Part shown: in pieces, positions 1 to 32,000 of the stretch | How the letters are laid out: every line of letters begins with the position of its first letter | Numbering within the stretch: the first letter of the stretch is position 1 | Translations under genes and position numbers: made by a program | Assembly (NCBI RefSeq): GCF_000283555.1 | Contig: NC_016012.1 | Location: 1,020,001-1,052,000, forward strand | Length of the DNA stretch: 32,000 nt | Direction of reading: 5' to 3' | DNA from: Candidatus Arthromitus sp. SFB-rat-Yit | GTDB lineage: Bacteria > Bacillota > Clostridia > Clostridiales > Clostridiaceae | Notes under the pieces: generated by a model | What the model saw: only the letters and a program-made list of their open reading frames with translations | Databases searched by the model: none | What the model was told of the DNA's origin: nothing

Positions 1-915
1 ATCTGGATTATTAACTTTAACTTTAGGCGTTTCTTGTACGAAATTAACATTACCATCCTGATTCTTAACCATCTGCAATTTCAAACTACTAGTAGTAGTG
101 TTGCCTACTCCAGTTCCACTAGCAGCACTTCCACCTGAAACTGCACTACTTCCAGTGCTAGCATTTTGATCATTCACTTTAAGTTTATCTGCAATTTGCT
201 GAGCCTTCTGAATAATATCTGGATTATGAACCTTAACTTCAGGTATTTTTTCTACAAAATTAATACCACCGTCACCATTCTTAATCATTTCTAAGTTTAA
301 TCTTGAAGTATACAAGCTACTAATTCCACTCGATCCGCTAGCAATAGAACCTGTTTCTTGTGCTTTAGATTGCTGTGCATTTATTATATCTGCTCCAGTT
401 ATCCATCTTGGCTTTGATCTGTATATGTAACTTACTATTCGTCCAGTAGTAGGGTCTACGTATTTATCCCTTCCAACTTTCGTATCACTAAGGAATATTT
501 CAAAACGTGTCCCAAGATTTTTCTCATATGTTTTTAAAGTACCAGAGTCACTAACATATTGCGTATATTTTTTATTAGGATCGATAGGTCCAGTAGCTAC
601 AAAAGTATCCGCAGTTGCTCCAAATTTATGTTGAACCTTATGTGTTGGCAACACATTTTCTGGCTGCTGTACTATTCCACTAACATTTCTTACACTAACC
701 CTAGAAGAAGCAGCACTTACACCACTAACACTACTTGTACCACTAGCTATACTACTTGCACGACTTAAACTTCTTGCAAGTCCTGAAGCAACTCTACCAA
801 CCATAGCATTGGCCTTTTTACCGTCACCCAAATATAAAGACATGGCCGCAATTACCGATAATACATAAAGACTTCCACTATAAAGCCCGACATTTTTATT
901 ATTTCTAACACCCAT
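1..915 (-). CDS. Secreted Ser/Thr-rich surface protein, paralog A (N-terminal part only; the gene runs off the left edge)
   Basis: It is absent from the ORF track because no stop lies in the window. My hand translation of the reverse complement from ATG 915..913 (GGAGGAG at 921..927) stays open to base 1: MGVRNNKNVGLYSGSLYVLSVIAAMSLYLGDGKKANA/MVGRVASGLARSLS... The signal peptide and the later RLNLEMIKNGDGGINFVE...QQIADKLKV module are homologous to ORF 1118..3016. Confidence 0.75.
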   Translation of the reverse strand, partial: MGVRNNKNVGLYSGSLYVLSVIAAMSLYLGDGKKANAMVGRVASGLARSLSRASSIASGTSSVSGVSAASSRVSVRNVSGIVQQPENVLPTHKVQHKFGATADTFVATGPIDPNKKYTQYVSDSGTLKTYEKNLGTRFEIFLSDTKVGRDKYVDPTTGRIVSYIYRSKPRWITGADIINAQQSKAQETGSIASGSSGISSLYTSRLNLEMIKNGDGGINFVEKIPEVKVHNPDIIQKAQQIADKLKVNDQNASTGSSAVSGGSAASGTGVGNTTTSSLKLQMVKNQDGNVNFVQETPKVKVNNPD

Positions 916-991
916 GTATTCTCCTCCGTATTTATTTAATTAAAATCAAAAACAGCCTACCTATCTTTGTTTAATTCATTTTTTTGTAATA

Positions 992-1020
992 ATTATAACA
1001 TTTTTTTCTAAAAAGTTCAT
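992..1020 (-). promoter_or_regulatory. Candidate sigma-A promoter of paralog A (extended -10)
   Basis: The - strand reads ATGAAC, a 17-nt spacer ending in TGT, then TATAAT (TATAAT = 992..997, TG at 999..1000). The -35 is weak. The position relative to the start codon matches the equivalent elements of paralogs B and C. Confidence 0.4.
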
Positions 1021-1072
1021 CATTTTTTAATTTTTTATATAAATTTAATTCACATTCTAACAAAATAACTGT

Positions 1073-1099
1073 TAAAAAAAAAGAGATACAAAGATCTCT
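1073..1099 (-). terminator. Rho-independent terminator of paralog B
   Basis: The - strand reads AGAGAT-CTTTGT-ATCTCT followed by a T9 run, directly downstream of the stop at 1118. Confidence 0.7.
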
Positions 1100-1117
1100 T
1101 TTAAGATTTCACACTAA

Positions 1118-3016
1118 TTATTTAGCATATCTCCTATATTTACTTAATATTTGTTGAACTTCTTGACTATCAAATATTCCCTTATAATCTACACCATCTG
1201 AACCACTTGAACCTAATGAACCCCTTCTTGAATTCTGTCCTGATCCTCCTTCATCACCTTCAGGTATTGTTGCAAGACTTGGTCTGTATCCACCATCATC
1301 TACAGTGTCAAATTCTCGATTTTGTCTGCCCTTTGGTCTTGCTCCTTCTCTTCCGTCTGAAGAAGAACCTCCCGTACTTAAACCTGAACTTGAAGAGCTT
1401 GAGCTACTAGATGATGTTGTTGTAGTCGTGCTAGAAGTAGTACTTGTAGTTGACGTAGTTTTTGAGCTTGTACCACTAGAGCTTGAAGAACTTGAAGAAC
1501 CACCTATTTTAGTAACAGTTCTTGAGCTACTCGAACTTGTTTGTGGTGATGATAATTTAGGTCCTGATAATGTTGTAGTTGTTGTTGTAGATGATTTGCT
1601 GCTGTTTTTTAAAGATTCTTCAAGTGCCTTTTGAAGATTTGGATTAGAATCATCAGGATCCAATCCAGTAGGTGGAGCAGTTTTAGGTGCTTTAGTGTCA
1701 GGATTTTTAGTTTGAGCTGTCACTTGTTTTTCAGTACCATTAGGACCCTTTAAAGTTACTGTCACAGTTCCAGGAGTCGCACTCGAACTTGAACCAGTAA
1801 CAGTCGGCGTAGGAGTAGTTTTAGTGCTAGTTGTAACTGTTGTAGTTGCTCCACTACTGGAAGATGTAGTCGTTCCTGTTGAAGTTGTAGGCGAACTACT
1901 ACTTGTCCCTGTTCCAGTAGTTGGAGTCGTTGTTAATTTAGTTGCTCCTCTAGTAGGAGTCGAAGTTGTTTGTGGAGATGACAACTTTACACCACTTAAT
2001 GTGCCAGTAGCTGAACTTGTACCACCTGGACTAGTTGTGGTACTAGTTTTTGTACCTGTAGTAGAAGTTGTAGTTGTCCCTGAAGTACTAGTCGCTGTTG
2101 TAGTTGTCACTGTCGTAGTTGTCGATGATCCAGAACTTGTACTTGGTCCACTTGACGTTGTAGTAGTTGGTGTTGACGTACTAGAGGTTGAACTACCTTG
2201 TACTTTCAACTTGTTAGCAATCTGTTGACCCTGTTGAGTAACCTTCCCATCAAATTTAACCTTGTTTTGCTCTACAAATATAATTTTATCCCCATCTTTA
2301 GTCATGAGTAAATTCAACCTAGAAACATAGGCTTTAGTGCCACTTGAGCCTCCAGATCCAATACCACCACTTCCATCAACTCCGTCTTGATTATTTCCAG
2401 CACCGCCACTTGTTGCACTTGATGAGCTTAATCTGCTACCTGAACTTCCAGAAGCAGAAGTTGATGAACTTGATCCACTAGCACTTGTGCCAGAACTTGT
2501 CCCACTACCACTACCACTAGCACCAGTACTAGAACTAGTACCACTACCTACTTTATATGCAATCCTTTTAGGGGTTCCATCACTTCCAGTATATTTTAAA
2601 ACACCATATGTACCTGGTCCCCATGTCAATTTCTCCATAGCACTTGTTGGCTCTTTAGGTAATACTTTTACTGTTCCAGAACCATTAGCTCCTTCTTCAA
2701 AAAGTAAAACTAGTGTTTTAACCTTACCACCAGATACAGTGCCACCACCTACAGTTTGTTTAACTTTAAGACCTTGATTTACATTTGCAAGACTCGAAGT
2801 GCTACTAAGTCTAGCTTTATTAACAGCACCATTAATACTATCTCCAATTCCTCTAAATGCATTCACAACTTGGGAAGCAAGAGCACTAACCCTACTTCTA
2901 AGAGCAGCTTTAGCATTCTTACCTCCAACTACACACAAAGAAGTAGCGGTAACTAAAGATAACACACAAAGTTTACCGCTATATTTTACAACTTTCCCTT
3001 TATTTTTCACATCCAT
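1118..3016 (-). CDS. Mucin-like Ser/Thr-rich secreted surface protein, paralog B (632 aa)
   Basis: Long ORF with a 37-aa signal peptide, MDVKNKGKVVKYSGKLCVLSLVTATSLCVVGGKNAKA/A. It has a short folded-looking N-terminal region and the RLNLLMTKDGDKIIFVEQ...QQIANKLKV module. Hundreds of residues of S/T/G/P low complexity follow. No LPXTG motif and no C-terminal TM segment. Confidence 0.85.
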   Translation of the reverse strand: MDVKNKGKVVKYSGKLCVLSLVTATSLCVVGGKNAKAALRSRVSALASQVVNAFRGIGDSINGAVNKARLSSTSSLANVNQGLKVKQTVGGGTVSGGKVKTLVLLFEEGANGSGTVKVLPKEPTSAMEKLTWGPGTYGVLKYTGSDGTPKRIAYKVGSGTSSSTGASGSGSGTSSGTSASGSSSSTSASGSSGSRLSSSSATSGGAGNNQDGVDGSGGIGSGGSSGTKAYVSRLNLLMTKDGDKIIFVEQNKVKFDGKVTQQGQQIANKLKVQGSSTSSTSTPTTTTSSGPSTSSGSSTTTTVTTTTATSTSGTTTTSTTGTKTSTTTSPGGTSSATGTLSGVKLSSPQTTSTPTRGATKLTTTPTTGTGTSSSSPTTSTGTTTSSSSGATTTVTTSTKTTPTPTVTGSSSSATPGTVTVTLKGPNGTEKQVTAQTKNPDTKAPKTAPPTGLDPDDSNPNLQKALEESLKNSSKSSTTTTTTLSGPKLSSPQTSSSSSRTVTKIGGSSSSSSSSGTSSKTTSTTSTTSSTTTTTSSSSSSSSSSGLSTGGSSSDGREGARPKGRQNREFDTVDDGGYRPSLATIPEGDEGGSGQNSRRGSLGSSGSDGVDYKGIFDSQEVQQILSKYRRYAK

Positions 3017-3087
3017 GCACTAACTCTCCTTTTTAAAACAATTCAAAATTAACTTAAATCATAATTTATGTATATTTGATTCATTTT

Positions 3088-3117
3088 TATTTAACAATTG
3101 TACCATTATTTTTACAA
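3088..3117 (-). promoter_or_regulatory. Candidate promoter of paralog B
   Basis: The - strand reads TTGTAA (3117..3112), an 18-nt spacer ending in TGT, then TAAATA (3093..3088). It lies at the same distance from the start codon as in paralogs A and C. Weak on its own. Confidence 0.3.
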
Positions 3118-3162
3118 AATTTCATTATTTTTAAAATTTTTACTAAAATTTTCATGATCCCA

Positions 3163-3195
3163 TAAAAAAATTGATAGATATTAAAATCTATCAAT
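3163..3195 (-). terminator. Rho-independent terminator of paralog C
   Basis: The - strand reads ATTGATAGAT-TTTAAT-ATCTATCAAT followed by T7, just downstream of the stop at 3215. Confidence 0.75.
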
Positions 3196-3214
3196 CATAC
3201 ATACAAATCACTTA

Positions 3215-3905
3215 CTATCTATTAAAATATTTCGGTCTTGCACCTAGATTAGTAGTCGAATTACCTCCATTAATACCACTTACTACAGTAATAAGCATTC
3301 CCGTAGGACCAGAATCTACACTTGAAGGCATAGTTAAACTCTTTGGACCGCCATTAGTTGACGTAAACAAATCTTTATACTGACTTCCTGACCCACCTCT
3401 TGTCCAACCTCTACTAGTTAAACCACTTATTCCAGTTTGAGTATGACCCCATCCACCAAGTATAGATTTAGGTCCAGAATCTACACCTGTTACTGTGGCA
3501 CTCAAGTTTCCACCACTTCGAGTAAATCCATCATCTCTTAAAGGTTGTGGACCAAGACCAGTTCCATCATAAATGCTAGAGCCTTTACTTCCTGTCGACG
3601 ATCTTGTCCAATCAGACAAACTTGGATAACTTGGATCACCATTTTTATTTACACCTAAAATAGAATTAGGTCCTGATTGTTTCGAAAATCCTCCATCAAC
3701 TAATGTAAGACTTTTAGGTCGAATGCTAAATCTACCATTATTTACAAATAACTTGATTCCCGAAGTGAATCTAGGTCCGCTACTTGATAGCATAGCTTTA
3801 GTAGCTGACCCCCCCCGTCATAAATGACGAAACACACGCAACAACTGACAAAGCACAAAGATGACCACTATATTTTGCAAATCTTTTTCTGCTCTTTAAA
3901 CCCAT
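3215..3905 (-). pseudogene. Surface protein paralog C, frameshifted at a G8 tract (in frame with G7 or G10, giving 229 aa); phase-variable gene or pseudogene
   Basis: ATG 3905 (GGAG 8 nt upstream) encodes MGLKSRKRFAKYSGHLCALSVVACVSSFMTGG, then hits TAA three codons after the G8 run. Deleting one G joins it to the 192-aa ORF 3215..3793 through ...MTGGSATKA/MLSSSGPRF. That reproduces the 37-aa signal peptide of paralogs A and B. Confidence 0.8.
3809..3816 (-). repeat. G8 homopolymer (C8 on the + strand) inside the signal-peptide coding region
   Basis: Read directly as gacc ccccccgt at 3807..3818. It is the longest G/C run I found in the window; the next longest is C6 at 18855..18860. Confidence 0.95.
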
Positions 3906-3983
3906 AATTAATTCTCCATTTATCAAATAATTTTAAAACACATAACGTCATATCTTAAATGTTTGATTCATTATTTTGTTAAC

Positions 3984-4012
3984 ATATTAACATCTTATTA
4001 AAAATATTGCAA
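3984..4012 (-). promoter_or_regulatory. Candidate promoter of paralog C (extended -10)
   Basis: The - strand reads TTGCAA (4012..4007), a 17-nt spacer ending in TGT, then TAATAT (3989..3984). Confidence 0.45.
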
Positions 4013-4036
4013 TAAAAAAGAGAGGTCACCCCTCTC
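4012..4036 (-). terminator. Terminator of the aminotransferase operon
   Basis: The - strand reads GAGAGG-GGTGA-CCTCTC followed by TTTTTTATT, directly after the stop at 4045. Confidence 0.7.
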
Positions 4037-4044
4037 TCAATAAT

Positions 4045-5184
4045 CTATTTATCTATATAATTCTCAATCCTAACCAAACCTTTTTCAAGTTCATCAATAG
4101 AATTACAATAACTAATTCTCATATATCCTTCACCCATTTCTCCAAAAGCACTTCCAGGGACACATGCAACCCCTGCATATTTAATCAAATCAACGCAAAA
4201 ATCATAACTATCCTTACTCGCAATACCTTCAAGAGATGGGAAAATATAAAAAGCCCCCATCGGTTTCTCAACTTTAAATCCCATTTTAATTAATCGATTA
4301 TATACAAAATCTCTTCTTGCCCTAAACTCTTCTCTCATTATCTCAACATCATAAAGAGCTTTATCAAATCCATACAAAGTTCCATACTGAACAATAGATG
4401 CCGCAGAAGACGTAGCATACAAATGAACTTTATTAAGCTCATCTATATAAGGGCTCTTTGCACAAATAAACCCAAGCCTTAATCCCGTCATGGAAAACAT
4501 CTTAGAAAATCCAGAAACCAAAATAGTTCTATCTAACAATTCTTCATATTCGCAAATCGTCTCAAATTTATCATAAACAATAGTGCTATACATTTCATCA
4601 CTTATTATTTTACATTCTGGATATTTTCGTAAAATTTCATAAAACTTGATCTTATCATTTTCAGTTAAAGAAATTCCAGTTGGATTATTTGGAAAACACA
4701 TAACAATTCCTTTAATATCTTTCGATTCAAAAGCATCTTCTATTCCACCAAAATCAATCTTTCCATTTTTATTTACATCATAAAAAATAGGATTAGCTCC
4801 AACAAATCTGAGAGTATTTTCATATGCGGGATAACCCGGACTAGGTGTCAAAACATTATCCCCTTCATTAAAAATTGTATTAAACGTTACAAAAAGTGCC
4901 TCACTTCCACCAACTGTTAAAATCATCTCATCTTTATTAAATTTTATAGAATACTCATCATCTAAATATTTGCATATCCTCTCCCTAAGCTCAGGTATCC
5001 CCTGATTCATCGTATAATAGGTTTTCCCCTCGCTTATAGCCTTCAAAACTCCATCTTCAATAGACTTTGGAAGCTTGAAATCAGGTTGTCCAACAGTTAA
5101 AGAAATAGCATCTGGATAATTTTTAACTTCATTGAAAAATTTTCTGATGCCAGAATATTGAACATTTTTCATGCGTCTATTCAT
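4045..5184 (-). CDS. Class I/II PLP-dependent aminotransferase (possibly the N-acetyl-LL-diaminopimelate aminotransferase of the DapH branch)
   Basis: 379 aa. It has the N-terminal SGIRKFF motif, NPTG, and the PLP-lysine motif SGFSKMFSMTGLRLGF. GGAGG lies 8 nt upstream of the ATG. The DAP role is inferred only from proximity to dapH. Confidence 0.88.
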   Translation of the reverse strand: MNRRMKNVQYSGIRKFFNEVKNYPDAISLTVGQPDFKLPKSIEDGVLKAISEGKTYYTMNQGIPELRERICKYLDDEYSIKFNKDEMILTVGGSEALFVTFNTIFNEGDNVLTPSPGYPAYENTLRFVGANPIFYDVNKNGKIDFGGIEDAFESKDIKGIVMCFPNNPTGISLTENDKIKFYEILRKYPECKIISDEMYSTIVYDKFETICEYEELLDRTILVSGFSKMFSMTGLRLGFICAKSPYIDELNKVHLYATSSAASIVQYGTLYGFDKALYDVEIMREEFRARRDFVYNRLIKMGFKVEKPMGAFYIFPSLEGIASKDSYDFCVDLIKYAGVACVPGSAFGEMGEGYMRISYCNSIDELEKGLVRIENYIDK

Positions 5185-5206
5185 AACATATTCCTCCTAA
5201 AAACTT

Positions 5207-5749
5207 TTAATATTCTATGCCAACTCTAGCTAAAATGCCATTATCATAATAATGTTTAACCTTATCAATTCTACTAACTAGATCAGCATTATCAATAATG
5301 TCTTTAGATGCATTCCTTCCTGTCAAAATTAGCTCTAGATTCTTCGGCTTATTTTTCATAATCTCTATTATTTCGAATTCGTCTATAAATCCTCCTTGAA
5401 TTGCTCCAAGAACCTCATCTAAAATTATCAAATCATAATTCCCAGAATTTATAAATTCTTTCGCTTTATTCAATTCAATTTTAATTTCCTCTCTGAGAAG
5501 TTTAAGCTCCTCTTCATTAAGGTTATACGTGAAATCCTTTTTACTCTCAATCCTAAAAATTTCAAACTTATCCCCCAAAAGTTTAATACTATCGAGTTCT
5601 GATGTGTGCCAATTCTTAAGAAACTGAACCATCATAACTTTAAATCCAGCTCCAATACTTCTAAACGCAAGCCCCAGAGCACACGTAGTTTTTCCCTTAC
5701 CATCACCCATATAAACATGTATGTATCCGTTATTTTCCAAAATCCTCAC
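5207..5749 (-). CDS. cobO: Cob(I)yrinic acid a,c-diamide / cob(I)alamin adenosyltransferase (CobA/CobO/BtuR family)
   Basis: It has the P-loop GDGKGKTT followed by the family pattern ALGLAFRSIGAGFKVMMVQFLK, and the DLIILDE motif. The true start may be the TTG at 5740, with AGAGGAG upstream. Confidence 0.8.
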   Translation of the reverse strand: MRILENNGYIHVYMGDGKGKTTCALGLAFRSIGAGFKVMMVQFLKNWHTSELDSIKLLGDKFEIFRIESKKDFTYNLNEEELKLLREEIKIELNKAKEFINSGNYDLIILDEVLGAIQGGFIDEFEIIEIMKNKPKNLELILTGRNASKDIIDNADLVSRIDKVKHYYDNGILARVGIEY

Positions 5750-5876
5750 TCCTCTGACATAAATTTTACCTTACGAACCTATATTAATCCATTACTATTT
5801 AATTAATTTTCATCCAAACCCCCTAACATATAGTATAATACTTATAAATTAACAAAAAGGAAGGAATGTTTATTTA

Positions 5877-6590
5877 ATGAATTACGATATGAAAAATCCC
5901 TATGACATTGCAAGATACATAAAAGATTCTAAAAAATCAACTCCTCTAAAAGTCTACCTAAAAGGGGATTTAACAGATAAAGATTTTGATAATTTAGAAT
6001 TCTACGGATCAAATGGAAATTACACTCTATTTGGTGAAAAAGAAGATATCCTTTCATTTTTATCTAAAAATCAATCCAAAATACACAAACATAGAATTGA
6101 AAATACAAAAAGAAATTCTGCAATTCCAATGTTAAACCTAATAGACATTGAAGCAAGAATTGAGCCTGGAGCAATAATACGTGACATGGTAACCATAGAA
6201 AAGAATTGTGTAATCATGATGGGAGCAGTTATAAATATAGGTGCAGAAATTGGGGAAGGTACAATGGTAGACATGAACGCTGTTGTTGGTGCTCGTGGAA
6301 AACTTGGGAAAAATGTACACCTAGGAGCTGGTGCTGTTGTGGCTGGAGTTCTCGAACCTCCATCAAAAGAACCATGTATAATAGAAGATAATGTTCTTAT
6401 AGGAGCTAATGCCGTAATACTAGAAGGAGTTCATGTGGGCAAAAACTCTGTAGTTGGTGCGGGTGCAATTGTAACAAATAATGTACCTCCAAACACAGTA
6501 GTAACTGGATCTCCTGCAAGAATTATTAAAGAAATTGACCAATCAGTTAAAGACAAAACTAAAATTTTAGAAGACTTACGAAGCCTCTAA
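5877..6590 (+). CDS. dapH: 2,3,4,5-tetrahydropyridine-2,6-dicarboxylate N-acetyltransferase
   Basis: 237 aa that I recall aligning along its full length with Bacillus DapH ([35 protein letters not shown]). It also has left-handed beta-helix hexapeptide repeats. Confidence 0.92.
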
Positions 6591-6627
6591 AAAACAAATA
6601 AAGATCATCATTACGATGATCTTTCTT

Positions 6628-7284
6628 TTATCCAACATCTTCAGAGGATTCAATAATCTTATTATCTTTATCTACTTTTTCCATCTTTGAAACTGATACT
6701 TCATATGCTATCTTTATTATTTTCTCAGTTTCAGAAATTTTCTTTTGATATTCACGACTCTGTAATCTTCCCCAAACTCTTATATTATCTCCAATTTGTA
6801 GATTTTTACAAAATCTCGAATTCCTTCCCCATGCTATAGTAGGTATGTAATCCGATTTATTGTAAGCCCTATTAACTGCTAAAAGTACATCTGCAATTTC
6901 TCTGCCAAAAGGTGTTGTCCTATAAAGTGGCTGTTTACAAATATATCCATCTAAATAAATTTCATTTGGATTTTTACTTTTTTCAGTACAAGGAGTAACA
7001 TTCCGAGCAAAAACAGTTAATATCAATTTATTTCTTCCATCTACAATTTTATTATATGATCTTAATTGACCCTCTAACATTATTTCTGTTCCTATTAAAA
7101 AATCTATTCCAACCATTATCCTCTCTGATATAGTTACACTCAAAATATCTCTCGAATCGCTTAACCGCATAACTTCTATATCAAAATTATAAAATCCCTC
7201 TCCAAACATTTCATGACTAAATTTTGGTTCATTTACTACCTTCCCTTCAAGCCATATCCTATTATTAACTAAGTTTATGTCCAT
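6628..7284 (-). CDS. SSB-like protein with two OB folds (clostridial single-stranded DNA-binding protein family)
   Basis: Start taken at ATG 7284, with GGAGAGG 6 nt upstream. Two OB-like halves are visible (LEGKVVNEPKFSHE...GQLRSYN and YLDGYICKQPLYRTTPFGREIADVLLAVNR...WGRLQSREYQKK). They resemble proteins annotated as SSB in spore-forming Clostridia. Confidence 0.6.
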   Translation of the reverse strand: MDINLVNNRIWLEGKVVNEPKFSHEMFGEGFYNFDIEVMRLSDSRDILSVTISERIMVGIDFLIGTEIMLEGQLRSYNKIVDGRNKLILTVFARNVTPCTEKSKNPNEIYLDGYICKQPLYRTTPFGREIADVLLAVNRAYNKSDYIPTIAWGRNSRFCKNLQIGDNIRVWGRLQSREYQKKISETEKIIKIAYEVSVSKMEKVDKDNKIIESSEDVG

Positions 7285-7414
7285 ACTACACCTCTCCACA
7301 TTAGTTTTTATTCTCTAATATGTATATTAGTCAGGATTTTTTTTATTACTTTGATTATATACAATACATTATAAAATTCATTAAATCATTTTTCGTATTT
7401 AATTTTATCAACAT

Positions 7415-8212
7415 TCACGTAACATTCTTAATAAGTTTTTGAACTCCCATGCTATCTATTTCATAATTATCTTTATAAAGAAGTTCAGATAATGTAACAA
7501 ATTCATATCCTTGATCTTTGAATTCTTTCAATATCCTCTCTAAATTCTCTGGTGTATTCTTAGCATTAGTATGAAATAGTGCAATTGATCCAGGTTGAAG
7601 TTTACTTTGAACACGTTTATATTCGATTTCTAAACCTTCCTCTTTCCAATCAATAGAATCAACATCCCATTGAATCGGAATATATCCCAATCCTTTAATT
7701 ATTTCAACGGAATTTTCATTATATTCTCCCTTAGGGAATCTAAATAATTTACTCCTCTTATTTGTAACTTCATAAATCTTACTATCAGTTATTTCAAGTT
7801 CTCTAACTATTCTATCTCTATCTATCTTTGTAAAATCTGGATGAATGTTGCTGTGATTTGCGACCTCGTGCCCTCTATTATTCATTTCCTTTACAAGTCC
7901 AATATTTTCTTCACTGTAATCAATCCATTTTCCAATTAAAAAGAATGATGCTTTTGAATCGTATTTATCTAATATATCTAATATTTGTTTCGTGTAATCT
8001 TTCCCCCAATTCACGTCAAAAGTTATAGCAACCTTCTTTTCCTCCGTATCAACTCTATAGACTGGTAAAGATTTTTGAGTGCTAAATGTAAGTACTGCTG
8101 GATTATTAAAATATACATATGTAACCATCACTGTTAAAAATAGTATAAAAAATATTCCGATAAATGAATTTTTTCCCTTCCTTTTCTTTTCAATTTTAAC
8201 TTTGTTATCCAA
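7415..8212 (-). CDS. Polysaccharide deacetylase (NodB homology, PdaB-like), membrane anchored
   Basis: NodB motifs are present: VAITFDVNWG and HEVANHSNIHPDF. Start taken at TTG 8212, with AGGAGG 6 nt upstream, giving a K-rich N-terminus plus a TM segment. The ORF track extends to 8287. Confidence 0.85.
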   Translation of the reverse strand: MDNKVKIEKKRKGKNSFIGIFFILFLTVMVTYVYFNNPAVLTFSTQKSLPVYRVDTEEKKVAITFDVNWGKDYTKQILDILDKYDSKASFFLIGKWIDYSEENIGLVKEMNNRGHEVANHSNIHPDFTKIDRDRIVRELEITDSKIYEVTNKRSKLFRFPKGEYNENSVEIIKGLGYIPIQWDVDSIDWKEEGLEIEYKRVQSKLQPGSIALFHTNAKNTPENLERILKEFKDQGYEFVTLSELLYKDNYEIDSMGVQKLIKNVT

Positions 8213-8360
8213 TTTCTTCCTCCTAATAATTATTTTCTCTAAAATATATGCTAATTTAGTTTTTAATATTAAAATTTCATAAAACAAAAATATTTTTATT
8301 TGTATTATTTATATTTTAAGATTAGAATAACTATATGTGCTTAGTGAGGTGAATTAATTT

Positions 8361-8882
8361 ATGATGAAAGATATTATAGAGCTGGCAGATAACAAACTCC
8401 TGATTTTATATATAGTAAAAAAATTAAAACACCCTTGCTCAAATAACCATATAACAGACATTATACTTAGTAATAATTTTTTGAATTATTTTTTGCTTCA
8501 ACAGTACTTAATAGAATTGGTTGAAAGCAATTATTTAATCATTATAAATTTTAAAAACAAAGAGCTGTATAAAATTGCCCCTCTTGGAAAAAAAGTACTC
8601 GAAATGTTCCAAAATAGAATATCTCAATTTAAAATTGATTGCTTTAATAATTACATGTCAACGCTTGATAAAAAAAATCAAGTCATTTCATCAAAAGTAA
8701 ATGTTAGAACTGACAACATCGAAATTACATTTTTAAAAAACAATAAAACTATATTAAATTTAAACTTACCTAATCAATCCAAAAATCAAATTCAAATAAT
8801 AACCCAAAACTGTAAAGACAATCCTGACCAAATATACAACTTAATTTTATCCAGCATAACCAACCAAAAAAATGATACTTAG
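8361..8882 (+). CDS. DUF4364 family protein (putative winged-helix regulator)
   Basis: The N-terminus LADNKLLILYIVKKLKHPCSNNHITDIILSNNFLNYFLLQQYLIELVESNYL matches my recollection of the DUF4364 pattern. Confidence 0.6.
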   Translation: MMKDIIELADNKLLILYIVKKLKHPCSNNHITDIILSNNFLNYFLLQQYLIELVESNYLIIINFKNKELYKIAPLGKKVLEMFQNRISQFKIDCFNNYMSTLDKKNQVISSKVNVRTDNIEITFLKNNKTILNLNLPNQSKNQIQIITQNCKDNPDQIYNLILSSITNQKNDT

Positions 8883-8918
8883 TTAAGCTACAAAACTTCG
8901 CTTATTCTAAGTATCATT
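8871..8918. terminator. Bidirectional terminator hairpin between convergent genes
   Basis: AATGATACTT (8871..8880) pairs with AAGTATCATT (8909..8918), with an inner TAAGC/GCTTA stem. A T run follows on the + strand and T7 follows on the - strand. Confidence 0.55.
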
Positions 8919-8920
8919 TT

Positions 8921-9802
8921 TTAACACCCATATATTCTAGATGGATCTTCTCCAATTTCTATAACTTCATTATTATGAGTATACAAATCATATTTTATTA
9001 AGACTTCCTTGTCACTTAATACAACATATAAAAACCTCCCATTTCTATAAACTCCACTAGGATTTCCATTTACATATATCCTCCCAATCTCTTTAAGTTC
9101 TGATAAATCTACTACACTCACACAATTTCCCAAATAGTTTGATACAAAAACACATCTCGATTCATAATCAATAAACATATCAATCGGTGCATTATTAAGC
9201 CTTATACTTTTATAATTTTGACCGCTATCAAAATCATAAATACTGAAATTTCCACTACTATTATCCCCAAATCTACTTTCACAAACAAAGATATATTTGC
9301 TATCTTTATAAAATTTTGAGTTCATTGGAAAACTATAAGTTCTAAATTTTTTTACAATATCATTGAGATTATAATCAATCACATTTATTTGATCACTTTT
9401 GGAACTCGTAACACAAAGCAATTTATGTTTATCATTTATGTCCATACTTTGCGGATAATTTCCACATTCAATTTGATAACATAAATATTTATTTCTCATA
9501 TCGTAAACCACAAGACAATTTGTATCGCTACCTATTAAATACATAGAATCATTTATAATTTTCAAATCATTCGTAAACATTCCAATATTCCAAACTTTAA
9601 TTCTCAATGTATTTACATCAATCTCATAAAAATTGTAACTATTGTTTGTTGCAATATAAACTTTATCATTAAAAAAATCAATACCATGTATGCCTATAAT
9701 TCTACTTTCATTTTCTAAATATATTTTTTGATGCAAATTATCTATTAAGTTAATCTTTGAAATATAATTTGATGATCCATTACAAATATAAAGATCATTC
9801 AT
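8921..9802 (-). CDS. YVTN/YncE-like beta-propeller repeat protein with no signal peptide
   Basis: It contains repeated blades of about 40 aa (e.g. NCVSVVDLSELKEIGRIYVNGNPSGV, NCLVVYDMRNKYLCYQIECGNYPQSM). Start taken at ATG 9802, after AAAGGAAAG. Confidence 0.6.
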   Translation of the reverse strand: MNDLYICNGSSNYISKINLIDNLHQKIYLENESRIIGIHGIDFFNDKVYIATNNSYNFYEIDVNTLRIKVWNIGMFTNDLKIINDSMYLIGSDTNCLVVYDMRNKYLCYQIECGNYPQSMDINDKHKLLCVTSSKSDQINVIDYNLNDIVKKFRTYSFPMNSKFYKDSKYIFVCESRFGDNSSGNFSIYDFDSGQNYKSIRLNNAPIDMFIDYESRCVFVSNYLGNCVSVVDLSELKEIGRIYVNGNPSGVYRNGRFLYVVLSDKEVLIKYDLYTHNNEVIEIGEDPSRIYGC

Positions 9803-9879
9803 AAACTTTCCTTTCAATAATTACTCAATACTTCATGATATTCAAGAAACAATTTATTTCCAAACGTTTTTTAATTGAT

Positions 9880-9912
9880 ACACAAAAAAGGTAAGACTTA
9901 AATGTCTTACCT
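9880..9912 (-). terminator. Terminator overlapping the stop codon of 9907..11352
   Basis: The - strand reads AGGTAAGAC-ATTTTAA-GTCTTACCT followed by TTTTTTGTGT. Confidence 0.6.
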
Positions 9913-11352
9913 TTCATATACAATTTTTGCAATATCTGCTATTACTTTCTCTGCATTGCTCAAATCTTTAGTATAAATCGCCAAAATAAATGGTCTATCT
10001 CCAAAAACAATTCCCATGTCATGATAATTCCCTTGAAATGATCCATACTTGTTTGCAACAATTGCCTCTGGTATATATCTTCCTATTCTAACACCAGTTG
10101 AACTATCTTTTAAATACTGTATGATATTTTTATAATATGGGTTATTATCTTTATTTTCATATAATTTAAATAAAAACTTAGTCATATCATTTGTTGAAAA
10201 AAGGTTGCCTGTCCTATCTAATGGTGCTCCCAGAATCTTTCCATATTCTCTATAAAGACTTGTAACTTCGCTAATTCCACTTATCAACATATTAGCTGCA
10301 ATATTATCTGAATTTAGGAGAGATCTTTTAGATAATTCACTGAATGTCTGTGGAGATAAGTATTCATTTACTACATAATTTTGTAAAATTCCAGAACCAC
10401 TTTCATAGTGTTTTGAATGAATATATTCAACTCTACTATTTAAATCTATTTTACCAGCTTGTACAAGATCGTATAAAACAATATTAAGTGGAACTTTATG
10501 AGTACTTCCCGCTTTAAACAACACATCTCCATTTATACTAAATGATTCTTTTGTTGTAATATCATAAAATGTAACACCAACATTATCAACTCTATCACCC
10601 AAATAAGTTAAAATTTTATTTTTCAGCTTAGAAGATCCCAAGCTATTAATTAAATTTTTCTCAAGTTTAAGTGCCTCTTGTTTTCTTCTTTCAATCTCAT
10701 CAGTATAATCCAAAACTTTTATATCATTTTCCAAAGAATTGTATATACTCAGAGCACTTGTTCTATTTTTCGGTATATTAATATTACCTTCATCAAGTTT
10801 TATATTCATAAGAGATACCCTTATAGCAAATTCATCACTAAAAATCAATTTATTCATTACATCACTAATAACTTTTGGGGAATCATTTATATTCCATCTT
10901 AAAGTAAGAATTTCATTATCCTTATATGTTAAAGGGTACTCATCTTTGTAATAGTATAAAATTCTTTGATCTATATAGTTTGACCAATATTGTTTCCCCT
11001 GCTTGTCCGTATCCCTTCCAAATATAAATCTATAAATCTTACTTATAAACTCTTCCTTAAGTTTAACTGACTCTAAAAACTCATTAGATTCTAAAACAAA
11101 CTTCTCTATAAAAGTTTTTGCAGATGACATACCCTTACTAAGCATATTGTACCAATAGGTAAAACCATCTAAATCAGCCTCACGTCCATAAAAAATGTTA
11201 TAAGCTGAACCAATAAAATTTCCTAATAGCTTGTCTGACGTTTGAGTTACAACCATATTCGTCTTAGAAGATACTTCTGTAACTTTATACAAAAAAGAAC
11301 ATATTATTAAAATTAAAAACAACGCTGAAAAACATTTGGAAATTCTTTTCAT
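9907..11352 (-). CDS. Exported class-A beta-lactamase-like serine hydrolase with an N-terminal tandem DUF4214 pair
   Basis: Signal peptide MKRISKCFSALFLILIICSF. Two DUF4214-type units are present (YGREADLDGFTYWYNML and FGRDTDKQGKQYWSNYI). The catalytic motifs are S-T-H-K (SxxK), S-D-N and K-Y-G (a KTG-like motif). Confidence 0.8.
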   Translation of the reverse strand: MKRISKCFSALFLILIICSFLYKVTEVSSKTNMVVTQTSDKLLGNFIGSAYNIFYGREADLDGFTYWYNMLSKGMSSAKTFIEKFVLESNEFLESVKLKEEFISKIYRFIFGRDTDKQGKQYWSNYIDQRILYYYKDEYPLTYKDNEILTLRWNINDSPKVISDVMNKLIFSDEFAIRVSLMNIKLDEGNINIPKNRTSALSIYNSLENDIKVLDYTDEIERRKQEALKLEKNLINSLGSSKLKNKILTYLGDRVDNVGVTFYDITTKESFSINGDVLFKAGSTHKVPLNIVLYDLVQAGKIDLNSRVEYIHSKHYESGSGILQNYVVNEYLSPQTFSELSKRSLLNSDNIAANMLISGISEVTSLYREYGKILGAPLDRTGNLFSTNDMTKFLFKLYENKDNNPYYKNIIQYLKDSSTGVRIGRYIPEAIVANKYGSFQGNYHDMGIVFGDRPFILAIYTKDLSNAEKVIADIAKIVYER

Positions 11353-11399
11353 TATTCTCTCCTTATTTTTTAACTATTATATATAAATATATAGTTATA

Positions 11400-11440
11400 T
11401 ATAAAGTAAATCTTCCTCGAATTTTATATTCAAGGAAGAT
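11400..11440 (-). terminator. Probable valS terminator
   Basis: An 8-bp stem ATCTTCCT/AGGAAGAT (11410..11417 with 11433..11440) has a 15-nt loop and a T-rich tail on the - strand. Confidence 0.45.
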
Positions 11441-11486
11441 TATTTGCATATAAAATAAAATTTATTCAAATATAACTTTATTTCAA

Positions 11487-14144
11487 TTAAGAATTATATT
11501 TAAAATTATCAATACTTTTATTTACTTCATCAAGCATAGATTCATATTTTTTAAGTTTATCTTTCTCTTCCTCTATAACTTTTTCTGGGGCTTTACTCAC
11601 AAACCCTTCATTTGATAATTTTTTATTCAAACGCTCAATCTCTTTATCCAATTTATCTTTCTCCTTAGATAAACGTTCAATCTCCTTATTAATATCAACC
11701 AAATCTAATAAAGGAATATACATATTTGCCGATGATGAAACAACCGTTACTACTTTATTAGAACTCACAAGCTCCTCATTAATTTTTGAAACAATTTCTA
11801 TATCTTTTGATAAACCTAATTTTTCTATATAAATCAGAGATTCTTCATAAATATTTTTAAGATTACCTTTAGGCACAATGTAAAGTTTAGCTTTCCTTGA
11901 AGGAGGTATATTCATTTGTGACCTTAAATTTCTTATAGCTCTAATTGATTCTATAACATAATTCATGTTATCCTCAAATTCGCTAAAATTTAAATCTTGA
12001 TCAAATACTGGGAAATCAGAAGTAGTTATAAATTCTTTCTCAGAATCTTTTAAATTTGTATATAATTTCTCAGTTATGAATGGCATCACTGGATGCAATA
12101 ATTTGAGTGAATCTACCAAAACTCTCTTTAACACTCTTAATGTAACACCTTTTTGCTTATCACTGTCACCATACAAAACAGGTTTTGATAACTCTATATA
12201 CCAATCACAAAATTCCGTCCATATAAAATCATAAATTTTGGATAATCCAATTCCAAGTTCAAATTTTTCAAAATTATTTGTAACTTCAAAGATTAACGTA
12301 TTTAATTTATTTAAAATCCATTTATCAGCTAAACTATAATCATTACAATCTTTATATTTTTCAATCAATTCATCATCTAAATTCATCATAACGAACTTAG
12401 ATGCGTTCCATATCTTATTTGCAAAGTTAGATGCCGATTCAACTTTTTCTTCAATATATCTAATATCATTCCCCGGTGAAATTCCATTTATGAGCATAAA
12501 CCTCAACGCATCTGCTCCATATTTACTAATAACATCTATAGGATCGACACCATTATCAAGAGATTTTGACATTTTTCTTCCCTGAGAATCTCTTATAATC
12601 CCATGGATAAATACCTTTTTAAAAGGAACTTTGCTCATATTATGTAATCCTGAGAAAATCATTCTAGCAACCCAGAAAAATATAATATCATATCCTGTTA
12701 CTAAAGTTTCATTCGGGTAAAAATATTTAAGATCTTCCGTATCATTTGGCCATCCCAAGATCGAAAACGGCCATAACGCTGAACTAAACCAAGTATCTAA
12801 TACATCTTCATCTTGATAAATTTCTGTCGATGAACATTTATCACACTTCTTTAATTCGTCAGTAGAAACCATAACATTCTCACAATCTTTACAATAAAAA
12901 ACTGGAATTCTATGTCCCCACCAAAGCTGTCTAGAAATACACCAATCCTTAATATTTTCCATCCAATTAAAATAAATCTTTTCAAATCTATCTGGTATGA
13001 ACGAAATCTCTTTATTCTTAACACACTCTATTGCAGGCTTTGCTAGTTCTTCCATCTTAAGATACCATTGAGTAGAAATAATTGGTTCAATAATCGTACC
13101 ACATCTATCATGACAACTCACATTGTGATCATGATCCTTTATAGATAATAACAATCCTCTTTCTCGTAAATCTTCAACTATCCTTTCACGAGCATCATAT
13201 CTATAAAGCCCCTCATACTCAAAACCATTTTCATTTATACAAGCCTTATCATTCAACACTTTAATTTGTGGTAGATTATGTCTTAAACCAACTTCATAGT
13301 CATTTGGATCGTGTGCTGGAGTTACCTTAACAACTCCTGTACCAAATTCCATATCTACGTATGAATCTGCTATAACAGGTATTTTCCTACCAACAAGAGG
13401 TAGAATAACATTCATTCCTATATATTTTTTATATCTCTCGTCTTCTGGATGAACCATAACAGCAACGTCACCAAGAAGAGTTTCTGGTCTAGTTGTAGCA
13501 ATCTCTAAATATCCTTCCCCATTCTCTAACAGATATTTAATGTGCCAAAACTTGCCTTTCATTTCTTTATACTCAATTTCAGCATCTGAAAGAGCCGTAG
13601 TACATTTTGGACACCAGTTTGTAATTCTATTTCCTTGATATATGTAACCCTGATTATATAATTTTACAAAAACTTCTCTAACAGCTCTACTAAGATTATC
13701 ATCCATAGTAAATGCTTCTCTTGAAAAATCACACGATGTTCCAAGCATTTCAATTTGACTACGTATTTTTGATCTATATGTATCTGTCCATTCCCAAACT
13801 TTTTCAAGAAACTTTTCGCGTCCCAATTCATTCTTTTTTATTCCACTTTTTAAAAGCTCATTATCAACCCTTACTTCAGTTGCAATACTAGCATGATCTT
13901 CTCCCGGAATCCACAAAGCTTCAAAACCTTGCATTCTTTTAAAACGTATTAAGATATCTTGTAATGTCAAATCCAAAGCATGCCCTAAATGTAATTTCCC
14001 TGTTATATTTGGAGGAGGCATTGATATAACATAAGGTCTTTTATCTTCATTAACTCTAGCTCTAAATAGATCATTTTCCTGCCAGGCATTGAAAATGTCT
14101 TTCTCAAATTCTATAGGACTATACTTACCTAACTCTTCTCTCAT
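11487..14144 (-). CDS. valS: Valine--tRNA ligase
   Basis: 885 aa. It has the HIGH-type motif PPPNITGKLHLGHA, KMSKS (GRKMSKSLDNG), an editing domain and a C-terminal coiled coil. Confidence 0.97.
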   Translation of the reverse strand: MREELGKYSPIEFEKDIFNAWQENDLFRARVNEDKRPYVISMPPPNITGKLHLGHALDLTLQDILIRFKRMQGFEALWIPGEDHASIATEVRVDNELLKSGIKKNELGREKFLEKVWEWTDTYRSKIRSQIEMLGTSCDFSREAFTMDDNLSRAVREVFVKLYNQGYIYQGNRITNWCPKCTTALSDAEIEYKEMKGKFWHIKYLLENGEGYLEIATTRPETLLGDVAVMVHPEDERYKKYIGMNVILPLVGRKIPVIADSYVDMEFGTGVVKVTPAHDPNDYEVGLRHNLPQIKVLNDKACINENGFEYEGLYRYDARERIVEDLRERGLLLSIKDHDHNVSCHDRCGTIIEPIISTQWYLKMEELAKPAIECVKNKEISFIPDRFEKIYFNWMENIKDWCISRQLWWGHRIPVFYCKDCENVMVSTDELKKCDKCSSTEIYQDEDVLDTWFSSALWPFSILGWPNDTEDLKYFYPNETLVTGYDIIFFWVARMIFSGLHNMSKVPFKKVFIHGIIRDSQGRKMSKSLDNGVDPIDVISKYGADALRFMLINGISPGNDIRYIEEKVESASNFANKIWNASKFVMMNLDDELIEKYKDCNDYSLADKWILNKLNTLIFEVTNNFEKFELGIGLSKIYDFIWTEFCDWYIELSKPVLYGDSDKQKGVTLRVLKRVLVDSLKLLHPVMPFITEKLYTNLKDSEKEFITTSDFPVFDQDLNFSEFEDNMNYVIESIRAIRNLRSQMNIPPSRKAKLYIVPKGNLKNIYEESLIYIEKLGLSKDIEIVSKINEELVSSNKVVTVVSSSANMYIPLLDLVDINKEIERLSKEKDKLDKEIERLNKKLSNEGFVSKAPEKVIEEEKDKLKKYESMLDEVNKSIDNFKYNS

Positions 14145-14201
14145 TTAACCCTCCGTAAACTTTACAATTATCTACTAAATTTTTTCTTTTATATTATCAA
14201 T

Positions 14202-14229
14202 ATTTTATCACATCGTATACTATTGTCAA
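14202..14229 (-). promoter_or_regulatory. valS sigma-A promoter
   Basis: The - strand reads TTGACA (14229..14224), a 16-nt spacer ending in TGA, then TAAAAT (14207..14202), which makes an extended -10. The leader to the ATG is only about 50 nt. Confidence 0.6.
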
Positions 14230-14307
14230 AAATATTTATATATCAAACTGTATAATCAAGGTAATTTTTGGAATAATATTACTAAGTTTAACAAGAGGTG
14301 ATTAATT

Positions 14308-14670
14308 TTGGATTTTTACTTTAAAAAGGCGAATGATTATTACAATAAAAAAGATTATAAGAAGGCTCTTTCATTATATAAAAAATCTATCGAAAATCAA
14401 GTAGGTGAAGCATGTTCGCTTTACAATGCTGCTGTTTGTCACATAAAACTAAAGGAATATAATGAAGCAATCGATTTATTAAAACAAGCTCTTGAAATAA
14501 AACTTGATCATAAATATTTATTTAATTTAGCTTATTGCTACTCTCTGCTTGGTGATAATGCTAAAGCTCTTACATATTTTAATTGGTCATGGGCTATTAA
14601 TAACGATGACTACGAATGCAAGAAGGCAATTTCTATGATACTAGATTCATTTAATAAAACAAAAAAGTAA
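14308..14670 (+). CDS. Small TPR-repeat protein
   Basis: 120 aa with three TPR-like units (YYNKKDYKKALSLYKKSIE...). TTG start with AGAGGTG 7 nt upstream. Confidence 0.75.
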   Translation: MDFYFKKANDYYNKKDYKKALSLYKKSIENQVGEACSLYNAAVCHIKLKEYNEAIDLLKQALEIKLDHKYLFNLAYCYSLLGDNAKALTYFNWSWAINNDDYECKKAISMILDSFNKTKK

Positions 14671-14681
14671 CAAAATAAAAA

Positions 14682-14713
14682 GGGTAGTCTTAATCCCCCA
14701 ATTAAAACTACCC
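14682..14713 (-). terminator. Possible terminator of the transglutaminase-like gene
   Basis: GGGTAGT/ACTACCC forms a 7-bp stem with a long 18-nt loop. TTTTATTTTG follows on the - strand. Confidence 0.4.
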
Positions 14714-14727
14714 TCATTAATTATATT

Positions 14728-15858
14728 TTAAACTGAAAATTCCCATATGACTCTTTCCCTTATGTGGTCTTGTTCAAAATTGTTAATATCAAAATAATTA
14801 CCCGTTTCTCCGAATGTAGTATCAACTTTGATCCAAACATTAGATTCTTCAATATAAACTTCATTCCAAGCATGATTTATCCAACTATTTCCATCATATC
14901 CTTTCCCAACAACAATACGAGTTGGTAACTGTATACTTTCAGCAAGTACTGAATAAAGACTCGCATAATCAAAACAAATTCCCCGTTTGCTTTCAAATGC
15001 AGAAATAGCTCCAGATAAATTGCTAAAATCTTCATTTAATATATCATTTGATTTTTTTTCATCATATTCAAGCATATTTACAACATCATCATATAATTTT
15101 TTTGCTTTATCATATGATGTGCTTAATCCTTTCGTACTTTGTATAGCAAATTCTACAATTTCATCAGTACTCTTTGTAGCCTCATCTATTGTAACTCCAT
15201 TATACAAATACTTTACGTTATTCGTTTTAATATCTTCAAATGTTTCTAGAATAGGACTAAAAATATTAAGCATGATCTCATTCAAATCATATTTAAATGG
15301 AGCTATAATCCTACTAGATATGTTTTTATACAAATTAGATGAATTCATAATTTGATTAATCCTATTATTGTCTGTTAAAAACACAGAAAATGTATCAAGA
15401 GCGAAAATAAAAATCAATACAACAAGGATTGCCTTAGGAGCTTTTATAATTCCAAATATTATATTTTTAAATATATTTGGAAGTTGAAATAAAAACTTAT
15501 GAGACTTAATTACCATGTTTTTAAACAATAAAATATGAATACACCTACACATTAAATTGCAAATAATAAATGCTAAAACAAATAACACTATCTTCAATAT
15601 AAATCCAATCAATGTATTATCCACATGATTGATATTAAGAGATTTTAAAATTAAATAATATAACTCGTAAGCAATAAAATCATAAGATAAATAAACAAGA
15701 TAAAGTGAAATAATATTTATATAAAATCTTATATCATGAAAAATATATTGTAACTTATTATACTTAATAATCCCTCTAAATATAGTAAATGTAAACAATA
15801 CCACAATGAAGACAGAAATAATACCATTGTTCAAGATATCTATCAATAAATTAAACAA
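14728..15858 (-). CDS. Polytopic membrane protein with a C-terminal transglutaminase-like cysteine protease domain
   Basis: The N-terminal half is hydrophobic, with several TM segments. The C-terminal core GICFDYASLYSVLAESIQLPTRIVVG...NHAWNEVYI...VDTT carries a Cys-His-Asp triad pattern. TTG start after AAAGGGGA. Confidence 0.8.
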   Translation of the reverse strand: MFNLLIDILNNGIISVFIVVLFTFTIFRGIIKYNKLQYIFHDIRFYINIISLYLVYLSYDFIAYELYYLILKSLNINHVDNTLIGFILKIVLFVLAFIICNLMCRCIHILLFKNMVIKSHKFLFQLPNIFKNIIFGIIKAPKAILVVLIFIFALDTFSVFLTDNNRINQIMNSSNLYKNISSRIIAPFKYDLNEIMLNIFSPILETFEDIKTNNVKYLYNGVTIDEATKSTDEIVEFAIQSTKGLSTSYDKAKKLYDDVVNMLEYDEKKSNDILNEDFSNLSGAISAFESKRGICFDYASLYSVLAESIQLPTRIVVGKGYDGNSWINHAWNEVYIEESNVWIKVDTTFGETGNYFDINNFEQDHIRERVIWEFSV

Positions 15859-15902
15859 TCCGTAATCCCCTTTAAAATAGATATCTGATATAACAAAATT
15901 AT

Positions 15903-16367
15903 TTAATTTCTTGAATAAACCTGATCTAATATTTTTGTTGCTAAGTCGTAATCATATCCTTTTCCAATTAAGTGACAAAAAAGCTTGTGTCTAATTTTAA
16001 ATCCTTCAAACTTATCTTTAATAGCATCGTACTTCTTTTTACATATTTTAACGCCTATCTCTATCTTTTGTTCATCAGATATTTTTGAAAATTCCGCTTT
16101 TAAAAATTCACTATCTAATCCTTTCAGGATTAAATCAAAGAATATTTTCTTTTCCCCGTACTTTAACAAGTTTTTATTTATGTAATTTCTGGCATATCTG
16201 CAATCATTTATAAAGTTATACTCTAATAAATATTTGATCACATTATCTGCCACATTTGGATCAACACATTTATCCAAAAGATATTTTTTCATTTCCTTTT
16301 GCGTTTTATCATACCGATTCAATAACTTTAATGCTAAATTTTTCGCGATTATAAATTCTCTACTCAT
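15903..16367 (-). CDS. recX: RecA regulator RecX
   Basis: 154 aa. It shows the three-fold helical repeat pattern typical of RecX (ALKLLNRYDKTQKEMKKYLLDK...VIKYLLEYNFINDCRYARNYI). Confidence 0.7.
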   Translation of the reverse strand: MSREFIIAKNLALKLLNRYDKTQKEMKKYLLDKCVDPNVADNVIKYLLEYNFINDCRYARNYINKNLLKYGEKKIFFDLILKGLDSEFLKAEFSKISDEQKIEIGVKICKKKYDAIKDKFEGFKIRHKLFCHLIGKGYDYDLATKILDQVYSRN

Positions 16368-16369
16368 AA

Positions 16370-17611
16370 CTATTTCCCTTTGAGAATATGAACTGTTGGA
16401 TTATTAAGATGTTTTTTACAAACTTCCATTATTTGTTCTTTATTAACACTTTCTATTTTTTTTAAATCTTCTATATATGATTCGATATTTTTACCATAAA
16501 TAAGTTTTTCTATCAAATACAATCCAAGCTTCCTATTATCTTCAAAAATTGAATATATAGCTATTAATTGTAGTTTTTTCATAAGATTCAAGTTATAACA
16601 ATCAAAATTATAACTACAATTTTTTATTTCCAATATAGATTCGTCTATAATCTTCTTAGCTCTATCTACATTTTCTTTGCTAGTCGTACAAAAAATATAC
16701 ATACCTTGAAATTCATCGCTAATTTCTAATTGTGTATAAATATCATAAGCTAACCCTTCTTCATCTCTTACCTTCTTAAATAATATAGAATTCGAGCTTC
16801 CACCAAGTTTATACTCTGCTAATTTTAAAAGTATTTTCTCGCTTTGTTTTAAATCTTTAAACATAAACAAATATGTAATAGTACTTACTTCTAAATCGCT
16901 CTTTTCAGTAACTATAGTCTTTGGAATATTTACCTCTTCAATTAGTTCTCTATGTGAAATATGTTTTCTTTGCCAGGAGTTAAAATATTTTTTAAATAAA
17001 CTAATTATGTAATCTTCACTGTATGAACTAATAATAACTGCATACGCATTATTAGGAACATAATATTTATTGTGGAATTCTATCAAATCGCAACTAGTTA
17101 CATTTTTCAATAATTCTCTATTTCCTGCTACGTCATACTTTATATGAGATTTTTCAAAAGCTTGCTCATTTAGCTTTGAAAAACTAAATTCCTCATAGTT
17201 TGCATAGCACGAATCTAACTCTGAAATTATTATATCTCTCTCAATATCAAGCTCTTCACTATCAAATTTAGGAGCTATAACCATAGATGAAATTAGTTCT
17301 ATGCATTTCTCCAAATCATCATCCAATCCATTCACAGATAAAACGGTTGAACCATAATCAGTAAATGCATCATAATCTCCTCCTAAAAATTCAATAATGT
17401 TATTTACCTCGTAATCCTTAAATTTATTATTTGATCTGAATAACATATGTTCAACAAAGTGACTGAATCCTCTCTCGTTATCCGTTTCATATGCACTTCC
17501 AATTTTAATTCCAAGATTAAAATTAAAAAATTTACACTGCCTATTTAAAACGAGGATCTTAAATCCATTTTCTAAAATAAATTCTTTAAATTTAATTTTT
17601 AAACTTTCCAT
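16370..17611 (-). CDS. M16 (pitrilysin/insulinase) family zinc peptidase
   Basis: The inverted zinc motif HxxEH is present in GFSHFVEHMLF. Start taken at ATG 17611 after AGGAGA; the ORF track extends to 17641. Confidence 0.85.
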   Translation of the reverse strand: MESLKIKFKEFILENGFKILVLNRQCKFFNFNLGIKIGSAYETDNERGFSHFVEHMLFRSNNKFKDYEVNNIIEFLGGDYDAFTDYGSTVLSVNGLDDDLEKCIELISSMVIAPKFDSEELDIERDIIISELDSCYANYEEFSFSKLNEQAFEKSHIKYDVAGNRELLKNVTSCDLIEFHNKYYVPNNAYAVIISSYSEDYIISLFKKYFNSWQRKHISHRELIEEVNIPKTIVTEKSDLEVSTITYLFMFKDLKQSEKILLKLAEYKLGGSSNSILFKKVRDEEGLAYDIYTQLEISDEFQGMYIFCTTSKENVDRAKKIIDESILEIKNCSYNFDCYNLNLMKKLQLIAIYSIFEDNRKLGLYLIEKLIYGKNIESYIEDLKKIESVNKEQIMEVCKKHLNNPTVHILKGK

Positions 17612-17722
17612 ACTTTCTCCTAACATTAGATAATAATACAATGTTTTGTAAAATTTTTCCAGTTTATGGGAAATAAATTTATAACTTTTTAATATATAAA
17701 TTTTTATTTAACTTTTATGATA

Positions 17723-17758
17723 CAAAAAAACTATGATTTAAACTTAATTAAATCATAG
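17723..17758 (-). terminator. Rho-independent terminator of 17766..18851
   Basis: An 11-bp stem CTATGATTTAA/TTAAATCATAG has a 6-nt loop, followed by T7 on the - strand. Confidence 0.7.
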
Positions 17759-17765
17759 CCATATT

Positions 17766-18851
17766 TTAAATTTTCAATCCTAGTTCATTCATCAATCTTA
17801 CATATTCTTCACAAATTAACATCTGTTTTAAAACATCTTGGCGTGATGTCCTTTTAACTTCACTAACCCAATATTTCTTACCATCCTCATCTGGGTCACG
17901 ATTCAGTATAACTCTATAAACTCTGTTTATAAACTCACCATTAGACATTAATTTATTTTGAAATTCAATGCCCTCAACGATATTTACAATCAATGTACTT
18001 GGTGACAATGTTTTATTGATTAATGCTTGTACATTATTTTTCAACTCCGTAGTAGTTGGATTTCTTTTCAGTAAACTACTATAAATGTTCATTACAAATT
18101 CTTCTATAATATCCTTGGTACTAAAATTATATAGAAATGTTTTATTAATTTTTTTAATGGAAACACCATCCAATTCATTTTGAAATAACAAACTTAAGTT
18201 AAATTTTAAAGGCTGATCAGACGGAAATCCATCAAGATATATGTACACGTATTGTTTAAGTTCTTCAGATACCACAACATATTTTATTTCAAAAGTCGTA
18301 CTAGAATTGGTCACTAACTCTGGATACACAAGTACAGATTGTACACTTTTAAGCATATCCCAAGGGTCATCTATTTCAACCGCTAAAACTATTTGATTTT
18401 GGTTATAATATAGGAGTCTTGGCTCTCCAATAACACTCGAAGATCTAAAATTTTCATTTTTGGCACTTAACGTTGCAATTTCTTTTATACTCTCTTGTGA
18501 CCTATTTACAACGAAATTCACACCTAATTTTACATTATCCATATCATAAGATTTTGTATTTTGGTTAATAATTATAATGTATTTATTTTCAGAAATCTGA
18601 TATGTACTAACAGGCGTAATCTTATTATCAACTTCGATGAAGAACTCTTTAATAACTCCATCTACTTTTTTCTCAACATCCACACTAAATATAAATCTAT
18701 TTTTACCAGATAACTCTTCTAGAAACTTAGTCTTAACAATAACATCCTTGCTATCAATTGCATTTGCTTTTGTTCCACAAACTAGAGCAAATAGTACTAC
18801 GAACATAGACATAAATAAAGTAAATAATTTATGTTTACATTTAAACAACAA
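17766..18851 (-). CDS. Secreted protein with a C-terminal tandem DUF4214 pair
   Basis: Signal peptide ...FVVLFALVCGTKANA/IDSKD. The C-terminus is FVMNIYSSLLKRNPTTTE...RVYRVILNRDPDEDGKKYWVSEV...EEYVRLMNELGLKI, homologous to the C-terminus of the 1471-aa protein. TTG start after a G6 RBS. Confidence 0.75.
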   Translation of the reverse strand: MLFKCKHKLFTLFMSMFVVLFALVCGTKANAIDSKDVIVKTKFLEELSGKNRFIFSVDVEKKVDGVIKEFFIEVDNKITPVSTYQISENKYIIIINQNTKSYDMDNVKLGVNFVVNRSQESIKEIATLSAKNENFRSSSVIGEPRLLYYNQNQIVLAVEIDDPWDMLKSVQSVLVYPELVTNSSTTFEIKYVVVSEELKQYVYIYLDGFPSDQPLKFNLSLLFQNELDGVSIKKINKTFLYNFSTKDIIEEFVMNIYSSLLKRNPTTTELKNNVQALINKTLSPSTLIVNIVEGIEFQNKLMSNGEFINRVYRVILNRDPDEDGKKYWVSEVKRTSRQDVLKQMLICEEYVRLMNELGLKI

Positions 18852-18980
18852 ATTCCCCCCATTTACTTATTGATTTATTACAATTATATAACATTTGTGA
18901 CAATTTTTCTATAAATAATTTACAAATCAATTATTAATTATAAACCTTATATATACTTTAATTAATTTATTAAAATTGTA

Positions 18981-19009
18981 TTGAAATTTAAGAATGCTTC
19001 CGATATAAT
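18981..19009 (+). promoter_or_regulatory. Consensus sigma-A promoter of the rubrerythrin gene
   Basis: TTGAAA (18981..18986), an exactly 17-nt spacer, then TATAAT (19004..19009). Confidence 0.7.
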
Positions 19010-19022
19010 AATAATTGTTAAT

Positions 19023-19037
19023 TGATAATTATTAACT
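19023..19037 (+). promoter_or_regulatory. Fur-family (PerR/Fur-like) 7-1-7 operator candidate
   Basis: TGATAAT-T-ATTAACT lies just downstream of the -10. It matches 12 of 14 positions of TGATAATnATTATCA and 10 of 14 of the PerR box TTATAATnATTATAA. AT-rich background lowers the significance. Confidence 0.4.
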
Positions 19038-19077
19038 TATTTTTGAATAATTATTTTATATTTTGGAGGTTTTTGTA

Positions 19078-19620
19078 ATGAAAAAATTTGTTTGTACAAT
19101 ATGTGGATACATAGCTGAGGGGTCTGCTCCAGAGGTTTGTCCTATCTGTAAAGCACCAGCTGATAAATTTAATGAGCAAACTGGGGATATGACTTGGGCA
19201 GATGACCATGTAATTGGTGTTGCTAAAGATGTTGATCCTAGAATTATAGAAGGATTAAGAATGAATTTTGAAGCTGAGTGTACAGAAGTTGGAATGTATC
19301 TAGCAATGTCCAGACAAGCTGATAGAGAAGGTTTCCCAGAAGTTGCTGAAGCTTATAAAAGAATAGCTATAGAAGAAGCTGAGCATGCTTCTAAGTTCGC
19401 TGAGCTTTTAGGAGAAGTTGTTGACAACTCTACTAAAATTAACTTAGAGAAAAGAGTTGCTGCTGAGTATGGAGCTTGTCAAGGTAAAAAAGATTTAGCT
19501 ACATTAGCTAAACAATTAAACTTAGATGCTATTCATGACACAGTTCATGAAATGTGTAAAGATGAAGCTAGACACGGAAGAGCATTCAAAGGTCTTCTTG
19601 AGAGATACTTCAAAGCTTAA
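19078..19620 (+). CDS. rbr: Reverse rubrerythrin (N-terminal rubredoxin-like domain plus C-terminal diiron four-helix bundle)
   Basis: [27 protein letters not shown] carries CxxC...CxxC. Diiron ligand motifs follow ([28 protein letters not shown]). ATG 19078 lies after GGAGG 19065..19069. Confidence 0.92.
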
Positions 19621-19630
19621 TTTATATTTA

Positions 19631-19669
19631 GAACTCATTGATTTATTCAATGGGTTCTTTTGTTTTTTG
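19631..19669 (+). terminator. Rubrerythrin terminator
   Basis: GAACTCATTG-ATTTATT-CAATGGGTTC (one G-U pair in the stem) followed by TTTTGTTTTTTG. Confidence 0.75.
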
Positions 19670-19807
19670 TTCTCTCCCTTACTAATAATTTCTTTGTTAA
19701 ATTTTATGTGATATGTATATTAAGTTTTAAAATTTCATTTCGATATAAATTCATATATATCAACTTAAAATTGTTTGAAATTTATTACTCTTATGGGAGA
19801 AATCAAT

Positions 19808-20731
19808 ATGAAAAATTCGGAAAATAAAATTAAAAAGCAAAATGATTCGAGAGCATTTGCTTATAAGGCAATCTCACTTGCCTCTTTATCTACTCTAGCA
19901 CTAACCCTAGGATTAAATAACTTCAAAGAAGCCAAGGCTTTACTTACAAGAACAGGAACTACAAAATTCTTTGGATCAAATGGTTCTAAAGTTATGCTTC
20001 CGGGTAATATGGGATCTACTGGAAATACAGGATACGGTATTAAATCAGCAGTTACTGGTGGGGCTACAAAAGTTACTGGCGGAGCTCTTACAAGTGGTAG
20101 CAAAGGATTTGCAAACTTCAATAAAAAATGCCATAATCCATTTACTCAACCATACCTAGATTCTGTTAGACCATCTAACACTAGTAACGTAGGATCCTCT
20201 AATAAAAATACTTCTACAAAATCTCCTACTACTAGCGGAACTAATGGTACATCTAAACTTCCTACTACTGGATCAGGCTCAACACTTGGTTCAAATAAAA
20301 CTCCTTCTATAGGAAGTTCATCATCTAGTTCATCTTCATCTTTATCATCTTCATTAAGTAGAAATCCTTCTACAAGTAGTTCATCTTCTACTAGTTCATC
20401 TACATCATCTACGTTAAGTAGACCTTCTACAAGTGGATCAGTAGGTGTATATGAAAATCCTACAGATACTAACAACAATACTAATGGTAATAAAAATAAA
20501 CTTACTCCTAAACAAAAAGCTGGATTAGTTGCAGCAGGTAGTTTAGGTTTCTTAGGAGTACTTGCTGCTATTGGTGTAGGTGTTGGTGCTGCTCAAAATA
20601 GTAACAACAATAAGTCAGATTCAAACGGTACTAAAGGACCTGAGTCTGTAGCTACTCCAAAAACTCCAGAAAACACAAATAAAGTAGTTAACTCTGCCGC
20701 AGGTAACTATTACACAGATACAAAAGCGTAA
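19808..20731 (+). CDS. Ser-rich bitopic surface protein (signal peptide, Ser/Thr/Gly stalk, glycine-zipper TM near the C-terminus)
   Basis: ATG 19808 lies after GGGAGA. Signal peptide MKNSENKIKKQNDSRAFAYKAISLASLSTLALTLGLNNFKEAKA/LLTR. Poly-Ser tracts are present. The TM segment is GLVAAGSLGFLGVLAAIGVGVGAA, followed by a tail of about 50 aa. Confidence 0.75.
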   Translation: MKNSENKIKKQNDSRAFAYKAISLASLSTLALTLGLNNFKEAKALLTRTGTTKFFGSNGSKVMLPGNMGSTGNTGYGIKSAVTGGATKVTGGALTSGSKGFANFNKKCHNPFTQPYLDSVRPSNTSNVGSSNKNTSTKSPTTSGTNGTSKLPTTGSGSTLGSNKTPSIGSSSSSSSSSLSSSLSRNPSTSSSSSTSSSTSSTLSRPSTSGSVGVYENPTDTNNNTNGNKNKLTPKQKAGLVAAGSLGFLGVLAAIGVGVGAAQNSNNNKSDSNGTKGPESVATPKTPENTNKVVNSAAGNYYTDTKA

Positions 20732-20769
20732 TTACTTAACAATTCTCTTTTAAGGTAAGGGTGATTATT

Positions 20770-21093
20770 ATGAATAACTCAAACAAAAATAATACTAAAG
20801 ATATCACTAAGAAAGCCGTAGCTATTGGAACTGCACTCGGTGTAGTTGCAACCCTCGGAGCAAACCTAAATGTTAAAGAAGCTGGAGCTCGCACTCGTAA
20901 CACTAAACCAAATAAAGAATCTAGAGTAAACTCAGACAAGAAATTTTCGTACACTAAAAGACCTTGGACAAATGTAGATAAAGCAAATGCTCAAAGTTCA
21001 GAAGGATACGCAGCAAAAAATAAAGAAGAACGAAAAACTTCTAGTAATAGAAAAATAAGAGTTCCTGTTAGCGTTTCGACTGCAAGAAGATAG
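20770..21093 (+). CDS. Small basic exported protein, family member P1 (107 aa)
   Basis: MNNSNKNNTKDITKKAVAIGTALGVVATLGANLNVKEAGA/RTRN..., ending RVPVSVSTARR. It starts 38 nt after the upstream stop with no hairpin between, so it is probably co-transcribed. Confidence 0.7.
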   Translation: MNNSNKNNTKDITKKAVAIGTALGVVATLGANLNVKEAGARTRNTKPNKESRVNSDKKFSYTKRPWTNVDKANAQSSEGYAAKNKEERKTSSNRKIRVPVSVSTARR

Positions 21094-21102
21094 TTTATAT
21101 AA

Positions 21103-21139
21103 GGGGATACCTCTTCGAGGTTTCCCTATTTTCTTTTTT
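21103..21139 (+). terminator. Terminator after P1 (part of the 730-bp repeat unit)
   Basis: GGGGATACCTC-TTC-GAGGTTTCCCT (one T-T mismatch) followed by ATTTTCTTTTTT. Confidence 0.6.
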
Positions 21140-21268
21140 GTCAATTAATTTTAAATTTTTTTGCAACTTAAATATAAATTTTCCTTTTACCTCACCGAAA
21201 TATATGATTGTAAAGCTTATAACAAAAATTTTTATAGGATTGTTTTTCAAACAAGGAGGTATTTTATA

Positions 21269-21823
21269 ATGAGTAATTCATCTAAAAAAAATAATAAGAA
21301 AGATATCGCTAAAAAGGCTGTAGCCCTTGGTGCTGCTCTTGGTGTTGTTGCTGGTATCGGTGCTACTATGGGTGGTGGTGCTGAAGAAGCTCATGCTGCT
21401 AGAAGACCTTCCCAATCTTCTACTACAACTACTAACTCTGAACAAAGTACAACTACTACTAAAAGACCTTCTTCTAACGCTTCATCTGCAAATACTACAG
21501 GAACTTCTTCTAGAACTACAAGAAGTTCAGCTAACAGAAAAGTTTCTGCTAAGGTAGCTGATGCTAAAACTACTACAGATACTACTACAGAGGATACAAC
21601 AACTAGTACAAGTACTGGAAGAAGATCTACTACTTCAACTTCAAGTACTGGAAGAACTACAACTAACAAACAAGAAGATGCTAAGAAGTCTACTTCTCAC
21701 TCTTCTGTAAGTTCTAAAAGGTCTAAGTCTAAAGCTCAACAAAATAAAGATATGGCTTCAAGGTCTTCATCAACTGAGAAAACAAATAAAGTCGTTGTTA
21801 GCGTTTCAACTGCAAGAAAGTAG
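21269..21823 (+). CDS. Small basic Ser/Thr-rich exported protein, family member P2 (184 aa)
   Basis: ATG 21269 lies after AAGGAGG. MSNSSKKNNKKDIAKKAVALGAALGVVAGIGATMGGGAEEAHA/ARRP..., ending KVVVSVSTARK. The ORF-track extension back to 21161 has no RBS support. Confidence 0.8.
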   Translation: MSNSSKKNNKKDIAKKAVALGAALGVVAGIGATMGGGAEEAHAARRPSQSSTTTTNSEQSTTTTKRPSSNASSANTTGTSSRTTRSSANRKVSAKVADAKTTTDTTTEDTTTSTSTGRRSTTSTSSTGRTTTNKQEDAKKSTSHSSVSSKRSKSKAQQNKDMASRSSSTEKTNKVVVSVSTARK

Positions 21824-21832
21824 TTTATATAA

Positions 21833-21869
21833 GGGGATACCTCTTCGAGGTTTCCCTATTTTCTTTTTT
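21833..21869 (+). terminator. Terminator after P2 (copy of 21103..21139)
   Basis: The sequence is identical to 21103..21139 at offset 730. Confidence 0.6.
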
Positions 21870-21998
21870 GTCAATTAATTTTAAATTTTTTTGCAACTTA
21901 AATATAAATTTTCCTTTTACCTCACCGAAATATATGATTGTAAAGCTTATAACAAAAATTTTTATAGGATTGTTTTTCAAACAAGGAGGTATTTTATA

Positions 21999-22553
21999 AT
22001 GAGTAATTCATCTAAAAAAAATAATAAGAAAGATATCGCTAAAAAGGCTGTAGCCCTTGGTGCTGCTCTTGGTGTTGTTGCTGGTATCGGTGCTACTATG
22101 GGTGGTGGTGCTGAAGAAGCTCATGCTGCTAGAAGACCTTCCCAATCTTCTACTACAACTACTAACTCTGAACAAAGTACAACTACTACTAAAAGACCTT
22201 CTTCTAACGCTTCATCTGCAAATACTACAGGAACTTCTTCTAGAACTACAAGAAGTTCAGCTAACAGAAAGGTTTCTGCTAAGGTAGCTGATGCTAAAAC
22301 TACTACAGATACTACTACAGAAGAGGCAACAACTAGTACAAGTACTGGAAGAAGATCTACTACTTCAACTTCAAGTACTGGAAGAACTACAACTAACAAA
22401 CAAGAAGATGCTAAGAAGTCTACTTCTCACTCTTCTGTAAGTTCTAAAAGGTCTAAGTCTAAAGCTCAACAAAATAAAGATATGGCTTCAAGGTCTTCAT
22501 CAACTGAGAAAACAAATAAAGTCGTTGTTAGCGTTTCAACTGCAAGAAAATAA
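21999..22553 (+). CDS. Small basic Ser/Thr-rich exported protein, family member P3 (184 aa, duplicate of P2)
   Basis: It differs from P2 by two residues (TEDTT versus TEEAT) and has the same RBS and start context. Confidence 0.8.
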   Translation: MSNSSKKNNKKDIAKKAVALGAALGVVAGIGATMGGGAEEAHAARRPSQSSTTTTNSEQSTTTTKRPSSNASSANTTGTSSRTTRSSANRKVSAKVADAKTTTDTTTEEATTSTSTGRRSTTSTSSTGRTTTNKQEDAKKSTSHSSVSSKRSKSKAQQNKDMASRSSSTEKTNKVVVSVSTARK

Positions 22554-22559
22554 TTTAAT

Positions 22560-22581
22560 GGACACTGAAAAGTGTCCTTTT
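22560..22581 (+). terminator. Terminator after P3
   Basis: GGACACT-GAAA-AGTGTCC followed by TTTT. Confidence 0.65.
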
Positions 22582-22625
22582 AATATAATGTAACGGATTT
22601 TCTAAACATGGAGGTGTATTTAGAA

Positions 22626-23174
22626 GTGTCTAATAAAAAGAATAAAAAAGAAATAGCTAAAAAGGCTGTTGCCTTAGGTGCTGCTCTTGGAGTTGTCGCT
22701 GGTATAGGTGCTAGCATAGGGGGAGGAGCTGAAGAGGCTCATGCTGCTAGTAGAACATCCCAAACAAGATCAACCAGAAATACAAACACTTCAACTTCTA
22801 CATCAAAAAGACCAACATCAAATGCTAAGACAAGCGTATCAAAAGAAAATAGTGAAACAGAAAGCAAATCAAACCAAAACTCTAGAAATTATAGAAGCAA
22901 ATTAAGCTCAACTTCAAGGAGTGGTAGTGAAGACGAATCTTCAAATAGAAGAAGAAGTAAAGCTAAAGTAATATCAAATTCTAATGCTGAAGTTGAGAAT
23001 GAACAAAATGATGAAAATACTACATCAAAAAGACCTACCCCTAAATCATATAAAAGTATAGATGATAAGAAACAAAACTCAAAAGCAATAGTCGATGGGA
23101 GTAGATCATCTGCATCAACAGATGAAAGTTCATCAGGCAATAAAATTATAGTCAGAATATCAACAAAGAAATAA
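22626..23174 (+). CDS. Small basic exported protein, family member P4 (182 aa)
   Basis: A GTG start at 22626, 11 nt after GGAGG (22610..22614), gives (M)SNKKNKKEIAKKAVALGAALGVVAGIGASIGGGAEEAHA/ASRT, which is collinear with P1 to P3. The protein ends KIIVRISTKK. Confidence 0.7.
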   Translation: MSNKKNKKEIAKKAVALGAALGVVAGIGASIGGGAEEAHAASRTSQTRSTRNTNTSTSTSKRPTSNAKTSVSKENSETESKSNQNSRNYRSKLSSTSRSGSEDESSNRRRSKAKVISNSNAEVENEQNDENTTSKRPTPKSYKSIDDKKQNSKAIVDGSRSSASTDESSSGNKIIVRISTKK

Positions 23175-23182
23175 TGTTTAAA

Positions 23183-23220
23183 AACAGCATTCTTATTTAT
23201 AGGTTTGCTGTTTATTTTTA
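23183..23220 (+). terminator. Possible terminator after P4
   Basis: AACAGCA/TGCTGTT forms a 7-bp stem with a 16-nt loop, followed by TATTTTTAT. Confidence 0.45.
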
Positions 23221-23221
23221 T

Positions 23222-23256
23222 ACAAAAACTAAAATGGAGAAGCATTAAGCTTCTCC
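23222..23256 (-). terminator. Terminator of the 1471-aa protein gene
   Basis: GGAGAAGC/GCTTCTCC forms an 8-bp stem with a 5-nt loop, followed by ATTTTAGTTTTTG on the - strand. Confidence 0.7.
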
Positions 23257-23261
23257 AAAAA

Positions 23262-26200
23262 TTAATATTTTAATCCCATTCCAACTACCATTTTCATAAA
23301 TTCTTCTTCATTAATCATTCTATCCACCACGTGTTTCTTTGCATTAAATACATCTCCATTTGCATTTACAAGTGATTCATTGTTGTAAAAATCTATCCAG
23401 AATCTCAAACCTTCCTCATCCGGATCTCTATCAACAACTATAGAATAAAGTATTTCAATTAATTTATCTGTGGTATATTCAAGTTCTGAAAACTCTTTTT
23501 CCGCAAACAATAAATTAATCAAAAAATCTCTTGCTCCTATATCTTGATTATTTAATCTATTAATCCAATAATCATAACCAAGTTCGTCAGGGGCTCTTAA
23601 GAATGCTCTATCATACACATTGTATAAAAATGATTGCCTAGGATTCTCAGCTTCGAGGATTATATTTTGTATATTAAATATAATCTCCTTCCCTTCTTCT
23701 ACTACAATTCTAACCTCTATTGAAGGATATTCCTTACCTGGCACAAGTCCTTCAACTCCAATATTTCCATCTTCATTAATTCGAGCAGATATTCCATCTA
23801 TATCACATAATATATCCATCTCTTCTGTCAAACTTATATCTCCGAGATCAGGAATAGGAAATGCAAATTGATTACCTATTCCATCAAATCTTTCAATTTC
23901 AACAGGTTGCTCAAAAATTGTTTCATCTACAGGTTCATTCTTAATAATTTTCTCAACATAAAATTCTGTTTTGCCTGCACCTATTGTAAATTTCTCTGTA
24001 ACAGGTTCTATCATAACAATATAATCTGTATCATCAGTTAAAAATTGATCTAAATTAAAACTTGTAACTGAAATTATATCTGATTCAATAGTATGAATTT
24101 TTACATATTCATCCCCAATTACAATATCAGATTCTTTCTTTTCGTTTGAGGAATCCTCATTTTCTTCACCCTGTTCTGCCTTTTTAACTGTCTTCAAATA
24201 AATGTTTAACTTATCTCCTTCTAAAAACTTTGTATTCTCTCCATAAGACCACTTAAGATCAAACGTACTTTTAGTAAATTCATCTTCATATTTCTCGCCC
24301 TCTTCAACAGTTGGCTTAATTCCTCTATACTCAAGTTCAAAATCTACAAAATAAACTTCATTAAAATATCCATGTGGATTGTAAGAAATCAACAAATCAT
24401 AATCTTTTGTATTATCTGGAATCGTACACTCAAAATCAAATATTTCATTACGACTACCACTAAATATAGAATCACTATTATACTGTTTATGATCTGCCAA
24501 TTTATAGAAAGTATCAACATATATATCTAAATAATCCATAACCACCATATCATTACCAAAATCAGTTTTTATTCTAAGTGTGTTACCTTTCATGGAATCT
24601 ATCCTACAATTACTAAATTCTAATTTCTTTGTTCTAAACTGCATTGTTTTATCTTCAATATCATTTGCTTTCGTTTTATACGTAAGAAGAACATCATAAT
24701 CCATATCTGGCAATACAGGAAGTATATTAAATTTCGTTAAATCTTCTAACTTATTACTCTCACCATGGAATGAAATTATATTAGGTTCTTTAGGATACTT
24801 ATTATCACTTCGCTTCTTTACATATATTTCTACATAATCTCCATTTGCAAATATATAATCTTGTGGAGCTGCAATATTTAAAATTGCATAATACTCTGTC
24901 GTACTTTCTAATTTTATAGACGCATCTGCATGCGTTGTTTTAAATTCCACAGTCTTTTCAAATTTAACATTACTTATTGTGTAAACAAGCTTAGCTGTAT
25001 AATCCATATCCATATAAGTTACAGTCCCATCACCTTTAAACACTCCGCTAACCTCAGAACCAACTTTTGAAAATGAAGATCCTGCAGGATATCCATTAAC
25101 AATCTTTCTTTTAATATAAATCTCAACTTTATCTTTCTCATCAAAAGTCGTAGGTTCTCCAGATACTTTCCACTCAAAACTTACACTATTTGGTCTAATT
25201 GACGTTGTTTTAAATTCATCTATAGTAAATGAGCTAGTTTTCTGATTTTCAAATGTCTTTTCTAAAGTTTTTCTTTCTTCTGTATTTCTAACACTATATT
25301 TTTTATTAGAGCTTGAAGGTTCTTCTTCTGTTTCCTCTGTTTTTCCTGTTTCTTCAGATGAACCTCCACCTTCTACTGTTCCAGTATTTCCACTATCTTC
25401 TGAACCTTCTGTTCCAGTAGACACATCTTCACTATCTTCTGTTTCTTCTTCATCACCTTCTTCCTCTTCACTGCTGCTATCATCAGATCCTTCACCATTT
25501 TCTTGATTGTCATCACCATTTGAACCATTTCCGTCAGATAAATCTCCATTGCTTCCCGAATCTTCTCCACCTGATTCTGTTCCTCCTCCAGTCGAACCAC
25601 CTCCAGTATCAGATCCGCTTCCAGATCCTCCACTACTACCGTCACCACTTCCAGATTCAATTATAGTATCTTTATCCTTTAGCTCATTTTTTGTCTTAAA
25701 CTCAATCTTAAAATCATATTCTTTCTCTGGAATTAGGTATCCAATGCTCACCTCTTTTATATTTTTCAAATCAATTTGGTTTTCTCCATTACTAGCATGG
25801 ATGTACTCTTTATCAGGCTCACTAGAAAAATTCTTTGCAGAACCATTTCTAAGTTTTTTAAATAATCTTATACTGTCACCTTCTTCAAACGTAAAATCTT
25901 CAGAATACTCAAGCTGAAATATAACTTCATTAACTTTTTTATCTTTAATAGAAACTTTTACCGTATTATTTTGATTGTTAGCTTCCCCAGTATTATTTGT
26001 TTCACCGTTTGAATATGATGTACCTTCAGATTGTGTTCTAACAAGTGCATTATTTTTTAAATCACCATAGCTTACATATTCTTTTCCATCTATATCATAA
26101 ACAAATTTAAAATCATATTCTTTGTTTATATCTCTCCCCAAATTTAAAATACAAGATCCCAATCTGCTTAAATCTCTATTTGCATAAAATTGCGAATCAT

Positions 26201-27677
26201 TTGGATATTCCGAATCATTCTTTTCTTTAATAAAAACTTTTAATGAATCATTACTCCCAAATCTAAAATTAGGCTCAGTTATTTCCCATCTAAGTTTAAC
26301 ATTTAAATTTCCATCACTATCAACTATAGGCTTGGCACTAATATTTTTAATTTCAAATGGAAGAGTTCTGAAAGTTTCATTTTTAATTATCAAAGATTCA
26401 TCATATGAATTTAAAATTTCATAATCAATACTATATTCTGTATTCGTTTTCAAATTTTTATAATCAACACTATTTCCCTGAATTTGATCTTTTAAATCTA
26501 TAGACCTAACTTTCTTTCTGGATAATTTATCATCCTTCTCCTCAATATAAATGTTTAACCTATCCCCGGATTTAAAATTTAAATTTTTAATGAAATCAAA
26601 TTGTATAAATAAATCTCTTAAATTTTTTATCTTAATATCCGTATTAAGATTATAACAATCATTAGTCTGACCTATCTCTTTTTCAATAACTCCATCTCCA
26701 AACTTATAAGCAAGCTTTATATCATAAATAGGGGATAATTCTTTTAATTCAATAACAGTTGAGTTAACCTTTTCATCATTTATTCTAATATCTGGATCAA
26801 CTGAATAATTTATATCACCCTTACCTTTGATATAAATATTAATTGAATCATTATTGATAAATTTAAAATTATTTGATGTGACATCCCATTTTAATTCAAG
26901 CTGATTATTATTAATCATTTTTGAACTCATATCCAAAATATCAAAATCTTTAGTCTTTATATGCTTATCAAATACTAAATTAACATTATCCTTTAAATTA
27001 ATGACATATCTGATATCATATGTGGTAGATGGATGTAACGAAATATTATTAAACTTAAAAATATTTCTGAGATTATTTATTTCCTTCTTTGATTTCTTTA
27101 TATGAAAGTCAAATCTATCTTCTTTACCTTCATCTCCAAATTTTTTACCATAAAGCTCAATTCCATTTATAAAAATCAGATTCTTTTTATCATATTTAAA
27201 CATAACATCACAAGTATTAATTCCAATATTATTAACGTCAAAACTATTGTTTAAATATTTAAACTTCGAAACTTGATTAATTGTTTTAAATGATGATCTA
27301 TCAATTAATGAAATTTTTATCTCATACCCAGTACCATCTTCTAACTTGTCATATATAAAAAATCGTTTATCAATTTCATTAATTTTAATTTCATTTCCAG
27401 AAATCAAATCTTTTAAACTAACTTTATTAATTTCATATCCAAATGCATCATCTACTACAATTTCAACAAAATTTCCACTCTCAACTATGTAAATAGGAAC
27501 ATCTATTTTATCCAGTGTATAACTTACTTTAATGCATAAATTCAAACACAATATTACAAAAAAAACAAACCTAATCATCATTTTAAATAAACTCTTCACA
27601 CAAACTAACCCCCTACCGAATTTATTAAAAGCATAGATATTAGTTTTAAAAATTTTTAATAATTTATTCATATTCAC
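23262..27677 (-). CDS. Giant exported repeat protein: about 8 Fn3-like repeats, an acidic G/S/D/E spacer and a C-terminal tandem DUF4214 pair
   Basis: The longest ORF is 1471 aa. The probable real start is GTG 27599, 9 nt after AGGGGG, giving MKSLFKMMIRFVFFVILCLNLCIKV. Repeats of about 100 aa are delimited by F-[KR]-T and carry [LF]x[WF]...F..GD.[IL].[IV]Y[IV]K and a tyrosine-corner-like YD[FIVL]x[LIF]xY. The C-terminus is YDRAFLRAPDELGYDYWINRL...VVDRDPDEEGLRFWIDF. Confidence 0.85.
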   Translation of the reverse strand: MNMNKLLKIFKTNIYAFNKFGRGLVCVKSLFKMMIRFVFFVILCLNLCIKVSYTLDKIDVPIYIVESGNFVEIVVDDAFGYEINKVSLKDLISGNEIKINEIDKRFFIYDKLEDGTGYEIKISLIDRSSFKTINQVSKFKYLNNSFDVNNIGINTCDVMFKYDKKNLIFINGIELYGKKFGDEGKEDRFDFHIKKSKKEINNLRNIFKFNNISLHPSTTYDIRYVINLKDNVNLVFDKHIKTKDFDILDMSSKMINNNQLELKWDVTSNNFKFINNDSINIYIKGKGDINYSVDPDIRINDEKVNSTVIELKELSPIYDIKLAYKFGDGVIEKEIGQTNDCYNLNTDIKIKNLRDLFIQFDFIKNLNFKSGDRLNIYIEEKDDKLSRKKVRSIDLKDQIQGNSVDYKNLKTNTEYSIDYEILNSYDESLIIKNETFRTLPFEIKNISAKPIVDSDGNLNVKLRWEITEPNFRFGSNDSLKVFIKEKNDSEYPNDSQFYANRDLSRLGSCILNLGRDINKEYDFKFVYDIDGKEYVSYGDLKNNALVRTQSEGTSYSNGETNNTGEANNQNNTVKVSIKDKKVNEVIFQLEYSEDFTFEEGDSIRLFKKLRNGSAKNFSSEPDKEYIHASNGENQIDLKNIKEVSIGYLIPEKEYDFKIEFKTKNELKDKDTIIESGSGDGSSGGSGSGSDTGGGSTGGGTESGGEDSGSNGDLSDGNGSNGDDNQENGEGSDDSSSEEEEGDEEETEDSEDVSTGTEGSEDSGNTGTVEGGGSSEETGKTEETEEEPSSSNKKYSVRNTEERKTLEKTFENQKTSSFTIDEFKTTSIRPNSVSFEWKVSGEPTTFDEKDKVEIYIKRKIVNGYPAGSSFSKVGSEVSGVFKGDGTVTYMDMDYTAKLVYTISNVKFEKTVEFKTTHADASIKLESTTEYYAILNIAAPQDYIFANGDYVEIYVKKRSDNKYPKEPNIISFHGESNKLEDLTKFNILPVLPDMDYDVLLTYKTKANDIEDKTMQFRTKKLEFSNCRIDSMKGNTLRIKTDFGNDMVVMDYLDIYVDTFYKLADHKQYNSDSIFSGSRNEIFDFECTIPDNTKDYDLLISYNPHGYFNEVYFVDFELEYRGIKPTVEEGEKYEDEFTKSTFDLKWSYGENTKFLEGDKLNIYLKTVKKAEQGEENEDSSNEKKESDIVIGDEYVKIHTIESDIISVTSFNLDQFLTDDTDYIVMIEPVTEKFTIGAGKTEFYVEKIIKNEPVDETIFEQPVEIERFDGIGNQFAFPIPDLGDISLTEEMDILCDIDGISARINEDGNIGVEGLVPGKEYPSIEVRIVVEEGKEIIFNIQNIILEAENPRQSFLYNVYDRAFLRAPDELGYDYWINRLNNQDIGARDFLINLLFAEKEFSELEYTTDKLIEILYSIVVDRDPDEEGLRFWIDFYNNESLVNANGDVFNAKKHVVDRMINEEEFMKMVVGMGLKY

Positions 27678-27717
27678 AAAAAAAGAGAGCCTAAAACCAA
27701 ATGGTCAAAGCTCTCTT
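27678..27717 (-). terminator. Terminator of the substrate-binding protein gene
   Basis: AAGAGAGC/GCTCTCTT forms an 8-bp stem with a 19-nt loop that has internal pairing, followed by T7 on the - strand. Confidence 0.5.
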
Positions 27718-27721
27718 AATT

Positions 27722-29194
27722 TTATGTTATATCATCTATTATGATAGTACCATTTCCATCAATGTTATTACCTAAATTTTTATTTGATAATATCAAATTA
27801 GGCTTATCAAAATTTATAGTTTTTATATCTGATTTAATATCTTCGTTAGAAATTAAAATATCATAATCATCTTTAGTTAAAACATTTTTTATATAATCCT
27901 CATCAAACGCAATAACATTACTTGATAAATTAAACTCCTCATATAGAAAATTTTTCAAATTCCTCGCAAGTTCTATATAGTTGTCATCAGAATAAGTAAC
28001 AATCTTTAAATTCATCTTATCTTCAAAATTATATTTTTCAAACTCTTTTTTCAAATACTCTGTATTAAATTTGTACTTATTTAAACCATCTCCAGTAATG
28101 CCATTTATATGTCTTATATCTTTAACATCAACTATAAAATTTAAAAAGTTCCCTTTATCAATCTTATTATCTTCAATTTTAACTATATTTCCTTCTTCAT
28201 CTTTCTGCTCATCTTCAATTTTTGTTGAAACCTCTGCACTCCCATCATCAACATCCAACTCATCATTTATATACTCATCTAAATCAAAACTCATTTTTGA
28301 CTCTTCATTATGTACATAATAAATTTGATCAGAATCAAAATAATCTGAAACACAATTGTATGCCATATCAAGTACAAAATTTAATTTACCCGATTTATAA
28401 GATTCAAGAGCAAATTCACGAGTTGGAAATACTTCAATCACAACTTCCCTATCTTTAAGCACAGAATATAACTTTCCGTTTACTGCCTTGTAATTATTCA
28501 AATAGTAGTATTCATTTGGTGATAATACTATTTGCAAATTACCATTATAATCCTCCTTAACAGAAGATATTTTATATGCTCCCGAATAAGATATGTACTC
28601 ATAAAAATCTTTGTAATTATATAAATATTTAAAATTCTCTCTCAAAGAAAATTTGTCCTTTGTTAAATTTTTCAAAAACATTTCATCTCTTTGTTTAAGT
28701 TTAATAACAAGAACATCATCTTTTAAAGCTTCAATACCAACTTGTTCAAAAAGTATGTTCCCTTTATAGTATTCCTCCACACCAACAATAAACTTCAATT
28801 CATCATAATAAAATTTATCTTTGTCTTTATCTAAAATATCTTTGAAAAAATTCACAAAATCTTGAGATCTTATTGGATTTCCTGTACTCATGTACGCATC
28901 ATTTCTTATATAAAATCTATACTCAAGTCCATCACTAGAAACCGTATATCTTTCTGCAATCCCAGATGAAATATTTCCATCAGCTGTAAGATTCACAAGA
29001 CCTTCAAACAAATTTCCAAGCATAACATTACTAACGTAATCATCATTAGAAAGATAAACCAAATTTTCAGGAATATTTACAACTCCAATACTCAAACTTG
29101 GTTTATCCAAAATAATATCTTTTTCTTGAAAAATATTAAACACTAAATTAAAAACTAGAAAGGCTATTAATAAAATTATCTTAATTACCCTCAT
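27722..29194 (-). CDS. Family-5 (OppA/peptide-nickel type) solute-binding protein homolog, membrane anchored, with no transporter partner in the window
   Basis: The N-terminal lobe pattern is LGNLFEGLVNLTADGNISSGIAERYTVSSDGLEYRFYIRNDAYMSTGNPIRSQDFVNFF. The N-terminal hydrophobic anchor is MRVIKIILLIAFLVFNLVF. No permease or ATPase genes are adjacent. Confidence 0.65.
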   Translation of the reverse strand: MRVIKIILLIAFLVFNLVFNIFQEKDIILDKPSLSIGVVNIPENLVYLSNDDYVSNVMLGNLFEGLVNLTADGNISSGIAERYTVSSDGLEYRFYIRNDAYMSTGNPIRSQDFVNFFKDILDKDKDKFYYDELKFIVGVEEYYKGNILFEQVGIEALKDDVLVIKLKQRDEMFLKNLTKDKFSLRENFKYLYNYKDFYEYISYSGAYKISSVKEDYNGNLQIVLSPNEYYYLNNYKAVNGKLYSVLKDREVVIEVFPTREFALESYKSGKLNFVLDMAYNCVSDYFDSDQIYYVHNEESKMSFDLDEYINDELDVDDGSAEVSTKIEDEQKDEEGNIVKIEDNKIDKGNFLNFIVDVKDIRHINGITGDGLNKYKFNTEYLKKEFEKYNFEDKMNLKIVTYSDDNYIELARNLKNFLYEEFNLSSNVIAFDEDYIKNVLTKDDYDILISNEDIKSDIKTINFDKPNLILSNKNLGNNIDGNGTIIIDDIT

Positions 29195-29247
29195 AAAACA
29201 CCTACTAAAATTTTAAAATATATAAGGATAATTCCATATTTTGTATT

Positions 29248-31227
29248 TTATATTCCTAGTTTTTTAGTAATCTTATTAAATTCATCTTCAGAAATTGTAT
29301 TTACATTTAATTCCTGTGCCTTCAATAATTTGCTCCCAGAATTTTCACCATATATCACATAATCAGTCTTTTTACTAACAGAATCTGAAATTATAGCACC
29401 AAATCTTTCTAAAAGATCCTTAATCTCTTTTCTCGATAAATTTTGAATCGTTCCCGTAACAACAACTCTCTTCCCGTTAAATAAATTATCTTTTACTTCA
29501 ACATCTTTTTCATATTTAAACTTTATTCCAAGTTCAATTAATCTTTTAATCTCTTCCTTTACTCCCTCATTATTCAAAAATTTAAATATATCATCTAAAA
29601 TAACGTCACCAATTCCATATATTTTATCAAGTTCTTCACGACTCACATTCATTATTTTATCAAGCGTCTTAAACTCTTTTACTATGTCCTTTGAAGTTTT
29701 AAGTCCAACATTTTTAATACCAAGTGCATAAATAAAATTATACAAATTACATTCTTTACTCTTATTAATAGACCTTAAAATATTATTTGCCTTCTTCTCC
29801 TTAACTTTATCAAGGGTCACAAGATCTTCAAATGTTATCTTATAAAGATCAGAGATCCTTTTGACGCATAATTTTTCATAAAATTGTTCAGCAAGTTTTT
29901 CACTGAAACCTTCAATATTCATCGCATCTCTCGAAGCAAAGTGGACAATAGACTTAATAATTTGAGGTCTACAAGAAATTGTGTTTGTACAATAAAGATG
30001 TACTCCTTCACGACTTAAAGGAAACTTACACGAAGGACAAACATCCGGTATATCTATCTCTTTCAAATTTCCGCAAGAAAAACCTTTAATAATCTCCGGA
30101 ATAACATCATTTGATCTCCTAATTAATACATCGCAATTAAGTTTAACATTTTTTCTAACAATATCATCTATGTTGTTTAACGTCGCACGCTTTATTGTTA
30201 TTCCCGAAATATCAACAGGTTCAAGTATTGCTGTTGGTGAAACCCTTCCACTTCGTCCAACATTCCACTCTACGTTAATAAGTTTTGTTTTCACTTCTTC
30301 AGCTTCAAATTTATATGCTATAGAAAATTTTGGATGTTTAACCGTATATCCCAGTATTTCTCGTAAATTCAGCTCATTTATAGAAACCACGACACCATCA
30401 ATATCATAATTTAAATTTTCCCTTAATGACTCGATCCTTTTTATTTCTTCCTTGACCTCATCAATTGTATTACACAATTTAAATTCAGGACACTTGAACT
30501 TATTGTGACTTAAAAAATTTAATATTTCAAAATATGTAGAAAATTTTCCATCATTATAATATGCAACATCATAAATAAATGTATTTAGTTTCCTCTTCTT
30601 CGTTTCACTCACATCTAAATTTCTCAAAGCTCCTGCTGCACCATTTCTTAGATTTTTAAGAGGTGTATCTGAGGTCTTATTATATTTTTCAAACTCATCT
30701 TTGGTCATTATGACCTCTCCACGTATTTCAAAATTTCCCATGTCATCTATTGATAATGGTATACTTTTTATAGTTTTTGCTTGCTCTGTTACATTCTCCC
30801 CAATCTCACCTGTTCCTCTTGTAGCTGCCTTTATAAATTCCCCGTTTTCATAAACAAGATTTATACTTACTCCATCAAATTTTTGTACAACTATATATGA
30901 ATGGGGATTTAAATTATTTTCATTTGACAGATTTATATTTTTCTTGTGCCACATATCTAAACTTTCAAATGATGTAACCTTATCAAGACTCCACATTCTC
31001 GCTTTATGTACTGACTTTTCAAATTTATCTAAAATTATATCTCCAACTCTTTGAGTGGGCGAATTTTTCAAGACATAGTTACTCTCTTTTTCAAGCTTCT
31101 TAAGTTCATCATAAAGCTTATCATATTCCTTATCCTCAATTTTAGGATTATCAAGAACATAGTACTCATAAGAACATTCATTCAAATATAGGACAAGTTC
31201 GTGTATCCTTTTTATTTTATATTCCAA
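29248..31227 (-). CDS. ligA: NAD-dependent DNA ligase
   Basis: 659 aa with the adenylation motif KFDGVS, an OB fold, a four-Cys zinc finger (CPSC...CTNTISC), HhH repeats and a C-terminal BRCT domain. TTG start after GGAGAGGGGA. Confidence 0.97.
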   Translation of the reverse strand: MEYKIKRIHELVLYLNECSYEYYVLDNPKIEDKEYDKLYDELKKLEKESNYVLKNSPTQRVGDIILDKFEKSVHKARMWSLDKVTSFESLDMWHKKNINLSNENNLNPHSYIVVQKFDGVSINLVYENGEFIKAATRGTGEIGENVTEQAKTIKSIPLSIDDMGNFEIRGEVIMTKDEFEKYNKTSDTPLKNLRNGAAGALRNLDVSETKKRKLNTFIYDVAYYNDGKFSTYFEILNFLSHNKFKCPEFKLCNTIDEVKEEIKRIESLRENLNYDIDGVVVSINELNLREILGYTVKHPKFSIAYKFEAEEVKTKLINVEWNVGRSGRVSPTAILEPVDISGITIKRATLNNIDDIVRKNVKLNCDVLIRRSNDVIPEIIKGFSCGNLKEIDIPDVCPSCKFPLSREGVHLYCTNTISCRPQIIKSIVHFASRDAMNIEGFSEKLAEQFYEKLCVKRISDLYKITFEDLVTLDKVKEKKANNILRSINKSKECNLYNFIYALGIKNVGLKTSKDIVKEFKTLDKIMNVSREELDKIYGIGDVILDDIFKFLNNEGVKEEIKRLIELGIKFKYEKDVEVKDNLFNGKRVVVTGTIQNLSRKEIKDLLERFGAIISDSVSKKTDYVIYGENSGSKLLKAQELNVNTISEDEFNKITKKLGI

Positions 31228-31245
31228 AAATCCCCTCTCCTAATC

Positions 31246-32000
31246 TTAAATAAATTCAATCGGTGCATTATTCAATCCAAGTTTCTTAATTCCATTATTA
31301 TCAAAAGCAACCACAATTTTTGGACTTTCGGTATCCTCCTCAACTCTAACGATCACACCCAAACCAAAATTTTTGTGTTTGATCTTCATTCCCGCTCTAA
31401 CATCATCTTTTGAAACATTATTATATTTTTTGGGAGAATCACTAACAAGTGGATTATAATTAAATTTCCCAAAACTTTTTGATGGCATAGACTCACAAAT
31501 ATTAATTTCTTCACCCCTAAAATCAATATTTAATAATAAATTACTTGGAACTTCTCCCAAAAATTTAGATTTAGTTCTAAACCCTGTTTCACCATAAACC
31601 ATTCTCATGTTTGCATATGTAAAATAAAGTATATCTTTCGCTCTTGTTATTCCAACATAGCAAAGCCTTCTTGATTCTTCCATTTCATCAATATCATCAA
31701 AGCACTTATTACTTGGAAAAATTCCATTTTCCATACCAACCATAAACACAACAGGAAATTCCAATCCTTTCGAAGAATGAATTGTCATAAGTGTAATTGA
31801 AGAAGATTTTTCATCATATTTATCAATTTCACTAACAAGCATAATATTTTCAAGAAAATCTTCAATATTTCCATCAATATTCAATTGTTCAAAATTAACA
31901 GCCGCATTTATAAACTCCTGAATATTTTCAAAACGTGTATCTATATCAGAATCCTTAGATTTTTTTAAAGCATCAATATATCCAATTTTATCAATCATTA
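31246..32000 (-). CDS. pcrA: ATP-dependent DNA helicase PcrA/UvrD, C-terminal part (the gene continues beyond the right edge)
   Basis: It carries late SF1 helicase motifs (LMTIHSSKGLEFPVVFMVGMENGIFPS and RRLCYVGITRAKDILYF). The conserved pcrA-ligA order supports the call. The reading frame is open to the window edge. Confidence 0.93.
   Translation of the reverse strand, partial: MIDKIGYIDALKKSKDSDIDTRFENIQEFINAAVNFEQLNIDGNIEDFLENIMLVSEIDKYDEKSSSITLMTIHSSKGLEFPVVFMVGMENGIFPSNKCFDDIDEMEESRRLCYVGITRAKDILYFTYANMRMVYGETGFRTKSKFLGEVPSNLLLNIDFRGEEINICESMPSKSFGKFNYNPLVSDSPKKYNNVSKDDVRAGMKIKHKNFGLGVIVRVEEDTESPKIVVAFDNNGIKKLGLNNAPIEFI

What the first reader, a model, noticed from the sequence alone, without database searches (positions are those of the whole stretch)
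3791..3905. G8 homopolymer interrupts a surface-protein gene at the conserved Gly-Gly of its signal peptide: candidate slipped-strand ON/OFF switch
On the - strand, ATG 3905 encodes MGLKSRKRFAKYSGHLCALSVVACVSSFMT, followed by a run of 8 G (3816..3809). As written, the frame ends three codons later (VSY-stop). With 7 G (or 10) it reads ...MTGGSATKA/MLSSSGPRF and fuses to the 192-aa ORF 3215..3793. That reproduces the 37-aa length and the GG-x-x-A-x-A ending of paralogs A (LGDGKKANA) and B (VVGGKNAKA). The paralogs encode these residues with mixed codons (gac ggt, gga ggt), and only this copy uses a homopolymer. A G/C run of 8 stands out in DNA this AT-rich. Together this matches a contingency locus controlling a surface antigen. 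The trivial alternatives are a fixed pseudogene or a homopolymer basecalling error.
Basis: partly seen in the sequence, partly recalled or inferred. Interest (0 to 1): 0.8.

Follow-up and report, generated by a model that had tools for sequence, protein, structure and literature searches.

The report
Poly-G frameshift in rat-SFB secreted-protein gene
A run of eight G's breaks the reading frame of a small secreted-protein gene in the rat gut symbiont SFB, and its length differs between two strains (8 versus 9, both "off"); it is therefore a credible but unproven slipped-strand on/off switch that could equally be a decaying pseudogene.

Summary
The window comes from Candidatus Arthromitus sp. 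SFB-rat-Yit. On the - strand, a G8 run (3816..3809) sits at codons 30-33 of an ORF that starts at ATG 3905. G7 or G10 fuses a 37-aa signal peptide to the annotated 192-aa ORF (BAK81459.1). The fused N-terminus aligns without gaps to the conserved signal peptides of the neighbouring paralogs.

A second rat-SFB strain (SRR19621095, 99.86% identical) carries G9. This is one of only two indels in 19.6 kb, so the tract really is unstable. Both trustworthy assemblies are out of frame.

The only in-frame (G7) allele on record comes from an assembly of the same strain (DRR001117). That assembly also shortens three other long homopolymers, breaking two otherwise intact genes, so it is probably a sequencing artefact.

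Context weakens the adaptive reading. The mouse-SFB ortholog is a shortened, frame-broken remnant with no repeat. A third lineage lacks the gene. A neighbouring mouse paralog is inactivated by ordinary mutations. No other G/C run of 8 or more occurs in about 100 kb of SFB DNA.

Verdict: a hypermutable poly-G tract that toggles a strain-restricted secreted protein (confidence about 0.5). The main rival is a drifting pseudogene (about 0.35). The mechanism is textbook; it would be new only for SFB.

The parts
4018..4038 (-). Intrinsic terminator of the upstream aminotransferase gene. It isolates the target gene as its own transcription unit.
   Evidence: 8-bp stem with 4 G-C pairs, followed by a T run
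3930..3958 (-). Promoter-like site: TTAAGA, 17-nt spacer, TAAAAT.
   Evidence: consensus match only, 9/12. Identical in strain SRR19621095; the nearest SNP is at 3978.
3914..3917 (-). Shine-Dalgarno GGAG, 8 nt upstream of the ATG.
   Evidence: Read directly from the sequence.
3794..3905 (-). Signal-peptide coding segment (37 codons once one G is removed). The n-region has net charge +5. The h-region is LCALSVVACVSSFM. The c-region is TGGSATKA, with predicted cleavage after TKA.
   Evidence: ungapped alignment with 9 family members. No signal-peptide predictor was available.
3809..3816 (-). Poly-G tract (G8 here), spanning codons 30-33. It is G9 in strain SRR19621095 and G7 in the error-prone DRR001117 assembly.
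3798..3800 (-). TAA stop of the 35-aa product made in the G8 state. It lies 4 nt upstream of ATG 3793.
3215..3793 (-). 192-aa ORF, annotated as hypothetical protein BAK81459.1 / WP_014094919.1. It equals the predicted mature protein. It is rich in Gly, Ser and Thr, and has no Pfam family and no confident fold.
3163..3196 (-). AT-rich hairpin (11-bp stem) plus a T run. Likely the terminator of the target gene.
   Evidence: MFE -17.3 kcal/mol, z = -2.9, 0 of 200 shuffles fold as well
1118..3016 (-). Paralog B: 632 aa, intact, with the same signal-peptide family.
1..938 (-). Paralog A, 5' part. The gene runs off the window. It is 737 aa in this strain and 740 aa in SRR19621095.

Best explanation
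The gene is a small, rat-SFB-restricted member of a tandem family of SFB-specific secreted proteins. Its signal-peptide coding region contains a hypermutable poly-G tract. Slipped-strand mispairing during replication changes the tract length by one base at a time. G7 or G10 gives a 229- or 230-aa preprotein that is exported and cleaved after TKA. G8 gives a 35-aa peptide and G9 a 58-aa peptide, so no secreted protein is made in either state. The population therefore contains ON and OFF cells, and the consensus in both sequenced strains happens to be OFF.

Shown: the tract, its frame consequences, its fit to the family signal peptide, and an inter-strain length difference.

Inferred: within-population switching, export, and any benefit such as escape from host IgA or T-cell recognition.
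For: - G7 and G10 restore the ORF.
- The repaired N-terminus aligns without gaps with 9 family members.
- Tract length is G8 in the reference and G9 in an independent strain. This is one of only 2 indels, against 27 SNPs, in 19.6 kb. All other homopolymers of 8 nt or more agree between the two assemblies.
- The promoter-like site, Shine-Dalgarno sequence, ATG, 192-codon ORF and terminator are intact in both strains.
- ACG-GGG-GGG is an improbable codon choice, about 0.0015 given the amino acids. None of 31 Gly-Gly pairs is GGG-GGG.
- It is the only G/C run of 8 or more in the window plus about 67 kb of other SFB lineages.
- Family genes B and the target carry 7 non-synonymous and 0 synonymous SNPs, against 7 non-synonymous and 11 synonymous in the other genes (Fisher p = 0.008).
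- Poly-G/C tracts of about 9 nt are roughly ten times more variable than poly-A/T tracts across prokaryotes (PMC3315296).
Against: - No reliable ON allele exists. The G7 allele comes from an assembly that shortens other long homopolymers by one base and breaks two otherwise intact genes.
- Both reliable strains are OFF.
- The mouse-SFB ortholog is a shortened, frame-broken remnant without any repeat, fixed in 10 samples. The L005 lineage lacks the gene.
- A neighbouring mouse paralog is knocked out by an ordinary 1-nt deletion or a nonsense codon.
- No second tract of this kind was seen.
- Divergence between the two rat strains is too low to test selection on the ORF; 3 non-synonymous and 0 synonymous changes also fit neutrality.
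- A run of G8 or longer arises in 8% of shuffled windows.
Confidence: 0.5

Rival explanations
1. Plain pseudogene. A dispensable, recently duplicated family member was inactivated by a +1 slip in a chance G7 run. The dead tract now drifts in length (G8, G9) with no functional ON state under selection.
For: - Both reliable assemblies are out of frame, in two different frames.
- The ortholog has decayed in mouse SFB and is absent from the L005 lineage. The array size varies from 1 to 5 genes among lineages.
- Mouse gene 1 is inactivated independently by a frameshift and by a nonsense mutation.
- The mature domain has no homologs among 1.84 billion cluster-representative proteins.
- All 3 SNPs in the ORF are non-synonymous.
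- Tract variability is intrinsic to poly-G and needs no selection.
Against: - There is no second lesion in either strain. The promoter-like site, Shine-Dalgarno sequence, signal peptide, 192-codon ORF and terminator are all intact.
- The intact paralog B shows the same all-non-synonymous pattern, so that pattern does not indicate gene death.
- Because the tract changes on the timescale of 0.14% divergence, in-frame revertants must arise often. Mechanistically the gene still switches.
- The codon choice that built the tract is unusual.
Confidence: 0.35
2. Homopolymer error in the deposited genome. The true tract is G7, and the gene is simply intact.
For: An assembly of reads from the same strain (DRR001117) gives G7 and the exact 229-aa protein.
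Against: - That assembly differs from the reference only at homopolymers, and always by -1. The changes are A9 to A8, A7 to A6 (breaking a DUF4214 gene that is intact in the reference and in the other strain), and A10 to A9 (breaking paralog A).
- The reference agrees with the independent strain at every other long homopolymer.
- The independent strain is also out of frame, at G9.
Confidence: 0.08
3. Programmed recoding or reinitiation. The out-of-frame gene is expressed through transcriptional slippage or ribosomal frameshifting on the G run. Alternatively, in the G8 state, the ribosome terminates at TAA 3800..3798 and reinitiates 4 nt downstream at ATG 3793, producing a leaderless form.
For: Homopolymers of 8 nt or more can support RNA-polymerase slippage (general knowledge, not tested here). 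In the G8 state the stop codon and ATG 3793 are 4 nt apart.
Against: - Programmed recoding predicts a conserved out-of-frame tract length, but the two strains need opposite corrections (G8 versus G9).
- No RNA family or structure was detected.
- No proper Shine-Dalgarno sequence precedes ATG 3793; the G run ends 15 nt upstream.
- In the G9 state the upstream ORF overlaps the ATG.
Confidence: 0.05

Closest known systems
Poly-G/C contingency genes of Campylobacter jejuni, and homopolymer-controlled genes of Helicobacter pylori and Neisseria
   Same: An intragenic G/C homopolymer of 8-10 nt lies in AT-rich DNA. Changes of one base toggle translation of a surface-associated product. Tract length differs between strains.
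   Different: Those genomes carry tens of such tracts, and switching has been measured experimentally (for example PMC8437040 and PMC5084427, listed). Here only one tract is seen in about 100 kb of SFB DNA, no ON allele is verified, and nothing has been measured.
Neisseria opa (CTCTT repeats) and H. pylori oipA/hopZ (CT repeats), located in the signal-peptide coding region
   Same: The repeat sits inside the signal-peptide coding segment, so the mature protein sequence is unaffected by the ON length. (Recalled from general knowledge, not tested here.)
   Different: Those repeats are penta- or dinucleotide units in Gram-negative outer-membrane proteins and are present in many paralogs. Here it is a mononucleotide run in one paralog of a Gram-positive, SFB-specific family with no sequence relationship to them.
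Homopolymer-tract phase variants in Gram-positive or high-GC bacteria (M. tuberculosis ESX-1 tracts, PMC11898584; Paenibacillus flagellar hotspot, PMC9941203)
   Same: Single homopolymer hotspots generate reversible loss-of-function variants in genomes that are not rich in contingency loci.
   Different: The genes and organisms are different, and reversibility was shown there. These papers appeared only in the search listing and were not read in detail.
Frameshifted pseudogenes in reduced genomes
   Same: A single indel in a homopolymer disrupts a lineage-restricted gene whose orthologs elsewhere are decayed or missing.
   Different: There is only one lesion, at a tract that still changes length between near-identical strains. 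The rest of the transcription unit is intact.

Membership tests
SSR (slipped-strand) phase-variable contingency locus | Simple-sequence repeat inside the ORF or promoter, with length above the instability threshold (G/C of 7-8 or more) | tested here: met
   G8 at 3816..3809, at codons 30-33
SSR (slipped-strand) phase-variable contingency locus | Repeat-length change switches between full-length and truncated translation | tested here: met
   G7 and G10 give 229 or 230 aa. G8 gives 35 aa. G6 and G9 give a different short product.
SSR (slipped-strand) phase-variable contingency locus | Tract length polymorphic among strains | tested here: met
   G8 in the reference versus G9 in SRR19621095. The other long homopolymers are identical. 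Only two independent strains were available.
SSR (slipped-strand) phase-variable contingency locus | Both ON and OFF alleles occur in nature | tested here: inconclusive
   The only ON allele (G7, P0002/L002) is from DRR001117, an assembly of the same strain that shortens 3 of 8 homopolymers of 7 nt or more in the window, plus an A10 outside it.
SSR (slipped-strand) phase-variable contingency locus | High-frequency, reversible switching within a clonal population | not testable with these tools
   Needs raw reads or amplicon deep sequencing. Only consensus assemblies are available.
SSR (slipped-strand) phase-variable contingency locus | Product is surface-exposed or interacts with the host, and is functional when ON | tested here: inconclusive
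   The signal peptide with an AxA-type site is inferred from the family alignment. The mature domain has no Pfam family, no homologs and no confident fold.
SSR (slipped-strand) phase-variable contingency locus | Several such loci per genome (typical, not strictly defining) | tested here: not met
   There is no other G/C run of 8 or more in the 32-kb window or in about 67 kb from four other SFB lineages. The paralogs use mixed codons. The whole genome was not available.
SFB-specific tandem secreted-protein family (downstream of the aminotransferase) | Conserved 37-aa N-terminus of the form M-x-[VF]-[KR]-N-K-...-Y-[SG]-G-x-L-[CY]-x-L-S-...-A-x-A, located in the syntenic array | tested here: met
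   Ungapped alignment with rat A and B, the L005 564- and 740-aa genes, and mouse genes 1-5. Synteny is shown.
Pseudogene | A disabling mutation together with further lesions or relaxed constraint | tested here: inconclusive
   There is one lesion only, in both rat strains. The 3 non-synonymous and 0 synonymous SNPs match the pattern in intact paralog B. The mouse ortholog is degraded and the L005 lineage lacks the gene.
Programmed transcriptional slippage or ribosomal frameshift | The out-of-frame relation between the two ORFs is conserved among relatives | tested here: not met
   G8 is +1 and G9 is +2 relative to the in-frame G7, so the two strains would need different corrections. There is no Rfam hit.

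The most novel reading that the evidence does not exclude
The tract acts as a three-state switch rather than a two-state one. G7 or G10 gives a secreted protein. G8 makes the ribosome terminate at TAA 3800..3798 and reinitiate 4 nt downstream at ATG 3793. That ATG is exactly the first residue of the predicted mature protein, so the product would be a leaderless, cell-retained form. G9 gives no product. SFB would then vary both the presence and the location of a host-exposed antigen. This would be the first contingency locus described in this Th17/IgA-inducing symbiont.
Probability: 0.05. Interest if true: 0.7.

Novelty: new member of a known kind. Interest (0 to 1): 0.4.

Why it matters
SFB are the best-studied commensal inducers of intestinal Th17 cells and IgA. 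They attach to the epithelium and cannot be manipulated genetically. The full-text searches found no paper linking SFB with phase variation or simple-sequence contingency loci.

If the tract does switch a secreted or surface protein on and off, it would show that SFB diversify antigen expression stochastically within a host. That bears on host specificity and on how a heavily IgA-coated symbiont persists.

If it is only a pseudogene, the locus still documents rapid birth, diversification and death of an SFB-specific secreted-protein array. The array holds 1 to 5 copies across lineages, and inter-strain changes in the family are all non-synonymous.

Tried and rejected
- **Tract-flank pattern scans.** A pattern with a variable gap across the tract found nothing in genome contigs or metagenome contigs. 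A 32-mer from the ORF also found nothing in metagenome contigs. No further rat-SFB instances are available there.
- **The search for related loci with the aminotransferase** in genome contigs returned only an unrelated Desulfobacteraceae hit. Synteny was instead obtained through protein hits and the look-up of encoding contigs.
- **Homolog searches for the mature domain.** The word-indexed search found only its own cluster. The exhaustive phmmer search added one hit, a 2025-aa Actinoallomurus protein (E = 1.7e-6). I judge it spurious because the match is a short stretch in low-complexity sequence from an unrelated phylum.
- **Pfam** gave nothing for the target, A, B or the mouse members.
- **AlphaFold** without an alignment gave pLDDT 35, which is unusable, so no fold search was run.
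- **Self-BLAST for internal repeats** gave no significant hit.
- **The G7 allele as proof of an ON state** was considered and rejected after DRR001117 showed systematic one-base homopolymer shortening.
- **Sequencing technology of DRR001117 and SRR19621095** could not be established. The Prakash 2011 genome paper is not held, and the run accessions appear in no paper. That DRR001117 is 454 data is my inference from the error pattern.
- **Lipoprotein reading.** V-V-A-C at residues 21-24 resembles a lipobox, but the Cys is not conserved in the paralogs, so I did not adopt this reading.

Full report
**1. What is in the sequence**

The window is from Candidatus Arthromitus sp. SFB-rat-Yit. The 192-aa ORF 3215..3793 (- strand) is identical to BAK81459.1 / WP_014094919.1, annotated as a hypothetical protein.

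Reading the - strand, the locus has these features in order:
- the aminotransferase terminator at 4038..4018;
- a promoter-like TTAAGA-17-TAAAAT at 3958..3930;
- GGAG at 3917..3914, followed by an 8-nt spacer;
- ATG at 3905;
- 29 further codons, then ACG at 3818..3816;
- the G run at 3816..3809.

As written, the frame reads GGVSY and stops at TAA 3800..3798. Removing one G or adding two fuses the ORF to 3215..3793, giving 229 or 230 aa. G6 and G9 give a different short product.

An 11-bp hairpin plus a T run at about 3196..3163 follows the ORF (z = -2.9, 0 of 200 shuffles fold as well). The gene is therefore a self-contained transcription unit. No Rfam family matches the region.

**2. Is it more than chance?**

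The tract is the only G/C run of 7 or more in the 32-kb window. Composition alone is not decisive, because 8 of 100 dinucleotide-preserving shuffles contain a run of G8 or longer.

The placement and the coding are more telling. The repaired N-terminus aligns without a gap to rat paralogs A and B and to seven members from two other SFB lineages. It has the family's 37-aa length and its G-x-x-A-x-A end. The paralogs use GAC GGT or GGA GGT at this position.

In the window's 24 genes, GGG makes up 11% of Gly codons and ACG 12% of Thr codons. None of the 31 Gly-Gly pairs is GGG-GGG. ACG-GGG-GGG therefore has a probability of about 0.0015 given the amino acids.

In about 67 kb of other SFB lineages, only one G7 run and no run of G8 or longer occurs.

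**3. Tract length in other data**

The protein collection holds just three members of this cluster.

*(a) SRR19621095 (L001, L004, L019).* This is a different rat-SFB strain. It has 27 SNPs over 19.6 kb and only two indels: T6 to T7 at 6588, and G8 to G9 at the tract. The five other homopolymers of 8 nt or more in the shared region are identical. Both assemblies therefore look reliable, and the G8/G9 difference is probably real. Both lengths are out of frame.

*(b) DRR001117 (L002, L020, L024).* This assembly has G7 and encodes the exact 229-aa repaired protein. However:
- It is the same strain as the window, with 0 mismatches in 13.9 kb.
- Its only differences from the window are one-base shortenings of homopolymers. 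These are A9 to A8 at 1074, G8 to G7 at the tract, and A7 to A6 at 18149. The last splits a DUF4214 gene that is intact in the reference and in the other strain.
- Outside the window it also has A10 to A9 in paralog A, splitting it into 574 + 142 aa.
- In total, three of the eight runs of 7 nt or more in the covered 14.9 kb are affected.

This is the signature of a homopolymer-undercalling data set. I infer pyrosequencing, but I could not verify the technology. The G7 allele is therefore not evidence for a natural ON state.

No further instances were found in the genome or metagenome collections.

**4. Evolutionary context**

The genes downstream of the aminotransferase form a tandem array of SFB-specific proteins that share the signal peptide. 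The array size differs by lineage:

| Lineage | Locus | Identity of aminotransferase to the window's (%) | Family genes |
|---|---|---|---|
| GCA_964271565.1 | L021 | 80 | 1 |
| SRR15970527 lineage | L005 | 92 | 2 |
| Rat SFB | window, L001 | 100 | 3 |
| Mouse SFB | L009-L018 | 87 | 5 |

The L005 lineage has no counterpart of the target gene.

In mouse SFB the counterpart is a 39-aa signal-peptide ORF followed, in another frame, by a 71-aa ORF. The latter matches rat residues 171-225 at 43-44% identity. It is much shorter than the rat gene, contains no repeat tract, and is the same in all 10 samples. It looks like a deletion-derived remnant.

The first mouse gene of the array is intact (158 aa) in one sample. 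It is broken by a 1-nt deletion in one clade and by a nonsense codon in another. Its 90% cluster holds products of 50 to 158 aa.

So members of this array are repeatedly lost by ordinary mutations.

The mature domain of the target has no homolog among 1.84 billion cluster-representative proteins, apart from its own cluster and a spurious actinobacterial hit. It has no Pfam family and no confident fold.

Between the two rat strains, family genes B (4 SNPs) and the target (3 SNPs) carry only non-synonymous changes. The other genes carry 7 non-synonymous and 11 synonymous changes (Fisher p = 0.008). This indicates diversifying or relaxed evolution of the family. It does not separate the target from its intact paralog.

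**5. Mechanism and rivals**

*Best-supported reading (confidence 0.5).* A hypermutable poly-G tract in the signal-peptide coding region toggles a secreted protein by slipped-strand mispairing, and the consensus in both strains is OFF. The tract changed length within 0.14% divergence. Poly-G/C runs of about 9 nt are roughly ten times more variable than poly-A/T runs across prokaryotes (PMC3315296). In-frame variants must therefore arise frequently. What is unproven is that the ON product is made, exported or selected.

*Main rival (0.35).* A drifting pseudogene. It is supported by the two OFF consensus states, the decayed or absent orthologs, and the ordinary knock-outs in the family.

*Reference error (0.08).* This is unlikely, for the reasons given in section 3.

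*Programmed recoding or reinitiation (0.05).* The two strains would need different frame corrections, which argues against it. One curiosity remains: in the G8 state the stop codon lies 4 nt before ATG 3793, and that ATG is the first residue of the predicted mature protein.

**6. Comparison with known systems and novelty**

Functionally this matches classical simple-sequence contingency loci. These include the poly-G genes of Campylobacter, and the repeats in signal-peptide coding regions of Neisseria opa and H. pylori oipA/hopZ (the latter two from general knowledge).

Membership is incomplete. The repeat, the frame logic and the inter-strain polymorphism are met. ON alleles and surface function are inconclusive. 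Within-population switching is untestable here. The typical multiplicity of such loci is not seen.

I found no literature linking SFB with phase variation.

It is best filed as a new candidate member of a known kind, of moderate interest (0.4). The decisive test is per-read tract-length counting in raw or amplicon data, with A/T homopolymers as error controls.

Noticed in passing
L001 10590-10599 (paralog A, just beyond window position 1); L024 around 1781: Paralog A carries an A10 run inside its coding sequence. The DRR001117 assembly has A9 there, which splits A into 574 + 142 aa. This is probably a read artefact, but it is another slippage-prone tract in a family gene.
   Followed up: partly
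L001 10291-10299 versus L024 1482: There is a 9-nt in-frame indel (GACTGATCA) in paralog A between the two rat-SFB strains (740 versus 737 aa).
   Followed up: partly
L009 9355-9990, L014 and L016 at the same region (mouse SFB): The first family gene after the aminotransferase is intact (158 aa) in one mouse-SFB sample. It is frameshifted by a 1-nt deletion (GCGCCGC to GCGCGC) in one clade and stopped by a nonsense codon in another. Its 90% cluster holds products of 50 to 158 aa across many samples.
   Followed up: partly
L009 10059-10405 (mouse SFB): The mouse counterpart of the target gene is a 39-aa signal-peptide ORF followed by a 71-aa ORF in another frame. About 78 codons remain open. 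Among the three mouse loci translated (L009, L014, L016) I saw 2 amino-acid differences and, reading the variable sites by eye, about 3 silent ones. This is odd for an old pseudogene and remains unexplained.
   Followed up: partly
L021 11332-13608; L005 9319-13439; window 1-3905; L009 9355-16538: The copy number of the secreted-protein array downstream of the aminotransferase varies from 1 to 5 among SFB lineages. The flanking genes (DUF218, DSBA, CobO, DapH) are conserved.
   Followed up: partly
window 20761-23174, with the 730-bp tandem duplication at 21040-22500: A second tandem family of small Ser/Thr-rich secreted proteins has a signal peptide of the type KKAVALGAALGVVAGIGA...AEEAHA. Two copies (21161-21823 and 21891-22553) are nearly identical. 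Each has an A8 run (21284-21291 and 22014-22021) in its lysine-rich N-terminal coding region.
   Followed up: no
window 9336-9338: Three adjacent substitutions separate the two rat strains (TTA versus GGG on the - strand). They lie in the beta-propeller-like gene 8921-9817 and look like a single multi-nucleotide event.
   Followed up: no
window 17766-18851 and 23262-27677: These are large DUF4214-type proteins, which Pamp et al. [quoted passage not shown] The window therefore holds three different families of SFB-specific exported proteins.
   Followed up: no
L021 14634-14640: An in-frame G7 run lies near the 3' end of the DUF218 gene in another SFB lineage. It is the only other G/C run of 7 or more seen in about 67 kb of non-rat SFB DNA.
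   Followed up: no

Follow-up and report, generated by a model that had tools for sequence, protein, structure and literature searches.

Within the window, by which we mean the whole 32,000-nucleotide stretch of Candidatus Arthromitus sp. SFB-rat-Yit DNA analyzed here, we confirmed five + strand open reading frames (ORFs), P0 to P4, at the coordinates listed below. The organism belongs to the segmented filamentous bacteria (SFB), epithelium-attached gut symbionts that train Th17 immunity. The locus comprises the following features:

19721..19746, + strand: sigma-D/sigma-28-like promoter candidate upstream of P0, TAAG-N16-CGATAT (consensus match only)
19808..20731, + strand: P0, 307-aa Ser/Thr-rich protein, BAK81475.1 (ORF and conserved orthologues)
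20770..21093, + strand: P1, 107-aa short P-family member, BAK81476.1 (ORF and family alignment)
21103..21139, + strand: intrinsic terminator after P1, 25-nt hairpin (-14.7 kcal/mol) then U-tract (z-score -2.85)
21175..21201, + strand: sigma-D/sigma-28-like promoter candidate upstream of P2, TAAA-N17-CGAAAT (motif scan and conservation)
21269..21823, + strand: P2, 184-aa P-family member, predicted signal peptide aa 1-43, cut AHA/A (ORF and family alignment)
21833..21869, + strand: intrinsic terminator after P2, identical to that of P1 (hairpin scan)
21905..21931, + strand: P3 promoter candidate, duplicate copy of that of P2 (motif scan)
21999..22553, + strand: P3, 184 aa, tandem duplicate of P2 (ORF and sequence comparison)
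22560..22585, + strand: intrinsic terminator after P3, GGACACU-GAAA-AGUGUCC then U-tract (z-score -4.1)
22626..23174, + strand: P4, 182 aa, GTG start, second KRP motif SKRPTPKSYKSIDDKK (ORF and family alignment)
23175..23224, + strand: probable terminator after P4, hairpin and U-rich tract (-12.9 kcal/mol, z-score -3.4)
23262..27677, - strand: giant DUF4214 neighbor, convergent 1471-aa secreted repeat protein with C-terminal DUF4214 and a polyacidic linker; not P family

P0-P4 are real, conserved genes in a cluster found only in SFB. Each has a strong Shine-Dalgarno sequence upstream, terminators lie within the cluster, and mouse SFB records call these genes too. For P4, an upstream ATG at 22608 falls within a GGAGGTG Shine-Dalgarno sequence, and the GTG start is also called for its orthologue in the related rat-type locus L010. 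Low-complexity DNA does yield ORFs in several frames, and exact look-ups of P2-P4 in the protein collection gave no match, both of which would suit artefactual ORFs that are not expressed. The same frame, termini and motifs are, however, kept in all lineages, and dN/dS stays below 1 (whole-gene values: 0.22-0.87 in comparison with a close strain, 0.26-0.58 with mouse SFB). Together with the Shine-Dalgarno sequences, terminators and mouse gene calls, this leaves the artefact explanation next to no chance; conservation effectively refutes it.

The first-pass annotation had regarded the location as accessory-looking. The order rubrerythrin, P0, P-family genes, giant acidic DUF4214 wall protein is instead constant, with synteny kept across SFB-lineage genomes, those of rat, mouse and chicken type among them; because family members always lie at this one syntenic locus, it belongs to the core chromosome. 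The suspected recent duplication is borne out by P2 and P3, a 730-bp tandem copy whose proteins are 99% identical. The proposed comparison between strains revealed differing copy number, with a single P2 copy in L010 against the P2/P3 pair in rat-Yit. No tandem repeats were reported beyond this gene duplication. The cluster genes also evolve faster than their housekeeping neighbors.

The P family and its neighbor P0

Among 1.84 billion representative proteins, only 15 matched the P family in a profile search, all of them SFB-like, and a word-index search returned 10. Genome matches came only from Candidatus Arthromitus, Candidatus Dwaynia and one Clostridiales MAG, and none was found in the viral contigs searched. 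P1-P4 had no match in Pfam, NCBIfam, PHROG or PDB (best NCBIfam E-values 0.04-0.12, scoring 11-12 bits where the cut-off is 650), and P0-P4 lack a DUF4214 domain. Judged by these searches, P1-P4 are an orphan family restricted to the SFB lineage and, as had been supposed, fall into no recognized family.

The N-terminus, (A/V/T)-x-A site, [ST][KR]RPx[ST]N (KRP) motif and C-terminal tail first described for P1-P4 recur in all 28 members collected. When the window and four related loci were scanned in six frames, P-family genes alone matched the N-terminal and KRP patterns; the C-terminal pattern was likewise specific, missing one short member in L004. Four short motifs are conserved and common to both long P subfamilies: [ST][KR]RPx[ST]N; R[KR]xxxK[VI]; SxxS[VI]xxKKxxSK; and a C-terminal [VI][VI][VI]x[VI]ST..K. 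The last is strand-like and followed by Lys in all 28 members but one: rat-Yit P1 has RR at its end. Conserved termini around fast-evolving middles are indeed seen, but the middles hold conserved short motifs, and the pattern was already reported for the SFB surface antigen P3340 (PMC7474095).

Mature P1-P4 are strongly basic (pI 10.3-11.4; net charge +13 to +17) and contain 22-49% S+T, with P2 reaching +17 and 49%. S, T, N, K and R together make up 61-72%, which the earlier wording "almost only" somewhat overstated. AlphaFold (AF2) gave P4 a mean pLDDT of 49.8 with no residue at or above 70, and mature P1-P4 are predicted to be disordered, with no predicted fold. A K/R-rich disordered chain would be highly trypsin-sensitive in the ileal lumen unless shielded or glycosylated.

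P0 starts with an invariant signal-like segment, KAISLASLSTLALTL, and an AKA site, followed by a disordered middle, a C-terminal transmembrane (TM) helix (~aa 236-262) and a conserved tail, VVNSxxGNxxTD; its mean AF2 pLDDT is 39.8, again with no residue at or above 70. It resembles P1-P4 in composition, but hhalign against the P family gave a probability of only 13%, which shows no relationship, and on this profile comparison P0 is therefore a separate, non-homologous family. The notion of one five-member family thus falls, and nothing shows the five genes working jointly as a "system".

The closest known protein, for P0 only, is the mouse SFB protein SFBNYU_004990. Rat P0 is the positional orthologue of mouse P0 (between the rubrerythrin gene and P1; 54% identity), which maps to SFBNYU_004990 by accession numbering, although a review prints the antigen tag as 004940. 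The 11-mer IRWFGSSVQKV is present in the mouse orthologue but not kept in rat P0 (TKFFGSNGSKV; 5/11 positions match). We take SFBNYU_004990, with this epitope, for the second of the Th17-cell antigens reported in SFB by Yang et al. 2014. Rat P0 thus apparently corresponds to a T-cell antigen already published from mouse SFB, so that "uncharacterized" holds for P1-P4 but, if this identification is right, apparently not for the P0 orthologue. Presence of the presumed epitope in the mouse orthologue speaks for expression in vivo and for exposure to the host. Antigenicity of the orthologue says nothing about bacterial function. A phage-display screen for SFB B-cell antigens recovered no gene of the P locus.

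Export and transcription signals

By rule, P1-P4 carry a Sec-type signal peptide with a conserved signal peptidase I site. A K-rich n-region precedes a 21-22-residue G/A/V/L h-region with GxxxGxxxG, after which the sequences read A, V or T at -3, A at -1 and a variable residue at -2; an automated cleavage-site pick fell further downstream for a few members. dN/dS is lower in signal regions (0.10-0.19) than in mature regions (0.30-0.71), the opposite of the pattern in the flanking DUF4214 protein. Serine-rich repeat glycoproteins of the GspB/Fap1 type, which leave the cell through the accessory Sec system, and proteins with YSIRK signals likewise combine Ser/Thr-rich export with an unusually conserved glycine-containing signal peptide, and signals of these types direct a special export route or site. 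The P proteins differ from them in lacking KxYKxGKxW, YSIRK, SX dipeptide repeat domains and LPXTG, and no secA2, secY2 or glycosyltransferase gene lies within the window.

Most members have Arg or Lys immediately after the predicted cleavage site (A/R, A/K), a placement that impairs Sec export in E. coli and that could mean the N-terminus is retained as an uncleaved anchor. P1-P4 would then be tethered by a type-II signal anchor with the basic tail at the membrane-wall interface, and the small-xxx-small (glycine-zipper) face would pack against other helices, which may be those of fellow P proteins or the similar helix at the C-terminus of P0. The h-region is of membrane-spanning length, the N-terminus is better conserved than the mature part, and the P0 TM helix is the only profile match, a weak one, to the P family. 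Yet the hhalign result offers no real kinship with P0, and a strict -3/-1 rule with a variable -2 among the members read is what a used cleavage site should display; we regard such tethering as unlikely.

Among the promoter candidates, the block upstream of P0 is kept in rat-type L010 and mouse L013, with a related TAAG-N17-CGATAA in Dwaynia. At P2, TAAA and CGAnAT are kept in mouse, L001 and Dwaynia, and the candidate reads there GTAAAGTTT-N11-TTCGACAT. P0, P2 and some P4 genes have the conserved motif upstream; across the whole window it is not enriched (5 found versus 3.7 expected). The hairpin after P1 is kept in rat-type and mouse loci, and P0 and P1 are probably co-transcribed, since the 38-nt gap between them has no hairpin.

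These signals also bear on a developmental alternative. SFB form offspring and spores within filament segments (PMC12780176), and by analogy P1-P4 could be a CotG-like matrix or coat of either, secreted between mother-cell and offspring membranes. Such a shielded compartment would protect trypsin-sensitive chains. The composition is similar, Bacillus CotG being basic and Ser/Lys/Arg-rich. CotG-type proteins, however, lack a signal peptide and consist of tandem repeats, the promoter candidates resemble those of sigma-D and not of sporulation sigma factors, and the P0 orthologue, on its presumed antigen identity, is presented to host T cells; a coat function is very improbable.

Surface retention and the attached lifestyle

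The reading we favor, tentatively, is that the P proteins are Sec-exported envelope proteins held electrostatically on an anionic surface, possibly coexpressed with flagella in host-attaching offspring. Export, cleavage, surface retention, binding partner and regulation we infer as follows. P0 would be exported by Sec and tethered by its C-terminal TM helix, its disordered Ser/Thr-rich part forming a mucin-like stalk on the outside. For P1-P4, the glycine-rich signal peptide, conserved to an unusual degree, would serve Sec export; the proteins would be cleaved at the (A/V/T)-x-A site by signal peptidase I and, as released disordered polycationic chains (net charge +5 to +25), stay cell-bound non-covalently. 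Their likely targets would be anionic envelope polymers, whether teichoic-acid-type or acidic wall proteins such as the DUF4214 giant, and the four short motifs would give specific multivalent docking. The giant, with a net charge of -94 overall and -37 over aa 668-787, adjoins the P cluster in all loci examined and is a possible partner. Its charge complementarity with P1-P4 is circumstantial.

Basic anchorless surface proteins such as Lactobacillus fermentum BspA, which PMC7474095 cites for SFB, share with P1-P4 a signal peptide, the lack of a covalent anchor, a very high pI and the proposed mode of retention, charge on an anionic wall. They are folded, BspA being a solute-binding-protein homologue, whereas P1-P4 are predicted to be disordered, occur only in SFB and have their own short motifs. 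Cationic secreted staphylococcal adhesins are further electrostatic re-binders. SFB have no sortase, and an earlier proposal is that secreted SFB proteins of high pI that lack an anchor bind back to the surface (PMC7474095). The DUF4214 SFB proteins (the Th17/B-cell antigen P3340, the CD8 antigen SFBNYU_003240, the giant and the 361-aa neighbors) share with the P proteins the organism, the neighborhood and the evolutionary pattern, in which signal and C-terminus are conserved and the middle varies, but P0-P4 have neither that domain nor a predicted fold and are basic where the giant is strongly acidic.

A conserved C-terminal Lys is also found in Braun lipoprotein Lpp, another small exported protein, where L,D-transpeptidases link it to peptidoglycan; by analogy, this suggests a sortase-free anchoring route for P1-P4. 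Lpp is, however, a helical lipoprotein of diderms, whereas P1-P4 have no lipobox or helix, the organism is Gram-positive and rat P1 ends Arg-Arg. Wall fixation by the C-terminal strand plus Lys would also serve if P1-P4, possibly O-glycosylated, sat in a structured outer layer (the filament's hair-like layer or disordered hairs at the offspring tip). Cryo-ET shows hair-like layers, of composition not established, in rat and mouse SFB (PMC12780176), the P proteins are S/T-rich and extended, nearly all end in that strand and Lys, and without sortase another anchoring route must exist (PMC7474095). The hair-like layer is nevertheless a regular 5-nm lattice, which fully disordered chains of 60-160 residues could hardly form; the multi-domain DUF4214 giant suits the role better, and the window holds no L,D-transpeptidase gene, just as it holds no glycosyltransferase gene. 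We consider this placement distinctly improbable.

SFB also pass surface antigens into enterocytes (PMC7027583; PMC7474095), and P1-P4 may be released toward the host, there binding anionic mucins, glycocalyx or heparan sulfate or entering enterocytes via attachment-site endocytic vesicles. Confinement of the family to this attached symbiont, fast-evolving mature regions and variable copy number are consistent with this. So is recognition of the P0 orthologue by host T cells, given its presumed antigen identity. The KRP motifs would then act as short linear motifs, e.g. NLS-like, though the likeness is weak. P1, P2 and P4 orthologues with the same motifs occur in both rodent- and chicken-type lineages, however, which a bacterial partner fits better, and a host-directed role seems rather improbable.

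Under electrostatic retention, sigma-D-type promoters would probably drive the P genes along with the flagellar genes; SFB intracellular offspring are flagellated (PMC12780176). Such timing would place the P genes in intracellular offspring that swim to and attach at the ileal epithelium, and host or immune pressure would explain the fast-evolving spacers and copy-number changes.

Gene organisation and chromosomal setting

All five + strand ORFs of the cluster are present in the window as the first-pass annotation had described them; we refer to them as P0 to P4, and to P1-P4 as the P family. Around them lie three secreted DUF4214 proteins, all encoded on the - strand, one of which is fused to a beta-lactamase-like domain.

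9907-11352 (-), secreted DUF4214 protein
17766-18851 (-), secreted DUF4214 protein
19808-20731 (+), P0, Ser/Thr-rich protein of 307 aa (BAK81475.1)
20770-21093 (+), P1 (BAK81476.1)
21269-21823 (+), P2
21999-22553 (+), P3
22626-23174 (+), P4
23262-27677 (-), giant DUF4214 repeat protein of 1471 aa

The window belongs to Candidatus Arthromitus sp. SFB-rat-Yit, and the surroundings are ordinary chromosome, with ValRS (BAK81468.1), LigA, PcrA, DapH, RecX and an M16 peptidase in the window and a rubrerythrin-like gene (BAK81474.1) upstream of P0. A Shine-Dalgarno sequence precedes each of the five genes (AAGGAGG for P2 and P3). P4 starts at GTG 22626, and an ATG 18 nt upstream falls within its GGAGGTG ribosome-binding site; the counterpart also starts with GTG in the closest relative and has ATG at the aligned position in mouse segmented filamentous bacteria (SFB). 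Because the 38-nt gap between P0 and P1 is hairpin-free and terminator hairpins with U-tracts lie 3' of P1, P2, P3 and P4 (-14.7, -14.7, -11.4 and -12.9 kcal/mol; z-scores -2.9 to -4.1), P0-P1 together, P2, P3 and P4 are the likely transcription units. A regulatory RNA was considered and rejected, as an Rfam scan of 18800-23400 gave only a chance snoRNA match below threshold. Elsewhere in the window, two - strand ORFs have no Pfam match (1118-3016, 632 aa; 3215-3793, 192 aa), and a 223-aa protein (6628-7299, -) carries an SSB domain only at residues 112-200, which leaves an N-terminal extension of about 110 residues unless its start codon is mis-called.

Every related locus that we read has the same fixed gene order: M16 peptidase, 361-aa DUF4214 protein (-), rubrerythrin, P0, P-family genes, giant DUF4214 protein (-) and SBP_bac_5 (-). 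All SFB-lineage genomes examined have the locus, and it is absent elsewhere. The accessory location proposed initially therefore does not hold: the locus is lineage-specific, but core and syntenic rather than an accessory island. An exact look-up in a protein collection returned no match for P2-P4 or for mouse P0, P2 and P4. The cluster is real and more specific than chance, and that it should be an artefact is extremely improbable.

The P1-P4 family

The first-pass annotation had not recognised the family, and P0-P4 have no significant Pfam, NCBIfam, PHROG or PDB sequence match. With the P-family profile, a word-indexed search of 5.8 billion proteins retrieved 10 proteins, and a full HMMER search against 1.84 billion cluster representatives retrieved 15 at E <=0.001. 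Scanning GTDB (one genome per species) gave four loci, namely two contig ends of an uncultured Candidatus Arthromitus MAG, Candidatus Dwaynia gallinarum and a Clostridiales MAG. A phage origin was rejected, as viral contigs contained no relatives. Pamp 2012 lists an SFB-specific 'Cluster.4, hypothetical proteins'.

The 28 collected members divide into three orthogroups: a short P1-like group (95-130 aa), a P2-like group (165-186 aa) and a P4-like group (164-211 aa), the last usually with a second KRP motif that is absent in one member (P0036). Two database matches, P0009 and P0042, are chimeric or frameshifted metagenome predictions and unfit for defining the family; in one, a family N-terminus runs into unrelated GC-rich sequence, and in the other a P2 C-terminus follows an N-terminus of no relation to the family. 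The shared features claimed for P1-P4 are borne out: a K-rich N-terminus, a G/A/V/L hydrophobic stretch, an (A/V/T)-x-A site, [ST][KR]RPx[ST]N and a C-terminal [VI][VI][VI]x[VI]ST..K. Their mature parts have a pI of 10.3-11.4, a net charge of +13 to +17 and a Ser+Thr content of 22-49%. When the window and four related loci were scanned in all six frames, the N-terminal and KRP patterns matched P-family genes only, so this N-terminus is not a general feature of the organism's secreted proteins, a doubt that had been raised at the outset. The C-terminal pattern was equally confined to P-family genes, missing one short member in one locus (L004), and the signal peptides of secreted neighbours in the window are quite unlike the P-family N-terminus.

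Signal peptides were called by rule-based inspection of the sequences, which show a K-rich n-region, an h-region of about 21 G/A/V/L residues and small residues at -3 and -1, as expected for Sec and signal peptidase I. After the h-region, -3 is A, V or T, -1 is A and -2 is variable, as would be expected if signal peptidase I cuts there; in a few members, an automated pick of the cleavage site settled on an AxA-like site further along. Basic residues occupy +1 to +3 of the predicted site. The rival reading in which P1-P4 stay uncleaved and serve as membrane anchors we consider unlikely.

The mature region had been described as a fast-evolving middle. Its spacers are indeed variable and rich in S, T, N and E; it is not featureless, however, since the alignment of the two long orthogroups reveals four short motifs with invariant or near-invariant positions, [ST][KR]RPx[ST]N, R[KR]xxxK[VI], S[HY]xS[VI]xxKKxxSK and [KR][VI][VI][VI]x[VI]STx(0-2)K-COOH. 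AlphaFold2 with the family alignment placed helices in P4 only at the N-terminal segment and residues 145-158 (mean pLDDT 49.8; 0 residues >=70), and its P0 model had a mean pLDDT of 39.8, so both models are too poor to justify fold searches. The overall picture is that of a disordered polycationic chain with several short putative docking motifs.

Known classes of surface protein were compared with the cluster and rejected. LPXTG is absent from P0-P4, and the P-family C-termini read [VI][VI][VI]x[VI]ST..K, which speaks against sortase anchoring; no Cys occurs in or near their signal peptides, so there is no L-x-x-C lipobox of a lipoprotein; and a Pfam scan places DUF4214 (PF13946) in the neighbours at 17766-18851 and 23262-27677 and not in P0-P4. 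Serine-rich repeat adhesins have a long signal peptide of the KxYKxGKxW type, SRR domains, LPXTG and a linked secA2/secY2/gtf locus; as candidates for such accessory Sec substrates, P0-P4 have no NCBIfam or Pfam match, and no secA2/secY2/gtf genes lie within the 32-kb window. The YSIRK-G/S motif is absent, the sole match being lipase_YSIRK_Sa at E 0.04-0.12 (11-12 bits vs a cut-off of 650). CotG-like spore-coat proteins are mother-cell cytoplasmic, basic, built of tandem Ser/Lys/Arg repeats and devoid of a signal peptide, whereas P1-P4 have a signal peptide and, apart from weak 38-nt similarities, lack internal arrays of tandem repeats; that the proteins form an offspring or spore matrix is very improbable. 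Functionally, P1-P4 come closest to the basic, anchorless proteins of Gram-positive bacteria that re-bind to the surface.

P0 and its probable link to a Th17 antigen

P0 has 23 homologues, all SFB-like. All have the segment KAISLASLSTLALTL, which is invariant, at the N-terminus, together with an AxA-type site and, immediately past it, a short conserved motif (consensus KF[FY]GSNGS[RK]V). They also have in common a Ser/Thr/Gly-rich region that varies greatly and shows large insertions and deletions, and a C-terminal TM helix followed by the conserved tail PPxLVPVPxxPxYSxxVVNSxxGNLFTD. A profile-profile comparison matched the P family to the TM helix only, at a probability of 13%, so P0 was rejected as a member or fusion of that family.

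The P0 orthologue of mouse SFB (AP012209, L013) contains the sequence ...TKGGTIRWFGSSVQKVIQPGNM..., and the string IRWFGSSVQKV occurs in the mouse orthologues of both L013 (10886-10918) and L014. We take this string to be the epitope of SFBNYU_004990, reportedly the second Th17 antigen that Yang et al. 2014 described for SFB. The accession numbering independently points the same way: EGX28481.1 is SFBNYU_005010, the 361-aa DUF4214 protein, EGX28480.1 is rubrerythrin and EGX28478.1 is P1, so that mouse P0, lying between the last two, should be EGX28479.1 / SFBNYU_004990. On the basis of the epitope and this numbering, mouse P0 is most probably the known Th17 antigen, and rat P0 is best described as its orthologue. 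An exact look-up returned no NYU name for P0, and literature text searches for IRWFGSSVQKV and 004990 yielded nothing useful. According to a review, the two proteins identified by Yang et al. were putatively secreted or located at the surface; it prints the tag of the second antigen as SFBNYU-004940 (PMC7027583), which, set against the 004990 derived from EGX28478-28481, is probably a misprint.

The epitope overlaps the sole conserved motif of the P0 ectodomain, and 5 of its 11 residues are conserved in rat P0. It is also polymorphic among mouse-type SFB, reading IRWFGSSTYKV at the same position of a JGI metagenome contig (L015), a difference of possible consequence for tracking with tetramers. 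The CD8 epitope SGLIYVTL and the epitope of the surface antigen P3340 are absent from the locus.

Divergence, candidate promoters and possible surface roles

The cluster diverges faster than its housekeeping neighbours, of which RecX, ValRS and the M16 peptidase show 87-94% identity and a dN/dS of 0.04-0.12 between rat and mouse SFB.

Divergence of cluster genes and neighbours (gene; dN/dS of rat-Yit vs the close rat-type strain L010; amino acid identity and dN/dS of rat vs mouse SFB)
Rubrerythrin; 0.05; 96%, 0.04
P0; 0.87 (mature part 0.96); 54%, 0.58
P1; 0.22; 65%, 0.46
P2; 0.52; 80%, 0.26
P4; 0.31; 66%, 0.27
Giant DUF4214 protein; 0.23; 69%, 0.26

The signal regions of P0, P1, P2 and P4 are more constrained than their mature parts (dN/dS 0.10-0.22 vs 0.30-0.71), while the flanking DUF4214 protein shows the reverse (signal 0.53 vs rest 0.18). 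A conserved signal and C-terminus with a variable middle has likewise been described for the major antigen P3340 (PMC7474095).

The comparison of copy number between strains that the first-pass annotation had called for shows that P2 varies among genomes. The suspected recent duplication of P2 and P3 is evident in rat-Yit as a 730-bp tandem unit with 99% protein identity; P2 is likewise duplicated in mouse-Yit (704-bp unit, 99.4% identity), in another mouse-type contig (100% identity) and in Dwaynia, and single-copy in the rat-type L010 and the mouse-type L015. The near-identity of copies within each genome indicates recurrent duplication or gene conversion. Several metagenome or MAG contigs end inside the P2 array (L001/L003, L005, L006 and L007), so short-read assemblies split the locus and under-count copies.

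Upstream alignment revealed conserved blocks of the form TAA[AG]-N16/17-CGA[TAC]A[TA], situated 55-90 nt upstream of P0, P2 and P3 and, in some lineages, before P4.

Candidate promoters in conserved upstream blocks (gene; position in the window; motif)
P0; 19721-19746; TAAG-N16-CGATAT
P2; 21175-21201; TAAA-N17-CGAAAT
P3; 21905-21931; TAAA-N17-CGAAAT
P2 genes of Dwaynia; GTAAAGTTT-N11-TTCGACAT
P4 in three lineages; TAAG-N17-CGATAT or CGATAA

Besides the window, the conserved motifs take in upstream regions of L013, L002, L004 and L007. In sequence, the blocks resemble the sigma-D/sigma-28 (FliA) consensus, TAAA-N15-GCCGATAT or TAAAGTTT-N11-GCCGATAA. Counted over the whole window, the motif shows no enrichment (5 found vs 3.7 expected); three of the five matches coincide exactly with the candidate promoters of the cluster. 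A sigma-A promoter for P2 was considered and dropped, as there is no conserved -35 element. Intracellular SFB offspring are flagellated (PMC12780176), and together with the sigma-D-like motifs this hints at co-regulation of the cluster with flagella in these offspring, which we put forward purely as a testable idea.

SFB are reported to lack sortase, and a charge-driven return to the surface has been suggested for those of their secreted proteins that have no anchor and a very high pI (PMC7474095). DUF4214 is the proposed wall-anchoring motif of the SFB surface antigens P3340 and SFBNYU_003240, and about 14 SFB surface proteins seem to be held by a C-terminal motif of this type (PMC7474095). 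The neighbouring giant DUF4214 protein is strongly acidic (net charge -94; -37 over aa 668-787), and its polyacidic linker is conserved in five lineages at -23 to -37 per 120 residues. We tentatively favour a joint reading, which we hold with somewhat less than even confidence, in which P1-P4 would be exported, cleaved and then held on the anionic envelope through charge and short motifs, P0 would be a mucin-like stalk tethered in the membrane, and both would be exposed enough for host-driven diversification. Against this reading, Sec export may suffer from the basic residues that directly follow the cleavage site, a disordered chain rich in K and R is sensitive to trypsin in the ileum, and none of the four B-cell antigens of a phage-display screen (Verma preprint) comes from the P0-P4 locus. 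That the P-family proteins are instead released as host-binding factors is rather unlikely.

Early SFB stages bear an S-layer and, confined to the tip, disordered hair-like structures that are believed to serve in attachment (PMC12780176). That the proteins of the cluster are constituents of the hair-like layers we regard as quite improbable. A more elaborate version is a long shot: P0 and P1-P4 would build the hair-like structures (tip fibres of the attaching offspring or the hair-like layer of the filament) and be made with the flagellar (sigma-D) regulon, with a new, sortase-independent C-terminal strand-Lys anchor. Such an anchor might be formed, for example, by an L,D-transpeptidase joining the terminal Lys to peptidoglycan or, alternatively, by strand insertion into a DUF4214 wall protein. 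If true, the proteins would take a direct part in attachment to the host and in the transfer of antigen to the epithelium.

In part the cluster is known already, given the apparent antigen status of P0 and the notion, in general terms, of high-pI proteins secreted by SFB; new are the P1-P4 family with its motifs and synteny, its variation in copy number and its possible regulation at the flagellar stage. SFB are the model commensal for the induction of intestinal Th17 cells and IgA; to our knowledge, they are not genetically manipulable. Two unusual features, the ultra-conserved signal peptide and the C-terminal strand-Lys motif in a sortase-less organism, may be targeting or anchoring signals. 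With its SFB-only conservation, giant wall-protein neighbour, copy-number variation and apparent immune target in the mouse, the locus provides a short, concrete set of candidate proteins to localise with antibodies and to study for binding at the SFB surface.

Follow-up and report, generated by a model that had tools for sequence, protein, structure and literature searches.

Tandem duplication of a whole gene unit in Candidatus Arthromitus sp. SFB-rat-Yit, probably through the shared coding tails of neighboring paralogs

In Candidatus Arthromitus sp. SFB-rat-Yit, a whole gene unit is present in two tandem copies, and these probably result from a genuine duplication by misaligned exchange between the X tails, i.e., the coding ends that the neighboring genes P1 and P2 have in common. 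The duplication is either recent or has recently been homogenized. The locus is a cleanly resolved case, as the parental arrangement, the chimeric joint and the read support at the level of the assembly graph are all visible. The array, of which literature searches found no description, is a clade-specific, unannotated and very fast-evolving set of predicted secreted proteins in segmented filamentous bacteria (SFB), gut bacteria with an important part in inducing Th17 and IgA, and the copy number of the array differs between host-specific SFB lineages.

Layout of the array

The window, i.e., the whole 32,000-nt stretch of DNA that was analyzed, contains two near-identical head-to-tail copies with a period of 730 nt. 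When the sequence is compared with itself at this offset, positions 21066-21827 recur at 21796-22557, and beyond these limits identity drops straight to background. The core (21091-21819 versus 21821-22549) is identical at 725 of its 729 positions, far above chance. Mismatches occur between the left and middle X (21078, 21089 and 21090), inside the unit (21541, 21592, 21595 and 21596) and between the middle and right X (21820 and 21823). The comparison thus recovers the X-U-X-U-X layout described in the first-pass annotation, in which the tail X lies at 21066, 21796 and 22526, encodes V-S-V-S-T-A-R at all three sites and encloses two units U with four internal differences. All features given here lie on the forward strand. 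The first copy (21066-21795; repeat-search families D2 and D6) comprises the left X (X1), a stop, a terminator, a promoter, an RBS and the body of gene P2a. The second (21796-22525) has the same composition, with the middle X as recombinant joint and the body of P2b. What follows is a partial third repeat, the right-hand X (X3; 22526-22557), consisting of the P2b tail, TAA and TTTA, past which (22557) similarity stops.

Translation of the open reading frames places five genes at the locus. The first of these, P0 (19808-20731), encodes a Ser/Thr-rich protein of 307 aa with a signal-like segment at its N-terminus and a membrane segment at its C-terminus, and has orthologs at the same locus position in L004, L005, L008 and L017. 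Its 3' part was considered as the origin of the family, a candidate that was dropped when the similarity disappeared after composition correction. Only 38 nt separate P0 from P1 (20770-21093), a short paralog of 107 aa with an ortholog (P0012) in L017-22. As had been proposed, the left-most X is part of P1, contained in its last eight codons. P2a (21269-21823; RBS AAGGAGG at 21253-21259) and P2b (21999-22553; RBS at 21983-21989) each encode 184 aa. Among the family members, the old paralog P3 (22626-23174; 182 aa, GTG start) shows the widest conservation.

The P2a and P2b proteins are distinguished solely by D109E and T110A. At the nucleotide level, the differences at 21541 (AAA/AAG) and 21592 (GAG/GAA) are synonymous, those at 21595-21596 convert Asp-Thr into Glu-Ala (GAT ACA to GAG GCA), and the last codon and stop read aag tag in P2a versus aaa taa in P2b, all in agreement with the first-pass reading. 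The four internal differences fall within 56 nt (21541-21596; partner 22271-22326), a clustering with P = 0.0014 in simulation. Comparison with L017 identifies Glu-Ala in P2b as the derived state, while P2a retains the ancestral TEDTTT patch that is also found in L017. The suggestion that the adjacent amino acid changes reflect a small conversion tract is not supported because the window contains no donor sequence in another paralog: a search of its full length for the patch at 21592-21596/22322-22326 returned chance 8-9-mers only. Four differences are too few for a selection test.

The joint, its relatives and competing explanations

X is the tail sequence common to P1 and P2 (25-32 nt, encoding ...VSVSTAR[R/K] plus the stop). 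The middle X, which forms the joint (...AAGAAAGTAGTTTATATAAGG), is chimeric and combines the two sequences found on either side of the unit in the single-copy state: it matches P2 at 21808 and 21819 and P1 from 21823 on (TAG followed by TTTATATAAGGGG...). This switch from a P2-type left part to a P1-type right part confines the crossover to 21820-21822, between the last P2-type marker at 21819 and the first P1-type marker at 21823. Inside this interval lies G21820, a base that both X1 and X3 lack; L017 and L007 carry A there. The proposed unequal recombination between paralog tails is supported because the middle X is chimeric and because L017-19 shows the predicted pre-duplication order. The homology in the window spans 32 nt with three mismatches, and perfect homology amounts to 10-12 nt, with 12 nt as the longest perfect block. 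For so short a match with mismatches, unequal crossing-over by RecA is not the first route that comes to mind; instead of classical homologous crossing-over, the first event may have involved slippage or template switching without RecA. The motif was additionally claimed to serve as DNA substrate for copy-number change, a role that looks incidental rather than selected: synonymous-site conservation in X does not exceed the gene average (6-9 of the 9 tail codons versus 66-79% elsewhere), and in Candidatus Dwaynia gallinarum and an Arthromitus MAG the junction falls within the terminator instead of X.

The ancestral gene order would have been P0-P1-P2-P3, with P1 and P2 as diverged paralogs sharing the same X ending. 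Between two DNA copies, the X that ends P2 on one probably misaligned with the X that ends P1 on the second, and an exchange, either by unequal crossing-over or by template switching at replication, would have produced P1-X-U-X-U-X-P3. All open reading frames would thereby be left intact, and each P2 copy would keep its own promoter and terminator, so that a doubled P2 dose is expected. Once made, the 730-nt repeats would be good substrates for expansion, contraction and gene conversion, and such ready recombination is probably the reason why the P2 copy number varies among related lineages.

A copy number fixed at two in the relatives, which the first-pass annotation regarded as an argument against its reading, is not observed, as one, two or at least two copies occur across the clade. 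The parental single-copy arrangement is found in L017-19 (three samples), where the order is P1-X-U-X-P3 with a single U and an X in both tails; the pair of X sequences aligns over 30 nt with one mismatch. Nucleotide identity between L017-19 and the window is 96.5% for rubrerythrin and 92.8% for P2, and L017 already has the same P1-downstream terminator and leader. P2a and P2b differ from each other by 0.55% and each by 7.2% from the P2 of L017, with respect to which both bear their own derived changes. L008-10 also has a single P2 copy. Candidatus Dwaynia gallinarum has two diverged tandem copies, the Arthromitus MAG has at least two on a contig whose end loops back, and L007 (~83% identical to the window) has at least two, with a P2-to-P2 junction of the X type that reads AAA TAG TTTTATATAAGGGG. 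In the sister lineage L020, the k=31 contig ends exactly where an X-type junction would force a branch; the contig ends of L021 and L022 lie away from the predicted branch points, and no information was drawn from them. The array is probably under-represented in current SFB MAGs because short-read assembly systematically fragments or collapses it. Tandem P2 genes are present in several more distant lineages as well, and the duplicated state could therefore be old.

Misassembly typically arises at near-identical tandem repeats, and SFB DNA preparations are known to comprise several clones (PMC3158464), which raises the question whether a single P2 unit was falsely expanded or two strain variants were stitched in tandem. 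Such an artefact, named at the outset as the outcome that would undo the claim, is largely refuted and in our view scarcely credible. Logan is an independent k=31 assembly in which all 31-mers are distinct (PMC12424806). For run DRR001117, taken as the same strain, its contig is identical to window positions 13077-21120, contains an exact match to the P1 protein and stops at 21120, precisely where a k=31 graph is predicted to branch when two copies are present; this contig end supports the joint, not the exact copy number. Exact-protein look-ups in gene calls from k=31 assemblies do not return whole P2a, P2b or P3, as fragmentation of the array in these assemblies would lead one to expect. Moreover, G21820 is present in neither parental X, so chimeric joining cannot yield the joint, every difference between the copies is an in-frame substitution, and several other genomes either resolve this architecture or imply it.

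If the duplication is real, it may still predate the split of L007 and L017, with gene conversion keeping the copies alike and the single-copy relatives representing losses between the 730-nt repeats. This would fit the occurrence of tandem P2 genes or P2-to-P2 junctions in four of six lineages, including the same kind of joint in L007, and a tree that groups the copies by genome (99% identity between the copies of the window and 90% between those of Dwaynia, versus 52-63% between species). The Dwaynia copies are mosaic, with their differences concentrated in one segment, and the P1 and P2 tails share GCA in the window where L017 has ACT and GCT, which suggests tail exchange. Nonetheless, we consider an old origin unlikely: the closest relative is single-copy in three independent samples, lasting retention of an unstable tandem repeat would need selection, and the junction lies in X in the window and L007 but in the terminator in Dwaynia and the Arthromitus MAG, which argues for independent events. 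These terminator junctions, together with the identity of the P1 and P2a terminators and the derived GCA codon common to the P1 tail and P2, could also mean that the original breakpoints were elsewhere, e.g., in the terminators, and that the limits at X are merely the ends of later gene-conversion tracts. However, an origin at X requires nothing further, given that the single-copy relative already carries both X tails and the same terminator and leader downstream of P1, and the middle X divides cleanly into a P2-type left and a P1-type right part; we regard other breakpoints as very improbable.

Transcription signals and predicted protein properties

Of the parts that the first-pass annotation assigned to U, the stop, the terminator, the RBS and the 184-aa gene body are confirmed. 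The leader of about 130 nt is not, since the 175-nt spacer between P1 and P2a consists of a terminator (~47 nt) and 128 nt that probably bear a promoter; a transcribed leader of ~60 nt is more likely. RNA folding predicts an intrinsic terminator after P1 (21103-21140; hairpin at 21103-21127, then a T-run) with a fold of -14.7 kcal/mol (z -3.45), and the identical sequence recurs at offset 730 after P2a (21833-21870). P2b is followed by a different predicted terminator (22560-22586; hairpin at 22560-22577), which overlaps a sigma-70-like promoter for P3. A search of 19600-23300 with Rfam covariance models returned nothing at E≤1.

Across six lineages, the P2 leaders have a single conserved block in common, a putative sigma-28/SigD-like promoter, TAAATTTT-N11-ACCGAAAT, located upstream of P2a (21175-21201) and, by pattern match, upstream of P2b (21905-21931). 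The pattern has two matches in the window versus 0.04 expected, and across 134 kb of related loci it appears upstream of P2 genes only. The late flagellar-class promoters of sigma-28 (FliA/SigD) follow the consensus TAAA-N15-GCCGATAT. All P2 leaders resemble it in carrying TAAA(G/T)TTT-N11-nnCGAnAT with correct spacing, and P2a and P2b are both preceded by a -35 TAAA and a -10 (G)CCGATAT-like element at a distance of ~15 nt. Unlike typical sigma-28 promoters, the -10 element agrees with the consensus at 5-6 of 8 positions and there is no nearby flagellar gene; the window does not contain the gene for the flagellar sigma factor. Consensus and conservation suggest that P2 is transcribed by sigma-28, which provides a testable link to the flagellated, host-attaching offspring stage.

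P2 appears to be a secreted, strongly basic, Ser/Thr-rich and intrinsically disordered protein of a tiny SFB-restricted family. It has a pI of ~11, ~40% Ser+Thr and predicted disorder, and its AlphaFold2 model (P2a) is of low confidence (pLDDT 50). By inspection, family alignments A1, A4 and A5 display the features of a Sec signal, namely a KK-rich n-region, AVALGAALGVVAGIGA as hydrophobic h-region and then an AXA-type cleavage site, A-H-A|A or A-Q-A|K, leaving a predicted mature P2 of 141 aa. The C-terminus carries the conserved motif NK(V/I)3xVST. Searches of P0, P1, P2 and P3 against Pfam and NCBIfam gave no match, nor did a PDB sequence search with the family profile, and a metagenome scan for the family returned the L007 contig only. 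A scan of P2 for LPXTG, SLH, LysM and other known wall-anchoring modules found none, and the idea of a sortase-anchored surface protein was discarded for P2 because LPXTG is absent. It was likewise discarded for P0, whose LPTTG is internal and outside the canonical C-terminal arrangement.

Cryo-tomography of young flagellated SFB intracellular offspring has revealed thin, disordered, hair-like surface filaments of 34 ± 6 nm by 1.3 nm (PMC12780176), the molecular identity of which is so far unassigned. One conceivable, though doubtful, reading is that the P1/P2/P3 family encodes them. An extended mature P2 (141 residues) would span ~35-51 nm. As a separate observation, P2 is predicted to be disordered, is Ser/Thr-rich and is apparently driven by a promoter of the flagellar sigma-28 class. 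If the filament reading were true, a change in P2-unit copies via the conserved tail would switch the dosage of a surface component that serves host attachment or is exposed to the immune system and that diverges very rapidly among host-specific SFB lineages.

Relation to known systems

In its predicted protein properties, P2 is similar to mucin-like surface proteins of Gram-positive bacteria, which are disordered and rich in Ser and Thr. The similarity comprises a signal peptide, ~40% Ser+Thr and disorder, and the neighbors of P2 are DUF4214 putative surface proteins (PMC12780176). It differs from them in being small and very basic and in lacking a known wall anchor. SFB also possess a tandem flagellin pair, FliC3/FliC4, with 82.3% identity (PMC3158464). 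The P2 array is comparable to such arrays under concerted or birth-and-death evolution, as it consists of tandem SFB paralogs of which the copies within a genome are more alike than orthologs, and its predicted exposed or secreted products are fast-evolving. Unlike FliC3/FliC4, the P2 copies are 99.5% identical, vary in number by lineage and belong to a family without an annotated domain.

The type of event itself is ordinary, as tandem duplication at short homology is already textbook knowledge. In Salmonella and E. coli, tandem duplications form at short direct repeats and subsequently expand or disappear by recombination between the copies. The P2 array shares with these cases its head-to-tail orientation, a novel joint inside a prior short homology that flanked the single-copy unit, and near-identical copies whose number varies between close relatives. 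Unlike those cases, the homology at P2 is the conserved coding tail of neighboring paralogs, the joint regenerates a complete open reading frame, and the duplicated unit corresponds to exactly one gene from promoter to terminator.

The 730-nt tandem repeat and its setting

In a self-comparison at an offset of 730 nt, made after reading 20400-23400, the stretch 21066-21827 equals 21796-22557. The exceptions are three mismatches between the left and the middle copy of X, a coding tail motif (21078, 21089 and 21090), four internal ones (21541, 21592, 21595 and 21596) and two between the middle and the right X (21820 and 21823). The first-pass annotation is thereby confirmed exactly. Identity falls at once to background level outside these limits, and an automated repeat search of the window returned the same repeat families. 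The repeat occupies part of a plus-strand gene array comprising P0 (19808-20731, from ORF translation), P1 (20770-21093, 107 aa), the two copies P2a (21269-21823) and P2b (21999-22553), both of 184 aa, and P3 (22626-23174, with a GTG start). D109E and T110A are the sole differences between the P2a and P2b proteins. P2 also holds an imperfect 33-nt internal tandem repeat (21595-21665 and 22325-22395; STSTGRRSTT / STSSTGRTTT), with the P2a/P2b variant patch at its left edge. This internal repeat is missing from contig L007 as a 30-nt gap.

The array is flanked by chromosomal genes with housekeeping or putative surface roles (ValRS, RecX, an M16 peptidase, rubrerythrin, DUF4214 proteins, a solute-binding protein, LigA and PcrA). 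The window has a GC content of 29.8%. Candidatus Dwaynia gallinarum and an uncultured Candidatus Arthromitus MAG both carry syntenic loci, which places the window within the segmented filamentous bacteria (SFB). For SFB, DUF4214 is the proposed surface-anchoring domain (PMC12780176). DUF4214 repeats at the C-terminus are the sole match of a 1471-aa protein (23262-27677, minus strand), while two further minus-strand ORFs (1118-3016, 632 aa; 3215-3793, 192 aa) have no Pfam match; all three are probably SFB-specific surface proteins.

Could the tandem copies stem from misassembly? Underlying the Logan contigs is a k=31 de Bruijn graph whose 31-mers are all distinct (PMC12424806). One such contig from DRR001117, a read run of the same strain, holds the exact P1 and rubrerythrin proteins and matches window 13077-21120 at 99.988% identity, with a homopolymer gap at 18155 as its only difference. 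In a k=31 graph built from the window, no 31-mer before the one at 21091 has two predecessors, so that the P1-side contig must stop at 21120. The contig ends exactly there, whereas a single-copy sequence would give no branch at this point. Moreover, G21820 in the joint is absent from the left and right X (X1 and X3), and therefore chimeric joining of these two could not have made it. Every internal difference between the copies is an in-frame substitution. The collection's gene calls contain no complete P2a, P2b or P3 product, an absence to be expected of an array that shatters at SNP bubbles. An assembly artefact is hence very unlikely; the contig end speaks for the joint, though it does not fix the exact copy number. 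The difference at 18155 (T7 in the window, T6 in the k-mer contig) lies in a DUF4214 gene (17766-18851, minus strand), and T6 breaks its 361-aa ORF into parts of 108 and 247 aa; a read error in the homopolymer and true heterogeneity are the two explanations.

Origin of the duplication

The three X copies read TGTTAGCGTTTCGACTGCAAGAAGATAGTTTATATAAGG (X1, 21066), TGTTAGCGTTTCAACTGCAAGAAAGTAGTTTATATAAGG (Xm, 21796) and TGTTAGCGTTTCAACTGCAAGAAAATAATTTAATGGAC (X3, 22526). Xm is P2-type, like X3, up to 21819 and P1-type, like X1, from 21823 on, which is the product expected of a misaligned exchange between a P2 tail and the P1 tail. The P1 orthologue P0012 led to three contigs from three samples (L017-19), ordered rubrerythrin-P0-P1-P2-P3-DUF4214, with one P2 and X in both tails; the predicted parental arrangement thus exists. 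Nucleotide identity of this relative to the window is 96.5% for rubrerythrin, 92.3% for P1, 94.2% for the leader, 92.8% for P2 and 88.6% for P3. The divergence of P2a from P2b is 0.55%, some 13 times smaller than the distance of either copy to the P2 of L017. With L017 as outgroup, the derived states are the 21592/21595/21596 cluster in P2b (GAGGATACA to GAAGAGGCA), G21820 at the joint and, probably, A21541 in P2a. Clustering of the four internal differences is significant (P = 0.0014). The P2b patch could have arisen by substitution at three sites or by a compensated +GAA/-ATA pair, and a search of the window found no donor for it.

The main rival is an old duplication, its copies held alike by gene conversion. 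In the protein tree P2 and P3 are each an old clade, and tandem P2 copies group within each genome; this grouping is in keeping with the rival. In view of the single-P2 relative, we consider it unlikely. The earlier proposal of unequal recombination between paralog tails is supported by the chimeric Xm and the single-P2 relative, with the caveat that the parental X homology is just 32 nt long, includes 3 mismatches and has no perfect block above 12 nt. A misaligned exchange at X would make the tandem unit, yet with homology this short, replication slippage or template switching is just as possible for the first event; once made, the 730-nt repeats would recombine efficiently. As for the further idea that X serves as the DNA substrate for copy-number change, this role looks incidental, since synonymous-site conservation in X is no higher than in the rest of the gene. 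An event of this type, tandem duplication via short homology, is ordinary.

P2 copy number across lineages

Copy number is not fixed at two in all relatives, as both L017-19 and L008-10 carry one P2, the latter without P1. Ca. Dwaynia gallinarum (L005 9127-10560) also lacks P1 and has two tandem P2 genes, 90% identical in amino acids within units of about 94% identity; their differences concentrate at the signal-peptide end and in the first part of the mature protein, and the repeat junction lies in terminator hairpins (GTGTCTTTT) rather than the coding tail. In the Arthromitus MAG the repeat is collapsed, and here too the terminator holds the junction: contig L004 stops 82 nt past the P2 stop codon, its final 55 nt (10538-10592) repeating the P2 upstream leader, and L006 starts in the P2 tail and runs on into P3. 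L004 thereby loops back at its end into the leader of its own P2. Upstream of the first P2, L004 9800-9870 holds an orphan terminator hairpin (GCACCAACTCAAAGGTTGGTGC), apart from P0's own terminator, which may be a relic of a lost gene or of array contraction. With about 83% identity to the window, L007 contains P2 body, X, TAG, terminator, leader and P2 head. This low-coverage 1058-nt contig turns GC-rich and unrelated midway through the second P2 gene (about 575-1058); it is probably chimeric, with P0001 as its artefactual ORF.

L020 (a k=31 contig of SRR15970535, from the sister lineage) ends at L017 2106, exactly the base predicted for an X-type joint of P2 tail and P1 downstream region, while L017-19 of the same lineage read through a single P2, which hints at copy-number polymorphism within it. 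P2 copy number is thus evolutionarily labile, with more than one junction type. L001, L002 and L011-16 all start at most 208 nt upstream of P3, suggesting a repeat-induced break. Short-read contigs of many samples begin or stop at the P2/P3 boundary (L001 1-62, L002 1-134, L006 1-124, starts of L011-L016). Most SFB MAGs are likely to lack the P2 array or to show it collapsed.

The protein family and its putative promoter

P1, P2 and P3 share a Lys-rich N-terminus, a Gly/Ala-rich hydrophobic segment (KKAVALGAALGVVAGIGA) followed by an AXA site, a KRPSSNA motif and a C-terminal NK(V/I)3xVST(x)K tail. P2a has a pI of 10.96 and 40% Ser+Thr; AlphaFold2 gave a pLDDT of 50, predicting only an N-terminal and one short helix. 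P2 is thus likely a secreted, basic, Ser/Thr-rich, disordered protein. No relative was found in Pfam, NCBIfam or PDB, and the family is tiny, with profile searches yielding 11 proteins among 5.8 billion and, in a second set, 14 representatives among 1.84 billion. Identity to Dwaynia is 52% (P2) and 43% (P3) in amino acids, versus 87% in nucleotides for rubrerythrin; across L005, L006 and L008, orthologues of P2 and P3 (21269-23174) are 31-63% identical and rubrerythrin genes 81-87% (nt). Both therefore evolve far faster than neighbouring genes, as is typical of exposed proteins. P0 (Dwaynia counterpart L005 7804-9129) has an 18-nt Ser-codon repeat (20317-20411) and an internal LPTTG (LPNTG in Dwaynia), with a membrane segment about 85 residues further on and then a 45-residue tail; this arrangement is not a canonical sortase signal. 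Our literature search found no description of this P2 array. The duplication hits an unannotated, SFB-specific, copy-number-variable secreted-protein array that short-read assemblies tend to break.

An identical hairpin and T-run follow the stops of P1 (21103-21140) and P2a (21833-21870; -14.7 kcal/mol, z -3.45), and a different terminator follows P2b (22560-22577). Rfam gave no family match at E<=1 in 19600-23300. When P2 leaders of six lineages were aligned, TAAA(G/T)TTT-N11-nnCGAnAT, also written TAAAGTTT-N11-nnCGAnAT, was the only conserved block besides the RBS and start codon. The sigma-28/SigD consensus is TAAA-N15-GCCGATAT, with which this block agrees. It occurs once per unit in the window (21175-21201 and 21905-21931; 0.04 expected in total) and, in 134 kb of related loci (about 166 kb examined overall), is confined to P2-type upstream regions (L004 9907-9933; L005 9228-9254 and 9905-9931; L008 447-473; L017 2167-2193). 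The block may thus be a sigma-28-type promoter. With a terminator and this putative promoter in each unit, the wording "whole transcription unit" was fair, and the duplication would double the dose of an independently transcribed gene.

Cryo-tomography has revealed hairs, disordered and 34 x 1.3 nm in size, whose composition is unknown, at the tips of early intracellular offspring, and the flagellated offspring imaged were all at early developmental stages (PMC12780176). Mature P2 (141 aa) would measure about 35-51 nm if extended, as computed. Speculatively, P2 might be a component of these hair-like features, given the resemblance in size and the flagellar-class promoter motif.
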